Made by a program: the position numbers and the translations under genes
Shown here: positions 1 through 32,000 of the stretch, piece by piece
Numbering within the stretch: position 1 is the first letter of the stretch
Layout of the letters: every line of letters begins with the position of its first letter
The notes under the pieces: model-generated
The model's database searches: none
What the model was told of the DNA's origin: nothing
The model's input: the letters and a program-made list of their open reading frames with translations, nothing else
Source of the DNA: Geotalea uraniireducens Rf4
Lineage (GTDB): Bacteria > Desulfobacterota > Desulfuromonadia > Geobacterales > Geobacteraceae
Direction of reading: 5' to 3'
DNA length: 32,000 nucleotides
Assembly (NCBI RefSeq): GCF_000016745.1
Contig: NC_009483.1
Coordinates: 4,740,001-4,772,000 of the forward strand

Positions 1-167
1 AGGTGGAGCGCCTCTGGGCCGACAACGCCAAGGCGAAAGAGCTCCTTGGATGGGAACCGCTTTACGCAGGGAAGGAGGGGTTGCGGCGGGGGCTCGAAGA
101 AACCATGAGGTGGTTCAAAAACCCGGAAAACCTGAAAGCCTACAAGGCGGGGATATACAATATATGA
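1..167 (+). CDS. 3' end of an NAD-dependent nucleotide-sugar dehydratase/epimerase (extended SDR; LegB/PseB-type position), truncated by the window edge
   Basis: Frame 3 reads ...VERLWADNAKAKELLGWEPLYAGKEGLRRGLEETMRWFKNPENLKAYKAGIYNI*. The D-x-x-KAK-x-LGW-x-P ... T-x-x-W tail is typical of sugar 4,6-dehydratase/epimerase C-termini. TGA 165-167 overlaps ATG 164-166 of the next gene. It is absent from the ORF track because it is partial. Confidence 0.6.
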   Translation, partial: VERLWADNAKAKELLGWEPLYAGKEGLRRGLEETMRWFKNPENLKAYKAGIYNI

Positions 168-1342
168 CCGGCTTCGACGCAGAAGCGATACTCCGGGCGC
201 TTAGAAGCGCTCTCCCCGCAGATAAAGGGCGCATAGGCCTCCATGAGCCATGCTTCGCCGGAAACGAGTGGACCTATGTCAAGGATTGCCTCGACACCGG
301 ATGGGTATCATCGGTAGGGAGCTACGTCGATCGTTTCGAACGGGAGCTCGCCGAATTCACGGGGGCAAAGCGTGCGGTCGCCGTGGTCAACGGCACCGCG
401 GCCCTCCATGTCTCTCTGCTCCTTGCCGGCGTACGACCCGGCGACGAGGTGATCATCCCCTCCCTCACCTTCGTGGCAACCGCCAATGCCGTCGCATACT
501 GCGGTGCCGTCCCCCACTTCGCCGACAGCGATGAGGCAACCCTCGGCCTCGATCCGGATAAACTTGCCGAACATCTGTCGGCAATCGCCGAGATCAGGGG
601 GGGCGACTGCGTCAACCGGCGCACCGGCCGTCCCATCCGGGCGGTCGTCCCCATGCACACCTTCGGCCACCCCGTCGATCTGGACCCACTCGTGGAGCTC
701 TGCAACCGCTGGAACCTTGTCCTCGTCGAGGACGCTGCCGAGTCGCTCGGCTCCCTCTACAAAGGCCGCCACACTGGAACGTTCAGCCGGCTGGCTGCCT
801 TGAGCTTCAACGGCAACAAGGTGTTGACCACCGGCGGCGGCGGCGCCATCCTCACCAATGACGACGGGCTGGGGAAAATGGCCAAACATCTGACCACCAC
901 CGCGAAGGTCCCCCACCGCTGGGAATTTTTCCACGACGCAACCGGCTACAACTACCGCCTCCCGAACATCAACGCCGCTCTCGGCTGCGCCCAGCTGGAG
1001 CAGCTCCCCCGTTTCCTGAAACAAAAAAGGGACCTTGCCGCCCGCTACCGGGAAGCCTTCCGGGAAGTACAGGGGGTACGTTTCATTTGCGAGCCGTCTT
1101 TTGCCGCCAGTAACTACTGGCTCAACGCGCTCCTCCTTGACCCTCCCTTTGTGAGCGCGCGCGACGACATCCTGGAAATGACCGACAAAAACGGCATCAT
1201 GACCCGCCCCGCATGGACCCCCATGCACCGCCTCCCCATGTACCGCAACTGTCCCCACATGGATCTCTCCGGCGCGGAAGACCTCGGGCTGCGTCTGATC
1301 AACATCCCGAGCAGCGCGGCTCTTGGGGGTGGCCATGACTAG
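164..1342 (+). CDS. legC: DegT/DnrJ/EryC1/StrS-family PLP aminotransferase, LegC-like
   Basis: Track ORF 50..1342. I prefer ATG 164 (MTGFDAEAIL...) because codons upstream of it overlap the previous gene and ATGA coupling is present. Motifs seen: HEPCFAGNEWTYVKDCLDTGWVSSVGSYVDRFE and SFNGNKVLTTGGGGAI (PLP-lysine region). The symbol is assigned from family resemblance plus pathway context. Confidence 0.8.
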   Translation: MTGFDAEAILRALRSALPADKGRIGLHEPCFAGNEWTYVKDCLDTGWVSSVGSYVDRFERELAEFTGAKRAVAVVNGTAALHVSLLLAGVRPGDEVIIPSLTFVATANAVAYCGAVPHFADSDEATLGLDPDKLAEHLSAIAEIRGGDCVNRRTGRPIRAVVPMHTFGHPVDLDPLVELCNRWNLVLVEDAAESLGSLYKGRHTGTFSRLAALSFNGNKVLTTGGGGAILTNDDGLGKMAKHLTTTAKVPHRWEFFHDATGYNYRLPNINAALGCAQLEQLPRFLKQKRDLAARYREAFREVQGVRFICEPSFAASNYWLNALLLDPPFVSARDDILEMTDKNGIMTRPAWTPMHRLPMYRNCPHMDLSGAEDLGLRLINIPSSAALGGGHD

Positions 1343-2492
1343 ACGGCGCATCTGCGTGGTCACCGGCACCAGGGCGGATTACGGTCTTCTTTACCGGCTC
1401 ATGAAGGAGATCGAGGGCGACCCCGATCTGCAGTTACAGGTCGTTGCGACGGGGATGCACCTTTCCCCGGAGTTCGGCCTCACGTACCGGGACATCGAAA
1501 CGGACGGCTTCACCATCCATGAACGGGTAGAGATGCTCCTCTCCAGCGACACCCCGGTCGGTATTGCAAAATCCATCGGTCTTGGGGTCATCGGCTTTGC
1601 AGACGCCTTCGAGCGGCTCAGACCGGAGATCATCGTGCTGCTCGGCGATCGTTTCGAGATGCTGGCCGCGGCCCAGGCAGCGCTCGTGGGCCGCATTCCG
1701 GTCGCCCACATCGCGGGCGGCGACACCACCGAAGGGGCCTTCGACGAGGCGATCCGCCACAGCATCACGAAGATGTCCCATTGCCATTTCGTCACAAACG
1801 AAGCGGCACTGCACCGTGTCCGTCAGCTGGGGGAAAACCCCGATGCCGTTCACCTGGTGGGGAGCCCCGGCATCGATCAGATCAGGCGTCTTACGCTTCT
1901 GTCCCGCCATGAGCTGGAGCGCGACCTCGGCCTCGCCTTCAGGAAAAGGAACCTCCTGGTGACGTTCCATCCGGCAACCCTTGACGAGGTCTCTGCTTCA
2001 GAGCAGATGCAAGCCCTCTTTGACGCCCTTGACAGGCTCGGTCCCGAGGTGGGGATCATCCTCACCAAGCCCAACGCCGACACGGGCGGACGCAGGCTTT
2101 CCGACATGATCGACGTGTATGTTTCCGAACGGGATCAGGCAAAGGCCTTCACCTCCCTCGGCCAGCTCCGCTACCTGAGCCTCATCCCGCAGGTGGACGC
2201 GGTGGTGGGGAACTCCTCAAGCGGGCTCTACGAGGCGCCGTCATTCAAGAAGCCGACGGTCAACATCGGCGACCGCCAGAAGGGACGGCTCCAGGCATCC
2301 TCGGTCATAAATTGCGCCCCGGTTGCAGACGATATTCTGCAAGCAGTTCGGGCAGCCTTCGGGCTCGACTGCTCGACGGCCGTCAACCCTTACGGGGACG
2401 GGAACGCATCTTCGCGCATCGCGGCGATCCTCAAGGGACTTCCGGAGCCGCGCCGACTCATCAAAAAGCACTTTTTCGATCTGAACGGGTAA
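1335..2492 (+). CDS. neuC: UDP/GDP-N-acetylglucosamine-type 2-epimerase (hydrolysing), NeuC/LegG family
   Basis: Track ORF 1323..2492. ATG 1335 overlaps the upstream stop at 1340-1342. The N-terminus RRICVVTGTRADYGLLYRLMKEI, plus HIAGGDTTEGAFDE and SSSGLYEAPSFKKPTVNIGDRQKGR, are typical of hydrolysing 2-epimerases. Confidence 0.85.
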   Translation: MTRRRICVVTGTRADYGLLYRLMKEIEGDPDLQLQVVATGMHLSPEFGLTYRDIETDGFTIHERVEMLLSSDTPVGIAKSIGLGVIGFADAFERLRPEIIVLLGDRFEMLAAAQAALVGRIPVAHIAGGDTTEGAFDEAIRHSITKMSHCHFVTNEAALHRVRQLGENPDAVHLVGSPGIDQIRRLTLLSRHELERDLGLAFRKRNLLVTFHPATLDEVSASEQMQALFDALDRLGPEVGIILTKPNADTGGRRLSDMIDVYVSERDQAKAFTSLGQLRYLSLIPQVDAVVGNSSSGLYEAPSFKKPTVNIGDRQKGRLQASSVINCAPVADDILQAVRAAFGLDCSTAVNPYGDGNASSRIAAILKGLPEPRRLIKKHFFDLNG

Positions 2493-2496
2493 CCCG

Positions 2497-3588
2497 ATGG
2501 GAACACAAAGAAAACATACCTACATAATTGCCGAGGCCGGCGTGAACCACAACGGTTCGCTGAAGATGGCCAAGGAACTTGTGGAAGCCGCCGCAAACGC
2601 AGGCGCGGACGCTGTCAAATTCCAGACATTCAAGGCGGAGAAGCTCGTCAGCCGCAACGCCCCCAAGGCTGGCTACCAGACGATGACGACGGACGCCGCC
2701 GAGTCCCAGTTCGACATGATCAGGAAGCTTGAGCTCGACGAGGAGGCGCACCGCGTACTCATCGAGCATTGCCATGTAAAGGGGATACAGTTTCTCTCCA
2801 CCCCGTTCGACTTCGACAGTCTGGAGATGCTGGCGCGGACCTTCGACCTCCCCCGCCTGAAGCTCCCGTCGGGGGAGATCACCAACGCCCCGCTGCTTTT
2901 GCGGGCGGCGCGCACAGGCAAACCGGTCATCCTCTCCACCGGCATGAGCACCCTGGGCGAGGTGGAGGCAGCCCTCGGCGTCCTTGCTTTCGGCTACGCT
3001 GCCCGGAAAGATGCGGCGCCTTCGCCCGCAGCTTTCCGGGAGGCTTACGGTTCCGCCGCAGGGCAGGAAGCGTTGGAGCGGAACATGGTGCTCCTCCACT
3101 GCACCACCGAATACCCGGCCCCCTTTGACGAGGTGAACCTGCGCGCCATGGACACGCTGCAAGACGCCTTCGGACTGCCGGTCGGCTTTTCCGACCACAC
3201 CACCGGCGTTGCCGTTCCCATCGCCGCCGCGGCCCGGGGAGCAATGGTGATCGAAAAGCATTTCACACTTGGACGCGACCTGCCGGGGCCGGACCACAAG
3301 GCATCGCTGGAGCCGGGCGAGCTGACCGAGATGGTTAAGGCCATACGTCAGGTGGAGCTGGCCCTGGGCAGCCGTCTCAAGGCGCCGACCATGTCCGAGT
3401 CGAAGAACATGTCCGTCGCGCGCAAGAGCCTCGTAGCGGCGGAACCGATCCGCACGGGGGACTTTTTCACCGGGAAAAACGTGGCCGTGAAGCGTCCGGG
3501 CAACGGCATGTCCCCCTTTCTCTATTGGGACGTCCTCGGCAAGAGGGCGTCAATGAATTTTGAACGCGATGAGGTGATACTCCCATGA
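2497..3588 (+). CDS. neuB: Nonulosonic acid synthase (N-acetylneuraminate/legionaminate synthase, NeuB/LegI family) with C-terminal SAF domain
   Basis: YIIAEAGVNHNGSLKMAKELVEAAANAGADAVKFQTF is the classic NeuB N-terminus. Also present are HCTTEYPAP and GFSDHT, and a C-terminal SAF-like segment (ARKSLVAAEPIRTGDFFTGKNVAVKRPGNG). Confidence 0.9.
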   Translation: MGTQRKHTYIIAEAGVNHNGSLKMAKELVEAAANAGADAVKFQTFKAEKLVSRNAPKAGYQTMTTDAAESQFDMIRKLELDEEAHRVLIEHCHVKGIQFLSTPFDFDSLEMLARTFDLPRLKLPSGEITNAPLLLRAARTGKPVILSTGMSTLGEVEAALGVLAFGYAARKDAAPSPAAFREAYGSAAGQEALERNMVLLHCTTEYPAPFDEVNLRAMDTLQDAFGLPVGFSDHTTGVAVPIAAAARGAMVIEKHFTLGRDLPGPDHKASLEPGELTEMVKAIRQVELALGSRLKAPTMSESKNMSVARKSLVAAEPIRTGDFFTGKNVAVKRPGNGMSPFLYWDVLGKRASMNFERDEVILP

Positions 3589-4223
3589 GCCTGCCGGTCG
3601 TGATACTGGGCGCCGGCGGCCACGCACGGGTGCTTCTGGAGGCCCTGCGCTCGGCGTCCCGCCAGGTGGCGGGAATCGTCGATGCCGATCCGGCAAGGAT
3701 CGGAGAAACCGTCATGGGGGTACTGGTCATCGGCACGGACGAAAAGGTTTTTGACTTTCGGACCAACGAGATTGAGCTCGTGAACGGCATCGGTTCGGTG
3801 GCCTCGACGGCAAAAAGGGTGGAACTCTTCGCGGCGTTCAAGGCCCACGGCTACCGGTTTGCCACTGTCGTGCACCCCTCGGCGGTCATTGCTTCGGACG
3901 CGGAACTGGCGGAAGGGGCACAGATCATGGCAGGGGCCGTCATCCAGGCGGGAGCGAGCATCGGCATGAATTCCATCGTCAACACACGCGCCGCCGTCGA
4001 TCACGACTGCCGCATCGGCGCAGGCGTCCACATCGCGCCGGGAGTCACCCTTTCCGGGGACGTCCGGGTGGACGACGACGTACACATCGGCACCGGTGCA
4101 ACAGTGATCCAGGGAGTACATATTTCCGGAAAAAGCGTCGTCGGCGCAGGGTCGGTCGTCCTGCGCGACGTTCCAGGAGGGGTCACGGTCTACGGGGTCC
4201 CCGCACGTGAGGCACGAAAATGA
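3585..4223 (+). CDS. NeuD/PglD-family hexapeptide-repeat sugar N-acetyltransferase (LegH-like)
   Basis: The ATG overlaps the neuB stop (ATGA at 3585-3588). N-terminal Rossmann-like VVILGAGGHARVLLEAL is followed by left-handed beta-helix repeats (IGAGVHIAPGVTLSGDVRVDDDVHIGTGATVIQGVHI). Confidence 0.8.
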   Translation: MSLPVVILGAGGHARVLLEALRSASRQVAGIVDADPARIGETVMGVLVIGTDEKVFDFRTNEIELVNGIGSVASTAKRVELFAAFKAHGYRFATVVHPSAVIASDAELAEGAQIMAGAVIQAGASIGMNSIVNTRAAVDHDCRIGAGVHIAPGVTLSGDVRVDDDVHIGTGATVIQGVHISGKSVVGAGSVVLRDVPGGVTVYGVPAREARK

Positions 4224-5275
4224 ATAATTGGGAAAGCATCCTCGTATCGCCTGAAACGCCGATCATCGAAGCGATTCGTATCATCGACGACAGCACGCTC
4301 CAGATAGCGCTGGTGGTCGATGAAAACCACAAGCTGATAGGTACGCTCACCGATGGCGACGTCCGACGGGCCATCCTCAAGGGGCTCCAGCTCGACAACC
4401 CTGTCCGGCAGGTGATGAACACCAACCCCATTGCAGCCGACCTTAACGACAGCCGCGAGAGCATTCTCGCCATCATGCGGGCGACCAAAATCCGGCAGAT
4501 TCCCATCGTTGACGGACAGGGGATCGTCGCCGGACTGGAACTTTTCAACAACCTGATCCAGCCCTGCGAACGGGAAAACATCGTCGTCCTCATGGCCGGA
4601 GGTCTTGGCAGCCGGCTCCGCCCCCTGACCAACGACTGCCCCAAGCCGCTCCTCAAGGTCGGCAGCAAGCCGATCCTTGAAACGATCATGGAAAGCTTCG
4701 TCGAGCACGGTTTCCGTCGCTTTTACATTGCCGTCAATTACCGGGCGGAAATGATCAAGCACCATTTCCAGGACGGCTCACGGTGGGGGGTGAAAATCGA
4801 CTACCTCCACGAGGAGAAGCAGCTCGGCACCGCCGGCCCCCTGGGCCTCCTGCCGGAAACTCCGACGCAGCCGGTGCTGGTCATGAACGGAGACCTCCTG
4901 ACCAGGGTTAACTTCCAGCAGCTTCTCGACTTCCATAACGAACACCGGGTGCTGGCCACCATGTGCGTGCGGGAGTATGATCACCACATCCCCTATGGCG
5001 TCGTGCAACTCAACAAGCACCGCCTCATGAACATCGAGGAAAAACCGGTGCAGCGGTTCTTCGTCAATGCAGGCATCTACGTTCTCAGTCCGAAAGCCCT
5101 GGAACTGATTCCCCGCAACCATTACCTGGACATGCCCAACGTCTTCAGGGAGCTCATCAACAGGAAAGAGGAAACCGCCGTCTTCCCCATCCATGAATAC
5201 TGGCTCGACATCGGCCGCATGGACGACTTCGAGAGGGCCGACATCGAATATCCAAAGGTGTTCAATGGTAAATGA
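4220..5275 (+). CDS. CBS-pair + sugar-1-phosphate nucleotidyltransferase (PtmE-like GlcN-1-P guanylyltransferase candidate)
   Basis: ATGA overlap with the upstream stop. The N-terminal ~115 aa look like tandem CBS domains (LIGTLTDGDVRRAIL, IRQIPIVDGQGIVAGL). These are followed by LMAGGLGSRLRPLTNDCPKPLLKVG, the G-x-G-x-R-L NTP-transferase motif. Confidence 0.75.
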   Translation: MNNWESILVSPETPIIEAIRIIDDSTLQIALVVDENHKLIGTLTDGDVRRAILKGLQLDNPVRQVMNTNPIAADLNDSRESILAIMRATKIRQIPIVDGQGIVAGLELFNNLIQPCERENIVVLMAGGLGSRLRPLTNDCPKPLLKVGSKPILETIMESFVEHGFRRFYIAVNYRAEMIKHHFQDGSRWGVKIDYLHEEKQLGTAGPLGLLPETPTQPVLVMNGDLLTRVNFQQLLDFHNEHRVLATMCVREYDHHIPYGVVQLNKHRLMNIEEKPVQRFFVNAGIYVLSPKALELIPRNHYLDMPNVFRELINRKEETAVFPIHEYWLDIGRMDDFERADIEYPKVFNGK

Positions 5276-5954
5276 CAAAAAGATCCTTGCCGTAATTCCC
5301 GCCAGGGGGGGCTCCAAGGGGGTGCCGCGGAAAAACATCCGTCCCCTTGCGGGGAAGGCGCTCCTCGCCTGGAGTATCGAAGCGGCCAGAGGGTCGCGGT
5401 ATATCGACCGGCTCATCATCTCTTCCGATGATGCGGAGATCATCGAGGTCGCCCGGGAAGCCGGATGCGAAGCACCCTTCGTCAGGCCTGCGGAGCTCGC
5501 CCGGGACGACACTCCGGGGATCGAGCCGGTCATCCACGCCCTGAAGATGCTCCCCGGTTACGACTACGTGGTTCTCCTGCAGCCGACCTCGCCGTTTCGC
5601 ACCGCCGACGACATCGACCGCTGCATCGAGATGTGCGCCGAAAGCGGAGCTCCCTCCTGCGTTTCGGTCACGCAACCCGACAAGAACCCTTTCTGGATGT
5701 ACGCCCTTGACGAAGAAACGAGAATGACCCCCCTGCTCCCCCCCCCTGAAGGGTTTTCCCGGCGCCAGGACCTGCCGAAGGTCTATGCCTTGAACGGGGC
5801 CGTCTATGTGGCGGAAACAAACTGGCTGTTTGAAAACAGGACGTTCCTAACCGCGGATACGCTAGGCTGCATCATGAGCAGGGAACATGCCGTCGACATC
5901 GATACGGAACAGGATCTCGCCTTCTGCGAGTTCCTGGTGGGCACCAAGGCTTAA
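5265..5954 (+). CDS. neuA: Acylneuraminate cytidylyltransferase family (CMP-nonulosonate synthetase, NeuA/LegF-like)
   Basis: Track ORF 5193..5954. I prefer ATG 5265 (MVNDKKILAVIPARGGSKGVPRKN...), which overlaps the upstream gene by 11 nt. IPARGGSKG-x-PRKN is the CMP-sugar synthetase signature. Confidence 0.85.
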   Translation: MVNDKKILAVIPARGGSKGVPRKNIRPLAGKALLAWSIEAARGSRYIDRLIISSDDAEIIEVAREAGCEAPFVRPAELARDDTPGIEPVIHALKMLPGYDYVVLLQPTSPFRTADDIDRCIEMCAESGAPSCVSVTQPDKNPFWMYALDEETRMTPLLPPPEGFSRRQDLPKVYALNGAVYVAETNWLFENRTFLTADTLGCIMSREHAVDIDTEQDLAFCEFLVGTKA

Positions 5955-5979
5955 AGTAACCAATGACTGGAGACACGCC

Positions 5980-7368
5980 ATGCGCATTCTGCTTGTAGTT
6001 TACGACAACGATTCATACATCCACTGGTTTCCCCAGGGGCTGGCCTATATCGCGAGCGTGCTCAGGAACGAAGGGCACGAGGTCGCCATCTACAACCAGG
6101 ACCTGCACCACTATCCCGACGAACACCTGACCGCCTTTCTTGACGCCAACCCGTACGACATGGTGGGTTTCAGCTTCATCTCCGGCTACTACCAGTACAA
6201 GAAGGCCCTCGCCGTTTCAGCAGCGATCAACCGGGCGAAACGACGCCCCCTCTACGTCATCGGAGGGCACGGCCCCTCTCCCGAGCCGGAATTCTTCATG
6301 AAAAAGACCGGCGCGGACGTCACCGTCATCGGCGAAGGCGAAGAGACCATCGTCGAGCTTTTGCGCGCCGTCGGCAACCATGCCCCATTTGCCGGCATCA
6401 AGGGGATCGCCTACCGGGACGGGGACCGGATCGCGATCAACGAGCGCCGCCCGCTGATCGCGGATATCGACACCATCCCCTTCCCGGCCTACGACCTCTT
6501 CCCCATCGAATATTACCGGCTCCTGCGGATGCCCCACGCCGGCAACGCCGACTTCGTCATGCCGGTCCTCTCCGGCAGAGGATGCCCCTTTACCTGCAAC
6601 TTCTGCTACCGGCTGGACGAAGGGTTCCGCCCGCGGAGCAACGCGAGCATCATCGAAGAGATCAGGATGCTGAAACGCAACTACGGCATCACCTACATCG
6701 CCTTTTCCGACGAGCTCCTCATGTCGTCCGAAGCCAGGGTGACGGCGCTCTGCGAGGATTTCATCCGTGAAAACCTGGATATAAAGTGGGACTGCAACGG
6801 CCGGCTCAACTACGCCAAACCCGAGCTTTTGGCCCTGATGAAGCGTGCCGGCTGCGTATTCATCAACTACGGCATCGAGGCCTTCGACGACGTTATTCTG
6901 AAAAACATGAACAAGGCCCTCACCACAAGCCAGATCGTCCGGGGAATCGAGGCGACCCTCGCAGTGGGCATCAGTCCCGGTTTCAACATCATCTTCGGCA
7001 ATATCGGCGAGTCCAGGGAATCGCTGCGGAAAGGGGTCGACTTCCTGCTGAAGTACGACGACGGCGCTCAGATGAGGACCATCCGCCCCGTCACCCCCTA
7101 CCCCGGCGCGCCGCTCTACTACCACGCTATCGAGAAGGGGCTCGTCGGGGACTGCGAGGATTTCTACGCCAACAAGCACCTGAACTCGGACCTCCTCGCC
7201 GTCAATTTCACGGAGCTCTCCGACGAGGAATTCCACGCGGCCCTTTTCGAGGCCAACTCGGTCCTTCTCGACAACTACTTCACCAGGAAGCGGACCTCAA
7301 CCATCGAACAGGCAAGAACGCTCTACATGGAGAGGGACAGCTCGTTCAGGGGTTTCAGACAGAGTTGA
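5980..7368 (+). CDS. Cobalamin(B12)-binding-domain radical SAM enzyme (class B rSAM, possible methyltransferase)
   Basis: Track ORF 5887..7368. I prefer ATG 5980 (MRILLVVYDND...), which is preceded by tGGAGa. The N-terminal Rossmann-like B12-binding region (MVGFSFISGYY...YVIGGHGPS) is followed by SGRGCPFTCNFCY (CxxxCxxC radical SAM cluster). Confidence 0.8.
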   Translation: MRILLVVYDNDSYIHWFPQGLAYIASVLRNEGHEVAIYNQDLHHYPDEHLTAFLDANPYDMVGFSFISGYYQYKKALAVSAAINRAKRRPLYVIGGHGPSPEPEFFMKKTGADVTVIGEGEETIVELLRAVGNHAPFAGIKGIAYRDGDRIAINERRPLIADIDTIPFPAYDLFPIEYYRLLRMPHAGNADFVMPVLSGRGCPFTCNFCYRLDEGFRPRSNASIIEEIRMLKRNYGITYIAFSDELLMSSEARVTALCEDFIRENLDIKWDCNGRLNYAKPELLALMKRAGCVFINYGIEAFDDVILKNMNKALTTSQIVRGIEATLAVGISPGFNIIFGNIGESRESLRKGVDFLLKYDDGAQMRTIRPVTPYPGAPLYYHAIEKGLVGDCEDFYANKHLNSDLLAVNFTELSDEEFHAALFEANSVLLDNYFTRKRTSTIEQARTLYMERDSSFRGFRQS

Positions 7369-7389
7369 ATTCACAGACACGAGGCAGCT

Positions 7390-9915
7390 ATGAACCACCT
7401 TGAAGAGACTATCGAACCTTTCCTCACCAATTCCTTCGGCGACCGCTATCTTTACTCTGTCAACCGGAACGCCTTCAACGATCTTGGTTCGGAGACCCTT
7501 TACGAAAACACCTATGGGGAAAAGCTTTTCGCGGAATATAAGCTCAACATCGTCCTGGGAACAGATTCAGGGTTACTGATAAAGCACGTCCTTGAGAAAG
7601 GGATCCCGGCAGGTTCCCGCTACATTTTCGTCGAACTGGATGGCGTCGTGGCCGCATTGCGGGCGGAAGGGTGCCTTGACGACCTCCCCTCCACAATAGC
7701 AATCGTGTCGCCGGAAGAGTGGCTAAGCCGCGCTACGGAATTCAACCTTGAAAATTACCTCTACCTCAATGCGCTCCTCTTTCACGAATCGGTCGGCGCC
7801 GCCGACGCCCACCGCACGGAGTATCTGGAATGGGCCTGGAACATAAACCTCAAGCTGCAGGAACTGTTTTACCATGTATGGGTTTCGCTGGGTGATTCCG
7901 TTTTCACCTTCAGGCAGTTCGAGAATCTCGCCGAAAACCGGCTCCATTTCTCCGAATATTTCCTGGACGCCTTTGAGGGGAAAACCGCCATCATCCTTGC
8001 CGGCGGCCCGTCCCTCAAGGAGGCGCTGCCTTGGGTCAAGGCTAACCGCGACCGGCTCGTCATCATTGCGGTCTCGCGTGTCTGCCGTCAACTTATCGAG
8101 GCGGGAGTAGCCCCTCACATCATCATCTCAGTTGACCCCCATAAGGTCAGCTTCGACGTAAGTAAAGAGATGTTCCATTTCGCAGACGAGGCCGTGTTTC
8201 TGAACTTCTTCCACGTCACGCCGCTTCTGCTCGGACAGTGGCAAGGCAGGCATCTGTTCGCTGGCCCCTTCCTTCCGTGGGAGTCCGCGTTAAACAAGGA
8301 CAACCTTGCCTACACCGGCCCGACAGTAGGAAACACCTCGATTTCCATGGCGATCCACATGGGGTTTTCGACCATCATCCTGGCTGGGGTTGATCTTTGC
8401 CATTCGCGGGAAGGACATACCCACGCCGAGGGAAGCAATGAAAGCAAGATCGGCCCCAAGCTTGGGCACGTAAGCGAAAAAGTCGAGACCTACGGCGGCT
8501 GGCAGGCGGAAACCATCCAAGCCTTCCAGATTGCCATCCCGATGATGTCCCATGCGGCGGCAACCGCATCCGAAAAAGGGTGCAAGCTCTATAACTGTGC
8601 CCTCGGGGCGGCCAAGGTATCAGGGGTAGAATATCGTGCCATTGAAGAGTTTCAGCTCCCCCCCTTGGAGCAACCCATCGGCGACACCATACAGGCGCTC
8701 ATTCCGAAAGAAACTTCCAAGGCCAGGCTTTGGCACTACCGACGGATAAAAAAGGAGATCGAGACCGCCCGGCGCAAGTTTCAGGAGATCCTTAGCCTGG
8801 TGGAGGAAGCTATCGACTGCTGCGACGGTCTCTTCGGCCGCAATGGGAAGAAGGCTGATTTCCGCCACAAAATCAGGATGGACAAGATAGAGCGGAAGCT
8901 CGACAACAGCTACCGTAAGTATTCGTACATGGTCAAGGTATTTGGCATCAAGGGGCTCGTGGAGATTGCCAAGGCCCCTGAGCTCGCAGACGACTGGACC
9001 GACGAACAGATAGAGAGCACGACGCGCAATTATTACGAGACTTACGAGGTAAGCACAAAATACCTGATAGGCATCATGGACAGCATGTTGCAAAGGATCG
9101 ATTCCCGGATTGAAGAGGAAGTGCCTCATCCTGACTTTGCGCGTCTTTTCCAGCAATGGGAGAAAGACGGCCAGCCTGGCAGGGTGCTGGGCTGGAAGCG
9201 CCACCACCCCGACTGGCTGAATCTCATGACCGAAAGCGAACGGGACCAAGCAGATCAATTGGAAGTGAGCTTCGAGAAGATTCTGGCTGAAGAACAAACC
9301 TCCCAGTTGGCATCCATCCAGAAAACCCACGACATCTCATCGGTTCTTAGAAAAGCACGGCTGCTCTTCAGGCGCGGCGAAGAAGCTGAATTGGAGATTC
9401 TGGCAAAGGGGTTGGCAACTCACCAGGAGGGGGAAAAGGCGTCCGGCTACCTTGATCTTGTACAGGGGTTCATTGCGGAACTTCAGGGAAAGCTCGACGT
9501 GGCCCTGGAACATTACCATCATTTGGTTGTCGACCTGCCCCATGCAGCCACGGAGGACGCCCTAAAGCAGATCGCTACCCTTTCCATCTCCGCAAAGGAT
9601 ATCGACAATGCCGTTCTCGCTGTGGAATGTCTGGTAGGCCTGTCCCCTGCGTACCTTCCAGCCTACGCAGACCTGCTCAAAGCTATCGGCAGGTACGAAG
9701 AGTCCTTCGATGCTTACAACCGCTACTTGGCGCTGGCCCCTGATGATGTCAGCGTAATGATGAAACTAGGGATCTTCTGCAAGGAGGCGGGGCTTGGCGA
9801 GACCGCCGTGGAACTTTTCCAGAGGGTCCTGGTCAATAATCCTGACATCAGCGCGGCCAAAACCTTTCTTGCCGAATTAAACCTCGCCGGGCACTGCACC
9901 AGCATGATGAACTGA
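7390..9915 (+). CDS. maf: Motility accessory factor (Maf)/DUF115 protein with C-terminal helical + TPR region; putative flagellin nonulosonic-acid glycosyltransferase
   Basis: The core KTAIILAGGPSLKEALPWVKANRDRLVIIAVSRVCRQLIEAGVAPHIIISVDPH ... GPTVGNTSISMAIHMGFSTIILAGVDL matches the DUF115/Maf pattern. The C-terminal ~150 aa show TPR-like repeats (AYADLLKAIGRYEESFDAYNRYLALAPDD, MMKLGIFCKEAGLGETAVELFQRVLVNNPD). Confidence 0.8.
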   Translation: MNHLEETIEPFLTNSFGDRYLYSVNRNAFNDLGSETLYENTYGEKLFAEYKLNIVLGTDSGLLIKHVLEKGIPAGSRYIFVELDGVVAALRAEGCLDDLPSTIAIVSPEEWLSRATEFNLENYLYLNALLFHESVGAADAHRTEYLEWAWNINLKLQELFYHVWVSLGDSVFTFRQFENLAENRLHFSEYFLDAFEGKTAIILAGGPSLKEALPWVKANRDRLVIIAVSRVCRQLIEAGVAPHIIISVDPHKVSFDVSKEMFHFADEAVFLNFFHVTPLLLGQWQGRHLFAGPFLPWESALNKDNLAYTGPTVGNTSISMAIHMGFSTIILAGVDLCHSREGHTHAEGSNESKIGPKLGHVSEKVETYGGWQAETIQAFQIAIPMMSHAAATASEKGCKLYNCALGAAKVSGVEYRAIEEFQLPPLEQPIGDTIQALIPKETSKARLWHYRRIKKEIETARRKFQEILSLVEEAIDCCDGLFGRNGKKADFRHKIRMDKIERKLDNSYRKYSYMVKVFGIKGLVEIAKAPELADDWTDEQIESTTRNYYETYEVSTKYLIGIMDSMLQRIDSRIEEEVPHPDFARLFQQWEKDGQPGRVLGWKRHHPDWLNLMTESERDQADQLEVSFEKILAEEQTSQLASIQKTHDISSVLRKARLLFRRGEEAELEILAKGLATHQEGEKASGYLDLVQGFIAELQGKLDVALEHYHHLVVDLPHAATEDALKQIATLSISAKDIDNAVLAVECLVGLSPAYLPAYADLLKAIGRYEESFDAYNRYLALAPDDVSVMMKLGIFCKEAGLGETAVELFQRVLVNNPDISAAKTFLAELNLAGHCTSMMN

Positions 9916-9987
9916 TTATACCGCCCGGACCGGCTCCGGTTGGAGCTCTCCGGCTGAGTGAGCAAGGCCGCAAGAGCATTAGTCATT

Positions 9988-10021
9988 GGTCCTCTGTCGT
10001 CACATGTAGCGACAGAGGACC
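9988..10021. other. Perfect 12-bp inverted repeat (GGTCCTCTGTCG-N10-CGACAGAGGACC) in the convergent junction
   Basis: Read directly from the sequence. No flanking U-run on either strand, so it is not a canonical intrinsic terminator. Confidence 0.6.
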
Positions 10022-10336
10022 GAAGTACCTCGTCGTCACACACCTAGTCTTCCCCCCGATTTCCCTACAAACACAAATAGGCATGTCACACAAGAGGCAT
10101 CAAGGCATCTTTATCGGCGCGACCGCAACTGGCGCTGCACCTGAAGGGGCGAGCGCTGCTGGTCTTACTGAGATAGGGGATGGTTCCAGCAAAGGATCAT
10201 GTTGCGAGACGGCAGCAAGCCCAAGACATCCTGGCTGGAATCGATGTCAGGCATGCCGCCGTGTGGACAGGTAAGGTAAAAAATCTACTGATGGGGTCAA
10301 ACGAGGGTAATTGAGAATCTCTTGGAGCTGAAGGGC

Positions 10337-10762
10337 CTACGCGATGTCGTTCCAGTTCTGTCGTGATCCCCGTCCGCTACTCTCATAGCTGACAATAGCC
10401 GTTTTCCCACGCGCACCGGCTGCTATTTCACTCTGAAGATGGGCTAGCCGTTCCCCGGCCAAAGCGATGGACAGCGAGTCAAGTTCCAGAATCCTATTTG
10501 TTGCGGTCTCCTTGAAAGTCCTGAATTCGTCCAGCCGGGAATCCCTGATAGTCTCCATCCCCGCGTCTTTCAAATATTTGACAAGGCAGGTGTCAATGTC
10601 GAAGAGTTCTTCAATGTTTCCTTGGCGTCGGGCTATTGCGCCCTCAAAGGCTTCTGGTCCCCAGATGTCCACATTTCGCAGGAGGTCCTCAGCCTCGGCC
10701 AGCAGGAGCTGATACTGCTCTTTCCACCTGCTGATCAAAGTCTCAATAGCTTCGCGCCCCAT
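10337..10762 (-). CDS. Hypothetical helical protein downstream of fliS (possible FliT/FlgN-like flagellar chaperone; unproven)
   Basis: Track ORF 10337..10840. I prefer ATG 10762 (MGREAIETLISRWKEQYQLLLAEAEDLL...), which lies 4 nt after the fliS stop. The longer form would overlap fliS by 74 nt. No family signature recognised. Confidence 0.45.
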   Translation of the reverse strand: MGREAIETLISRWKEQYQLLLAEAEDLLRNVDIWGPEAFEGAIARRQGNIEELFDIDTCLVKYLKDAGMETIRDSRLDEFRTFKETATNRILELDSLSIALAGERLAHLQSEIAAGARGKTAIVSYESSGRGSRQNWNDIA

Positions 10763-10766
10763 GGAA

Positions 10767-11186
10767 TTACCCTGCTGCCAGCAAATAGGTATCTGCTTGC
10801 CCTGCGGCTCTTTCTTTCCTCGCTTGCAGGATGGCATCATTCCAGCCGTCCTTCAGGATGGTAAGCACATTTATGGCGTTCTCCAGAGAGGCAGCCGAAT
10901 TGTTCAGATTGGCCTCGGTGAACTCGCTGATCAAATACATGTATAACCGCTCAAGGTTGATGGCGATCTCGCCTCCCACGTCGTGGTTCAGCGTGTTCAT
11001 AAGTTCGGTGACGATCGCCAGTGCCTTGCCGATGTATTTCCCTTTTCCAGCGATGTCATTATTTCTCATCCGATCGGCGGCTATCCTGGTAAAATTGATG
11101 GCCCCTTCGTACAACATGATGAGAATTTTTTCGGGACTCGCCGAACCTACTTGCATGGTCTGATACTGGGTGTAGGGGTTAGCCAT
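10767..11186 (-). CDS. fliS: Flagellar export chaperone FliS
   Basis: MANPYTQYQTMQVGSASPEKILIMLYEGAINFTRIAADRM... is a typical FliS four-helix chaperone. AGGAGGG lies upstream of the ATG. Confidence 0.9.
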   Translation of the reverse strand: MANPYTQYQTMQVGSASPEKILIMLYEGAINFTRIAADRMRNNDIAGKGKYIGKALAIVTELMNTLNHDVGGEIAINLERLYMYLISEFTEANLNNSAASLENAINVLTILKDGWNDAILQARKERAAGQADTYLLAAG

Positions 11187-11220
11187 CGTTCCCTCCTGTT
11201 GTTAACCTGAGCAGTCGAAG

Positions 11221-11260
11221 AGGGCTGCTTGCACGCCAAACCGGCAGTGCAAGCAGCGCC
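11221..11260 (-). other. Intercistronic stem-loop between fliD and fliS (11-bp perfect arms GCTGCTTGCAC / GTGCAAGCAGC, 12-nt loop)
   Basis: Read directly. It sits 13-50 nt after the fliD stop and before the fliS RBS. Only a weak U-tract follows. Confidence 0.5.
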
Positions 11261-11272
11261 CCTTCTACTGGT

Positions 11273-12694
11273 TTAATTGTTGTTTAATGACGCGTTGAGG
11301 CTGTTGATGAGCATGGTCCCCTGGCTTTGCAAGTTACTGACCATCAACTCCATGGCACTGAACTGACGCTGCAGATTGCTCTGCATCTGTAAAACCCGGT
11401 CCTCCATACGGCTGATCTGCTTGTCGATGTCGGCGTTGGTTTTGGCCAACCCCTTCTTTCTCACCTCAAGGCTCCCGTTGCCCGTTACGCCGTCGGCAAT
11501 GTACGGGTGCACCATGGTGTCCAGCACCAGGTTAAACTGCTGTGCAATGCCATACTGGTTGGCCGGCAAAGTGGCCATTGAGGATCCGTTATGGGTGAAA
11601 TAATCCACGACATCGGTGTAATTGTCATCCAATGCCTTGGAAAGCTTCGTTGCATCAACCGACAGGAGTCCCGTCTTCGAATCGGAGTTGATCCCGAGAG
11701 CCGCAAGGCTCGTTATGGAGCCGGTTGCCCCGGATACCGTGGCAGTCAACAACGACCGGAGCTGCCCCTGGATGGTCCGCAGCGTGGAGTCGCCGGAGAG
11801 CACCCCGGCGCTCTTAGTGTCCGTGTTATAAGCCGATTCCGCATTCACCAGCGTTATCGCCCTGTTATAACCCGCGACAAAATCGTTGATCTTTTTGGTG
11901 ACAGCTTCGGTGTCGTTTGCCACCGTCACGGTAGTAGTCGCCCCTTCTTTCAGCAGCTTCAGAGTGACACCCTGTATGGCGTCGGTCACCGTGTTGGAAG
12001 TCTTGGTCATAGTGACGCCGTCCACAACAAGCTGCGTGTCGGTGCCGGCCTGATAGGTGGGGTCTCCCACGCCGAGGAGCGTGGGGGTCAGCGCACCGGT
12101 TCCCCCGACGGGAGGAGTCGCCAAGCCGCTGAAGTCAAGTGTATAGTTCTTGGTATCCTTGCCGGTAACGACCAGCCGGTAATTCGTGCCGTCGTTTATG
12201 ATCGAAGCAGAGACGTTGGCACCTGATGAATTGATGGCCGAAGCAATTCCTTGCAGTGAGTTTTGTCCCTCAGTGATGTTGACTGTGGTGGTTGTGGTGC
12301 CGTCGGAAACTGTGAAATTCCCGGTGCTGAAGGTAAGCGAGGTGTCACTTGCCACTCCCGTGGAGACCTGCCGCTGGCTCTTGGCGAGGGAAACCACCTG
12401 AACGGTGTGGGTGCCGGGGGTGGCAGAACTGGTCGCGGTGGCCGTGGTAACGGAGCTGTCGGCCACGGTCGACTGCAACACACTGAAGTTCGTTACCGTG
12501 TTGAGCCCCTTGACAATGGACTGCAGGCTCGTGAGGGCATCTCCGATGCTCTGGTAGCGACTGATCTTGCTGCTGTTCTTCTGTTGCTGAGCCTGCAGGA
12601 GCTGCTGTGGAATGCGCTCCAGGCTCATCAGCTGGGTGATAATCTTCGCGGTGTCAAGCCCTGTCGCCAGGCCACCAAATGATATAGATGACAT
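11273..12694 (-). CDS. fliD: Flagellar filament cap protein FliD (HAP2)
   Basis: N-terminus SISFGGLATGLDTAKIITQLMSLERIPQQLL and C-terminus DRVLQMQSNLQRQFSAMELMVSNLQSQG are classic FliD. Confidence 0.9.
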   Translation of the reverse strand: MSSISFGGLATGLDTAKIITQLMSLERIPQQLLQAQQQKNSSKISRYQSIGDALTSLQSIVKGLNTVTNFSVLQSTVADSSVTTATATSSATPGTHTVQVVSLAKSQRQVSTGVASDTSLTFSTGNFTVSDGTTTTTVNITEGQNSLQGIASAINSSGANVSASIINDGTNYRLVVTGKDTKNYTLDFSGLATPPVGGTGALTPTLLGVGDPTYQAGTDTQLVVDGVTMTKTSNTVTDAIQGVTLKLLKEGATTTVTVANDTEAVTKKINDFVAGYNRAITLVNAESAYNTDTKSAGVLSGDSTLRTIQGQLRSLLTATVSGATGSITSLAALGINSDSKTGLLSVDATKLSKALDDNYTDVVDYFTHNGSSMATLPANQYGIAQQFNLVLDTMVHPYIADGVTGNGSLEVRKKGLAKTNADIDKQISRMEDRVLQMQSNLQRQFSAMELMVSNLQSQGTMLINSLNASLNNN

Positions 12695-12719
12695 AATGCG
12701 TTACCCCCTATCCATCTTT

Positions 12720-12735
12720 AGCAATTAGGGTGCCA
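12720..12735 (-). promoter_or_regulatory. Sigma54 (-24/-12) promoter candidate for fliD-fliS
   Basis: The minus strand reads TGGCAC-CCTAA-TTGCT, which matches TGGCAC-N5-TTGCW completely. It lies 26-41 nt upstream of the fliD ATG. Confidence 0.55.
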
Positions 12736-12810
12736 GTTTAGATTGCAATGAGATCATCATGCGAGTTAAGCACTCAGAGCGCCAAGAAGGAAGTCATGCT
12801 ACTACCTAAT

Positions 12811-12837
12811 ATATCGACAACATCATGGATAACTTGA
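12811..12837 (-). promoter_or_regulatory. Sigma28 (FliA)-like promoter candidate upstream of fliD
   Basis: The minus strand reads TCAAGTTA-N11-GTCGATAT against the consensus TAAAGTTT-N11-GCCGATAA. That is 6/8 and 6/8 matches with correct spacing. Confidence 0.4.
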
Positions 12838-12845
12838 GCCGTTTC

Positions 12846-12878
12846 GCAAAAAAGGGGAGAGGCTTTAAGCCTCTCCCC
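12846..12878 (-). terminator. Rho-independent terminator after fliC
   Basis: The minus strand reads GGGGAGAGGC-TTAAA-GCCTCTCCCC followed by TTTTTT. It begins 27 nt after the fliC stop. Confidence 0.85.
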
Positions 12879-12904
12879 GCATTACTTAACCGCGAAGCTG
12901 CCGG

Positions 12905-13735
12905 TTATCTCAACAGCGAGAGTGCGGCCTGCGGTGCCTGGTTGGCTTGGGCCAGGATGGCGGTGCCTGCCTGGACCAGGATGTTCGCCCTAGTCATGTT
13001 TGCGGTCTCAGCGGCGACGTCTGCATCTGCGATACGGGACTGTGCGGCCGAGGTGTTCTCCGATGCAACCTGGAGGTTGTTGATGGTCGACTGGAGACGG
13101 TTCTGGATGGCGCCGAGGCTTGCGCGCTGTTTCGATACCGAGTTGATCGCCTTGTCGATGACGGCAAGCTCGGCCTGTGCTTTAACACCACCGCTGGCGC
13201 CCCCGATGGAGGTAAGAGCCAGACCGCCTGCGCCCGCGCTCATGATCGCAAGCTTGATCCCAATCCTGTCATAAGCCTTGCTGCCGGTACCGACCTGGAT
13301 GGCGACAGATTTGGCGGACTGCAGAAGCTTGGTGCCGTTGAAGTCCGTCGCGTTGGCGATACGGGTGATCTCCGACTTCAGCTGGAGGTACTCACCGTTG
13401 ACGTACGAACGCTGGGTAGCGGTGAGGGTGTTGGTAGCCGCCTGAGTGGTGAGCTCACGCATACGGCCAAGGACGTTGCTGACCTCGTTGAGGGCGCCCT
13501 CAGCGACCTGCACCAGCGACACGCCGTCGTTGGCGTTGCGGACTGCCTGGTTCATCGAGCGGATCTGAGCTTTCATCCCCTCGGAGATGGCCAGGCCGGC
13601 TGCGTCGTCAGCGGCGCTGTTGATACGAAGGCCTGAAGACAGTCTCTGCAGGGACTTGTTGAGGGAGACCTGGGTGATGCTCAGGTTACGCTGTGCGTTA
13701 AGGGATGCGATGTTGGTGTTTACTGTAAGTGCCAT
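12905..13735 (-). CDS. fliC: Flagellin (short, 276 aa; D0/D1 only)
   Basis: MALTVNTNIASLNAQRNLSITQVSLNKSLQRLSSGLRINSAADDAAGLAISEGM ... ILAQANQAPQAALSLLR, i.e. canonical flagellin N- and C-termini. Confidence 0.95.
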   Translation of the reverse strand: MALTVNTNIASLNAQRNLSITQVSLNKSLQRLSSGLRINSAADDAAGLAISEGMKAQIRSMNQAVRNANDGVSLVQVAEGALNEVSNVLGRMRELTTQAATNTLTATQRSYVNGEYLQLKSEITRIANATDFNGTKLLQSAKSVAIQVGTGSKAYDRIGIKLAIMSAGAGGLALTSIGGASGGVKAQAELAVIDKAINSVSKQRASLGAIQNRLQSTINNLQVASENTSAAQSRIADADVAAETANMTRANILVQAGTAILAQANQAPQAALSLLR

Positions 13736-13890
13736 GGTTTTATTCCTCCGTGAGTTTGTTTTCGGGTTTCCTTACCCTGTGATTGACTGTTCAGCCAGGA
13801 TCGTGACATGTTGCCGCTTGGCCCTGCCGCGGCTTGACGGCCTCCTTCCTTCCATTATTCCGGACTCCCTTCCGGTTAATCCTGACCGTT
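13736..13890 (-). promoter_or_regulatory. fliC 5' leader (~155 nt) with clustered GGA motifs; candidate CsrA-binding sites including one over the SD
   Basis: The minus strand contains 10 GGA. Seven lie at the 5' end (CAGGAU, CCGGAAGGGAGUCCGGAAU, AUGGAAGGAAGGAGG). ACGGAGGAAUAAAACC-AUG covers the SD. CCGG-AAGGGAGU-CCGG could present a GGA in a loop. Confidence 0.55.
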
Positions 13891-13897
13891 AGTTCAT

Positions 13898-13924
13898 TTA
13901 TCGGAGGCGCCGGCAGAAACTTTA
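13898..13924 (-). promoter_or_regulatory. Sigma28 (FliA) promoter of fliC
   Basis: The minus strand reads TAAAGTTT-CTGCCGGCGCC-TCCGATAA against the consensus TAAAGTTT-N11-GCCGATAA. That is 8/8 and 7/8 matches with exact spacing. Confidence 0.85.
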
Positions 13925-13955
13925 GAAAAAAATGTCAAAAAATATTTATCTGACG

Positions 13956-13986
13956 TAAAAAGCCTCCCGGTAAGTGCTGGGAGGCT
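13956..13986 (-). terminator. Rho-independent terminator after fliW
   Basis: The minus strand reads AGCCTCCC-AGCACTTACC-GGGAGGCT followed by TTTTT. It lies 31 nt after the fliW stop. Confidence 0.8.
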
Positions 13987-14016
13987 TCACAGATGCTTCT
14001 TCACACAGAGATCATG

Positions 14017-14517
14017 TCATCCGGCCGGCGGGACGCTTTTCTCCGGCTGCCTTTCCAGGCGCTGCAGGCCGGACTGTTTTTTCTCAGAGGTTTCGAAAAA
14101 CGGGTGACGGGTCGTGTACTTTTCCCCTTCGATAACGATCTGCCTGGCAATGAGCCGCTCCGGGTTGAGGACGATCGGACCCCGGAGGTTCACCGTGATG
14201 TCTCCGGGCTCAGGGGCCATGGTGACGACCAGGAGAAAGATCGCCTCCGATCGCTCGCTGAGTTCCAGCGCCCTGCACTCTTCCGCAGTGAGGGCAAACG
14301 TGTAGCCGGGAGCGCAGTTCTTGGCGTCGGCAACGACAAATGCCAGGTCAGGGTTGTCCACGGCCTGTAGCCAGCAAAACGGCCCGAGGTTCTCCGGCGT
14401 GAGGAGAATGAAACGTTTTTCGACAAAGCCGAGCATACCCTCGGGCATGTGAATGACCTTGCCTTCTTCAATATCCAGTTCACCGAAACGTGTGGTGGTC
14501 ACTTTCACGACGCTCAC
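14017..14517 (-). CDS. fliW: Flagellar assembly factor FliW (CsrA antagonist)
   Basis: TTRFGELDIEEGKVIHMPEGMLGFVEKRFILLTPENLGPFCWLQAVDNPDLAFVVADA is the typical FliW fold signature. The GTG start overlaps the csrA stop (GTGA). Confidence 0.9.
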   Translation of the reverse strand: MSVVKVTTTRFGELDIEEGKVIHMPEGMLGFVEKRFILLTPENLGPFCWLQAVDNPDLAFVVADAKNCAPGYTFALTAEECRALELSERSEAIFLLVVTMAPEPGDITVNLRGPIVLNPERLIARQIVIEGEKYTTRHPFFETSEKKQSGLQRLERQPEKSVPPAG

Positions 14518-14753
14518 TCCTTATCGCCACTGCCGAGCAAACTCACGGCATTTTCAAGGTCGGTCAGATTCCAGTCGGCGGCATGCCTGTTTTCCTCCTG
14601 CACCTGCAGATAGATCTCTTCCCGGTAGATGCGCATGTCCTGGGGTGCCTCTATGCCGAGGCGCACCTGGTTGCCCTTCACCTCCACCACCATGATCCGT
14701 ATCTGATCGCCGATGGTAACGGCTTCCCCGATTTTTCTGGTCAGAACCAGCAT
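14514..14753 (-). CDS. csrA: Carbon storage regulator CsrA (flagellar, FliW-partnered type)
   Basis: MLVLTRKIGEAVTIGDQIRIMVVEVKGNQVRLGIEAPQDMRIYREEIY is canonical CsrA, with an extended C-terminal tail. AAGGAGGG RBS. Confidence 0.95.
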   Translation of the reverse strand: MLVLTRKIGEAVTIGDQIRIMVVEVKGNQVRLGIEAPQDMRIYREEIYLQVQEENRHAADWNLTDLENAVSLLGSGDKE

Positions 14754-14785
14754 AGTCGCGCCCTCCTTGGCGCCCGATAAAAACT

Positions 14786-15682
14786 CTATCTGAGATAATC
14801 GAGCAGGGTGACCTGGGAAATTTTGGCTGACGCCGCAATGGCCGCCTGGTAGGCGGTCTGCTGTTTGGAAAGGTCGCTTATGACCTGCATGTAGTCCACG
14901 TCCTGGATGTTGGAAAGTATCTTGGTAAGGCTTAGCTTCGTGTTGTCGTTGACCTGGCTCGACCCGTCGAGGCGGTTCATCCTGGCCCCCACGTCGGAAC
15001 GGGCAGCGAGGACCTGGCTCATGGCGCTGTCCAGGTTCGGCAGCTCCGCCTGGACCGCAGACGTGCTGCCGGCGTTGAGGGCGGTTACCAGGTTGTCAAA
15101 GATTTTGATGATGTCGGTCCCGCTGCTCCCCGCCGGCGTCCCGCCGTTGACCAGCTTGTCGCCGGCATAGTTGACCGGCAGGAAAGTTCCCCGCTCGATT
15201 TCGATATTTATGTCGTCATTTGTGCCGGTGAAGTTGCCGGCGGCATCGAAGGGGGGGGTGTCGTTCTTGAAGCCGCCGAAGATATACTTGCCGTTGAGCT
15301 GGGTATTGCCGAGGGTTATGATCTGTCCCTTCAACTGCTGCAGCTCGTTTACGGCGGCAGTCCTAGAGTCGGCGTTGTTGGTGTCGCTGGACATGGCAAC
15401 GGCAAGCTCCTTGGCTCTGGAAAGTACGTCCCCCATCCCGGCCATGGCGGAATCGGCCATGGTGAGCAGAGAAGTTCCGTTGGTGATGTTCCGCGCATAC
15501 TGTTCGCCGGCAGCGGTCAGCGACTTCAGATGGAGGATCTGCTGGGTATTTACCGGGTCATCCCCCGGCGCGCTTATTTTTGCGCCGGTGGATGATTGCT
15601 GCTGCAGTTGCTCCTGCCGTTCCCGTATCACCTGGAGGTTGTTCAGCACCAGGTTGGCCGTGGTATTCTGTGTCACGCGCAT
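14786..15682 (-). CDS. flgL: Flagellar hook-filament junction protein FlgL (HAP3)
   Basis: Track ORF 14786..15706. I prefer ATG 15682 (MRVTQNTTANLVLNNLQ...), preceded by AAGGAG with a 6-nt spacer. It has flagellin-like termini. Confidence 0.85.
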   Translation of the reverse strand: MRVTQNTTANLVLNNLQVIRERQEQLQQQSSTGAKISAPGDDPVNTQQILHLKSLTAAGEQYARNITNGTSLLTMADSAMAGMGDVLSRAKELAVAMSSDTNNADSRTAAVNELQQLKGQIITLGNTQLNGKYIFGGFKNDTPPFDAAGNFTGTNDDINIEIERGTFLPVNYAGDKLVNGGTPAGSSGTDIIKIFDNLVTALNAGSTSAVQAELPNLDSAMSQVLAARSDVGARMNRLDGSSQVNDNTKLSLTKILSNIQDVDYMQVISDLSKQQTAYQAAIAASAKISQVTLLDYLR

Positions 15683-15731
15683 GAATTGCTCCTTAACCCG
15701 GAACACGGGAAACCCGTTTCCGCCCGATAAA

Positions 15732-17168
15732 CTATTTTACGAGATTGATCACGGTATCCAGCATTTCACTGCCGACATTGATCAACTTTGCCGCCCCTTC
15801 GTAAGCCTTCTGGTACTTGATCAGGTTGGCGAGCTCTTCATCCAGCGAAACGCCTGAAGCCGACTCGCGCATGTTGTTGAGTTGCTTGAGTATCCCGTCG
15901 CTCTGGCTTTCCGCCCGTCCGGCGTTCTGCACATCGACGCCGACCTTGCCGACCAGTGAGTCGTAAAACCCTTCCAGTGTCACGTTTCCCGCGGACATGG
16001 CGAGGAACTTGTCGTAAACGCTCGCAATGCTCTGGGCGTTCTTGTTGTTGCCGGTTCCGTTGACCGTCGGGTCCGCATCGGCTGCTGCAACATCGCTGAT
16101 CGCAGCGATGTTGACCCCTATCCCCCCCTGGCCGCTGTATCCGGCCACAGCCGCGGGGGGGGCGAAGAAATCGAGGCCGGTTGAGGCCGCGGTGAGGCCG
16201 TAGCCTGCCGAATGGAGCCCGTTCACTTCGCTGGCCAGCGTAGAGGCGAGCTCGTCCAGCTCGGAGAGATAATTGTTCACCATCGTATCACGCACCAGGA
16301 GTGCCCCCCCTATCTCTCCCTGGGTGTTGCCCGGACCGCCGATGAAGGCTGTTGCATTTACCGCTGGGCCGCCTCCCGGCGGCGTTAACAGGATATCGTA
16401 GAATCCGGAGTTTGCGGCGTTCGGTAGGAGCGAAAGTGCGGCGGCATCTTTTCCGACAACGAGCGATTGGCCGGAAGTGAGGCTGACATCGACCATGCCG
16501 TCGGGCTGCTCGACAAAACTGATCCCCACCTTCTGCGACAGTTGCCGGAGGAGGAGGTCCCGCTTGTCCCGCATCTCGTTCGCCGGGCCGCTCTGGACCT
16601 CGATCTGCTTGATCTGCAAGTTGAGCGTTGCAATCTGGTTCAATGTGTCGTTGATATCGGAGACCTGGCCTTCCAGCGACTTGTTCATGTCGCTTTTGAC
16701 ATCGTTCAGATTGGAGTTTATCCGGTGGAAGTTGTCGACAAGCTGTTGCCCCTGCGACAAAACCGCCTGCCGCTCCGGCGCCCCCTGGGGGTTTACGGTC
16801 AGGTCCTGCCAGGACTTGAAAAAGTTCTGGAGCGACACGCCGAGGCCATCCGTGGTAAATTCGTTGAACAGTTGCTGGACCCTTTGCAGCGCCGAGTTCG
16901 AGGTCTTTCCCTGACCGTATGTGGCGTTCTGCCCCATGATCTGCGTCTGGAGAAACCCGTCGTACGAGCGTTGCACGGCCGCCACCTTGACCCCGCTGCC
17001 GAGCGGGAAACCACGTTCGAGGGTGGTGGGCGCGGTCTCTAAAATTGTTGTCTGCCGGGAATAGCCGGTGGTGTTTACATTGGTGATGTTTTCACCGGTC
17101 ACCTCCAGCGCCAGCTTCTGGGCATTGAGCGCCGTTCTTCCGGTTTCCAACAGGCTGTTGATACTCAT
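15732..17168 (-). CDS. flgK: Flagellar hook-associated protein FlgK (HAP1)
   Basis: MSINSLLETGRTALNAQKLALEVTGENITNVNTTGYSRQ ... LDEELANLIKYQKAYEGAAKLI. Confidence 0.9.
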   Translation of the reverse strand: MSINSLLETGRTALNAQKLALEVTGENITNVNTTGYSRQTTILETAPTTLERGFPLGSGVKVAAVQRSYDGFLQTQIMGQNATYGQGKTSNSALQRVQQLFNEFTTDGLGVSLQNFFKSWQDLTVNPQGAPERQAVLSQGQQLVDNFHRINSNLNDVKSDMNKSLEGQVSDINDTLNQIATLNLQIKQIEVQSGPANEMRDKRDLLLRQLSQKVGISFVEQPDGMVDVSLTSGQSLVVGKDAAALSLLPNAANSGFYDILLTPPGGGPAVNATAFIGGPGNTQGEIGGALLVRDTMVNNYLSELDELASTLASEVNGLHSAGYGLTAASTGLDFFAPPAAVAGYSGQGGIGVNIAAISDVAAADADPTVNGTGNNKNAQSIASVYDKFLAMSAGNVTLEGFYDSLVGKVGVDVQNAGRAESQSDGILKQLNNMRESASGVSLDEELANLIKYQKAYEGAAKLINVGSEMLDTVINLVK

Positions 17169-17169
17169 C

Positions 17170-17673
17170 TCAGATCTCCTTGCAGATAATCCTGGCGTGC
17201 GGTGCCGCCCCCAGCATCTGTCCCGCCTTGCCGTAAGTGGTGCTGCGGCTGAACAGGTGACCGAAAAATTCCAGTGAACGGTTTACCGTGCGCAAAGCGC
17301 CATAGAGAAGCTCCCTGTTGAACGCCATCAGATGGTCAAGTGCGGCGCCCGTCTCCAGAAGCTTTCGTTGCAGCTCCATCAAAGTTTTCCTGTGCGGCAA
17401 AGCAACCTTCGGCAGCAGGGGGGAAAGGCCGGCCGCTTCCGGAAGGCCGAGTTCCGCGGCCAGTTGTTTCATCAGTTGCCGGCTGAGGTTACCGGATCTT
17501 TCCAAGCGGACGAAGAGCTCCCTTGTTTTCCCCATCTGCGTTTCGAGGTTCGCCGTATCCAATTTGACGATAAGGCGATGCTCTTCTTCGAGCAGCTTGA
17601 GGAGCTCGTCCATCATGCTTCCCTTTTCAGAAAGGGCCATTATGAGTTCAGGAATACTGTCCGCCATTGCCAT
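17170..17673 (-). CDS. flgN: FlgN-family flagellar export chaperone
   Basis: Helical protein with LLKLLEEEHRLIVKLDTANLETQMGKTRELFVRLE, sitting in the flgM-flgN-flgK position. The GGAGG spacing favours the third codon (ATG 17667) as the real start. Confidence 0.7.
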   Translation of the reverse strand: MAMADSIPELIMALSEKGSMMDELLKLLEEEHRLIVKLDTANLETQMGKTRELFVRLERSGNLSRQLMKQLAAELGLPEAAGLSPLLPKVALPHRKTLMELQRKLLETGAALDHLMAFNRELLYGALRTVNRSLEFFGHLFSRSTTYGKAGQMLGAAPHARIICKEI

Positions 17674-17680
17674 CCTCCGT

Positions 17681-17974
17681 TTACTTCGTCATGCCGACAA
17701 TACTCAGCATCTTTTCCGCAACAAGACCGGCATCCACCCCATATGTCCCGAGGCTGACCTGCTGTTTCAGGGAGGCAATTTTCTCGTCCCTGTACTCGGG
17801 CAGCTCGGCCGCCATCTTTTTCAGCCTTTCGATCCCGCCTTTGGGGGTGAATTTGTCCAATGGCCCGGCCTTTTGATCGCTCTCCTTCTGTCGGCCCGCC
17901 ACACCGGCGTTCTCAAGGGTTTCAGCAGTACGTACATTTGCCCTGGACAGTAAAAACTTATTATCGACTTTCAC
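17681..17974 (-). CDS. flgM: Anti-sigma-28 factor FlgM
   Basis: 97 aa with a GTG start. The C-terminal RDEKIASLKQQVSLGTYGVDAGLVAEKML matches the FlgM sigma28-binding region. Confidence 0.8.
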   Translation of the reverse strand: MKVDNKFLLSRANVRTAETLENAGVAGRQKESDQKAGPLDKFTPKGGIERLKKMAAELPEYRDEKIASLKQQVSLGTYGVDAGLVAEKMLSIVGMTK

Positions 17975-18004
17975 TTCGTCACCTTTTCCCCGCTGTCGCC
18001 GGGG

Positions 18005-18367
18005 TCAGTAAACATTTTTTAAACCGCCATTTTCAGGTTCAACTTTTTTGTCCTGCCGTACCAGTTGCTTTTCGATCATCCGGGCCAACCCCACGCCGCC
18101 GCTGTCGACAACACCCTTTGCATATTCCTGATCCAGAAGAGACTGGTAAACTTCTTCACCATGCCCCCCCCCGGTCAGTTTGTCCTTGCCGACCGTTTCC
18201 CGCATGGACTTGAGCATCATGCCGACAAACATGACTTCAAACTCGCGGGCCACTTTTTTGGCAGCCGCCTTCTCCTTTTCGGCAGATTGCGGCTGAAACT
18301 TTAGCGATTGCCGTAATTTCACATCCTCAACAGGCATGGCCGTCACCGGCGTTGTGCTAACATCCAT
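18005..18367 (-). CDS. flgJ: Rod-binding protein (FlgJ N-terminal domain only; no muramidase domain)
   Basis: Track ORF 18005..18415. The first 16 codons are read-through of the heptad array, so I prefer ATG 18367 (MDVSTTPV...). FEVMFVGMMLKSMRETV...EVYQSLLDQEYAK is the rod-binding motif. Confidence 0.75.
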   Translation of the reverse strand: MDVSTTPVTAMPVEDVKLRQSLKFQPQSAEKEKAAAKKVAREFEVMFVGMMLKSMRETVGKDKLTGGGHGEEVYQSLLDQEYAKGVVDSGGVGLARMIEKQLVRQDKKVEPENGGLKNVY

Positions 18368-18376
18368 ATAATTCCC

Positions 18377-18459
18377 CCACCGACCACCGACCACCGACCA
18401 CCGACCACCGACCACCGACCACCGTCTGCCGTCTGCCGTCTGCCGTCTGCCGTCTGCCG
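18377..18459. repeat. Heptanucleotide tandem arrays (CCACCGA)x7 then (TCTGCCG)x5, filling the flgI-flgJ spacer
   Basis: Read directly: 18377-18424 holds 6 perfect copies plus one 6/7 copy, and 18425-18459 holds 5 perfect copies. In mRNA sense this is (CGGCAGA)5(CGGUGGU)7. Confidence 0.95.
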
Positions 18460-18465
18460 ACCGCC

Positions 18466-19572
18466 CTAAATGACCATCAATTCGGCATTCAGCGCACCCG
18501 CCGCCTTGATCGCCTGCATGATGCCGATCAGGTCGCGGGGGGTTACGCCCAGGGCATTGAGCGCCCGTACCACGTCGCCGATGTTCGCACCCTGCTGCAA
18601 AATCGCCAGGCTGCCCCGGTCCTCGGTTACCTTGATCGATGTACGCGGCACCACTTTTGTTTCGCCCGTGCTGCTAAACGGTGCGGGCTGGGAAACCCGC
18701 GGCGTTTCCTTGACGTAGAGGGTGAGGTTGCCGTGGGAAACCGCCACCGTGGAGATACGCACGTTCTCGCCGATGACTATCGTGCCGGTCCGTTCATTGA
18801 GGACCACCCTGGCCATGACATCCGGGGTCACCTCAAGCCGCTCCAGCGCCGCCACGAACTCCACCGTTTTTCCCTGATAGTCATCGGGAATGGCGAGTTG
18901 CACGGAACCGGGATCGGTCAGGGACGCCACCGTCATCTTGAATTTATTGTTGATGACCGCCGCCACCCGTGACGCTGTAGTGAAGTCCGGCTGGTGAAGA
19001 TTCAGCCTCAGCTGGCTTCGACCAGCCAGTACATTGGGGAGCTCCCGCTCGACAAGGGCTCCGCCCGGCACCCGGCCGGCGGTCGGATGATTCTTCTGCA
19101 CCGATGCCGCCTGGCCGCCATAGGAGAAAGAGTTGGTAAGCACCCCTCCCTGTGCCACCGCATAGATTTGGCTGTCGGCACCTTTCAACGGTGTCATCAG
19201 GAGCGTTCCGCCTGCCAGACTCTTGGAGTCTCCAACCGATGAAACGAGCACGTCGAGACTGTTCCCCTGCTTGGCAAACGGCGGAAGCGCCGCCGTCACC
19301 ATCACGGCAGCCACGTTTTTGACGGTGATGTCGGCACGATTGATCGTTATCCCCATCCGTTCCAGGGTGTTCACCAGGGACTGGACCGGAAACTTGGTCT
19401 GGTCGCTGTCGCCGGTGCCGTTCAGGCCGACGACGAGCCCGTAACCGATGAGCTGGTTCTCCCGCACCCCGTCGAACGCGGCAATATCCTTGATGCGAAC
19501 CGCCAGGGCAAACTGCGGGAGGGCCAGGAGCAGAAACGCAGCAAAAACTATTTTTCGAAAAATACTATTCAT
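18466..19572 (-). CDS. flgI: Flagellar P-ring protein FlgI
   Basis: Signal peptide MNSIFRKIVFAAFLLLALPQFALA, then VRIKDIAAFDGVRENQLIGYGLVVGLNGTGD. The track starts at GTG 19575; ATG 19572 is equally possible. Confidence 0.95.
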   Translation of the reverse strand: MNSIFRKIVFAAFLLLALPQFALAVRIKDIAAFDGVRENQLIGYGLVVGLNGTGDSDQTKFPVQSLVNTLERMGITINRADITVKNVAAVMVTAALPPFAKQGNSLDVLVSSVGDSKSLAGGTLLMTPLKGADSQIYAVAQGGVLTNSFSYGGQAASVQKNHPTAGRVPGGALVERELPNVLAGRSQLRLNLHQPDFTTASRVAAVINNKFKMTVASLTDPGSVQLAIPDDYQGKTVEFVAALERLEVTPDVMARVVLNERTGTIVIGENVRISTVAVSHGNLTLYVKETPRVSQPAPFSSTGETKVVPRTSIKVTEDRGSLAILQQGANIGDVVRALNALGVTPRDLIGIMQAIKAAGALNAELMVI

Positions 19573-19635
19573 CACCCTTCACCCTTCACCCTTCACCCTT
19601 CACCCTTCCGACCACCGACCACCGACCACCGACCG
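19573..19635. repeat. Heptanucleotide tandem arrays (CACCCTT)x5 then (CCGACCA)x4, in the flgH-flgI spacer and abutting the flgI start
   Basis: Read directly. In mRNA sense this is (UGGUCGG)4(AAGGGUG)5-AUG. CCGACCA is the same cyclic unit, in the same orientation, as the 18377-18424 array. Confidence 0.95.
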
Positions 19636-19657
19636 CCTTCAAACCATCGACCGCCAT

Positions 19658-20347
19658 TCAAAACGGCCAGATGGTGTCGAATAACCCCATCAGCCAGCCC
19701 GGTTTCTGCCTGTCGCTGATGATCCCCTTGCCGCTGTAGTTGATCCTCGCATCGGCGACATAGATTGAGTTGACCACGTTATCGGAACTTATGTCCCGGG
19801 GCCGGACCGTGCCGGTCAGGACAATGACCTGATCCTCATTGTTGACCTTGACGTTGCGCTTTCCTTCGATGAGGAGGTTGCCGTTGCCAAGCACATCAAC
19901 CACCTTGGCGGTAATGGTTGCATTCAGGTTCTCTTGCCTGGTCGTTTTCCCGCTGCCGTCGAACTTTGAATCAAAACTGGCGCTGATCAGCTTATTCAGA
20001 TCCATCCAGTTTTTTATCCCGGTCACGTTTGTCTCAAGCCCCAGCAGATTGGGAATACCGGCAGATATGCTGCTGCCGCGCGTAGTACCGGTGGTCGCCT
20101 GCTTGCTGGCGCTCGACTGCTCATTGATCACCACCGTTACGGTGTCACCGCGCTTGCGTGCCTTGAAATCATCGGCAAAACCGCTGGAGGAATCCTGCCA
20201 GATGGAGCCGTTGGCATAGTTCGGCCGCGACGGCTGCAACTGTTCGTCGAATGCCGGTGTCCTCACCTCGGCCGTCCGGATCGAACAGGCGGCGAGGAGC
20301 AGCAAGACGGGGAGCGACATCATTTTTATGCATGTTATGGTTTTCAT
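19658..20347 (-). CDS. flgH: Flagellar L-ring lipoprotein FlgH
   Basis: Lipobox LLLAAC, plus DFKARKRGDTVTVVINEQSSASKQ and LLIEGKRNVKVNNEDQVIVLTGTVRPRDI. Confidence 0.9.
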   Translation of the reverse strand: MKTITCIKMMSLPVLLLLAACSIRTAEVRTPAFDEQLQPSRPNYANGSIWQDSSSGFADDFKARKRGDTVTVVINEQSSASKQATTGTTRGSSISAGIPNLLGLETNVTGIKNWMDLNKLISASFDSKFDGSGKTTRQENLNATITAKVVDVLGNGNLLIEGKRNVKVNNEDQVIVLTGTVRPRDISSDNVVNSIYVADARINYSGKGIISDRQKPGWLMGLFDTIWPF

Positions 20348-20356
20348 ATTCTTCGC

Positions 20357-21073
20357 CTAAAAATCCACCTTGACGGTTGTGGCATCGACCACGCGGGCGG
20401 CAACCTCCTTCTGTGAAGCGAGATTCTGCACCATGACCGTATCCCCTTCCGCCCCCGAGTTTCTTGCCCTGCCGGCGGCGGTTATACGCAGTGCGTCGTT
20501 CTCGACGACGATGGTAACCAGTTGACCGCTCTTGACCAATGAAATTTTCTCCAGGTAATCGGCCCGGATCGGGTTATTGCCCCGGATTGCCGTTCGCACC
20601 CTTTTTCCTACTGCCTCTTCTGCGGTGCGACAGGTCTTTCCCTGCATCTTCGCCAGGTCCCTCTTCTGCACAGCGATGTCACCGTTTCCGATGACCTCGC
20701 CCCGCTCCAGGGGACGCACCGCCACTACCACATCCGCCAGCGCTTCAACCTCGACCTTGACGGAAATGTTCCGTTCGACCCGGTCGTTGACCCTGACGAT
20801 GAGTGCAAGGTTGGCATTTCCCCATCCTTCCCAACGGTCCGGGGCCACCACCTCATAACTGATCGTGCCGGCAGGAAGGGCCATGTCTCCGCTGTAGCCG
20901 ATCTTTTTGACGCTGACATCCAACCCCAGGTTCTCGCTCTTTTGCCGGAGATGGTCGTCCAATACCCGACGGATGTCCGCCTCCTTCACCACTATCTGTC
21001 CCGCCGCGCCGGCGGAGGCGATGAATGCCAGCGCCAGCACCAGCAGCATTCCTGTCTGTAAAATACATTTCAT
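20357..21073 (-). CDS. flgA: Flagellar P-ring assembly chaperone FlgA
   Basis: Signal peptide, a SAF-like domain, and C-terminal GQLVTIVVENDALRITAAGRARNSGAEGDTVMVQNLASQKEVAARV. Confidence 0.85.
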   Translation of the reverse strand: MKCILQTGMLLVLALAFIASAGAAGQIVVKEADIRRVLDDHLRQKSENLGLDVSVKKIGYSGDMALPAGTISYEVVAPDRWEGWGNANLALIVRVNDRVERNISVKVEVEALADVVVAVRPLERGEVIGNGDIAVQKRDLAKMQGKTCRTAEEAVGKRVRTAIRGNNPIRADYLEKISLVKSGQLVTIVVENDALRITAAGRARNSGAEGDTVMVQNLASQKEVAARVVDATTVKVDF

Positions 21074-21098
21074 CGGCTTCCCCGATCTTCACTCTTCG

Positions 21099-21887
21099 CT
21101 ATCGTCTCAGGTTGTTGGCCGTCTGGAGCATCTCATCCGCTGCCTGCACAGCCTTGGAGTTTATCTCGTAGGCCCTCTGACCGACGATCATGTTGACCAT
21201 TTCTTCCATGACGCTCACGTTGCTCATCTCCAGGAATCCCTGGCTGAGGGTGCCGATACCGTTTTGACCGGATGTGCCGGTTGTAGCGGCCCCCGAAGAA
21301 TCTGTCGGCTGATAGAGATTATGTCCGAGGCTTGAGAGGCCTGCGGGATTGGAGAAGGTTGCTAGCTGGATGGTGCCGACGCTGGTCGGCGTGTTCTGCC
21401 CCGACTGCATCACGGATACGGTTCCGTCATTCCCCACGGTGATCTTGGTGGCGTTGTTCGGAATTATCACCTCGGGGAGGAGCGGATACCCGTCGGAGTT
21501 CACCATCCGCCCCTGGCTGTCTTTTTTGAAAGAACCGGCCCGGGAATAATTGGTGGAACCGTCCGGCATCTGGATCTGGAAGAACCCCTCCCCCTCGATG
21601 GCCAGGTCCATCTCGTTGCCGGTCTGGGTGATGTTGCCGGCGGTAAAGATCTTGCTGACCGCGGCAGCCTTGGAGCCAAGTCCCACCTGGATGCCGGTCG
21701 GTATCTGGGTGGCGTTTGTGGACGGAGCACCACTGGTCTTCAGGTTCTGGTACATGAGATCCTGGAAATCGGCACGGCTTTTCTTAAAGCCGGTTGTATT
21801 GACGTTGGCGAGATTGTTGGCTACCACATCGATGTTGAGTTGTTGAGCCTGCATACCTGATGCAGCAGTCCATAATGCCCTTATCAT
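21099..21887 (-). CDS. flgG: Flagellar distal rod protein FlgG
   Basis: [47 protein letters not shown] ... [29 protein letters not shown]. Confidence 0.95.
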
Positions 21888-21907
21888 TTCTTACCCCCTT
21901 TAAGATC

Positions 21908-22034
21908 GTTCTATGTTCTATGTTCTACGTTCCAGGTTCAAAGTTCAAAGTTCAAAGTTCAAAGTTCGAAGTTCGAAGTTCGAAGTTCGAAGTTCGAAGT
22001 TCGAAGTTCAAAAGCTAAATCTTAGAACTTAGAA
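21908..22034. repeat. Heptanucleotide tandem array GTTCNNN x15 plus (CTTAGAA)x2, filling the flgF-flgG spacer
   Basis: Read directly. 21908-22012 holds GTTCTATx2, GTTCTAC, GTTCCAG, GTTCAAAx4, GTTCGAAx6 and GTTCAAA. 22021-22034 holds CTTAGAAx2. Confidence 0.95.
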
Positions 22035-22038
22035 CCGT

Positions 22039-22773
22039 CTACAGTTTTCCCAGCTCGTTGGCCGCCTTTGCCGCGACGTCGTCGTAACTCCGTATCACCT
22101 TCTGGCAGGAGTCGAAATATCGGCTCGTTTCTATCATCCGCGCCATTTCCGTGACGACATTGACATTCGAATCCTCAAGGAATCCCTGCTTTACCGACGC
22201 AGTGGTAACGGCTTGTGGCGCAACCTGGGGATCAGCCGGGATAAACAGGCCGTTGCCGATCTTCTCCAGCGCATACGGCTTGGGGAAATCAACGACCTCC
22301 AGGGTCCCCACGGATACGCCATCCACAAGAACCCCTCCCTTGCCGTTTATATCCACTCTGCCGCCGGTAATGGTGATCGGCCCGCGCCCCTGGACCTCAT
22401 AACCGTCGCCCGTCACGAGCTTACCGGAGGCATCTCTCTGAAAACTCCCCTGCCTGGTATACGCCTTTCCCTGGGGGGTGTTCACCACGAAAAAACCATC
22501 GCCGTCCAGCGCCACATCCAACGTATTGCCGGTCTGCTTGAGCGGTCCCGCTGAATAGTTGGTGAAAAACTTCTCGCCGCTGAAAACCGGCAAATCCGTC
22601 AAGTTCCCCGCCGTCAGGGTCGGGTTTTTTGTATTGGCCAGCACGCTCTCGAACTGGAGGCGGTCGCCTTTAAAGCCGGGAGTGTTGGCGTTGGCCAGGT
22701 TGTTCGATATGACTTCCAGCCGCTGCATTGCCGCAAGGCTGCCGGAAAGCGCCGCATACAAACCGCTGTTCAT
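22039..22773 (-). CDS. flgF: Flagellar proximal rod protein FlgF
   Basis: MNSGLYAALSGSLAAMQRLEVISNNLANANTPGFKGDRLQFESV ... GFLEDSNVNVVTEMARMIETSRYFDS. It sits directly upstream of flgG. Confidence 0.85.
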   Translation of the reverse strand: MNSGLYAALSGSLAAMQRLEVISNNLANANTPGFKGDRLQFESVLANTKNPTLTAGNLTDLPVFSGEKFFTNYSAGPLKQTGNTLDVALDGDGFFVVNTPQGKAYTRQGSFQRDASGKLVTGDGYEVQGRGPITITGGRVDINGKGGVLVDGVSVGTLEVVDFPKPYALEKIGNGLFIPADPQVAPQAVTTASVKQGFLEDSNVNVVTEMARMIETSRYFDSCQKVIRSYDDVAAKAANELGKL

Positions 22774-22807
22774 AAGGGACTCCTCTTAACTGTTTCAGGT
22801 TTGATAC

Positions 22808-23563
22808 TCAAGGCTTATGGAGCTTCATCCTGCCGCGCAGGCGGAGAAGCGCCTGACTGTGCAACTGTGAAATCCGGGATTCGGTCAGGCTCAATACGGA
22901 GCCGATCTCCTTCAGATTCAACTCTTCATAGTAATAGAGAGTTATGACGATGCGCTCCTTTTCCGGCAGACCGTCAATCGCCTCCGCCAGATTTTCAACC
23001 GTTTGCCGCGCTATGAGCTGATTCTGGGGGCTCTCGACACCCTTGTCCTCCAGTACGTCCAGAAGACCCAACGGGCTGCCGTCTTCATCCATCCAGGCAT
23101 CATCGAGGCTCACAAAGGAGAGAAAATGGATCTCCTCGAGAAGGTGGAAATATCCCTCCAGCTCCAGCCCCATGGCGGCAGCGACCTCTTCGCTCGTGGG
23201 ATTTCTGCCGAGGCGCTGCTCCAGGCATGAAAATTCCCGTTCGAGCCTTTTGAATTTGTCCCGGAGGGAGCGGGTAAGCCAGTCCTGTGAACGGAGCTCA
23301 TCCATTATGGTCCCCCTGATCCGCTGCTCGGCAAACGTCTTGAACATAACCCCCCGCGAAGGATCAAAGCGCTCCGCCGCAGAGATCAGCCCGATGACGG
23401 CAGCGCTCCGCAGGTCGTCCCGGTCCAGATGGGGAGGAAGTGCCGACGCTATCCTGTCCACAAGGAATTTAACCAGGGGAAGATGGGAAACAACCAGTTC
23501 ATCCCTGTCGGGAATCACGGCGCGCTGGGCCTCTTGTTCATAAGCCTTAAGAAGACAATTCAT
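22808..23563 (-). CDS. fliA: Flagellar sigma factor FliA (sigma28)
   Basis: Sigma70-family regions 2-4 are present: VVSHLPLVKFLVDRI, FKTFAEQRIRGTIMDELR, LNLKEIGSVLSLTESRISQLHSQALLRLR. The ATG overlaps the flhG stop (ATGA). Confidence 0.9.
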   Translation of the reverse strand: MNCLLKAYEQEAQRAVIPDRDELVVSHLPLVKFLVDRIASALPPHLDRDDLRSAAVIGLISAAERFDPSRGVMFKTFAEQRIRGTIMDELRSQDWLTRSLRDKFKRLEREFSCLEQRLGRNPTSEEVAAAMGLELEGYFHLLEEIHFLSFVSLDDAWMDEDGSPLGLLDVLEDKGVESPQNQLIARQTVENLAEAIDGLPEKERIVITLYYYEELNLKEIGSVLSLTESRISQLHSQALLRLRGRMKLHKP

Positions 23564-24492
23564 ATACTCTCCAATCCTGCGGCGGTCGGGAAATTTTTCC
23601 GGGAGAAAAACTGAATGTTTCCCTTCAGTCTGTTTTCGCCGCCGCTTGCCATAATCTTCCGTGCCAGGGCAGTGAAGCAGCGTGATGCTTTTGCGTTGGG
23701 ATAGAGCTGGCAGACCGGCTTCTGCTGCCTGACAGACTCCCCGACAAGGTCATCGCGCAACACGCACCCCATGTAATCCAAAGAAATATTGAGGAAGCGA
23801 TCTGAGACATTGAAAAGCTTTTCAAAGACGTTGATCGCTTCTTTCTGGTCTCTGGCCATGTTGACCAGGACCTTGAAATGCCGTTCACCGTAACGGGTTG
23901 ACAACAGCTTGATAAGGGCATAGACGTCCGTGATGGAGGTAGGTTCGGGGGAAACGACCACCAGGATTTCACGGGCAGCGACATTGAAATAGGTAACGTT
24001 TTCCGAGATGCCCGCTTCGGTATCGATAATGAAGACATCAAAATTCTCTTCCAGGCGATCCAGCTCATCCAGCAATCTAAGGCGCTCGGGTGTGCCGAGG
24101 CTTGTGTACTCCTGTACCCCCAGACCTGCGGGAACCACCTTGATGCCTCCCGGGGCGGTAATGATGATCTCATCGAGCCGCTTTTCTCCCGAAAGGACAT
24201 GGTTCATGGTAAATTGTGGTCGCAGGCCGAGCAGTATGTCGATGTTGCCGATACCCAGGTCCGCATCGATCACCAGGACCTTTTTACCCATATTGGCCAG
24301 TGTCACGGCCAGATTGACCACCACGTTACTCTTGCCGACCCCCCCCTTGCCGCTGGTGACGGAAATCACACGAATATCGTTGCGCGAGTTTATCCTGCCC
24401 GCGTACAGGCCGGCATCACGTCGGGTCATGTTGACAGAACCGGCCAGCTGCCGCAGGGTATCAGCCTGGTCCCGGCATTTCGTCGAGGTCAT
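23560..24492 (-). CDS. flhG: MinD/ParA-type ATPase FlhG (flagellar number regulator)
   Basis: The real protein starts at ATG 24492 (MTSTKCRDQ...), which overlaps the flhF stop (ATGA). It has the deviant Walker A box VTSGKGGVGKSNVVVNLA. The upstream part of track ORF 23560..25113 is an out-of-frame shadow over flhF. Confidence 0.85.
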   Translation of the reverse strand: MTSTKCRDQADTLRQLAGSVNMTRRDAGLYAGRINSRNDIRVISVTSGKGGVGKSNVVVNLAVTLANMGKKVLVIDADLGIGNIDILLGLRPQFTMNHVLSGEKRLDEIIITAPGGIKVVPAGLGVQEYTSLGTPERLRLLDELDRLEENFDVFIIDTEAGISENVTYFNVAAREILVVVSPEPTSITDVYALIKLLSTRYGERHFKVLVNMARDQKEAINVFEKLFNVSDRFLNISLDYMGCVLRDDLVGESVRQQKPVCQLYPNAKASRCFTALARKIMASGGENRLKGNIQFFSRKNFPTAAGLESI

Positions 24493-25832
24493 CTTTCGCT
24501 CTCCCGCAGAACCAGGTTTGCCAATTTCCGCGCAGTCGCCACTTCGATATCCTCCGGCACCTTCTGGCCGGTGGTAAAATAAGAAAGGGGATATTTGTTG
24601 CGCACCTGCGCATTGACGATGCAGCCGTAGCTTTCGCTTTCGTCCAGCTTGGTGAACAAGAGCCGGGTAATGGGAAGGACACTGAAATTGGCCACGATGT
24701 CGTTCATTTCCCTGTCCCTGGTGGTGGCGGAAATGCAGAGGTAGGTTTCGATGGCGGGGTGCGATTCCAGGTAGACCTTCAATTCTTCCAGTTTCTCCCG
24801 ATCCTTGGGACTTCTCCCGGCCGTGTCGATGAGAATCAGGTCCTTGTCCGCATGCTTTGCCAGGACAGTTTCCAGCTCCTTTGCCGTTGCCGCCACCTCC
24901 AGCGGCACATCCATAATTTTCGAATAGGTCTTGAGCTGCTCGATGGCCCCCACCCTGAAGTTGTCGGTGGTCACCATGGCTACCCGTGCACCCCTGTTGA
25001 GGGCATACATGGCGGCCAGCTTGGCGATGGTGGTGGTCTTGCCCACGCCGGTCGGGCCGACGATGGCCATGATCCGCGCCCCGTTCTTCTTCAGGCGAAG
25101 GGGACCGGAACATTTGATGACGTTGGCAAAGGCATCGACCAGCCGCTCCCTGAGCGCCTCGATCTCTTCGCCCAGCTCGGCCGCAGGCCTGATCAGCTCA
25201 AGGAGGGAATGAATCCCGTCTGCCCCCACCTCTTCCGAGCGAAGTTCCTTTGCAAGCAACTCCAGCGCCTCCTCAGACAGGTCAAAATCATCTGACAGAT
25301 TTTTGACAGAAGTTTCCGGAGCGTTCACTTCGGGAAAGGCGACCGGTTTGGATGCTTTCTGCTCACGGGCGGCAACCGCGTTCAACAGCAGCTTCTTGAT
25401 CTCCTCCATCTCCTCCTTGGCAAAGGTTCTGGGAGTGGACTCCTTCTCCGGTTGAAACGTCCTCACCTCTTCTGCCGGCTTTTCCATCCGGAAAACAGGG
25501 GGGGCACTTTTCTCCGCATCCTTCCTGGCAAGCGTCTCGACCCGTTCCTTCAGTTCCCTCAGTTCCCGGGCCAGGGGAGCCAGCATGGAGTTCTGAAACT
25601 CCTCCTTCGTGCTGAGTTCCCGCTCTGCCCTCTCCCGGTACGGGTTCGGGCGTGACGGCGCCTTCTGCTCCAAAGCCGCAGTCACCGCAAAGTAAGGCTT
25701 GGAAAAGAGCCCCATGATGCCTTTGCGCCGTTCCTTTTTTGAAGAAAGGATCATGGCGTCCAAACCCATTTCGGCCTTAACCATCTTCAAGGCCTCCGAC
25801 ATATCAGCCGCTTGAAATGTTTTAACTAGCAT
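24489..25832 (-). CDS. flhF: SRP-type GTPase FlhF (flagellar placement)
   Basis: MLVKTFQAADMSEALKMVKAEMGLDAMILSSKK N-domain. G-domain motifs GPTGVGKTTTIAKLAA and DTAGRS. It overlaps the flhA end by 11 nt. Confidence 0.9.
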   Translation of the reverse strand: MLVKTFQAADMSEALKMVKAEMGLDAMILSSKKERRKGIMGLFSKPYFAVTAALEQKAPSRPNPYRERAERELSTKEEFQNSMLAPLARELRELKERVETLARKDAEKSAPPVFRMEKPAEEVRTFQPEKESTPRTFAKEEMEEIKKLLLNAVAAREQKASKPVAFPEVNAPETSVKNLSDDFDLSEEALELLAKELRSEEVGADGIHSLLELIRPAAELGEEIEALRERLVDAFANVIKCSGPLRLKKNGARIMAIVGPTGVGKTTTIAKLAAMYALNRGARVAMVTTDNFRVGAIEQLKTYSKIMDVPLEVAATAKELETVLAKHADKDLILIDTAGRSPKDREKLEELKVYLESHPAIETYLCISATTRDREMNDIVANFSVLPITRLLFTKLDESESYGCIVNAQVRNKYPLSYFTTGQKVPEDIEVATARKLANLVLRESER

Positions 25833-27906
25833 TGAGACTTACCACCCCTATAGATTGGATTTTTATACTGGGAGGAATCTCGTTGTGGGAAATAACAGCG
25901 AGATTCGGCATAAAGCGTTCGGTAAGCTTTTTCATATGGCGCCTGACACCGGGCGAAGCGATAAGCACCGGCGCGGTCCCCGTCTGGTCAAATTTCTCGG
26001 CAGACTTGCGGATGCCCAGAATGATGCTCTGGGCCGTATTCGGCTCAATGGCAAGATAGCTCCCCTGTTCGGACATCTGCACTGCATCGGCTATGGTCTC
26101 CTCCACTTCGCGATCGAGTGTAAGAATGCACAAGGTATCGTCTTCCCGCTTGTACTGCTCGACGATGTAGCGCCCCAGGCTCTGGCGGACAAATTCCGTA
26201 AGCGTTTCCGGGTCCTTGGTGACCCCGCCGTAATCGGCAAGGGTTTCAAGGATCGAACGGAGGTCGCGGATCGAGACATTTTCCTTGAGGAGATTCTTGA
26301 CCACCCGGAGGACCGTTCCGAGACTGAGCAGGGAGGGCACCAATTCCTCCACCACTTTGGGGAGGGTCGATGAGAGGCTGTCCAGTAGCTGCTGGAGCTC
26401 CTGGCGGCCGACCAGTTCATGGGCATGCTTCTTGATGATTTCGCTGATATGGGTAGCCAGGATGGTGGTGTTGTCCACCACCGTGTAACCGAATAACTGC
26501 GCCCGCTCCCTGTCTTGCCCCTTGATCCAGATCGCGGGGAGGCCGAATACGGGCTCCGTGGTCCGTGACCCGTCCAGGGCGCCGGTAGCGTTCCCCGCAT
26601 CCATCGCCAGGTACTGCCCGTTCAACTCGCCCCCGCTCACCTTGGCCCCGTTGATGAGGATGTTGTATTCATACGGTTTCAACTGCAGATTGTCGTGGAT
26701 GTGAATGGGGGGGACGATGAAGCCCATCCGCTGGGCATATTGCTTGCGAATCGATCTGATCCGGTCGAGGAGCTCCCCGTTCTGCGACGCGTCCACCATC
26801 GGCACCAGACCGTAACCGACCTCCAGCTCCAGCATGTCGAGAGGCCTGATGGAAGTACTCTGGTCACCCTCTTCCGCCTCCTGGGCAACGACGCCTGCGG
26901 CCTCATCCTCAAGCACTTCCTTTTTCTCCCGCGCCATGCGCCCCAATAGAAACGACACTCCCGAAAGGAGGAAAAAGGCGAAATGGGGCAGGCCGGGAAT
27001 GAGGGCAAAGGCGAACAGTACGCCGGAAGCGACGTAAAATGCTTTCGGATAATTGAGCAACTGGCCGGATATTTCATGGCCGAAATTCTTCTCGTCGGCT
27101 GAACGGGTAACGATGATGCCCGCGGCCGTGGAGATGATAAGCGCCGGAATCTGCGCCACCAGCCCCTCGCCGACGGTCAAAAGGGTATAGTTGCTCAGGG
27201 CGGCGGAAAGCTCCATCCCCTGCTGCCAGACGCCGATGACGAAGCCGCCGACGATATTGACGAGCATGATGAGAATGCCGGCAACCGCATCCCCCCTGAC
27301 GAACTTGCTCGCGCCGTCCATGGAGCCGTAAAAATCCGCTTCGCGGGAAACCTTCGTCCGGCGGGCCTTCGCCTCTTTGTCGTTGATGAGGCCGCTCGAA
27401 AGATCGGCGTCAATGGCCATCTGTTTGCCGGGCATTGCATCAAGGGTGAATCGGGCGGCAACCTCCGCCACCCGCCCGGCGCCCTTGGTGATGACGACGA
27501 AATTGATGATGACGAGGATGAGAAAGATGACCGCTCCGACCACATAATTGCCCCCCACCACAAACAGGCCGAACGCCTTGATGACCGCCCCGGCCGCTTC
27601 TGCCCCCTCGCTGCCGTGCAAAAGGATGAGGCGGGTGGAGGCGATATTGAGCGCCAGGCGAAACAGCGTCGTGATCAGGAGTATGGAAGGAAAAACCGAG
27701 AAATCGAGGGCCTGGATGGTATAGAGGCTGACCAGCAGTATGACCAGGGAGATGGTGATATTCGCAGCGAGAAAGATATCGAGGAAAAAAGCCGGCAGGG
27801 GGATGATCATCAGGGCAAGAATGCCGATTAATGCCACCGCCATGTAAATGTCGGAATTATTCCTGAACGGTTGAACATCGATAACTTCCGCTGCCGGATT
27901 GGCCAT
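25822..27906 (-). CDS. flhA: Flagellar type III export gate protein FlhA
   Basis: 694 aa with N-terminal TM helices, the conserved FTLDAMPGKQMAIDADL motif, and a cytoplasmic C-domain. Confidence 0.95.
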   Translation of the reverse strand: MANPAAEVIDVQPFRNNSDIYMAVALIGILALMIIPLPAFFLDIFLAANITISLVILLVSLYTIQALDFSVFPSILLITTLFRLALNIASTRLILLHGSEGAEAAGAVIKAFGLFVVGGNYVVGAVIFLILVIINFVVITKGAGRVAEVAARFTLDAMPGKQMAIDADLSSGLINDKEAKARRTKVSREADFYGSMDGASKFVRGDAVAGILIMLVNIVGGFVIGVWQQGMELSAALSNYTLLTVGEGLVAQIPALIISTAAGIIVTRSADEKNFGHEISGQLLNYPKAFYVASGVLFAFALIPGLPHFAFFLLSGVSFLLGRMAREKKEVLEDEAAGVVAQEAEEGDQSTSIRPLDMLELEVGYGLVPMVDASQNGELLDRIRSIRKQYAQRMGFIVPPIHIHDNLQLKPYEYNILINGAKVSGGELNGQYLAMDAGNATGALDGSRTTEPVFGLPAIWIKGQDRERAQLFGYTVVDNTTILATHISEIIKKHAHELVGRQELQQLLDSLSSTLPKVVEELVPSLLSLGTVLRVVKNLLKENVSIRDLRSILETLADYGGVTKDPETLTEFVRQSLGRYIVEQYKREDDTLCILTLDREVEETIADAVQMSEQGSYLAIEPNTAQSIILGIRKSAEKFDQTGTAPVLIASPGVRRHMKKLTERFMPNLAVISHNEIPPSIKIQSIGVVSLNAS

Positions 27907-27957
27907 ACAAACTTTTCCTTCGTAAAATCAACGGGTTTAAAACTTCATGCATCTTTG

Positions 27958-27973
27958 TGCAACCGGTGTGCCA
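27958..27973 (-). promoter_or_regulatory. Sigma54 (-24/-12) promoter of the flhA operon
   Basis: The minus strand reads TGGCAC-ACCGG-TTGCA, a full match to TGGCAC-N5-TTGCW. It lies 52-67 nt upstream of the flhA ATG. Confidence 0.8.
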
Positions 27974-28240
27974 GCGACCTCTCTTTAAGCTATGAAGCGG
28001 CGAAAATCCGCGTTGGGTACAAGGAAAGATTTTTTCAGGAGTAAATCTGCGATTTTTAAGGGGATACATAATGGTATAATCAAGAAGCTGACGACGGCAT
28101 TTTGAATAGGGACGGGTCAACATTTTGACCGCATCAGCCAAGTTGGCAGAACAGTTCACAACGTGTCTTTTTTTGTTGATAAAATAGCCGCAAAACTATA
28201 TCTTTCTAGAGTTTTACTACATTATCGGGATGAAGGATCT

Positions 28241-29485
28241 ATGCGCTTACTTATCCAGTTACTGTTCCTGATCATCGCAGCGCTTCTTACGGCATGCACC
28301 AGCATGGTTCCGCGCGAACATCTCCCCTATCCGCTGACCAACGATGAGTTCGGCAAGACGGTCAAGGTGGTTACCGTTCCTTTGCCGGTTATCGCCTCCA
28401 GTCCCAACGAAGGGATTATCTACGGCGGACTTGCCGCCTTCCTCCTGCACAACAGCAAGGACGAGGTCAGCACCCTCCTGGCGCCCCAGGTGAACTACAA
28501 TCAGAACTTCGGCATCACCTCGTCCCTCTTCGGCTCATTCTATCCTTCACCCGACCGGAACTGGGAGTTCAACCTGTCGAAATCGACCAAGGTCAACGAG
28601 GACTATGAGTTGAGGATCCGCGACAAATCGTTTCTGGACAAGAATCTGGAGCTGAACGCCTTTCTTTTCTCCTTTACCGATGGTTCAGCGCGCTTCTTCG
28701 GCTTCCAGTCCACCAGCAGCAAGTCCAATGAAACGAACTACGCCGACCTGGAAAACGGATTCAGTGTTTCTGCCGGCTACCCCCTCTACCGCCGTATCCA
28801 GCTGGTCATCGGCGAGCGCTACAAAAAGGTCGATATCAAGGAGGGGGCCGTCACCAGCGTCCCCTTCATCCGCAGCCGGTTCGACACCACATCCGTCCCC
28901 GGCATCGACGGATTTACCGCCCATGCGCAAAAACTCGCCCTCGTCTATTCCTCCCTCGACTCCCCGACCCTCCCGACCTGGGGGGGGTATGCCAAGGTTT
29001 CCGTGGAAGCCAGCCTCAAGGCCTTCGGCAGCAGCGCCGATTACCGGCATTACGAGGTCGAGGCAAAGGCATATTATCCGCTGGCGAACTCCAGATTCAT
29101 CAGCGTCGCCCGCATCGCCTACAACCAGACCCTCGGCAATGACGTGCCGTTCCTGGAAAGGAGTATCCTCGGAGGGGAAACAACCCTGAGAGGTTACGGC
29201 CGCAACCGCTTCATCGACAGCAGCTATCTGCTCTTGAACCTTGAGGAGAGGATACGGCTGTTCCGCTGGGAAGTATTCAACGTCAGGGCGGACTGGGAGA
29301 TCGCCCCGTTCGTGGACCTGGGATCGGTGATGGAATATCTGAACAAAGCCAGCTCCAAGAGCTTCGAGTTCAATCCCGGCCTCGGCTTCAGGGCGGTGGT
29401 GCGGCCGAACATCGTCGGCAGGGTGGATATCGGTATCGGCAAGGAAGGACCGTCGGTGTTCGTCGGGCTGGGGTATCCGTTTTAA
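28241..29485 (+). CDS. Outer-membrane beta-barrel of the BamA/TamA (D15 surface antigen) type, no obvious POTRA region, with lipoprotein-type signal peptide
   Basis: Track ORF 28163..29485 (GTG). I prefer ATG 28241 (MRLLIQLLFLIIAALLTAC, lipobox L-T-A-C), preceded by GAAGGA. RGYGRNRF...GLGFRAVVRPNIVGRVDIGIG...FVGLGYPF has a terminal aromatic residue, typical of Omp85-family barrels. Confidence 0.65.
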   Translation: MRLLIQLLFLIIAALLTACTSMVPREHLPYPLTNDEFGKTVKVVTVPLPVIASSPNEGIIYGGLAAFLLHNSKDEVSTLLAPQVNYNQNFGITSSLFGSFYPSPDRNWEFNLSKSTKVNEDYELRIRDKSFLDKNLELNAFLFSFTDGSARFFGFQSTSSKSNETNYADLENGFSVSAGYPLYRRIQLVIGERYKKVDIKEGAVTSVPFIRSRFDTTSVPGIDGFTAHAQKLALVYSSLDSPTLPTWGGYAKVSVEASLKAFGSSADYRHYEVEAKAYYPLANSRFISVARIAYNQTLGNDVPFLERSILGGETTLRGYGRNRFIDSSYLLLNLEERIRLFRWEVFNVRADWEIAPFVDLGSVMEYLNKASSKSFEFNPGLGFRAVVRPNIVGRVDIGIGKEGPSVFVGLGYPF

Positions 29486-29488
29486 GGT

Positions 29489-29632
29489 ACGAGGATAAAG
29501 GAACGAGGTCCGAGGGTTATCCTTTATCCTTTGGCCTCGTTCCTTTTTCCTCGATCCTTTTTCCTCGATCCTTTTTCCTCGATCCTTTTTCCTCGTTCCT
29601 TTTTCCTCGCGCCTTTATCCTCGTCGTGCGTC
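29489..29632. repeat. Composite repeat: 14-nt tandem array (CCTCGWTCCTTTTT, about 6 copies at 29535-29618) bracketed by an inverted repeat
   Basis: Read directly. The left arm ACGAGGATAAAGGAACGAGG (29489-29508) is complementary 18/20 to both 29535-29554 and 29605-29624. There is also a local perfect 10-bp hairpin, GGATAAAGGA (29493-29502) with TCCTTTATCC (29520-29529). Confidence 0.9.
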
Positions 29633-29771
29633 CATCCTTTTTTCCCTTCATTGATCAGGCAGCAATCACCACAATCACACAATCGCTTTAATGAAGAGTG
29701 TTTCCGGTGGCCATCTCGGTCAAATTCTGCTATGAATGGCCACATCGTCAACCTATAAACCCGTGGAAACA

Positions 29772-31109
29772 ATGACCAATCTTCAAGAAACCGAAACCGT
29801 TGAGCTGAAGAAATCCACCTCCGAGCTGAAGGAGGGGGTGATCTCCATTGTGGCTATGTTGAACAAGCACCAGCGGGGAGAAGTCTGGTTCGGCATCAGG
29901 AACGACGGCGCAGTAGTCGGTCAGCAGGTTTCCGAAAAGACGCTCCGCGACATCTCCAAGGCGATTGCCGACCACGTTGAGCCGAAAATCTATCCCGTTA
30001 TCGAGCAGTCTGCGGTCGGTTCCAGGCAGTGCATCAGGGTGCAGGTCGAAGGCAAGGAGTATCCTTATTATGCCTATGGCCGGGCGTACATCCGGGTCGG
30101 AGACGAAGACCGGCAGCTGAGCGCCAAGGAGCTTGAAAACCTGATCCTGGGGAAAAACCGTGACCGGCTCCGCTGGGATACGGAGGTCTGCGACAAGGCA
30201 ACCATTGACGATATCGGGCCGGGCAAGCTGAAGTCATTCCTGAAGCTATGCGGGCTCAAGTTCGATACCATCCCCAATTCCCTCGAAAAGCTGAATCTCA
30301 TCAAGGCCGGCAGGCTCCTGAATGCCGCTGTGCTCTGTTTTGCCCGCAAGCCGGAGAAGTTCTTTCCCAACGCCAGGCTGCGTTGTGCCGTGTTCGGGAC
30401 ACTTGACACCACAGTTACCATTGGCATGAAAGACTATTATGGCGATGTCTTTGCCCTGATCAACAAGGCTGAGGAATACATCCTTGAGCATATCAACATC
30501 GGCATGCGGCTGGAGGGGATGCTGCGGGTGGATGTTCCCGAAATCGACCCTGAAGCGTTTCGTGAAGGGATTATCAATGCCTTCTGTCACCGGGACTATC
30601 GGGAGTATGATTCTGTCAACATTGCCATCTTCAAGGATCGGGTGGAGATCAGAAGCCCCGGCCTGCTTTATGGCGGGCTTACCATCGACACTATCAGAAA
30701 GAAGATGGTATCTGCCCGGCGTAATGAGCTGTTGGCGGAGCTGTTCCAGCGCAGTCATCGCATCGAAAAATGGGGCCGAGGCATCAAGATGATCCTGGAG
30801 CGGGAACCGGCTACAGAGTTCGAAGAAGTGGGAACGGTGCAGTTTGTTGCTACGTTCAAAAGAAAGAATGTGGAGGCTTTTCCGTCCATCAGTGTCGGTG
30901 AAACTACCCAGAAAACTACCCAGAAAACTACCCAGAAAATTCTTGAACTGATTGTCAGCAATCCAAGAATCAGCCGTATCGAACTGGCAGCAGAAATCGG
31001 AATTACTGCGGATGGCGTAAAGTATCAGTTGGACAAATTAAGGAAGCAAGGGATTCTAAAACGTATCGGGCCTGATAAGGGCGGGTATTGGGAGATCGTG
31101 AAAGAGTGA
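29772..31109 (+). CDS. AlbA_2 (Schlafen-like) DNA-binding domain + HATPase_c_4-like domain + C-terminal winged-HTH protein (often annotated RecG-like ATP-binding protein / transcriptional regulator)
   Basis: Track ORF 29736..31109. ATG 29772 (MTNLQETETVELKKSTSELKEG...) fits the usual family N-terminus. GEVWFGIRNDGAVVG and AFCHRDY...SPGLLYGGLT...RRNELLAELFQRSHRIEKWGRGI are present. The C-terminal ILELIVSNPRISRIELAAEIGITADGVKYQLDKLRKQGILKRIG is a wHTH. Confidence 0.7.
   Translation: MTNLQETETVELKKSTSELKEGVISIVAMLNKHQRGEVWFGIRNDGAVVGQQVSEKTLRDISKAIADHVEPKIYPVIEQSAVGSRQCIRVQVEGKEYPYYAYGRAYIRVGDEDRQLSAKELENLILGKNRDRLRWDTEVCDKATIDDIGPGKLKSFLKLCGLKFDTIPNSLEKLNLIKAGRLLNAAVLCFARKPEKFFPNARLRCAVFGTLDTTVTIGMKDYYGDVFALINKAEEYILEHINIGMRLEGMLRVDVPEIDPEAFREGIINAFCHRDYREYDSVNIAIFKDRVEIRSPGLLYGGLTIDTIRKKMVSARRNELLAELFQRSHRIEKWGRGIKMILEREPATEFEEVGTVQFVATFKRKNVEAFPSISVGETTQKTTQKTTQKILELIVSNPRISRIELAAEIGITADGVKYQLDKLRKQGILKRIGPDKGGYWEIVKE
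30903..30938 (+). repeat. In-frame 12-nt tandem repeat (ACTACCCAGAAA)x3 encoding TTQK x3 in the linker before the wHTH
   Basis: Read directly from DNA and from the translation (GETTQKTTQKTTQKIL). Confidence 0.9.
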
Positions 31110-31300
31110 TGGTGCCCCTGTCTCCGTTTCCCGAATTTGACGGAAACGATGCAAAAGTGCTGATTGGGATGGATGGGGAGTGAGGGGGAGTGATGGATGC
31201 ATGTTCTGCCGAAATGGAAAACGGTGATATCCATTCACGGCTGTTTTGGCACCGTACTTCATTTACAAATCTGTTGTCGCGTAAAATAGAGGTCTGATAG

Positions 31301-31861
31301 ATGATTCAAAAAGAGTTAGAAGTCATTTTAAGCCGATACACTCAGGCCCGCATGGGAGAACCATTTAACGGCGAGCATGAAATATTTTCAAATTTTGAAG
31401 CAATACGAGAGGCGTTAGCGCAATCAGAAGCAGTTCAAAGTCGGCCACATCTCCGTGTGAAATACAGCGCAGGACAAGGTAATTGGGCAAGAGTGCCATG
31501 GATTGCATTTCTTGATTCAAGAGAAACAACAACAACCCAAAAGGGAGTTTATTGCGTTTATCTATTTCGACAAGATATGTCTGGTGTTTATATTACCTTT
31601 AATCAGGGTGTTACAGAGCTGATTAGGCAAAATGGAAGACCACGAGCTCATCAGGAATTACAAAAACGTGCTGAAGCAATACATCAATATTGCTCAGGTC
31701 TTCCTTCCAAAGGTTTTTCGCTTATAAAAGGAATAGACCTTCGAGCAGATGCTGGCTTAGGTGCTGACTATGAGTACTCAACTATTGCTTATAAATTTTA
31801 CGAGGCCGGCAATATGGCTCCTCGACGAATTGAGTGGGTAGCCTGGGCCGGGTTGATGTAA
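31301..31861 (+). pseudogene. N-terminal (DUF3578/MrcB-N-like) fragment of a McrB-type restriction GTPase, apparently truncated
   Basis: KYSAGQGNWARVPWIAFLDSRETTTTQKGVYCVYLFRQDMSGVYITFNQG matches, from memory, the McrB-like N-terminal DNA-reader domain. No AAA/GTPase domain follows. The last ~15 codons (MAPRRIEWVAWAGLM*) look like read-through into inserted DNA. The region is visibly AT-richer than the rest of the window. Confidence 0.55.
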
Positions 31862-32000
31862 GATAGGCCACCATCACTCAGCCTGGAGGTTAGTAATCGC
31901 TATGAATCCTGAAGATCTTTTTGGTGCTGCTCTTGGAATTGCCATCCCGTGGAAGGTTACCTCTGTTGACTTCAACAAGAAGTCAAGTCGTTTGGACATA
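31816..32000 (+). mobile_element. Left end of an ISL3-family insertion sequence (extends beyond the window)
   Basis: A transposase start follows at 31902. GGCTCCTCGACGAATTGAG at about 31816 resembles ISL3-type terminal repeats (GGCTCTT...). The exact boundary is uncertain. Confidence 0.45.
31902..32000 (+). CDS. ISL3-family transposase, N-terminal 33 codons (partial)
   Basis: MNPEDLFGAALGIAIPWKVTSVDFNKKSSRLDI fits the ISL3 transposase N-terminal pattern (LLGL/I-x-x-PW-x-V-x-x-V-x-F/L ...). GGAGG lies 12 nt upstream. Confidence 0.6.
   Translation, partial: MNPEDLFGAALGIAIPWKVTSVDFNKKSSRLDI

Follow-up and report, generated by a model that had tools for sequence, protein, structure and literature searches.

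A cobalamin-type radical SAM gene (rSAM), uncharacterised and unusually well conserved, recurs in such sugar operons across dozens of lineages of bacteria and archaea. Its recurrence points to a radical step not yet described in these pathways, most likely a C-methylating one. We identified it in the window, the 32,000-nt stretch of Geotalea uraniireducens Rf4 analysed here, in an operon of the order legB-legC-legG-legI-legH-ptmE-legF-rSAM-maf beside flagellar genes. Judged by the genomic context of its orthologues, rSAM is a genuine conserved accessory of the legionaminic-type pathway rather than a neighbour by chance.

Bacteria have their own counterparts of sialic acid, legionaminic and pseudaminic acids, which are displayed on flagella, S-layers, capsules and lipopolysaccharide and influence motility, recognition by phages and interactions with the immune system. 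To our knowledge, the textbook pathways to both use conventional enzymes only, and we know of no radical SAM component in the Campylobacter legionaminic pathway with its PtmE, PtmA and PtmF. The sequence-only reading of this DNA had likewise stated that the described pathways contain no radical SAM step, and our literature search produced no counter-example: no paper connected the biosynthesis of legionaminic, pseudaminic or nonulosonic acids to radical SAM enzymes, and combining radical SAM with flagellin, glycosylation or maf gave nothing relevant. The only near-match, the phase-variable SPASM-type radical SAM genes of Campylobacter fetus, was set aside as a different family.

The radical SAM gene in a predicted legionaminic acid operon

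The window opens with the 3' end of a legB-type NDP-sugar 4,6-dehydratase gene (1..167, + strand), whose coordinates were transferred by offset from contig L082 and whose remainder lies upstream of the window. Contig L082 encodes an identical rSAM protein in the same gene order, and there the gene before legC encodes a 336-aa protein with Epimerase, Polysacc_synt_2 and GDP_Man_Dehyd matches. On that contig the dehydratase gene has a divergent PilZ gene on its upstream side.

Six further pathway genes follow on the + strand of the window. They encode a legC-type aminotransferase (164..1342, gene call from L082; TIGR04181 LegC, 548.9 bits against a cut-off of 420; Pfam DegT_DnrJ_EryC1), a legG/neuC-type hydrolysing NDP-sugar 2-epimerase (1335..2492; TIGR03568 NeuC_NnaA, 467 bits, cut-off 235.9), a legI/neuB-type nonulosonate synthase (2542..3588; TIGR03569, 503.2 bits, cut-off 399.65; Pfam NeuB and SAF) and a legH/neuD-type N-acetyltransferase (3585..4223; TIGR03570, 230.5 bits, cut-off 160.8). 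Next come a ptmE-like protein of the GDP-sugar route (4220..5275) and a legF-type CMP-nonulosonate synthetase (5265..5954; Pfam CTP_transf_3, 81 bits, cut-off 22.6). The former combines Pfam CBS and sugar-1-phosphate nucleotidyltransferase (NTP_transferase) domains, an architecture that we take to match Campylobacter PtmE. The latter was not accepted as PseF proper, scoring 160.5 against a cut-off of 205.7 with the PseF equivalog model. All families that define a legionaminic acid operon were found, and its sugar product is predicted accordingly from sequence. With every core Leg-type family already present, we rejected the idea that rSAM replaces a core pathway step.

Downstream of rSAM lies maf (7390..9915, +), whose product has an MptE-like (DUF115) domain (PF01973, 160.1 bits, cut-off 34.6) and C-terminal TPR repeats (TPR_14). 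It adjoins flagellin and nonulosonate genes and is a predicted flagellin nonulosonate glycosyltransferase of the Maf family; it scored below the cut-off of the PseD model NF050051 (68.6 against 670). Less than 4 kb from maf, on the - strand, are fliS (10767..11186; Pfam FliS), fliD (11273..12694; FliD_N, FliD_C) and a gene for a 276-aa flagellin (12905..13735; Flagellin_N, Flagellin_C). The short central region of this flagellin holds 8 Ser/Thr residues.

The Campylobacter ptm/leg locus resembles this arrangement in carrying legB, legC, legH, legG, legI, ptmE and legF, then Maf and flagellar genes, and many related loci share with Campylobacter ptmF-legF-ptmA-like triplets and acetamidino genes. 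Unlike in Campylobacter, a B12-type radical SAM gene lies within the operon and is better conserved than the core enzymes.

The rSAM gene spans 5980-7368 (+), ends in TGA and encodes 462 aa. Although a program-made list of open reading frames places the start earlier, at ATG 5887, translation starts at ATG 5980, as three observations show: the best 120 homologues listed are each about 462 aa long with alignments spanning 98-100% of the query, the consensus of 51 orthologues opens with MRILL exactly where the window protein does, and a GGAG lies about 7 nt 5' of ATG 5980. The legF-type gene stops at TAA 5952-5954, leaving 25 nt before rSAM, and 21 nt separate rSAM from the maf start at 7390; all three genes lie on the + strand. 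Both the start and this same-strand spacing between a CMP-sugar synthetase and maf had been read correctly from the sequence alone. A scan of the + strand for promoters and terminators from legF through rSAM to maf found no promoter-like or terminator-like site between the genes, which is weak evidence. Co-transcription of rSAM with legB-C-G-I-H, ptmE and legF, and then maf, belongs to our best explanation, to which, taken jointly with the tailoring role proposed below, we give somewhat less than even chances.

Domain architecture and relation to known families

Translation, Pfam and the 51 orthologues confirmed the earlier description of a 462-aa frame with an N-terminal B12-type Rossmann region and a CPFTCNFCY motif. 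Residues 16-127 match B12-binding PF02310 (70.5 bits, cut-off 32.1), and residues 198-355 match Radical_SAM PF04055 (74.8 bits, cut-off 29.5). The motif occupies residues 202-210, and its cysteines C202, C206 and C209 (CX3CX2C) are invariant in the orthologues. A confident AlphaFold model (pLDDT 92.4, pTM 0.90) comprises a cobalamin-type Rossmann region (1-150), a radical SAM barrel (about 190-360) and a helical C-terminal domain (360-462), and comparison with PDB folds matched it to full-length B12-type radical SAM structures, including their barrels. By sequence and model, rSAM is a member of the radical SAM superfamily with an N-terminal Rossmann domain of the cobalamin-binding type found in class B enzymes.

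GenK, GenD1, Fom3, TokK, CysS, MgmA and TsrM share this order of three domains, in which a Rossmann cobalamin domain at the N-terminus precedes a CX3CX2C barrel. Identity to the solved methylases is only 16-19%, and at 462 aa the protein is shorter than TokK, CysS and OxsB. A Pfam B12-domain match alone is no proof of cobalamin use; in AprD4, such a B12-like domain can be cobalamin-free. Searched against the PDB by themselves, the N-terminal 159 aa matched the cobalamin domains of the methylases TokK, TsrM and MgmA and nothing else; the N-terminal domain of AprD4 was not among the hits. After the strand at 61-64, a GYYQY loop has invariant G69, Y70, Q72 and Y73, and Y71 is kept in at least 90% of orthologues. 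Y71 may correspond to TokK Trp76, with which it was aligned, weakly (E 0.006); Trp76 is the residue under the cobalt in TokK (PMC13331322).

AprD4 (PDB 6fd2) was the best PDB match by sequence (E about 3e-21 to 2e-20, residues 155-412) and also by fold over the full length (TM 0.75/0.76, similar length). Three further cysteines, C272 (invariant in the 51 orthologues) and C258 and C292 (both near-invariant), are all aligned with AprD4 cysteines. No sequence similarity could be detected between the N-terminal domains of rSAM and AprD4, and the AprD4 family model NF033070 scored 82.1 bits against a cut-off of 500, aligning with residues 155-407 only.

The protein in fact fell below the cut-off of every curated family model. 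The closest were those for BchE (TIGR02026, 145.8 bits against 481.35), the ladderane radical SAM enzyme (133.8 against 360), ApyD and HpnJ (118.5 against 578), mostly non-methylases; the partial matches to BchE, ladderane and HpnJ models span almost the full length. Scores with the models of B12-type radical SAM methylases were also below cut-off, namely PhpK (TIGR04479, 104.9 against 600), HpnR (TIGR04367, 78.6 against 650), the MCR Gln C-methylase of the MgmA family (TIGR04014, 76.5 against 360), the RiPP C-methyltransferase (TIGR03975, 94.3 against 281.85) and KedN5 (NF033712, 56.7 against 700). Unlike BchE, HpnJ and the ladderane enzyme, rSAM has no bacteriochlorophyll, hopanoid or ladderane genes in its context. 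Given these cut-offs and contexts, we regard the JGI names of homologues, 'anaerobic magnesium-protoporphyrin IX monomethyl ester cyclase' (BchE) and 'YgiQ', as over-annotations.

A candidate C-methylation of legionaminic acid

As a dedicated tailoring enzyme of the Leg-type pathway, rSAM would perform a cobalamin-dependent C-methylation. This is our best guess, with legionaminic acid or CMP-legionaminic acid as the molecule modified, and we hold it tentatively, at a little below an even chance. A [4Fe-4S] cluster on C202/C206/C209 would cleave SAM reductively, and the resulting 5'-deoxyadenosyl radical would take a hydrogen from an unactivated sugar carbon. Methylcobalamin in the N-terminal Rossmann domain would give its methyl group to the substrate radical, and a second SAM would re-methylate the cobalamin. 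Leg5Ac7Ac, free or CMP-activated, is the likeliest substrate, since the commonest immediate neighbour of the rSAM gene is the CMP-synthetase. In the source organism, Maf would then move the modified CMP-sugar onto flagellin, with the protein encoded at 12905..13735 as the presumed acceptor; in most other lineages, other transferases would carry it to other surface glycans.

Both substrate classes have precedents among enzymes of this layout, an aminosugar in GenK, which C-methylates C6', and a cytidylylated substrate in Fom3, which methylates a CMP-linked compound. We know of no structurally defined C-methylated legionaminic acid, which counts against methylation. Nothing in the window's operon encodes a partner reductase or another helper, which fits a self-contained methylation.

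The main rival, which we consider somewhat less likely, is a non-methylating radical enzyme of the same sugar pathway. It would epimerise, dehydrate or deoxygenate, oxidise or rearrange Leg, CMP-Leg or a GDP-sugar precursor. Cobalamin would either serve some purpose other than methyl transfer, as in OxsB, or be missing altogether, as it is from AprD4. This reading draws on the match to AprD4 in both sequence and fold, AprD4 being the cobalamin-independent 1,2-diol dehydratase of apramycin biosynthesis, which acts on an aminosugar. The enzymes behind the top curated partial matches (BchE, the ladderane enzyme, ApyD and HpnJ) also do non-methyl chemistry, and HpnJ acts on an aminosugar moiety. 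In addition, C272, C258 and C292 could serve as hydrogen-atom donors, as in radical epimerases, and epimeric legionaminic acids exist in nature. However, AprD4 depends on a vicinal diol in its substrate and acts together with the reductase AprD3. Neither is evident for rSAM: the window's operon has no AprD3-like partner, and the established structures of Leg5Ac7Ac and of the intermediates after LegB have no vicinal diol. The N-terminal domain, moreover, resembles the cobalamin domains of methylases and not that of AprD4. We therefore down-weighted an AprD4-type diol dehydration in particular. Methylases also make up the majority of radical SAM enzymes with a cobalamin domain that have been characterised (PMC11659888). 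The C-methylation already suggested in the sequence-only reading keeps its place as something we still infer, with a best structural match that is non-methylating and closest curated models that are mostly non-methylases.

Genomic context and conservation of orthologues

Orthologues of rSAM, at 63-94% identity, are spread over upwards of a dozen phyla of both bacteria and archaea, in lineages including Omnitrophota, Planctomycetota, Nitrospirota, Methanolobus and Promethearchaeota. Across phyla the median identity was 69%, compared with 35-51% for LegC/G/I/H, PtmE and LegF, and rSAM was more conserved than its neighbour in 291 of 294 paired comparisons covering these six core enzymes.

We counted context genes at the 55 orthologue loci whose flanks reach 10 kb or more. 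At least one core Leg-type family was present in 52 of them, at least three in 43 and at least five in 32; individually, each core family recurs in 35-54 orthologue loci. Co-localisation of homologues with neuB/maf had been proposed as a check, and for nonulosonate genes the outcome is strongly positive. Where the rSAM gene sits within Leg-type operons varies, and it is nearly always on the strand of its neighbours; LegF-like genes share that strand in 57 of 60 cases and are directly adjacent in 21. The recurrent neighbours c27 (629 aa), c18 (407 aa) and c38 (642 aa) had no Pfam match and so offered no hint of function. Relatives at 41-60% identity lie in the same type of nonulosonate cluster. 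The gene co-occurs with alternative N-acyl tailoring sets (an acetamidino trio, a deacetylase with a formyltransferase, or a FemAB-like protein with a methyltransferase), which argues for action on the common backbone.

A flagellar or Maf gene was found in only 12 of the 55 loci. Nonulosonate linkage in 52 loci set against flagellar or Maf linkage in 12 indicates an enzyme of the sugar pathway, so the proposal of a step specific to flagellin glycans was too narrow. We likewise consider it very improbable that rSAM acts after transfer, as a flagellum-specific post-translational step on flagellin or the flagellin-bound glycan. Such a step would suit the loci where rSAM abuts maf and flagellar genes (the window, L001 and L002), a Magnetospirillum sp. 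MAG in which it lies between flaF and flbT, beside the gene of a TPR protein and on a 12-kb contig that lacks nonulosonate genes, and a 48%-identical relative directly upstream of an MptE-like gene. But 43 of the 55 loci have no flagellar or Maf gene, and most orthologues, including those of archaea and candidate phyla, are in general surface-glycan clusters with flippases and glycosyltransferases, contexts that make the sugar the likely substrate and disfavour the glycosylated flagellin put forward earlier. Identity of 65-75% across differing acceptor contexts also fits a small invariant sugar better than diverse proteins.

That rSAM is a fortuitous neighbour or a generic housekeeping enzyme is effectively refuted: three loci (L054, L059 and L061) have none of the seven core nonulosonate families within 10 kb, but the other 52 are linked where, by our own estimate, only about 1% of randomly placed 20-kb segments would overlap a single cluster of this kind, the placement is same-strand and intra-operonic at varying positions, and the link holds in relatives down to 41% identity. 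Among the exceptions, the L059 copy adjoins a transposase and the L061 copy lies among housekeeping genes; we treat both as uninformative orphans.

Wider significance and higher-carbon ulosonic acids

If the radical SAM step is real, a widespread form of nonulosonic sugars has been missed, mainly because its carriers are anaerobes and uncultured lineages, and the chemical space of nonulosonic acids includes radical C-C or C-H chemistry. The enzyme would add a new family to the cobalamin-type radical SAM enzymes, one whose candidate substrate, CMP-Leg5Ac7Ac, is defined and can be obtained. Its cultured carriers include Geomonas silvestris (strain Red330, locus L002), Heliobacterium chlorum and Desulfobacula phenolica.

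A more specific reading, improbable in our judgement, is that the rSAM family accounts for the 'higher-carbon' ulosonic acids, whose enzyme is missing. By C-methylation at the terminal C9 methyl of Leg, or at C6 of the 6-deoxyhexosamine precursor, it would turn a nine-carbon sugar into a CMP-activated C10 'deculosonic' acid, and radical chemistry would then extend sialic-acid-like backbones in many anaerobes and archaea. C10 ulosonic acids have been seen by mass spectrometry with no biosynthetic gene named (Kleikamp 2020, PMC8157484; SugarBase preprint 10.64898/2026.04.20.719630), and rSAM is a concrete candidate gene for the unexplained +CH2 and C10 ulosonic acids of such surveys. Desulfurivibrio, in the SugarBase sample list, appeared among the best 80 loci as an uncultured MAG (L022) only, with no isolate genome.

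The one organism in which mass spectrometry supports a C10 ulosonic acid is Magnetospirillum gryphiswaldense. Searches with the alphaproteobacterial protein P0122 and then with P0301 from the Magnetospirillum sp. MAG returned no M. gryphiswaldense protein among the best 120 matches (to about 59% identity), and a link between rSAM and the C10 acid of this species is unsupported, the species being absent from the closest relatives listed. Those 120 matches include MAGs of Magnetospirillum sp., Azospirillaceae, Magnetococcales and Caulobacter sp.

A radical SAM gene inside a predicted legionaminic acid type operon

The radical SAM (rSAM) gene at window positions 5980–7368 (+) encodes 462 amino acids without internal stops. 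Pfam assigned residues 16–127 to a B12-binding domain (70.5 bits, cut-off 32.1) and residues 198–355 to Radical_SAM (74.8 bits, cut-off 29.5), with the cluster motif CPFTCNFCY at residues 202–210. The gene lies 25 nt after a CTP_transf_3 cytidylyltransferase gene (the CMP-synthetase, legF), which ends at 5954, and 21 nt before maf, which starts at 7390 and encodes an MptE-like domain with TPR repeats (Pfam), all on the + strand. The sequence-only reading had described a 462-aa ORF of B12 and radical SAM type with these two gaps; translation and Pfam matched every element. A mechanical ORF list also offers an upstream ATG at 5887. We preferred 5980 because the best 120 of thousands of homologues are about 462 aa long with 98–100% query coverage, the consensus of 51 aligned orthologues starts with MRILL at the same position, and GGAG lies about 7 nt upstream of this ATG.

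From the window start, the + strand carries in order genes for a LegC-family aminotransferase (TIGR04181, 549 bits, cut-off 420), a NeuC/LegG hydrolysing 2-epimerase, a NeuB/LegI synthase and a NeuD/LegH acetyltransferase (family models), and a PtmE-type protein with CBS and nucleotidyltransferase domains (Pfam). An identical rSAM protein is encoded on three metagenomic contigs. On one of them (L082), a LegB-type 4,6-dehydratase gene directly precedes legC and the operon starts past a divergent PilZ gene. From this gene order we infer that legB comes first, giving the predicted unit legB-legC-legG-legI-legH-ptmE-legF-rSAM-maf, a complete legionaminic acid (Leg) type pathway with one extra gene. 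A scan, itself weak evidence, found no promoter- or terminator-like sites on the + strand between legF, the rSAM gene and maf.

Past maf, the − strand encodes fliS, fliD, a 276-aa flagellin, fliW, csrA, flgL, flgK and flgN in order, then the remaining polar flagellar cluster through fliA, flhG, flhF and flhA. Gene calls from another contig with the identical protein (L081) place fliW and csrA at 14017–14753 (−), between the flagellin gene and flgL; we take them to be the FliW-CsrA pair for flagellin translation control. A 141-aa ORF without a Pfam match (10337–10762, −), between maf and fliS, is a called gene on three independent contigs. In the mechanical list, the flhG-like (ParA/MinD) ORF at 23560–25113 (−) overlaps the flhF-like (SRP54 GTPase) ORF at 24489–25832 (−) by about 600 nt, and the true flhG start is probably downstream of the longest-ORF start. 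Window 29736–32000 contains a 457-aa Schlafen AlbA_2, HATPase_c_4 and wHTH protein, past which G+C drops sharply, reaching 0.44 over the final kilobase from about 0.54 before it; a mobile or defence island adjoining the flagellar cluster may begin here.

Linkage to nonulosonate genes is broad and conserved

The best 120 homologues were nearly all 462 aa, at least 71% identical and drawn from many phyla. Scanning a single genome for each species gave 289 relatives, the best 80 of which (63–94% identity) formed our locus set. The nearest genomes were Geobacter (94%) and Geomonas (82%), and the 80 loci span Geobacterales and many other Desulfobacterota, Nitrospirota/Thermodesulfovibrionia, Omnitrophota, Planctomycetota (with Brocadiaceae), Campylobacterales, Bacillota (Heliobacterium chlorum, Ca. 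Frackibacter), Chloroflexota, Leptospirales and Parcubacteria, as well as the archaea Methanolobus and Promethearchaeota.

Searching these 80 loci with the window proteins (tblastn) recovered LegF-like proteins in 59, NeuB in 54, PtmE in 51, NeuC in 50, LegC in 48 and NeuD in 35, with flagellin in 13, FliD and FliS in five each and Maf in four. Independent de novo ORF clustering agreed, and found a LegB-like dehydratase in 42 loci besides. Flanking DNA of 10 kb or more was available for 55 loci. Core nonulosonate families were present in 52 of these (three or more families in 43, five or more in 32), whereas flagellar or Maf genes of any kind occurred in only 12. The check proposed from sequence alone, co-localisation of homologues with neuB/maf genes elsewhere, was strongly borne out for nonulosonate genes; the flagellin-glycan step proposed with it is too narrow. 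By our own estimate the share of a genome taken up by a single nonulosonate cluster is well below 1%, and the association cannot be chance. The other three of the 55 are orphan copies; one neighbours a transposase and another sits amid housekeeping genes.

LegF-like genes shared the strand of the rSAM gene in 57/60 cases and were directly adjacent in 21. The rSAM gene lies within these operons in varying slots: it may follow legF or the acetamidino genes, separate legC from legH, or separate legG from legI. The association reaches past the tight orthologue group. A Caulobacter sp. MAG protein (60% identity) lies in the order neuB-methyltransferase-rSAM, a 48% relative immediately precedes an MptE-like gene in a cluster that includes WbqC, PIG-L, CTP_transf_3, GFO and DegT genes, and 43% and 41% relatives occur with CTP_transf_3, NeuB, DegT and Epimerase_2 genes. 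Six clusters (L004, L005, L047, L050, L056, L068) carry two CTP_transf_3 (LegF-like) genes, a duplication also present in the Ca. Kuenenia cluster (SugarBase preprint 10.64898/2026.04.20.719630), and may make two different CMP-ulosonic acids.

The superfamily and the surrounding pathway are already known; the conserved radical step inside the pathway is new. A full-text search found no literature tying radical SAM enzymes to legionaminic, pseudaminic or nonulosonic acid biosynthesis. The nearest item concerned SPASM-type radical SAM genes in the phase-variable glycosylation region of Campylobacter fetus, which belong to a different family. The association is strong, spans a very wide phylogenetic range and seems not to have been described before, and it provides a tractable substrate hypothesis, with the chemistry a proposal.

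Evidence points to a sugar substrate

In most carriers no flagellar genes lie near the rSAM gene, and the clusters instead encode flippases, glycosyltransferases and further surface-glycan functions. The rSAM gene accompanies the WbuX/HisH/HisF acetamidino trio in 16–17 loci and, elsewhere, other N-acyl tailoring sets (PIG-L deacetylase with formyltransferase; FemAB-like protein with methyltransferase; class-III aminotransferase). Since these sets are mutual alternatives, its role does not depend on N-acyl decoration and is probably directed at the common backbone. Its median identity to the window protein was 69%, against 51% for LegC and NeuC, 50% for NeuB, 43% for PtmE, 42% for LegF and 35% for NeuD, and it was better conserved than its partner in 291/294 paired comparisons with these six core enzymes. 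Such conservation fits an enzyme rich in cofactors whose substrate is a single, invariant small molecule. Few flagellar neighbours, varied N-acyl sets and high conservation together point to a sugar, and away from flagellin, as substrate. Free or CMP-activated Leg would be the most economical choice because the gene often adjoins that for the CMP-synthetase; an early GDP-sugar is possible, as some copies adjoin legC or legG. The rSAM gene adjoins maf in the window, in the orthologue loci L001 and L002 and in the 48% relative, and in flagellated carriers its product would feed Maf.

A separate clade with a putative cobalamin site

No NCBIfam model reached its cut-off for the rSAM protein: BchE scored 146 bits (cut-off 481), ladderane-lipid rSAM 134 (360), ApyD 119 (750), HpnJ 118.5 (578), PhpK 105 (600), BzaD 101 (450), AprD4 82 (500) and HpnR 79 (650). 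On these scores the family forms a separate clade in the B12-domain radical SAM group. Source annotations of homologues as 'BchE' and 'YgiQ' are wrong, judged by the curated cut-offs and the genomic context.

Across 51 orthologues (mean column identity 72%), C202, C206, C209 and C272 are invariant and C258 and C292 nearly so. GEGE (118–121), the glycines and proline of GGHGP (95–99) and the GYYQY loop (69–73) are also invariant, save Y71, kept in at least 90%. The AlphaFold2 model was confident (pLDDT 92.4, pTM 0.90), and Foldseek against the PDB ranked AprD4 (6fd2) first (E 2e-20, TM 0.75/0.76), followed by the cobalamin-dependent TsrM, MgmA (9ccb), OxsB, CysS and TokK; sequence searches agreed. 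When the N-terminal 159 residues alone were searched against the PDB, the sole matches were to the cobalamin domains of TokK (E 0.006), TsrM and MgmA, with none to the AprD4 N-domain. In the weak TokK alignment Y71 was paired with TokK Trp76, which fills the lower axial face of cobalt (PMC13331322). The domain matches and this alignment favour real cobalamin binding, short of proof.

C-methylation is the leading proposal

Our best, still tentative, explanation is methylcobalamin-dependent C-methylation of diacetyl-legionaminic acid (Leg5Ac7Ac) or CMP-Leg5Ac7Ac. The C202/C206/C209 cluster would cleave SAM reductively to a 5'-deoxyadenosyl radical, which would take hydrogen from an unactivated carbon of either substrate. 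Methylcobalamin in the Rossmann domain would methylate the substrate radical, a second SAM would restore it, and the modified CMP-sugar would pass to Maf here and to other transferases elsewhere. GenK, which methylates an aminosugar at C6', and Fom3, whose substrate is CMP-linked, are close chemical precedents. A dehydratase route needs a helper enzyme such as a reductase, and none was found in the window operon. Methylation is favoured by these points and by being the commonest reaction of cobalamin-domain radical SAM enzymes (PMC11659888).

The main rival, somewhat less probable, is that the enzyme alters the same sugar by radical chemistry without methyl transfer, as in an epimerisation, dehydration, oxidation or rearrangement. 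In its favour, AprD4 is the best structural relative and shares the extra conserved cysteines, and the best curated partial matches are mostly non-methylases. Diol dehydration of the AprD4 type is itself unlikely because, to our knowledge, neither Leg nor its post-LegB precursors contain a vicinal diol.

C-methylation at the terminal methyl of Leg, if it occurs, would give exactly a ten-carbon ulosonic acid. Mass spectrometry has provided evidence for such C10 backbones in Magnetospirillum gryphiswaldense and, less abundantly, in Methanococcus, including CMP-activated forms whose DMB derivative shows a chain-length marker at m/z 311.10, not 297.09; no gene is named in either paper (PMC8157484; preprint 10.64898/2026.04.20.719630). 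Alphaproteobacterial orthologue queries found the family in MAGs that bear the names Magnetospirillum sp., Azospirillaceae, Magnetococcales and Caulobacter sp. With the Magnetospirillum sp. MAG protein as query, the best 120 relatives (nearest, 74% identity) included no M. gryphiswaldense protein, so nothing points to the C10-sugar strain carrying the enzyme. The link is unsupported, and we regard the enzyme as a doubtful source of C10 acids. Ca. Kuenenia has CMP-nonulosonates shifted by +14.01 Da, read by the authors as O-methylation (preprint 10.64898/2026.04.20.719630).

Action on flagellin itself is improbable given the linkage counts (52/55 nonulosonate, 12/55 flagellar or Maf), and a fortuitous neighbour is scarcely credible with nonulosonate linkage in 52/55 loci.

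Unusual neighbours and paralogues

Twelve orthologue loci (L004, L006, L014, L019, L020, L021, L027, L035, L042, L046, L060, L079) carry one to three extra B12-binding radical SAM paralogues (23–34% identity), almost all of which share the orthologue's strand; L079:5103–17078 packs four B12-rSAM genes into 12 kb, and extra copies likewise accompany the relatives in L088 and L089. These anaerobes seem to employ more than one kind of cobalamin-type radical SAM enzyme in their glycan clusters. A 629-aa family without a Pfam match, possibly an unrecognised nonulosonate transferase or partner protein, directly adjoins the rSAM gene in L010 (2353–4242), L006, L052, L053 and L079, downstream in four and upstream in L053. 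Similar Pfam-less neighbours include c38 (642 aa) and c18 (407 aa); a flippase-like gene invariably comes after c18.

On marine Tara-type contigs (L085:1–21395 and L086), a 43% relative lies in a long one-directional gene array, which might be a glycan island of viral or some other unusual type. The array also encodes two eukaryote-like GT7 proteins (beta-4-galactosyltransferase type), a CTP_transf_3 protein of 346 aa, dTDP-sugar enzymes and two further radical SAM proteins, and it has many Pfam-less ORFs. In the Magnetospirillum sp. MAG (GCA_016212565.1; L087:428–4900), the orthologue is flanked by flaF and flbT, which encode flagellin regulators, so that its flagellar setting is separate from that in Geobacter. 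Genes for an SDR and a SPASM radical SAM protein are close by, and the orthologue is preceded by a 670-aa, possibly FlmG-like, protein with N-terminal TPR repeats and a C-terminal half without assignment.

Follow-up and report, generated by a model that had tools for sequence, protein, structure and literature searches.

A probable slippage-generated compound heptanucleotide microsatellite between the flagellar genes flgI and flgJ in a Geobacteraceae genome

Upstream of the Haemophilus influenzae genes hmw1A and hmw2A, 7-bp repeats constitute an expression rheostat based on simple sequence repeats (SSRs), and the STRR elements of cyanobacteria have the heptanucleotide units CCCCAGT, TTGGTCA, and CAACAGT. 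The STRR of Calothrix PCC 7601 are cited as three tandem heptanucleotides (in PMC4692102). Heptanucleotides are, according to Mrazek (2007) as reported in later papers (PMC4692102, PMC4679880), the most abundant class of long SSRs in many prokaryotes and were attributed to polymerase slippage; the hypothesis of Mrazek et al. (2007), reported in the same two papers, was that the polymerase holds a segment of about 7 nt, which would favor slippage. The heptamers described by Rehm et al. (2015, PMC4692102) have the units GGGAATC in Xanthomonas and GGGGAYT in Nostoc, fold into G-quadruplexes (G4s) in vitro, and had no function found for them; the Xanthomonas repeats occur between the same genes in two species and differ there in length and sequence. 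In marine Beggiatoaceae, TAACTGA direct repeats are located just upstream of start codons and a translational role was proposed for them (MacGregor, 2015, PMC4679880). Tandem heptamers in Geobacter genomes, which a first-pass annotation of the locus studied here had mentioned, are indeed on record for G. metallireducens, where Gmet_H4 consists of four GGACCGG units at 49 sites and class 3 of five MTYCTGA units (Aklujkar et al., 2009, PMC2700814). IHF/HU-type proteins were suggested to bind the heptanucleotide and octanucleotide families in that genome (PMC2700814).

The locus described here lies in a stretch of DNA of 32 kb, referred to as the window, and comprises the spacer between the minus-strand genes flgI and flgJ. 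The best matches of the FlgI protein were those of a Geobacter metagenome-assembled genome (91% identity), Geotalea sp. SG265 (88%), and G. toluenoxydans (87%), which assigns the window to the Geobacteraceae. Read directly on the sense (minus) strand, the spacer is TAG-GGCGGT-(CGGCAGA)5-(CGGTGGT)6-CGGTGGGGGAATTAT-ATG, and its parts and neighbors, in 5' to 3' order on that strand, are as follows.

18466-19572, minus strand: flgI, P-ring protein (Pfam PF02119, E 2e-145)
18460-18465, minus strand: GGCGGT, the first heptad in degenerate form, adjoining the flgI stop codon (sequence, orthologue comparison)
18425-18459, minus strand: (CGGCAGA)5, the 5' array in mRNA sense (TRF and sequence); not similar to a Shine-Dalgarno (SD) sequence, predicted anti-SD pairing about -2.8 kcal/mol
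18377-18424, minus strand: (CGGTGGT)6 plus CGGTGG, the 3' array, with 13-14 GG tracts (TRF, anti-SD energies, fold with G4 terms)
18368-18376, minus strand: GGGAATTAT, made up of the proximal SD G-run, into which the last heptad passes without a break, and of the spacing before the flgJ ATG; predicted SD energy -8.4 kcal/mol
18005-18367, minus strand: flgJ, rod-binding domain only, 120 aa (Pfam PF10135, E 4e-17; 120 aa also in the Logan gene call)

Two period-7 arrays were reported by TRF, both with 100% matches: 18377-18424 with 6.9 copies of CCACCGA on the plus strand (score 96), and 18422-18459 with 5.4 copies of CCGTCTG on the plus strand (score 76). Together they occupy 83 bp of a spacer of 98 nt (18368-18465), and the 3' array ends 9 nt from the flgJ ATG. 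The first-pass annotation had seen correctly that two heptad arrays fill the spacer; its count of seven CCACCGA copies has to be amended to six full copies and a CGGTGG that merges into the SD G-run (6.9 copies), and its figure of 84 bp in a 97-bp spacer was slightly off. A single register, CGG-NNNN, is common to both arrays and to the GGCGGT that follows the flgI stop codon, and the heptad phase extends from the last G of the flgI TAG to the SD (lag-7 segment 18372-18467). The structure is far beyond chance. An autocorrelation scan of the window at lags 4-12 yielded three lag-7 segments, all of them in flagellar spacers, and one in-frame coding repeat at lag 12; across the whole window, lags 4-6 and 8-11 gave nothing comparable. 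Logan assemblies made independently from four sequencing runs reproduced the flanks and the array ends, with contigs that break at the arrays, which excludes a faulty assembly of the window as their source.

The 7-nt units follow one another without gaps in the DNA that separates the FlgI stop from the FlgJ start, so that the repeat is, as had been stated before, neither a protein-coding repeat nor a CRISPR array, which consists of repeats of 23-50 nt with unique spacers. A phase-variation locus of the SSR type was likewise rejected, since the arrays are located between the flgI stop and the flgJ SD and neither within an ORF nor between promoter elements. The spurious N-terminal extension of flgJ that had been pointed out was confirmed: an ORF of 136 aa (18005-18415), beginning with MVGGRWSVVGGRW, starts from an in-frame GTG at 18415 inside the array, compared with 120 aa for flgJ itself. 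In relatives with short spacers FlgJ starts at the equivalent ATG.

The two genes belong to the minus-strand cluster flhA-flhF-flhG-fliA-flgF-flgG-flgA-flgH-flgI-flgJ-flgM-flgN-flgK-flgL-csrA-fliW-fliC-fliD. The promoters of this cluster and the further repeat arrays of the window are listed below.

27959-27973: perfect sigma-54 promoter, TGGCAC-N5-TTGC, upstream of flhA
13899-13924: sigma-28-type promoter, upstream of fliC
12721-12735: another sigma-54 promoter, upstream of fliD
21908-22035, minus strand: arrays of the flgF-flgG spacer, (GTTCTAA)2 ... (GAACTTY) with about 11 copies, and (GAACRTA)3 (TRF, sequence)
19572-19634, minus strand: arrays of the flgH-flgI spacer, CGGTGGT with about 4 copies and then (AAGGGTG)5, which adjoins the flgI ATG (TRF, sequence)
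29517-29623, plus strand: period-14 (2 x 7) array, seven copies of ATCCTTTTTCCTCG, downstream of an Omp85-family gene (TRF, sequence, fold, Pfam)

No sigma-70, sigma-54, or sigma-28 promoter and no intrinsic terminator was detected by promoter and terminator searches of the flgI-flgJ spacer, and Rfam 15 gave 0 matches at the gathering threshold over the whole window. The term intercistronic is therefore apt, and transcription would be expected to run through the spacer. Heptad arrays were present in all three intra-operon spacers longer than 50 nt (3/3) of the sigma-54 flagellar operon, and without their arrays these three spacers would measure about 15-22 nt, like the neighboring ones. The first array of the flgH-flgI spacer has the same unit, CGGTGGT, as the flgI-flgJ array, so that (CGGTGGT)n stands on both sides of flgI, where 27 bp are repeated exactly and in direct orientation at 18380 and 19608; the adjoining (AAGGGTG)5 (19572-19608) fits the G3N4 criterion for a G-quadruplex. 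The flgF-flgG spacer consists of about 130 nt of heptads and is self-complementary in the predicted fold by means of a TTCGAA palindrome. Altogether the window contains at least five arrays in four spacers, with at least five unrelated units within 12 kb, and because one array follows the Omp85-family gene such arrays are not restricted to flagellar genes. None of the units GGACCGG, MTYCTGA, STRR1-3, TAACTGA, GGGAATC, and GGGGAYT occurred in tandem in the whole window.

An exact-protein look-up of FlgI retrieved three Logan contigs (L081, L082, and L083). Two of them, L081 and L083, were identical to the window and ended after four CGGCAGA units plus CG, which is explained by the k=31 graph having to branch at this point if there are at least five CGGCAGA units. 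The contig L082, with 3 substitutions in 1166 bp (99.7% identical to the window), reads GGCGGT(CGGCAGA)3CGGTGGTCGGTGGTCG and thus has three CGGCAGA units compared with five in the window. A 31-mer that spans the left flank, exactly three units, and the start of the next unit type is impossible from a five-unit allele, and an allele shorter by two units therefore exists in the L082 sample. The evidence for a difference in copy number between strains is good but not conclusive, as it consists of one short-read de Bruijn contig in which PCR or sequencing slippage is possible; within these bounds it bears out the earlier suggestion that the spacer is variable in copy number.

For the comparison with relatives, FlgI-anchored loci from 80 species genomes of the Geobacteraceae/Desulfuromonadales (929 kb) were collected; exact-protein look-ups of the genes at the edges of the window, made to enlarge the genomic sample, returned no matches. 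TRF on related loci, a check that the first-pass annotation had proposed, gave 41 arrays of period 7 in the 80 loci, 0 of period 6, and 2 of period 8, and additional ones at periods 14, 21, and 28. Mapping of orthologous genes by tblastn yielded 162 intercistronic spacers with lengths of 40-350 nt, of which 51 had their best autocorrelation at lag 7 (shuffle expectation 16). The strongly periodic spacers had this lag in 20 of 22 cases (expectation 0.15), and coding controls yielded multiples of 3 only. Heptad arrays were found in 16 of 39 flgF-flgG spacers, the favored site, in 7 of 38 flgH-flgI spacers, and, besides the window, in 2 of 38 flgI-flgJ spacers, the rarest site. The idea of an element special to the junction of ring and rod genes was not supported by this comparison, given the arrays in the flgH-flgI, flgF-flgG, and one non-flagellar spacer and the rarity of arrays at flgI-flgJ (2/38). 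The sense-strand purine content of the arrays (0.62) was close to the value for ordinary spacers (0.59), which is what amplification of local spacer sequence would give. This enrichment is significant against 0.5 but equals the spacer background and was rejected as a sign of selection.

At the flgI-flgJ site itself, the orthologous spacers of close relatives divided into two kinds: arrays with different units in L001 (FlgI 91% identical), with (TGGTGAT)3.4, and in L012 (83%), with about 5.7 copies of GTGARGA, and non-repetitive spacers without an array in L002 and L016 (87-88%). The start (A)GGCGGT is common to the flgI-flgJ spacers of the window, L001, and L012 and to the flgH-flgI spacers. 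Geomonas species have a flgI-flgJ spacer of 9-17 nt, and many other Geobacteraceae have a sigma-28-type promoter, TAAAGTTT-N11-CGATAA, in this spacer, which is absent from the clade of the window. Since most relatives have a short spacer or a promoter here, the site is normally a short coupling spacer or a promoter, and the heptad tract is a recent, clade-specific, and fast-changing filling.

The unit CGGTGGT is not confined to this lineage. A scan of metagenomes for (CGGTGGT)3 or longer returned more than 120 unrelated contigs among the matches listed, and 80 of these, with GC contents of 0.40-0.76, were examined. Their arrays had 3-10 units, were intergenic in about two-thirds of the cases, and typically adjoined units that differ by one base (CAGTGGT, CGGTGAT, CGGTAGT); an inverted partner array lay 9-72 nt downstream in 8/80. 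Strain variants of the window locus were sought among the 80 contigs and none was related to the window. In co-directional contexts, with crude ORF calls, the metagenomic arrays displayed no bias toward the sense strand (7 sense vs. 12 antisense). CGGTGGT is a recurrent product in many bacteria and, as it is found in many unrelated metagenome contigs, no Geobacter signal.

We consider it probable that the flgI-flgJ spacer is a slippage-generated, copy-number-variable compound heptanucleotide microsatellite, that is, a long SSR, and the other readings have to be weighed against this one. On the mRNA the two arrays could pair, (CGGCAGA)5 with (CGGUGGU)5 by way of G-U pairs, into a long imperfect intercistronic hairpin for processing or stability, comparable to REP/BIME elements. 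RNAfold predicted just this pairing for the 98-nt spacer (MFE -41.6 kcal/mol, z = -4.6 vs. dinucleotide shuffles), which depends on G-U pairs (-20.8 without them) and is much weaker on the antisense strand (-12.7), and other arrays do form hairpins, namely that of flgF-flgG (-41 kcal/mol) and the inverted arrays in Geomonas. The z-score is, however, an artefact, because a repeat is compared with shuffles: under a null that keeps the repeat architecture, with letters permuted within units, the mean was -37.6 vs. -37.4 kcal/mol for the observed core, and 52% of the nulls were at least as stable, so that the two arrays pair no more stably than expected by chance. An inverted repeat was sought in the flgI-flgJ spacer and none was found, and the arrays of L001 and L012 have no partner array. 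A REP/BIME-type hairpin was rejected on these grounds, its fold energy being that of the unit-permutation null mean and its self-complementarity not exceeding chance, and a role of such pairing is hardly probable. Somewhat less improbable, though still very unlikely, is that the heptads are bound by a protein that recognizes DNA or RNA at 7-nt intervals, either an RNA chaperone of the cold-shock-domain or S1-like type with one molecule on each heptamer or a DNA-binding protein of the nucleoid or IHF/HU type. That period 7 and particular spacers are so strongly preferred across the lineage hints at something beyond random slippage, three heptads measure 21 bp or about two helical turns, CspB of B. 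subtilis binds heptamer repeats with one protein per unit (reviewed in PMC4679880), and tandem repeats of G. metallireducens were read as sites of global regulators (Aklujkar et al., PMC2700814). Against such a protein speak the units themselves, which differ completely between spacers and between close relatives, as would not be expected for a sequence-specific binder, as well as the lack of the published families (GGACCGG, MTYCTGA, STRR1-3, TAACTGA, GGGAATC) in tandem in the window and of any candidate protein encoded beside the arrays.

A third possibility, unlikely but to be taken more seriously and a sharpened form of what the first-pass annotation had suggested, is a selected translational tuner in which the CGGUGGU units set FlgJ relative to FlgI by offering 30S subunits or post-termination ribosomes places to land or decoys, by forming two-tetrad RNA G4s, or by both, with the gain and loss of units acting as a heritable rheostat. 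What is new here is the predicted anti-SD complementarity of the CGGUGGU units. When calculated with a generic bacterial 16S 3' tail (GAUCACCUCCUUU), which may not be the host's own, the pairing energy of each unit is about -11.9 kcal/mol, within the top 0.2% of all heptamers; a unit thus equals the best of the operon's genuine SDs (-4.4 to -12.2 kcal/mol) and is stronger than that of flgJ (-8.4). Six predicted decoy ribosome-binding sites would accordingly precede flgJ, in an array whose copy number varies and which ends so close to the ATG. Neighboring arrays of the clade are also SD-like on the sense strand, AAGGGUG being in the top 1.3%, UGGUGAU of L001 in the top 2.1%, and GUGAGGA of L012/L016 in the top 1.5%. 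By the same calculation the CGGCAGA half and the units of all flgF-flgG arrays are not SD-like, and SD-like members of the same unit family occur in L016 and L002 at the 3' end of a motB-like gene, where no co-directional downstream start is apparent and the neighbor looks, by eye, convergent. The metagenomic arrays lack a sense bias, a spacer of 9-17 nt suffices in most relatives, and a native SD region as the seed, from which the units may simply descend, would by itself account for their SD-likeness. As to G4s, the first-pass annotation had called the repeat compatible with two-tetrad quadruplexes, and this much stands: with its 13-14 GG tracts and loops of 1-2 nt, the CGGUGGU part was predicted to form two of them in the minimum-energy fold when the G4 terms of ViennaRNA were switched on (-51.5 vs. 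-41.6 kcal/mol), and G-rich heptamer repeats of other bacteria fold into G4s in vitro (PMC4692102). Quadruplexes of two tetrads nevertheless tend to be weak, and the terms in ViennaRNA lack calibration for this type. A role of G4s is not specifically supported: G4 formation is not the trait common to heptad arrays, because most other arrays of the same operon and of relatives have no G tracts (GAACUUC, GAACAUA, AAAACCU, AACGUUG) and the metagenomic arrays have no sense preference. In a joint and more far-reaching reading, which we regard as distinctly doubtful, the heptad arrays are a selected, evolvable layer of Geobacteraceae flagellar regulation, with the units as anti-SD ladders and the 27-bp repeats permitting the loss of flgI. 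Arrays would then be retained at junctions despite the turnover of their units, at flgF-flgG in many genera and at flgH-flgI as well as flgI-flgJ in the Geotalea-like clade; CGGUGGU and AAGGGUG ladders, possibly G4-forming, would capture terminating ribosomes, and unit gain and loss would shift the stoichiometry between ring and rod proteins in a heritable way. Flanked by the 27-bp direct repeats, the P-ring gene flgI could occasionally be lost precisely.

Returning to slippage, which we favor as the mechanism on account of the perfect units, the single register, and the variation in steps of whole units, the following course of events is put forward. The array most likely grew by replication slippage from a short native flgI-flgJ spacer of about 15-25 nt. 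One single-register array would have diversified by point mutation into CGGCAGA and CGGTGGT, both unit types would have been amplified, and units would still be gained and lost. The array is presumably transcribed as non-coding intercistronic RNA of the long sigma-54 operon from flhA to fliW, and it would be tolerated in the spacer because changes in copy number touch no reading frame. Effects on expression may arise as side-effects and are probably by-products rather than dedicated design. The flgI stop and the flgJ start are now 98 nt apart instead of about 10-15 nt, which may have loosened translational coupling, and six strong anti-SD-complementary, G-rich sites (possible two-tetrad G4s) would now precede the real ribosome-binding site of flgJ; the gain and loss of units could therefore modestly and heritably shift the output of flgJ. 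Any such effect on translation is proposed from sequence features. Slippage alone gives no account of the recurrence at flgF-flgG across genera (16/39) or of the strength of the period-7 preference, in which positional selection or a specific mechanism may be involved. The presence of CGGTGGT on the sense strand of two adjacent spacers, with its extreme likeness to an SD, could reflect selection rather than descent. The preference for period 7, the recurrence at the same junctions across genera, and the SD-likeness within the clade are the reasons for which the minority functional reading is kept alive.

If slippage is the right explanation, the value of the finding is mostly practical: the arrays create false N-terminal extensions in gene calls and break short-read assemblies at every flagellar spacer, and they are ready-made strain-typing (VNTR) markers for environmental Geobacteraceae. 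They also provide a clean and well-anchored example of an old pattern, namely that bacteria favor 7-nt units in non-coding DNA. The recurrence at the same junctions across genera together with the extreme predicted anti-SD complementarity makes them a concrete system in which polymerase geometry can be set against function.

When the locus is compared with the known systems, it resembles the cyanobacterial STRR in being built of intergenic tandem heptamers with several unit types per genome, and GTGGTCG, a register shift of the unit found here, agrees with the STRR2 unit TTGGTCA at 5/7 positions. Membership in the STRR was rejected, as 0 tandem STRR units are present in the window and the host belongs to the Geobacteraceae. 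By analogy with hmw1A and hmw2A, expression could be graded by the number of units in a non-coding heptamer array that precedes a gene; the hmw array, however, is located in the promoter and 5' region of a surface adhesin gene, whose transcription it affects, in a pathogen adapted to its host, whereas the array described here is intercistronic and no promoter was detected. Like the TAACTGA repeats of the Beggiatoaceae, the heptamers are direct repeats before start codons (PMC4679880), but many units, longer arrays, and normal SDs are found here. The G. metallireducens families Gmet_H4 and class 3 come from the same bacterial family and are intergenic tandem heptanucleotides read as possible regulatory elements (PMC2700814). 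They are dispersed multicopy elements, detected through BLAST matches from site to site, whose unit and number of copies (4 or 5) are fixed (PMC2700814), in contrast to the longer, perfect, locus-specific, and variable arrays of the window, and membership in either was rejected because neither GGACCGG nor MTYCTGA occurs in tandem in the window (0 matches). With the repeats of Rehm et al. (PMC4692102) the arrays share that they are G-rich intergenic heptamers, often near an ORF and sometimes within operons (e.g., pecE/pecF), that in related species they lie between the same genes while differing in length and sequence, and that both occur at times as inverted pairs. The Rehm units have tracts of G3-4 and form stable G4s in vitro, whereas the CGGTGGT and CGGCAGA units offer GG only, two tetrads at best, and do not provide the at least four tracts of at least three G that define the Rehm type. 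The latter also have one dominant unit family with a preferred size of four units (PMC4692102), compared with the at least five unrelated units within 12 kb of the window. The closest correspondence is with the long SSRs of Mrazek, which, as they are summarized in later papers, share with the present arrays the perfect non-coding 7-nt tandems, the several arrays per genome, the favored period 7, the turnover of length and sequence, and the proposed origin by polymerase slippage. The survey of Mrazek, Guo, and Shah (2007), as far as these summaries render it, is one of genome statistics, in which Geobacteraceae flagellar operons, compound two-unit arrays, and anti-SD complementarity do not figure. 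The flgI-flgJ array is tandem beyond chance, non-coding, polymorphic (in a single contig) with turnover between species, and part of a lineage-wide excess of period 7, and it is thus a genuine but ordinary member of the known class of heptanucleotide microsatellites.

Heptad arrays also occupy the flgH-flgI spacer, so that flgI is flanked by repeats that include an exact direct duplication:

19572-19634, minus strand: flgH-flgI spacer arrays, (CGGTGGT) in about four copies followed by (AAGGGTG)5
18380-18406 and 19608-19634: exact 27-bp direct repeat CCGACCACCGACCACCGACCACCGACC, one copy on each side of flgI

The (AAGGGTG)5 array directly abuts the flgI ATG and contains five GGG tracts separated by 4-nt loops, which makes it a predicted three-tetrad G-quadruplex (G4) candidate of a more canonical form than the flgI-flgJ array. 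The energies predicted by ViennaRNA with G4 terms were -33.2 vs. -14.4 kcal/mol. Recombination or slippage between the 27-bp repeats could precisely delete the P-ring gene.

The most intriguing aspect is the recurrence of heptad arrays at the flgF-flgG position, where they fill the spacer in 16 of the 39 related genomes, spanning several genera and using different repeat units:

21908-22035: flgF-flgG heptad arrays in the window
approximately 3450-3730: flgF-flgG heptad arrays in the related loci L002, L005, L006, L008, L016-L019, L023, L027, L029, L031, L037, L041, and L043

A GTTC/GAAC core or a palindrome (TTCGAA, AACGTT) occurs in many of these arrays. The spacer in Geomonas consists of (CGTTCRA)3-4, a gap of about 80-100 nt, and (CGTTGAA)3-5, the two arrays being inverted. 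Self-folding of the window's flgF-flgG array yielded -41 kcal/mol.

In two Geotalea genomes, a motB/ompA-like gene is followed, 3' of its stop codon, by arrays of the same unit family as those at flgI-flgJ, in what appears to be the 3' region between convergent genes:

L016, 12649-12699: TGGTGAT and (GTGAGGA)7.3
L002, 12640-12666: GAAGAGT

Heptads resembling Shine-Dalgarno (SD) sequences are therefore not limited to sites upstream of start codons. In metagenome contigs unrelated to the window (L088, L111, L114, L125, L135, L155, L160, and L165), paired inverted arrays were found in which (CGGTGGT/CAGTGGT)n is followed after 9-72 nt by (ACCACYG)n, with the G-rich arm first in eight cases vs. 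one. These pairs may represent widespread hairpins built from heptads.

The short-read Logan contigs of the organism (L081-L086) stop at every heptad array: flgI is the only gene of a contig about 1.2 kb long, and flgG-flgA-flgH share one of 2.4 kb. This is a practical caution for Geobacteraceae assemblies and MAGs.

Repeats of other periods were located towards the right end of the window:

29486-29623: strong hairpin immediately 3' of an Omp85-family gene, with a period-14 array
30901-30939: perfect 12-nt repeat AAACTACCCAGA, 3.2 copies, within a Schlafen/AlbA_2-HATPase_c_4-HTH ORF (29736-31109)

The 3' arm of the hairpin runs on as the period-14 array, (ATCCTTTTTCCTCG)7, and the whole looks like a terminator-like stem with one arm amplified. 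The 12-nt repeat would encode an in-frame 4-aa repeat. From 29736 to 32000 the GC content falls to 0.44, and the proteins encoded there are one of Schlafen/AlbA_2 type and one of MrcB_N (McrB-like N-terminal) type; this region may be a small defence or foreign-DNA islet adjoining the flagellar cluster.

Promoter matches were as follows:

27959-27973, minus strand: sigma-54, perfect match to TGGCAC-N5-TTGC, upstream of flhA
12721-12735, minus strand: sigma-54, perfect match to TGGCAC-N5-TTGC, upstream of fliD
13899-13924, minus strand: sigma-28-type, TAAAGTTT-N13-CCGATA, upstream of fliC
just past approximately 7100 in L006, L013, L019, L022, L023, L029, L032-L034, L037, L040, L043, and L049 (related loci): sigma-28-type, flgI-flgJ spacer

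The window's own matches suggest that flhA to fliW form a single long sigma-54 operon. The flgI-flgJ promoter, TAAAGTTT-N11-(T/C)CGATAA, is conserved in many Geobacteraceae and is preceded 5' by TGAACA-N3-5-TGTTCA and an A-rich tract. The flgI-flgJ spacer of the window's clade lacks this sigma-28-type promoter, and the regulation of flgJ-flgM therefore differs between clades.

Follow-up and report, generated by a model that had tools for sequence, protein, structure and literature searches.

Why should the flgI start codon of this operon be preceded by five identical, head-to-tail copies of a heptad that resembles a Shine–Dalgarno (SD) sequence? From the sequence of the window (the whole 32,000-nt stretch of DNA analysed here), the original prediction was that this array might be a ribosome standby or stacking platform, or a translation initiation region tunable by slippage, in which gain or loss of one heptad preserves an optimally spaced SD. 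Having compared the array with the rest of the operon, with near-identical strains and with more distant relatives, we favour, at a probability of about 60%, an account in which a fast-changing, slippage-prone heptanucleotide repeat carries the SD of flgI and its extra copies are near-neutral.

The flgH–flgI spacer and its operon

The minus strand of the window carries a flagellar operon, the genes of which were identified by Pfam:

25822-27906, minus strand: FHIPEP/FlhA
23560-25113, minus strand: ParA/MinD-type ATPase
22808-23563, minus strand: sigma-70-family factor, in the fliA position
22039-22773, minus strand: flgF
21099-21887, minus strand: flgG
20357-21073, minus strand: flgA
19658-20347, minus strand: flgH (L-ring protein), the cistron upstream of flgI
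18466-19572, minus strand: flgI (P-ring protein), 368 aa from the ATG at 19572 (Pfam FlgI, E = 2e-145)
18005-18367, minus strand: flgJ-like rod-binding gene
After the flgJ-like gene, minus strand: flgM, flgN and flgK
Then, minus strand: a flagellin-family gene (flgL position), FliW, flagellin and FliD

The window thus encodes FliW, the partner of CsrA. In a scan of 17.9-23.7 kb, the coding strand of the gaps was free of promoter-like and terminator-like sites; the arrays described below are thus no obvious promoters or terminators. A search of 15-32 kb against Rfam 15 at E <= 1 found no family at or above its gathering score, the hits being miRNA-hairpin look-alikes at 21940-22038 and 29482-29561, far under their gathering scores.

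Between flgH and flgI the minus strand reads TGA-N22-CGGTCGG(TGGTCGG)3(AAGGGTG)5-ATG, with 85 nt from the flgH stop to the flgI ATG:

19660-19658, minus strand: flgH stop codon, TGA
19636-19657, minus strand: 5′ part of the gap, ATGGCGGTCGATGGTTTGAAGG, 22 nt, kept in sister strains
19608-19635, minus strand: CGGTCGG(TGGTCGG)3, the upstream G-rich heptad array
19573-19607, minus strand: (AAGGGTG)5, a perfect array adjoining the flgI ATG
19572-19570, minus strand: flgI start codon, ATG

Tandem Repeats Finder (TRF) reported the complementary units TCACCCT (5.3 copies, 19572-19608) and CCGACCA (3.9 copies, 19608-19634), both with 100% matches. The five AAGGGTG units that had been described directly before the flgI ATG are therefore there to the base, the array terminating at position -1. 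The four UGGUCGG units described upstream of them are three perfect copies preceded by a variant, CGGTCGG. The 22-nt segment ATGGCGGTCGATGGTTTGAAGG looks like a run of decayed heptads. On the sense strand the gap is 54% G and 8% C, a biased composition in which selection may have played a part.

An alternative GTG start at 19575, lying inside the last heptad as originally noted, does appear in the open reading frame list. Translation of the heptads as an N-terminal extension of FlgI is excluded by an in-frame TGA at -9 relative to the ATG, and the flgI orthologues of two related loci, L001 and L087, begin at the equivalent ATG.

The flgI leader is not the only place where heptads occur. A scan of the window for perfect arrays (at least three copies, periods 4-12) found seven, six of which have period 7 and lie in three intercistronic gaps of the flgFGAHIJ operon, flgF–flgG, flgH–flgI and flgI–flgJ; every perfect array with a period of 4-11 is one of these heptad arrays (n = 6). 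The other two gaps read:

18368-18465, minus strand: flgI–flgJ gap, TAG GGCGGTCGG(CAGACGG)5(TGGTCGG)6 TGGGGGAATTAT-ATG
21888-22038, minus strand: flgF–flgG gap, (GTTCTAA)2...(ACTTCGA)7(ACTTTGA)4...(NTAGAAC)3, followed by a separate SD, AAAGGGGGT

The flgI–flgJ and flgH–flgI gaps have a common lead-in and a common TGGTCGG unit, arrays of which are found in these two gaps only within the 32 kb. Three unrelated unit types co-occur in one operon. For the flgF–flgG gap, folding predicts a long hairpin in heptad register (-43.5 kcal/mol, z = -4.3), with none of 200 shuffles as stable.

Period 7 among relatives and turnover among strains

We extended the comparison to relatives found through FlgI, comprising 80 genome loci (Geotalea, Geomonas, Geobacter and other Desulfuromonadales; best identity 91%) and 80 metagenome loci. 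Period 7 accounts for 13 of the 14 perfect arrays. In a strict degenerate scan that covered 81 sources (the 80 genome loci and the window, 0.83 Mb), we found 27 period-7 tracts, a further 13 at the harmonic of 14 nt and at most two at any other lag; 24 of the 27 lie in the flgF–flgG, flgH–flgI or flgI–flgJ gaps, and about 0.83 Mb of shuffled sequence yielded no tandem tract at any lag. With a relaxed scan, a period-7 tract was found in 61 of the 410 gaps delimited across all loci and in none of the shuffled gaps; the corresponding figures were 14 for lag 6 and 6 for lag 9, with the rest at background.

The period is kept while the repeat units vary from lineage to lineage. In most flgF–flgG gaps, GTTCNNN heptads make up a 5′ arm and NNNGAAC heptads a 3′ arm; others are built of AAAACCT (18-19 copies), GTGAAAA (12 copies), AAGGATT and so on. 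Heptads containing GTGA occur in the flgH–flgI gap of some lineages (for example L012, L021, L025, L036 and L118), that of L012 reading AAGCGGTG AAGGGTG AACAGTG AACGGTG, whereas in other lineages the same gap carries ACGTTCT/GAACGTT units with practically no complementarity to the anti-SD. Many units of the family (GTTC/GAAC, AAAACCT and similar types) pair with the anti-SD at a ΔG of about zero, and anti-SD complementarity was accordingly rejected as a general property of the arrays. What the arrays have in common is period 7, not likeness to an SD. Since the same gaps carry period-7 arrays, many of them lacking anti-SD complementarity, the common denominator is a heptanucleotide-repeat process. 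Within one genome, the flgH–flgI and flgI–flgJ gaps share a unit family, as seen in the window, in L012 and in G. metallireducens.

At much shorter distances we compared contigs whose FlgG is identical to that of the window and whose FlgI is 97-100% identical. These carry three alleles of the flgH–flgI gap:

Allele A (window and L081): 4 (Y)GGTCGG + 5 AAGGGTG, 85 nt
Allele B (L088, L091 and L092): 7 (Y)GGTCGG + 2 AAGGGTG, 85 nt
Allele C (L087 and L089): CGGTGGA (TGGTGGA)6 TGGTGAG AAA, 81 nt

In short form the L087 gap is (TGGTGGA)7 + TGGTGAGAAA, without AAGGGTG, so the unit is present in five, two or no copies among strains with FlgI at least 97% identical. In L001 (91% identity) the gap has decayed to 37 nt and ends in TGGTGAGGTGTG-ATG. 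The neighbouring gaps vary too within the same strain set, flgF–flgG measuring 151, 101 or 86 nt and flgI–flgJ 98, 116 or 110 nt. A Logan contig whose FlgI is identical to that of the window (L082) has (CAGACGG)3 in the flgI–flgJ gap where the window has (CAGACGG)5; 31-mers span both flanks of this array, and it therefore cannot be a graph collapse of the five-copy allele. The differing alleles show that the arrays evolve far faster than the genes flanking them.

Turnover proceeds both by gain and loss of units and by replacement of one unit type with a mutated one. Perfect 7-nt copies joined head to tail, and polymorphic in number among close strains, identify the arrays as heptanucleotide simple-sequence repeats. 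Through all this change an SD-like unit stays beside the AUG in each of these alleles. The prediction that gain or loss of heptads would preserve SD spacing is supported, the near-identical strains having different copy numbers and the same SD-to-AUG geometry. It had also been proposed that an absence of repeats or of variation at orthologous loci would count against a role for the array; the flgI upstream regions of relatives contain both the repeats and the copy-number variation. Alleles A and B, very different in composition, are identical in length at 85 nt, which hints at selection on the length of the spacer.

That the array or its copy number is a product of mis-assembly or sequencing of a repeat strikes us as scarcely credible. 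Logan unitigs do break inside the array, 29 nt upstream of the ATG, but such breaks are expected at k = 31, since a 30-mer is present twice in the five-copy array and the graph must branch; for the same reason we rejected within-sample heterogeneity as their cause. Moreover, an independent Logan contig (L081) reads through an identical 4 + 5 array, and related arrays sit at this position in long metagenome contigs of 87-372 kb.

A probable working SD and the likely role of the extra copies

The canonical bacterial 16S rRNA 3′ tail is GAUCACCUCCUUU, a textbook sequence; the window itself is without rRNA. Against this tail, which may differ from that of the host, AAGGGUGAA pairs at -8.5 kcal/mol in every 7-nt register, inside the range of -5.7 to -11.9 kcal/mol that the same canonical tail gives for the SD regions (best 9-mers) of nine neighbouring genes. 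In the upstream TGGTCGG array, GGUGGUC is complementary to 16S GAUCACC, at -11.9 kcal/mol with the canonical tail. The heptads are thus SD-like and complementary to the 16S tail, much as had been claimed, and the proposed distances of 2, 9, 16, 23 and 30 nt from the AUG are correct when counted from the 3′ end of AAGGG. At 2 nt, the last unit is too close to the AUG for use as an SD. The penultimate unit, with its AAGGG 9 nt from the AUG, is the only one at a workable spacing (the SD range being about 5-10 nt), and the flgH–flgI gap has no other SD; we infer that this unit is most likely the working SD of flgI. Sister strains have a single GGGAAGGGTGAAT(C/T)-ATG before flgJ, 6 nt from the ATG, and as this is a single-copy SD, AAGGGTGA is an ordinary SD variant of the lineage.

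We favour the following mechanism. The flgH–flgI spacer is built almost wholly of a fast-evolving heptanucleotide simple-sequence repeat and belongs to the class of period-7 arrays that occupies the flgF–flgG, flgH–flgI and flgI–flgJ gaps of many Geobacteraceae. Its start-proximal array would have been made by slipped-strand amplification of a unit that contained the lineage's own SD, AAGGGTGA, with the copy ending 9 nt before the AUG serving as the flgI ribosome-binding site. Because the unit comprises an SD plus its spacer and the array adjoins the AUG, one SD would lie 9 nt from the AUG at any copy number; expansion and contraction would leave this geometry unchanged, and for that reason changes in copy number would be tolerated and accumulate. 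Given the natural alleles with two or no copies, the extra upstream AAGGGTG units are probably dispensable, with at most a modest effect on translation. The multiplicity of SDs seems to be a side effect, the amplified unit happening to contain one.

Plain slippage does not explain three features of the data: the near-exclusive period of 7, the equal 85 nt of alleles A and B, and the unit family common to two gaps. Because it leaves these unaccounted for, functional readings stay alive. One of them, which we regard as unlikely, develops the proposed standby platform: SD-like and GGUGGUC units would hold a 30S subunit, or the 70S ribosome terminating on flgH, near the flgI start, raising re-initiation, and copy number would tune the FlgI:FlgH ratio. 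The pairing energies of the two arrays with the canonical tail (-8.5 kcal/mol in each 7-nt register and -11.9 kcal/mol upstream), the lack of another SD in the gap and the GTGA-containing heptads of the lineages named above fit this scheme. So does the prospect that the G-rich, C-poor array is single-stranded, as it has no complementary partner on the mRNA strand of the window: a search there for C-rich partners of the G-rich heptads returned only chance-level matches with three mismatches, ruling out a long-range duplex. The effect of a standby tail is maximal at 16-18 nt (Sterk 2018, PMC5934652), and while a start is occupied a further 30S can be loaded upstream of it (Andreeva 2018, PMC5924895). 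Known standby sites, however, use S1 on unstructured, typically non-SD sequence beside a structured ribosome-binding site, whereas the flgI leader is mostly unpaired when folded without G-quadruplexes (G4s), with a weak stem rich in G–U and A–U pairs around the AUG, and has no stable predicted structure at its ribosome-binding site other than a possible G4. Strong SD-like sites upstream might equally be decoys. Against a platform, five stacked SDs are not conserved, their number falling to two or zero at FlgI identities of at least 97%, so multiplicity is not needed for standby or stacking; in addition, the AAGGGTG array is only one of six perfect heptad arrays in the operon, and many orthologous arrays have almost no anti-SD complementarity. 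The original proposal of a standby or stacking platform is not supported by this comparison. Another option, which we hold to be just as unlikely, is a switch in which at least four GGG tracts at 4-nt spacing, (GGGUGAA)n, would form a three-tier RNA G4, or a G4 in the non-template DNA, that hides the SD and start region and lowers the translation of FlgI, slippage across the four-tract threshold acting as the toggle. When G4 folding is allowed, the predicted minimum free energy of the leader falls from -18.2 to -36.9 kcal/mol, and the structure contains a three-tier G4 that uses four of the five GGG tracts and covers the SD region, together with a two-tier G4 within the TGGTCGG array. Compared with shuffled sequence, however, the z-score is only -1.7, and G-richness alone accounts for much of the energy. 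The five GGG tracts with their 4-nt loops exceed the four G3 tracts required by Rehm et al. 2015 (PMC4692102), who found that G-rich GGGNATC heptamers between co-oriented ORFs form G4s in vitro and prefer four units, and who cite a G4 at the ribosome-binding site as a bacterial translational repressor. The orthologous elements of G. metallireducens, (GGGACCR)4, have exactly four G3 tracts on the sense strand, running from a stop codon. Against such a switch, allele B has just two GGG tracts, L001 has no predicted G4, heptads in many lineages are without G runs, and the repeats of Rehm et al. 2015 are antisense when upstream of ORFs, unlike the flgI array.

A trans-acting reader, which we consider highly improbable, would be a cold-shock-domain protein, S1 or another regulator that recognizes RNA or single-stranded DNA in a 7-nt register, coats the spacers and sets, for the ring and rod cistrons, their relative translation or stability, the unit co-evolving with it. 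Conservation of the period but not of the sequence is in keeping with this, as is the equal gap length of two different alleles; the unit family shared by the neighbouring gaps of one genome (the window, L012 and G. metallireducens) could reflect such a common reader instead of slippage alone. S1, Csp or CsrA-type readers were proposed for TAACTGA heptamers that abut start codons (MacGregor 2015, PMC4679880), and the CsrA partner FliW is encoded in the window. Yet units differ at FlgI identities of at least 97% (TGGTCGG as against TGGTGGA), too fast for protein co-evolution, and a single operon holds three unrelated units. CsrA is itself unlikely: the array has one GGA, at the junction CGGAAGG, and CsrA sites in it were rejected. 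The broadest functional reading, in our judgement quite unlikely, makes the arrays conserved intercistronic regulators of the Geobacteraceae rod and ring operon, their register read by the anti-SD tail, by an RNA-binding protein with a 7-nt footprint, or through a G4 or hairpin. They would set the output ratio FlgG : FlgH : FlgI : FlgJ, and slippage at such a contingency locus of a free-living subsurface bacterium would let flagellar assembly be tuned heritably and reversibly. Were this true, the equal 85-nt spacers and the concerted evolution of neighbouring gaps would be signatures of selection.

If the arrays are tolerated products of slippage, as we favour, they provide an example of a ribosome-binding site embedded in a repeat and hypermutable without cost. 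They also mislead gene callers, which misplace starts inside them, as in the GTG at 18415 called for flgJ and the 374-aa FlgI called in L087. If copy number does alter translation, the arrays would be contingency loci for the stoichiometry of the flagellar rings in environmental metal-reducing bacteria, organisms that to our knowledge are not known for phase variation. They would then also offer a natural test bed for multi-SD and standby effects, for RNA G4s at ribosome-binding sites and for the over-representation of heptamers.

Heptad repeats and standby sites in other systems

The nearest precedent comes from Geobacter itself. For G. metallireducens, Aklujkar et al. 2009 (PMC2700814) listed 49 elements with the unit GGGACCR, named 'four heptanucleotide repeat', which they took to be putative regulatory RNA elements. 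According to their Table S4, the flgH–flgI gap contains Gmet_H404, and the gap from flgI to the flgJ-like gene contains H405 and H406; in their Fig. S2, H404 and H405 begin at stop codons. Heptad elements built of another unit were thus already documented at these two junctions in 2009. Like the arrays of the window, the Gmet_H4## elements are tandem heptads in the flgH–flgI and flgI–flgJ gaps, G-rich on the sense strand and starting at or near the upstream stop codon. Unlike them, they have the unit GGGACCR (GGGACCG/GGACCGG) in a fixed number of about four copies, a consensus from which the 4-6 copies of TGGTCGG, AAGGGTG and CAGACGG in the window depart, and they number 49 genome-wide, some inside genes and often as inverted pairs. 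Nor do the Gmet_H4## elements adjoin a start codon or carry an SD motif, both of which the AAGGGTG array does.

Repeats that do adjoin start codons are the TAACTGA heptamers of marine Beggiatoaceae, cyanobacteria and Bacteroidetes, direct repeats found where a canonical ribosome-binding site is lacking (MacGregor 2015, PMC4679880). TAACTGA (2-6 repeats) and AAGGGTG are alike in being forward heptamers within a few nucleotides of the start that overlap the ribosome-binding site, with no other canonical SD. TAACTGA, whose translational role was put forward by MacGregor 2015 as a proposal, has no 16S complementarity, whereas AAGGGTG has; and one TAACTGA unit recurs at 169 loci, whereas the window has several units in one operon. 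In Haemophilus influenzae, the hmw1A 5′-UTR contains (ATCTTTC)n, a transcribed repeat that determines expression and folds into a hairpin cleaved by RNase III (Rapun-Araiz et al. 2025, PMC12721329). Both hmw1A and the window have a heptanucleotide simple-sequence repeat of variable copy number before a start codon, that of hmw1A being transcribed. For hmw, an expression level inversely proportional to repeat number, acting through hairpin and RNase III, was demonstrated experimentally. The flgF–flgG array resembles hmw in its predicted long hairpin in heptad register; the flgI array differs in having neither a predicted hairpin nor a pairing partner.

Standby sites, as modelled by de Smit and van Duin, are single-stranded platforms on which loading depends on S1, and their effect peaks at 16-18 nt (Sterk 2018, PMC5934652; Andreeva 2018, PMC5924895). 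The flgI leader would be similar if its stretch of more than 16-18 nt just upstream of the ribosome-binding site is single-stranded. Standby sites are, however, defined functionally, by 30S pre-loading and S1, and usually lie beside a structured ribosome-binding site and are not SD repeats. A full-text literature search for 'tandem', 'multiple' or 'repeated Shine-Dalgarno' found no such phrase among the matches listed.

Heptamers as a class are over-represented among long simple-sequence repeats of bacteria, a pattern noted in 2007, as cited by Rehm et al. 2015 (PMC4692102). The GGGNATC and GGGGAYT repeats of Xanthomonas and Nostoc described there resemble the flgI array as G3N4 heptads between co-oriented ORFs, variable in number and capable of forming a G4 with at least four units. 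Those repeats favour the antisense strand if they lie upstream of an ORF, whereas the G-rich strand at flgI is the mRNA itself, at the ribosome-binding site, and its G4 is a prediction. Taken with the elements of G. metallireducens, these comparisons suggest that the flgI array is most likely a further case of the heptanucleotide intergenic repeats of bacteria, and of Geobacter among them, and not a one-off device for stacking ribosomes.

Heptad arrays on either side of flgI

Within one genome, the flgH–flgI and flgI–flgJ gaps share a common unit family and a common lead-in after the stop codon, while the units themselves vary from genome to genome. This comparison covered both gaps of the window (18368-18465 and 19573-19657), L012 (L numbers denote relatives' loci or contigs compared with the window) and the Geobacter metallireducens elements H404-H406. 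Community of unit and lead-in within genomes, combined with divergence between them, argues that the two arrays, 1.2 kb apart, evolve in concert.

The flgH–flgI gap is exactly 85 nt long both in the window, where it holds 4+5 heptads, and in three relatives (L088, L091 and L092) with 7+2 heptads of very different composition. This equality could be coincidental, or it could stem from unit conversion or from selection acting on the length of the spacer. Heptad arrays can also create or remove alternative start codons: in the relative's locus L087 (5294-5312), in-frame upstream ATG codons arise from a (TGGTGGA)n array, and the gene caller placed the FlgI start six codons too early (374 aa versus 368).

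The second array occupies the following feature.

18368-18465, - strand: flgI–flgJ gap of the window, GGCGGTCGG(CAGACGG)5(TGGTCGG)6

The five CAGACGG copies compare with three in L082, a contig whose FlgI is identical to that of the window. A mechanical ORF list starts flgJ at a GTG within this repeat (18415); orthologues indicate that the true start is the ATG at 18367.

Regulatory context of flgI and flgJ

In more distant relatives (L006, L013, L019, L022, L023, L029, L032-L034, L037, L040, L043 and L049), the flgI–flgJ gap carries a conserved palindrome, TTGAACA-N-TGTTCAA, followed by CTAAAGTTT-N12-TCGATA(A/G)G, which, judged by the consensus, looks like a sigma-28 (FliA) promoter. In the window's lineage heptad arrays stand in place of both elements, which implies that the transcriptional organisation of flgJ and flgM would differ between the two groups.

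The flagellar cluster also includes a FliW gene, implying a CsrA–FliW flagellin checkpoint.

14017-14517, - strand: FliW gene

CsrA is nonetheless no obvious reader of the flgI array, because GGA occurs just once in the flgI leader.

Repeats outside the flagellar operon

28163-29485, + strand: Omp85-like gene
29482-29623: array of about seven copies of a 14-nt (2 x 7) unit, CGAGGAAAAAGGAT on the - strand
29736-31109, + strand: Schlafen/AlbA_2 gene
30901-30939: perfect 12-nt repeat, AAACTACCCAGA x3.25

The 14-nt array lies between the Omp85-like and Schlafen/AlbA_2 genes, showing that heptad-based arrays in this genome also occur outside the flagellar operon; it is adjoined by an inverted copy, giving a hairpin that immediately follows the stop codon of the Omp85-like gene. 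The 12-nt repeat, in frame within the AlbA_2/HATPase_c_4/HTH gene, is the window's only perfect array with a period other than 7.

The two-armed flgF–flgG gap

21888-22038, - strand: heptad-filled flgF–flgG gap of the window

Two heptad arms fill this gap, GTTCNNN units at the 5' side and NNNGAAC units at the 3' side; in the window the arms are separated by ACTTCGA units, which are quasi-palindromic. The layout is also seen in L002, L005, L016-L018, L027, L041, L100 and L113, and recurs in Geomonas and Geotalea with units and copy numbers that vary. For the window's copy, a long hairpin in heptad register is predicted (-43.5 kcal/mol, z = -4.3). The arrangement resembles the 5'-UTR hairpin of Haemophilus influenzae hmw1A, which itself carries a heptanucleotide repeat and of which RNase III processing is a feature.

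Follow-up and report, generated by a model that had tools for sequence, protein, structure and literature searches.

Why should the spacer between two flagellar rod genes be filled with tandem repeats of seven nucleotides, and do these repeats matter to the genes that they separate? The question arises from a window of 32,000 nt in the genome of Geotalea uraniireducens Rf4 (NC_009483.1, 4740001-4772000), the whole stretch of DNA analysed here, in which repeats occupy most of the spacer between flgF and flgG. According to Mrazek (2007), as summarized in PMC4679880 and PMC4692102, heptanucleotides are the most abundant long simple-sequence repeats (SSRs) in many bacterial genomes, and a polymerase-slippage bias has been proposed. 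In the literature on heptamer repeats, the only mechanistic work that we found concerns hmw of the human pathogen Haemophilus influenzae (2025).

Heptad arrays in the flagellar operon

The minus strand of the window carries flhA, flhF, flhG, fliA, flgF, flgG, flgA, flgH, flgI, flgJ, flgM, flgN, flgK, flgL, csrA, fliW, a flagellin gene, fliD and fliS, and the order of the flagellar genes is that of Geobacteraceae, to which the nearest genomes belong as well. The stop codon of flgF and the start codon of flgG set the length of the spacer between them at 151 nt (Table 1), and the array lies wholly in this non-coding interval.

Table 1. Location of the heptad arrays and associated features, counted from the first letter of the window
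Feature	Position	Strand	Basis and remarks
flgF (proximal rod protein)	22039-22773	-	Pfam Flg_bb_rod, LlgE_F_G_D1, Flg_bbr_C; stop codon 22039-22041
flgG (distal rod protein)	21099-21887	-	Pfam; ATG at 21887-21885
flgF-flgG intercistronic spacer, 151 nt	21888-22038	-	ORFs and Pfam, folding
Main array, 15 contiguous heptads; apex and 3' arm of the predicted hairpin	21908-22012	-	Sequence, TRF, regex, fold
5' arm of the predicted hairpin, (GTTCTAA)2 and G in mRNA sense	22021-22035	-	Sequence, fold
20-nt linker, unpaired in the predicted fold, with the flgG Shine-Dalgarno sequence (GATCTTAAAGGGGGTAAGAA, then ATG)	21888-21907	-	Sequence, fold
flgH-flgI heptad array, (TGGTCGG)3-4 then (AGGGTGA)5 in mRNA sense; abuts the flgI ATG	19572-19634	-	Sequence, TRF
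flgI-flgJ heptad array, (CAGACGG)5 (TGGTCGG)6 in mRNA sense	18377-18459	-	Sequence, TRF
Perfect sigma-54 promoter consensus (TGGCAC-N5-TTGCA) upstream of flhA	27958-27973	-	Consensus search
Period-7/14 array (ATCCTTTTTCCTCG)7 (29517-29623) with inverted purine-rich partner (29489-29507)	29489-29623	+	Sequence, TRF, fold

Read on the plus strand from position 21908, the spacer contains GTTCTAT twice, GTTCTAC, GTTCCAG, GTTCAAA four times, GTTCGAA six times and GTTCAAA once more, i.e., 15 GTTCNNN units, and position 22012 is followed by AGCTAAAT and then by two CTTAGAA units (22021-22034). In the sense of the mRNA, the main array reads TTTGAAC, (TTCGAAC)6, (TTTGAAC)4, CTGGAAC, GTAGAAC and (ATAGAAC)2; the spacer as a whole thus has the form (GTTCTAA)2, linker, (NNNGAAC)15, which is a quasi-palindrome. 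A preliminary description, made from the sequence alone, had counted the same 15 GTTCNNN and two CTTAGAA units filling most of the spacer, and its count is borne out by the sequence, by Tandem Repeats Finder (TRF) and by a regular-expression search, which returned 15 NNNGAAC units on the reverse complement. TRF called 10.6 copies of period 7 at 21936-22009 (98% match, score 120) and also 3.6 copies at 21908-21932 and 2.1 copies at 22021-22035. The self-identity of the spacer is 0.75 at a lag of 7 versus about 0.15-0.3 at other lags, and runs of at least three GTTCNNN units numbered 0.0 in shuffles of about 1.1 Mb. The flgF-flgG array is real and far beyond chance. G runs are absent from it, and it accordingly contains no G-quadruplex motif of at least four G3 tracts with short loops.

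Could the array, or its length, still be a product of short-read mis-assembly? An array of 105 nt with a 42-nt perfect core exceeds common k-mers, and the count of six TTCGAAC units in the core rests on the assembly of the window, because the sole contig from the same strain (L102) begins inside the TTCGAAC block. Over the 84 nt of array that they have in common, nonetheless, L102 matches the window base for base. The same architecture, with other copy numbers, is found in independent ENA, JGI and Logan assemblies, and isolates (Geotalea sp. SG265 and Geomonas spp.) carry homologous arrays in their genomes, all of which makes an assembly artefact very unlikely.

The preliminary description had furthermore recognized three intercistronic arrays with a 7-nt period in this operon, and the two others, in the flgH-flgI and flgI-flgJ spacers, are equally real. 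Its statement that the three have unrelated units is only partly right, since the flgH-flgI and flgI-flgJ arrays have CCGACCA (TGGTCGG in mRNA sense) in common; the units of the flgF-flgG array are not among theirs. Also, a fourth array lies outside the flagellar operon, where its hairpin starts about 3 nt past the stop codon of an Omp85-family gene with a predicted folding energy of -51.4 kcal/mol (z = -6.9). Such arrays are thus carried by 4 of the 11 longer spacers in the window, and the four are built from at least five different units (GTTCNNN, TGGTCGG, CAGACGG, AGGGTGA and ATCCTTT/TTCCTCG). The (AGGGTGA)5 block of the flgH-flgI spacer is the sole array noted to fit G3N4, as judged by sequence.

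Transcriptional context

The perfect sigma-54 consensus upstream of flhA is the likely candidate for the promoter of the array-bearing operon, and consensus searches gave good sigma-54 and sigma-28 sites upstream of fliD and of the flagellin gene as well. In the three array spacers, the same searches found no sigma-54 or sigma-28 consensus site, and a scan of 18300-22900 found no sigma-70-like promoter and no terminator-like site there; an internal promoter in these spacers was hence dropped from consideration. Given these empty spacers and the sigma-54 site before flhA, we infer that transcription passes through the arrays as part of a polycistronic mRNA. A search of the whole window against Rfam gave no family match.

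A role at the level of DNA would require a small protein that binds the 7-bp units cooperatively at an operator or architectural site, as omega (ParB) does on pSM19035. Gapless direct heptads followed by inverted heptads do resemble the omega sites (PMC9499535), but no promoter-like site overlaps the arrays, and ribbon-helix-helix families are absent from the Pfam hits of the neighbouring genes examined, a set that leaves out some small ORFs. In addition, no single sequence-specific protein would fit at least five units in four arrays whose units change even between strains. Iterons of this kind are accordingly hardly to be expected here. For the same reason, namely units that differ between arrays and between strains, a single RNA- or DNA-binding trans-acting factor for all arrays was ruled out. 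CsrA sites (GGA) would fit GGATTA-type arrays of other lineages only and not the flgF-flgG array examined here.

Predicted folding of the spacer

It had been suggested in the preliminary description that the TTCGAA core can fold back on itself, and this idea not only holds but extends to the whole spacer. TTCGAA is self-complementary and GTTCTA is complementary to TAGAAC; RNAfold predicts one interrupted hairpin across the spacer, in which 6-bp helices are split by single mismatches and the (GTTCTAA) units of the 5' arm pair with the (ATAGAAC) units at 21908-21921. The predicted hairpin begins 3 nt past the stop codon of flgF, and 20 nt separate its end from the ATG of flgG, which leaves the Shine-Dalgarno sequence free. 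Its calculated energy is -43.7 kcal/mol (z = -2.6) as RNA and -26.9 kcal/mol (z = -6.2) as single-stranded DNA, and the stability computed for the latter makes single-strand folding a plausible route to slippage.

Similar RNA folds were predicted for several related spacers: -39 kcal/mol (z = -2.7) for the allele of another strain of the species (strain B, see below), -34.4 kcal/mol (z = -2.1) for Geotalea locus L003, -64.1 and -63.5 kcal/mol (z = -5.6 and -5.1) for Geomonas loci L052 and L048, -64.6 kcal/mol (z = -8.3) for L082 and -41.7 kcal/mol (z = -8.0) for the fliA-flgF spacer of L020. The allele of a third strain (strain C) reaches -14.2 kcal/mol (z = +0.3), which is no better than shuffled sequence and, like the z-score of only -2.6 for the RNA of the window spacer, counts against the explanation that we favour. 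When folded, hairpins of the GTTC type leave 18-37 nt unpaired, similar to the median length of array-free spacers (31.5 nt), and they consistently start 2-4 nt past the upstream stop codon.

Selection at the level of RNA might show up as a sense fold that is stabler than the antisense fold owing to G-U pairs. For the flgF-flgG hairpins, this asymmetry is weak, with the sense fold stabler in 8 of 11 cases by a few kcal/mol. It is strong only in the G-rich flgI-flgJ arrays, where composition alone could account for it; for example, the (CAGACGG) and (TGGTCGG) blocks of the window pair in sense RNA only (-41.6 versus -14.0 kcal/mol for antisense).

Strain alleles in one species

Nine loci with FlgG identical to that of the window were obtained by querying with the exact FlgG sequence and with FlgA, and they fall into three strains with a mutual nucleotide identity of about 97-98%: strain A is that of the window and includes L102 (100% identical over 2384 nt), strain B comprises L081, L097, L098, L100 and L101 (from five samples, whose sequences agree over up to 13 kb but for one mismatch at most), and strain C comprises L096 and L099. 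The flgF-flgG spacer is 151 nt long in strain A, 101 nt in strain B and 86 nt in strain C. While strain A has (GTTCTAA)2 ... TTTGAAC (TTCGAAC)6 (TTTGAAC)4 CTGGAAC GTAGAAC (ATAGAAC)2, strain B has GTTCCAA GTTCTAA (GTTCTAC)2 ... TTTGAAC (TTCGAAC)2 TTTGAAC CTGGAAC GTAGAAC ATAGAAC, and strain C has a degenerate 5' arm followed by (TTCGAAC)3 GTAGAAC ATAGAAC; the alleles thus differ by whole heptads in every sub-block. Strain differences in the flgH-flgI and flgI-flgJ spacers again consist of whole units, and the flgH-flgI spacer measures 85 nt in two strains despite a different unit make-up. In an alignment over 10.7 kb, furthermore, most gaps fall in or beside the three array spacers. Such a concentration of gaps and the whole-unit differences between alleles mean that the arrays change much faster than their flanks.

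The strain-to-strain comparison of copy number that the preliminary description had proposed therefore yields differences in 7-nt steps. Its observation that the main blocks are multiples of 21 bp in length does not survive the same comparison, because the blocks measure 31+49, 63 and 92 nt in strain B and 40, 53 and 72 nt in strain C.

Since such 7-nt steps separate the strains at all three spacers, one may ask whether this is a contingency (phase-variation) locus, at which rapid and reversible changes in heptad number would be selected for switching or grading the expression of rod genes, as in hmw1A/hmw2A. The hmw repeat is indeed a precedent, as a heptamer repeat that is transcribed and on whose length expression depends (PMC12721329, PMC2651432), and several metagenome contigs end inside the arrays, which is compatible with heterogeneity within a sample; k-mer assembly, however, breaks contigs at repeats anyway. 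The arrays of clone B are identical in five assemblies from different samples, and this constancy argues against very rapid switching; the arrays change fast on the scale of strain divergence. Also, the organism is a free-living bacterium of groundwater and sediment and not a host-adapted pathogen. A contingency locus is, in our judgement, improbable.

Arrays in related flagellar loci

Relatives were covered by 80 flgG loci, taken from contigs of one genome per species, and 15 flgA loci from metagenomes, 95 in all. Among the arrays with at least four copies in these loci, 38 of 49 have period 7, and all other periods together account for the remaining 11. The preliminary description had taken the period and not the sequence to be the common property of the arrays, and this view agrees well with the relatives, where units differ between lineages and even between strains. 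A dominant period with differing unit sequences is in keeping with the slippage bias towards 7-nt units that has been proposed in the literature (Mrazek 2007, as summarized in PMC4679880 and PMC4692102). Period-7 arrays with at least three copies are found in the flgF-flgG spacer of 17 of 82 loci, the flgH-flgI spacer of 11 of 88 and the flgI-flgJ spacer of 4 of 72; they are present in two loci each at fliA-flgF (of 80) and flgA-flgH (of 92), and in none at flgG-flgA (of 92) and flhG-fliA (of 74). Position and period recur among relatives, therefore, but the unit sequence does not.

The arrays could also be a purely neutral by-product: they would be the mutational debris of a 7-nt slippage bias that is left wherever an operon tolerates untranslated bases, and neither hairpin nor copy number would have any effect. 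This is the main rival to the explanation that we favour, and much in the relatives speaks for it. Among the relatives, the flgF-flgG spacer can be as short as 10 nt or as long as 258 nt; in many of them it measures just 10-30 nt, and many lack the array, which is hence dispensable. The long spacers are filled by heptads or by REP-like hairpins (GTAGGGGCG...CGCCCCTAC in L001, L011 and L017), and other species have nothing there. At least six unrelated unit families occupy this one spacer across lineages (GTTC/GAAC, GGATTA, AAAAGTG, GGCAAAA, AAAACCT and GAAGTAT). Many arrays of other lineages, such as (AAAACCT)18.7 in L039, are not self-complementary, so that a hairpin is not a common property of all heptad arrays, which counts against the explanation that we favour. 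In two Geomonas species, just two NNNGAAC units are left, which means that the hairpin was deleted within this genus. Taken together with the short spacers, this loss shows that any function is non-essential. The barely structured allele of strain C is in line with neutrality as well.

Other observations are harder to reconcile with a purely neutral origin. The order of a 5' GTTCNNN array followed by an NNNGAAC array recurs in at least four genera (the window species, Geotalea, Geomonas, Geomesophilobacter and metagenome loci), and these inverted arrays persist in the same flgF-flgG spacer although FlgG is only 71-86% identical across genera. GTTCNNN/NNNGAAC arrays are always located in flagellar spacers, with no dispersed copies elsewhere in the about 1.1 Mb searched. 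The regular start of the hairpin just past the upstream stop codon and the length of 85 nt common to the flgH-flgI spacers of two strains likewise stand against neutrality.

So does an asymmetry between the strands. On the sense strand, intercistronic arrays average 31% G and 17% C, as opposed to 28% G and 27% C in array-free spacers and 29% G and 30% C in coding sequence. G is more frequent than C in 26 arrays and less frequent in 10, counts that are uncorrected for shared ancestry, and several of the 10 are partners in inverted pairs. The array at 29517-29623, the sole one at an apparent operon end, is C/T-rich. Such C-poor sense strands would be compatible with a conjecture of our own, namely that Rho loading is selected against where untranslated RNA is long. 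These points suggest, at the least, that the arrays have been filtered by selection, and we regard an entirely neutral origin as a real possibility but the less probable one.

Discussion

What, then, is the feature in the flgF-flgG spacer? That it is a slippage-type heptamer repeat array of a known class is in our view very probable. Our overall explanation, which we think more plausible than otherwise, is a hypervariable heptanucleotide SSR (VNTR) that contributes at most a hairpin-based tuning of expression. As the pattern of alleles suggests, slipped-strand mispairing would add or remove units seven nucleotides at a time, and a point mutation in a single unit followed by re-expansion would give rise to the sub-blocks of ATAGAAC, GTAGAAC, CTGGAAC, TTTGAAC and TTCGAAC. 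With (GTTCNNN)n and (NNNGAAC)n facing each other, the spacer is quasi-palindromic, and fold-back of the single strand probably aids the slippage.

At the level of RNA, the array would be transcribed in the polycistronic mRNA and fold into a long interrupted hairpin that loops out a 128-nt insert while the Shine-Dalgarno sequence of flgG stays free; transcription and folding in this predicted manner seem to us reasonably probable. Most likely, the intercistronic hairpin would tune the FlgF/FlgG ratio modestly and in a length-dependent manner. Possible routes include a processing site of the RNase III type, a barrier to exonucleases and interference with termination at the flgF stop codon; REP elements and the heptamer hairpin in the hmw 5'-UTR of H. 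influenzae act in comparable ways. A measurable cis effect on flgF/flgG expression is, in this light, conceivable but somewhat doubtful.

A stronger form of the same idea would hold that hairpins formed by heptamer arrays are under selection and widespread among free-living bacteria, as a class of cis-elements that are transcribed and renew themselves. RNA folding, perhaps with RNase III as in hmw, would then set the relative output of adjacent cistrons and would likewise be what makes the repeats expand and contract. Operons would retain an array only if it is C-poor or self-paired and thereby avoids Rho loading, and the GTTC/GAAC hairpin would be an ancient conserved regulator of flgF/flgG in Geobacteraceae. 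In the flagellar operon, the cistrons in question would be those of the rod and ring proteins, of which the cell requires unequal amounts. We consider this reading unlikely.

The locus is nonetheless useful as a natural series in an environmental lineage, in which the same operon junctions carry many different units, a species has at least three alleles, and lineages with and without the hairpin are available. It makes testable the length-dependent tuning of a flagellar protein ratio, RNA folding and RNase III processing outside Haemophilus, and selection on strand composition. In practical terms, short-read assemblies break at such arrays, which can also lead gene callers to wrong start codons.

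Among known systems, REP/BIME elements are extragenic hairpins located a few nucleotides past a stop codon, either inside an operon or at its end, and REPs are units of roughly 35 nt with a conserved consensus that are dispersed in many copies. REPs near stop codons have reportedly been studied by Liang, Rudd and Deutscher. The flgF-flgG array resembles these elements in its predicted extragenic hairpin, whose stem begins 3 nt past the flgF stop codon, but it is built from tandem repeats, varies in length and lacks a fixed consensus, and no dispersed copies turned up outside flagellar spacers in the about 1.1 Mb searched.

The array agrees more fully with the long heptanucleotide SSRs or VNTRs: its 7-nt units are arranged head to tail in a non-coding intergenic site, they vary between strains by whole units, and period 7 is favoured over neighbouring periods in the 95 flagellar loci. 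Examples of this class, which was defined by Mrazek et al. (2007), as summarized in PMC4679880 and PMC4692102, are cyanobacterial STRR, Xanthomonas GGGAATC, Nostoc GGGGAYT and Beggiatoaceae TAACTGA. Xanthomonas GGGAATC arrays occupy the same gene pairs in two species, where their length and sequence are variable and some of them are paired in inverse orientation (PMC4692102); the arrays described here likewise sit at the same gene junctions in related genomes, differ in length and sequence, and occasionally form inverted pairs. Cyanothece heptamers show 7-nt-step indels between close strains (PMC4679880), as do our arrays, and Beggiatoaceae TAACTGA arrays lie directly upstream of start codons (PMC4679880). 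Unlike these SSRs, however, the arrays of the window have different units with no single dominant genome-wide motif, they are intercistronic in one flagellar operon, and two opposed arrays make the flgF-flgG spacer a quasi-palindrome. TTCGAAC, TTTGAAC, ATAGAAC and GTTCTAA match the heptamer of none of the sequence-defined families (STRR, TAACTGA and GGGAATC), and we found no description of long arrays of this kind in Geobacteraceae in the literature on heptamer repeats.

Within the family Geobacteraceae itself, multicopy elements of four or five tandem heptanucleotides (GGACCGG; MTYCTGA) have been reported in the genome of G. metallireducens (PMC2700814). Those elements are also short tandem arrays and were noted as candidate regulatory elements, but they are fixed in length (4-5 units), dispersed and conserved in their unit, while the arrays described here are long, length-variable and locus-specific. 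The ribbon-helix-helix protein omega (ParB) of pSM19035 binds contiguous direct and inverted WATCACW heptads (PMC9499535); its iterons share with our array the contiguous 7-bp units in both orientations, but one consensus, an overlap with a promoter and a cognate ribbon-helix-helix protein are features of the iterons alone.

The closest parallel in architecture is the hmw repeat of H. influenzae, (ATCTTTC)n, which is transcribed and makes up one arm of a long, imperfect hairpin; RNase III processes it, and expression is inversely related to repeat number (PMC12721329, PMC2651432). Both are heptamer repeats upstream of a gene with a copy number that varies between strains, and the repeats form an arm of a long RNA hairpin in hmw and, by prediction, in the flgF-flgG spacer. 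The other arm of the hmw hairpin is G-rich but not repetitive, whereas both arms are heptad arrays in the flgF-flgG spacer; the hmw repeat is situated downstream of the promoter and ahead of the first gene, and the flgF-flgG array between two cistrons. Cleavage by RNase III and the relation of length to expression have been demonstrated for hmw, while the flgF-flgG array is known from its sequence and predicted folding. In conclusion, the class of heptameric repeats is already known, and the flgF-flgG spacer does not represent a new kind of system but an hmw-like hairpin architecture that sits between cistrons.

Heptad arrays and their surroundings in close strains

In the flgH-flgI spacer, we noticed that the window strain and strain B, a close relative, have the same length (85 nt) despite a different composition of units: namely, three or four TGGTCGG followed by five AGGGTGA in the former and six YGGTCGG with two AGGGTGA in the latter. 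In strain C, another close relative, (TGGTGGA)7 takes the place of these units. The (AGGGTGA)5 block of the window matches the G3N4 motif of putative quadruplexes and also provides a Shine-Dalgarno-like sequence directly adjoining the ATG of flgI.

In the flgI-flgJ spacer, furthermore, a (CAGACGG)5 block is predicted to pair with a (TGGTCGG)6 block in the sense RNA only, where G-U pairs are used (-41.6 kcal/mol, z = -4.5 relative to shuffled sequence, versus -14.0 kcal/mol for the antisense). The window strain differs strongly from strains B and C in the first ~35 residues of FlgJ, which are encoded next to this array, and looks closer there to the more distant lineage of locus L049; beyond these residues, FlgJ is nearly identical among the three strains. 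The divergent 5' end of flgJ may have arisen by recombination, or it may be a mutation hot spot.

Outside the operon, (ATCCTTTTTCCTCG)7 and an inverted purine-rich arm are predicted to form a hairpin of -51.4 kcal/mol (z = -6.9) that begins ~3 nt past the stop codon of an Omp85-family gene. Only degenerate remnants are left at this position in strain C; in strain B, it is taken by an ordinary, terminator-like hairpin. The adjoining strain-variable island, which looks defence-like from its gene content, encodes a protein with Schlafen/AlbA_2, HATPase_c_4 and winged-HTH domains and another with an MrcB_N domain; strains B and C carry other genes there (YhcG/DUF1016 and NUDIX, or others). Within the Schlafen/AlbA_2 gene, a perfect 12-nt repeat (AAACTACCCAGA, 3.2 copies) is in frame and gives (TTQK)3 immediately ahead of the winged-HTH domain.

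Many public contigs of related flagellar loci (L098-L102, L025, L036, L042 and L049) start or stop within or next to heptad arrays. The arrays interrupt short-read assemblies, and their copy numbers in metagenome-assembled genomes may therefore be unreliable.

Features of the window, in window coordinates unless a locus is named
Feature	Position	Strand	Remark
Block adjoining flagellar genes	1-9915	+	NeuB, PglD-like acetyltransferase, CMP-sugar synthetase-type enzymes, B12-binding radical SAM protein, MptE-like (Maf-type) protein
Perfect sigma-54 consensus site	12720-12735	minus	upstream of fliD
Sigma-28-like site	13898-13924	minus	one mismatch; upstream of flagellin gene
flgJ 5' end	18260-18367		
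flgI-flgJ array	18377-18459		
flgH-flgI heptad array	19572-19634		strain B counterpart, L081 6440-6502
517-aa ORF	23560-25113		mechanical call; overlaps flhF
Perfect sigma-54 consensus site	27958-27973	minus	upstream of flhA
Period-7/14 array	29489-29623		
Strain-variable island	29736-31861		adjoins period-7/14 array
12-nt repeat	30901-30939		

The 517-aa ORF is an over-extension, because, in public annotations of the identical region, FlhG has 310 aa and FlhF 431 aa. The plus-strand block is probably a flagellin glycosylation island.

The flgF-flgG spacer in related lineages

Two Geomonas species (L047 and L050) have a flgF-flgG spacer of only 46 nt, in which two NNNGAAC units are left before the common GGCCGT...AAGGAG tail; the entire predicted hairpin of G. 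oryzae, G. paludis and G. edaphica is deleted there. In other Geobacteraceae (L001, L011 and L017), the spacer holds REP-like GC-rich palindromes (GTAGGGGCG...CGCCCCTAC). The flgF-flgG junction seems tolerant of hairpin elements of differing origin. Another clade of the family (L033-L037) has GGATTA-type heptads (AGGATTA/CGGATTA) in this spacer, each with a GGA core that resembles, in sequence, the binding motifs of CsrA; csrA-fliW is located in the same gene cluster.
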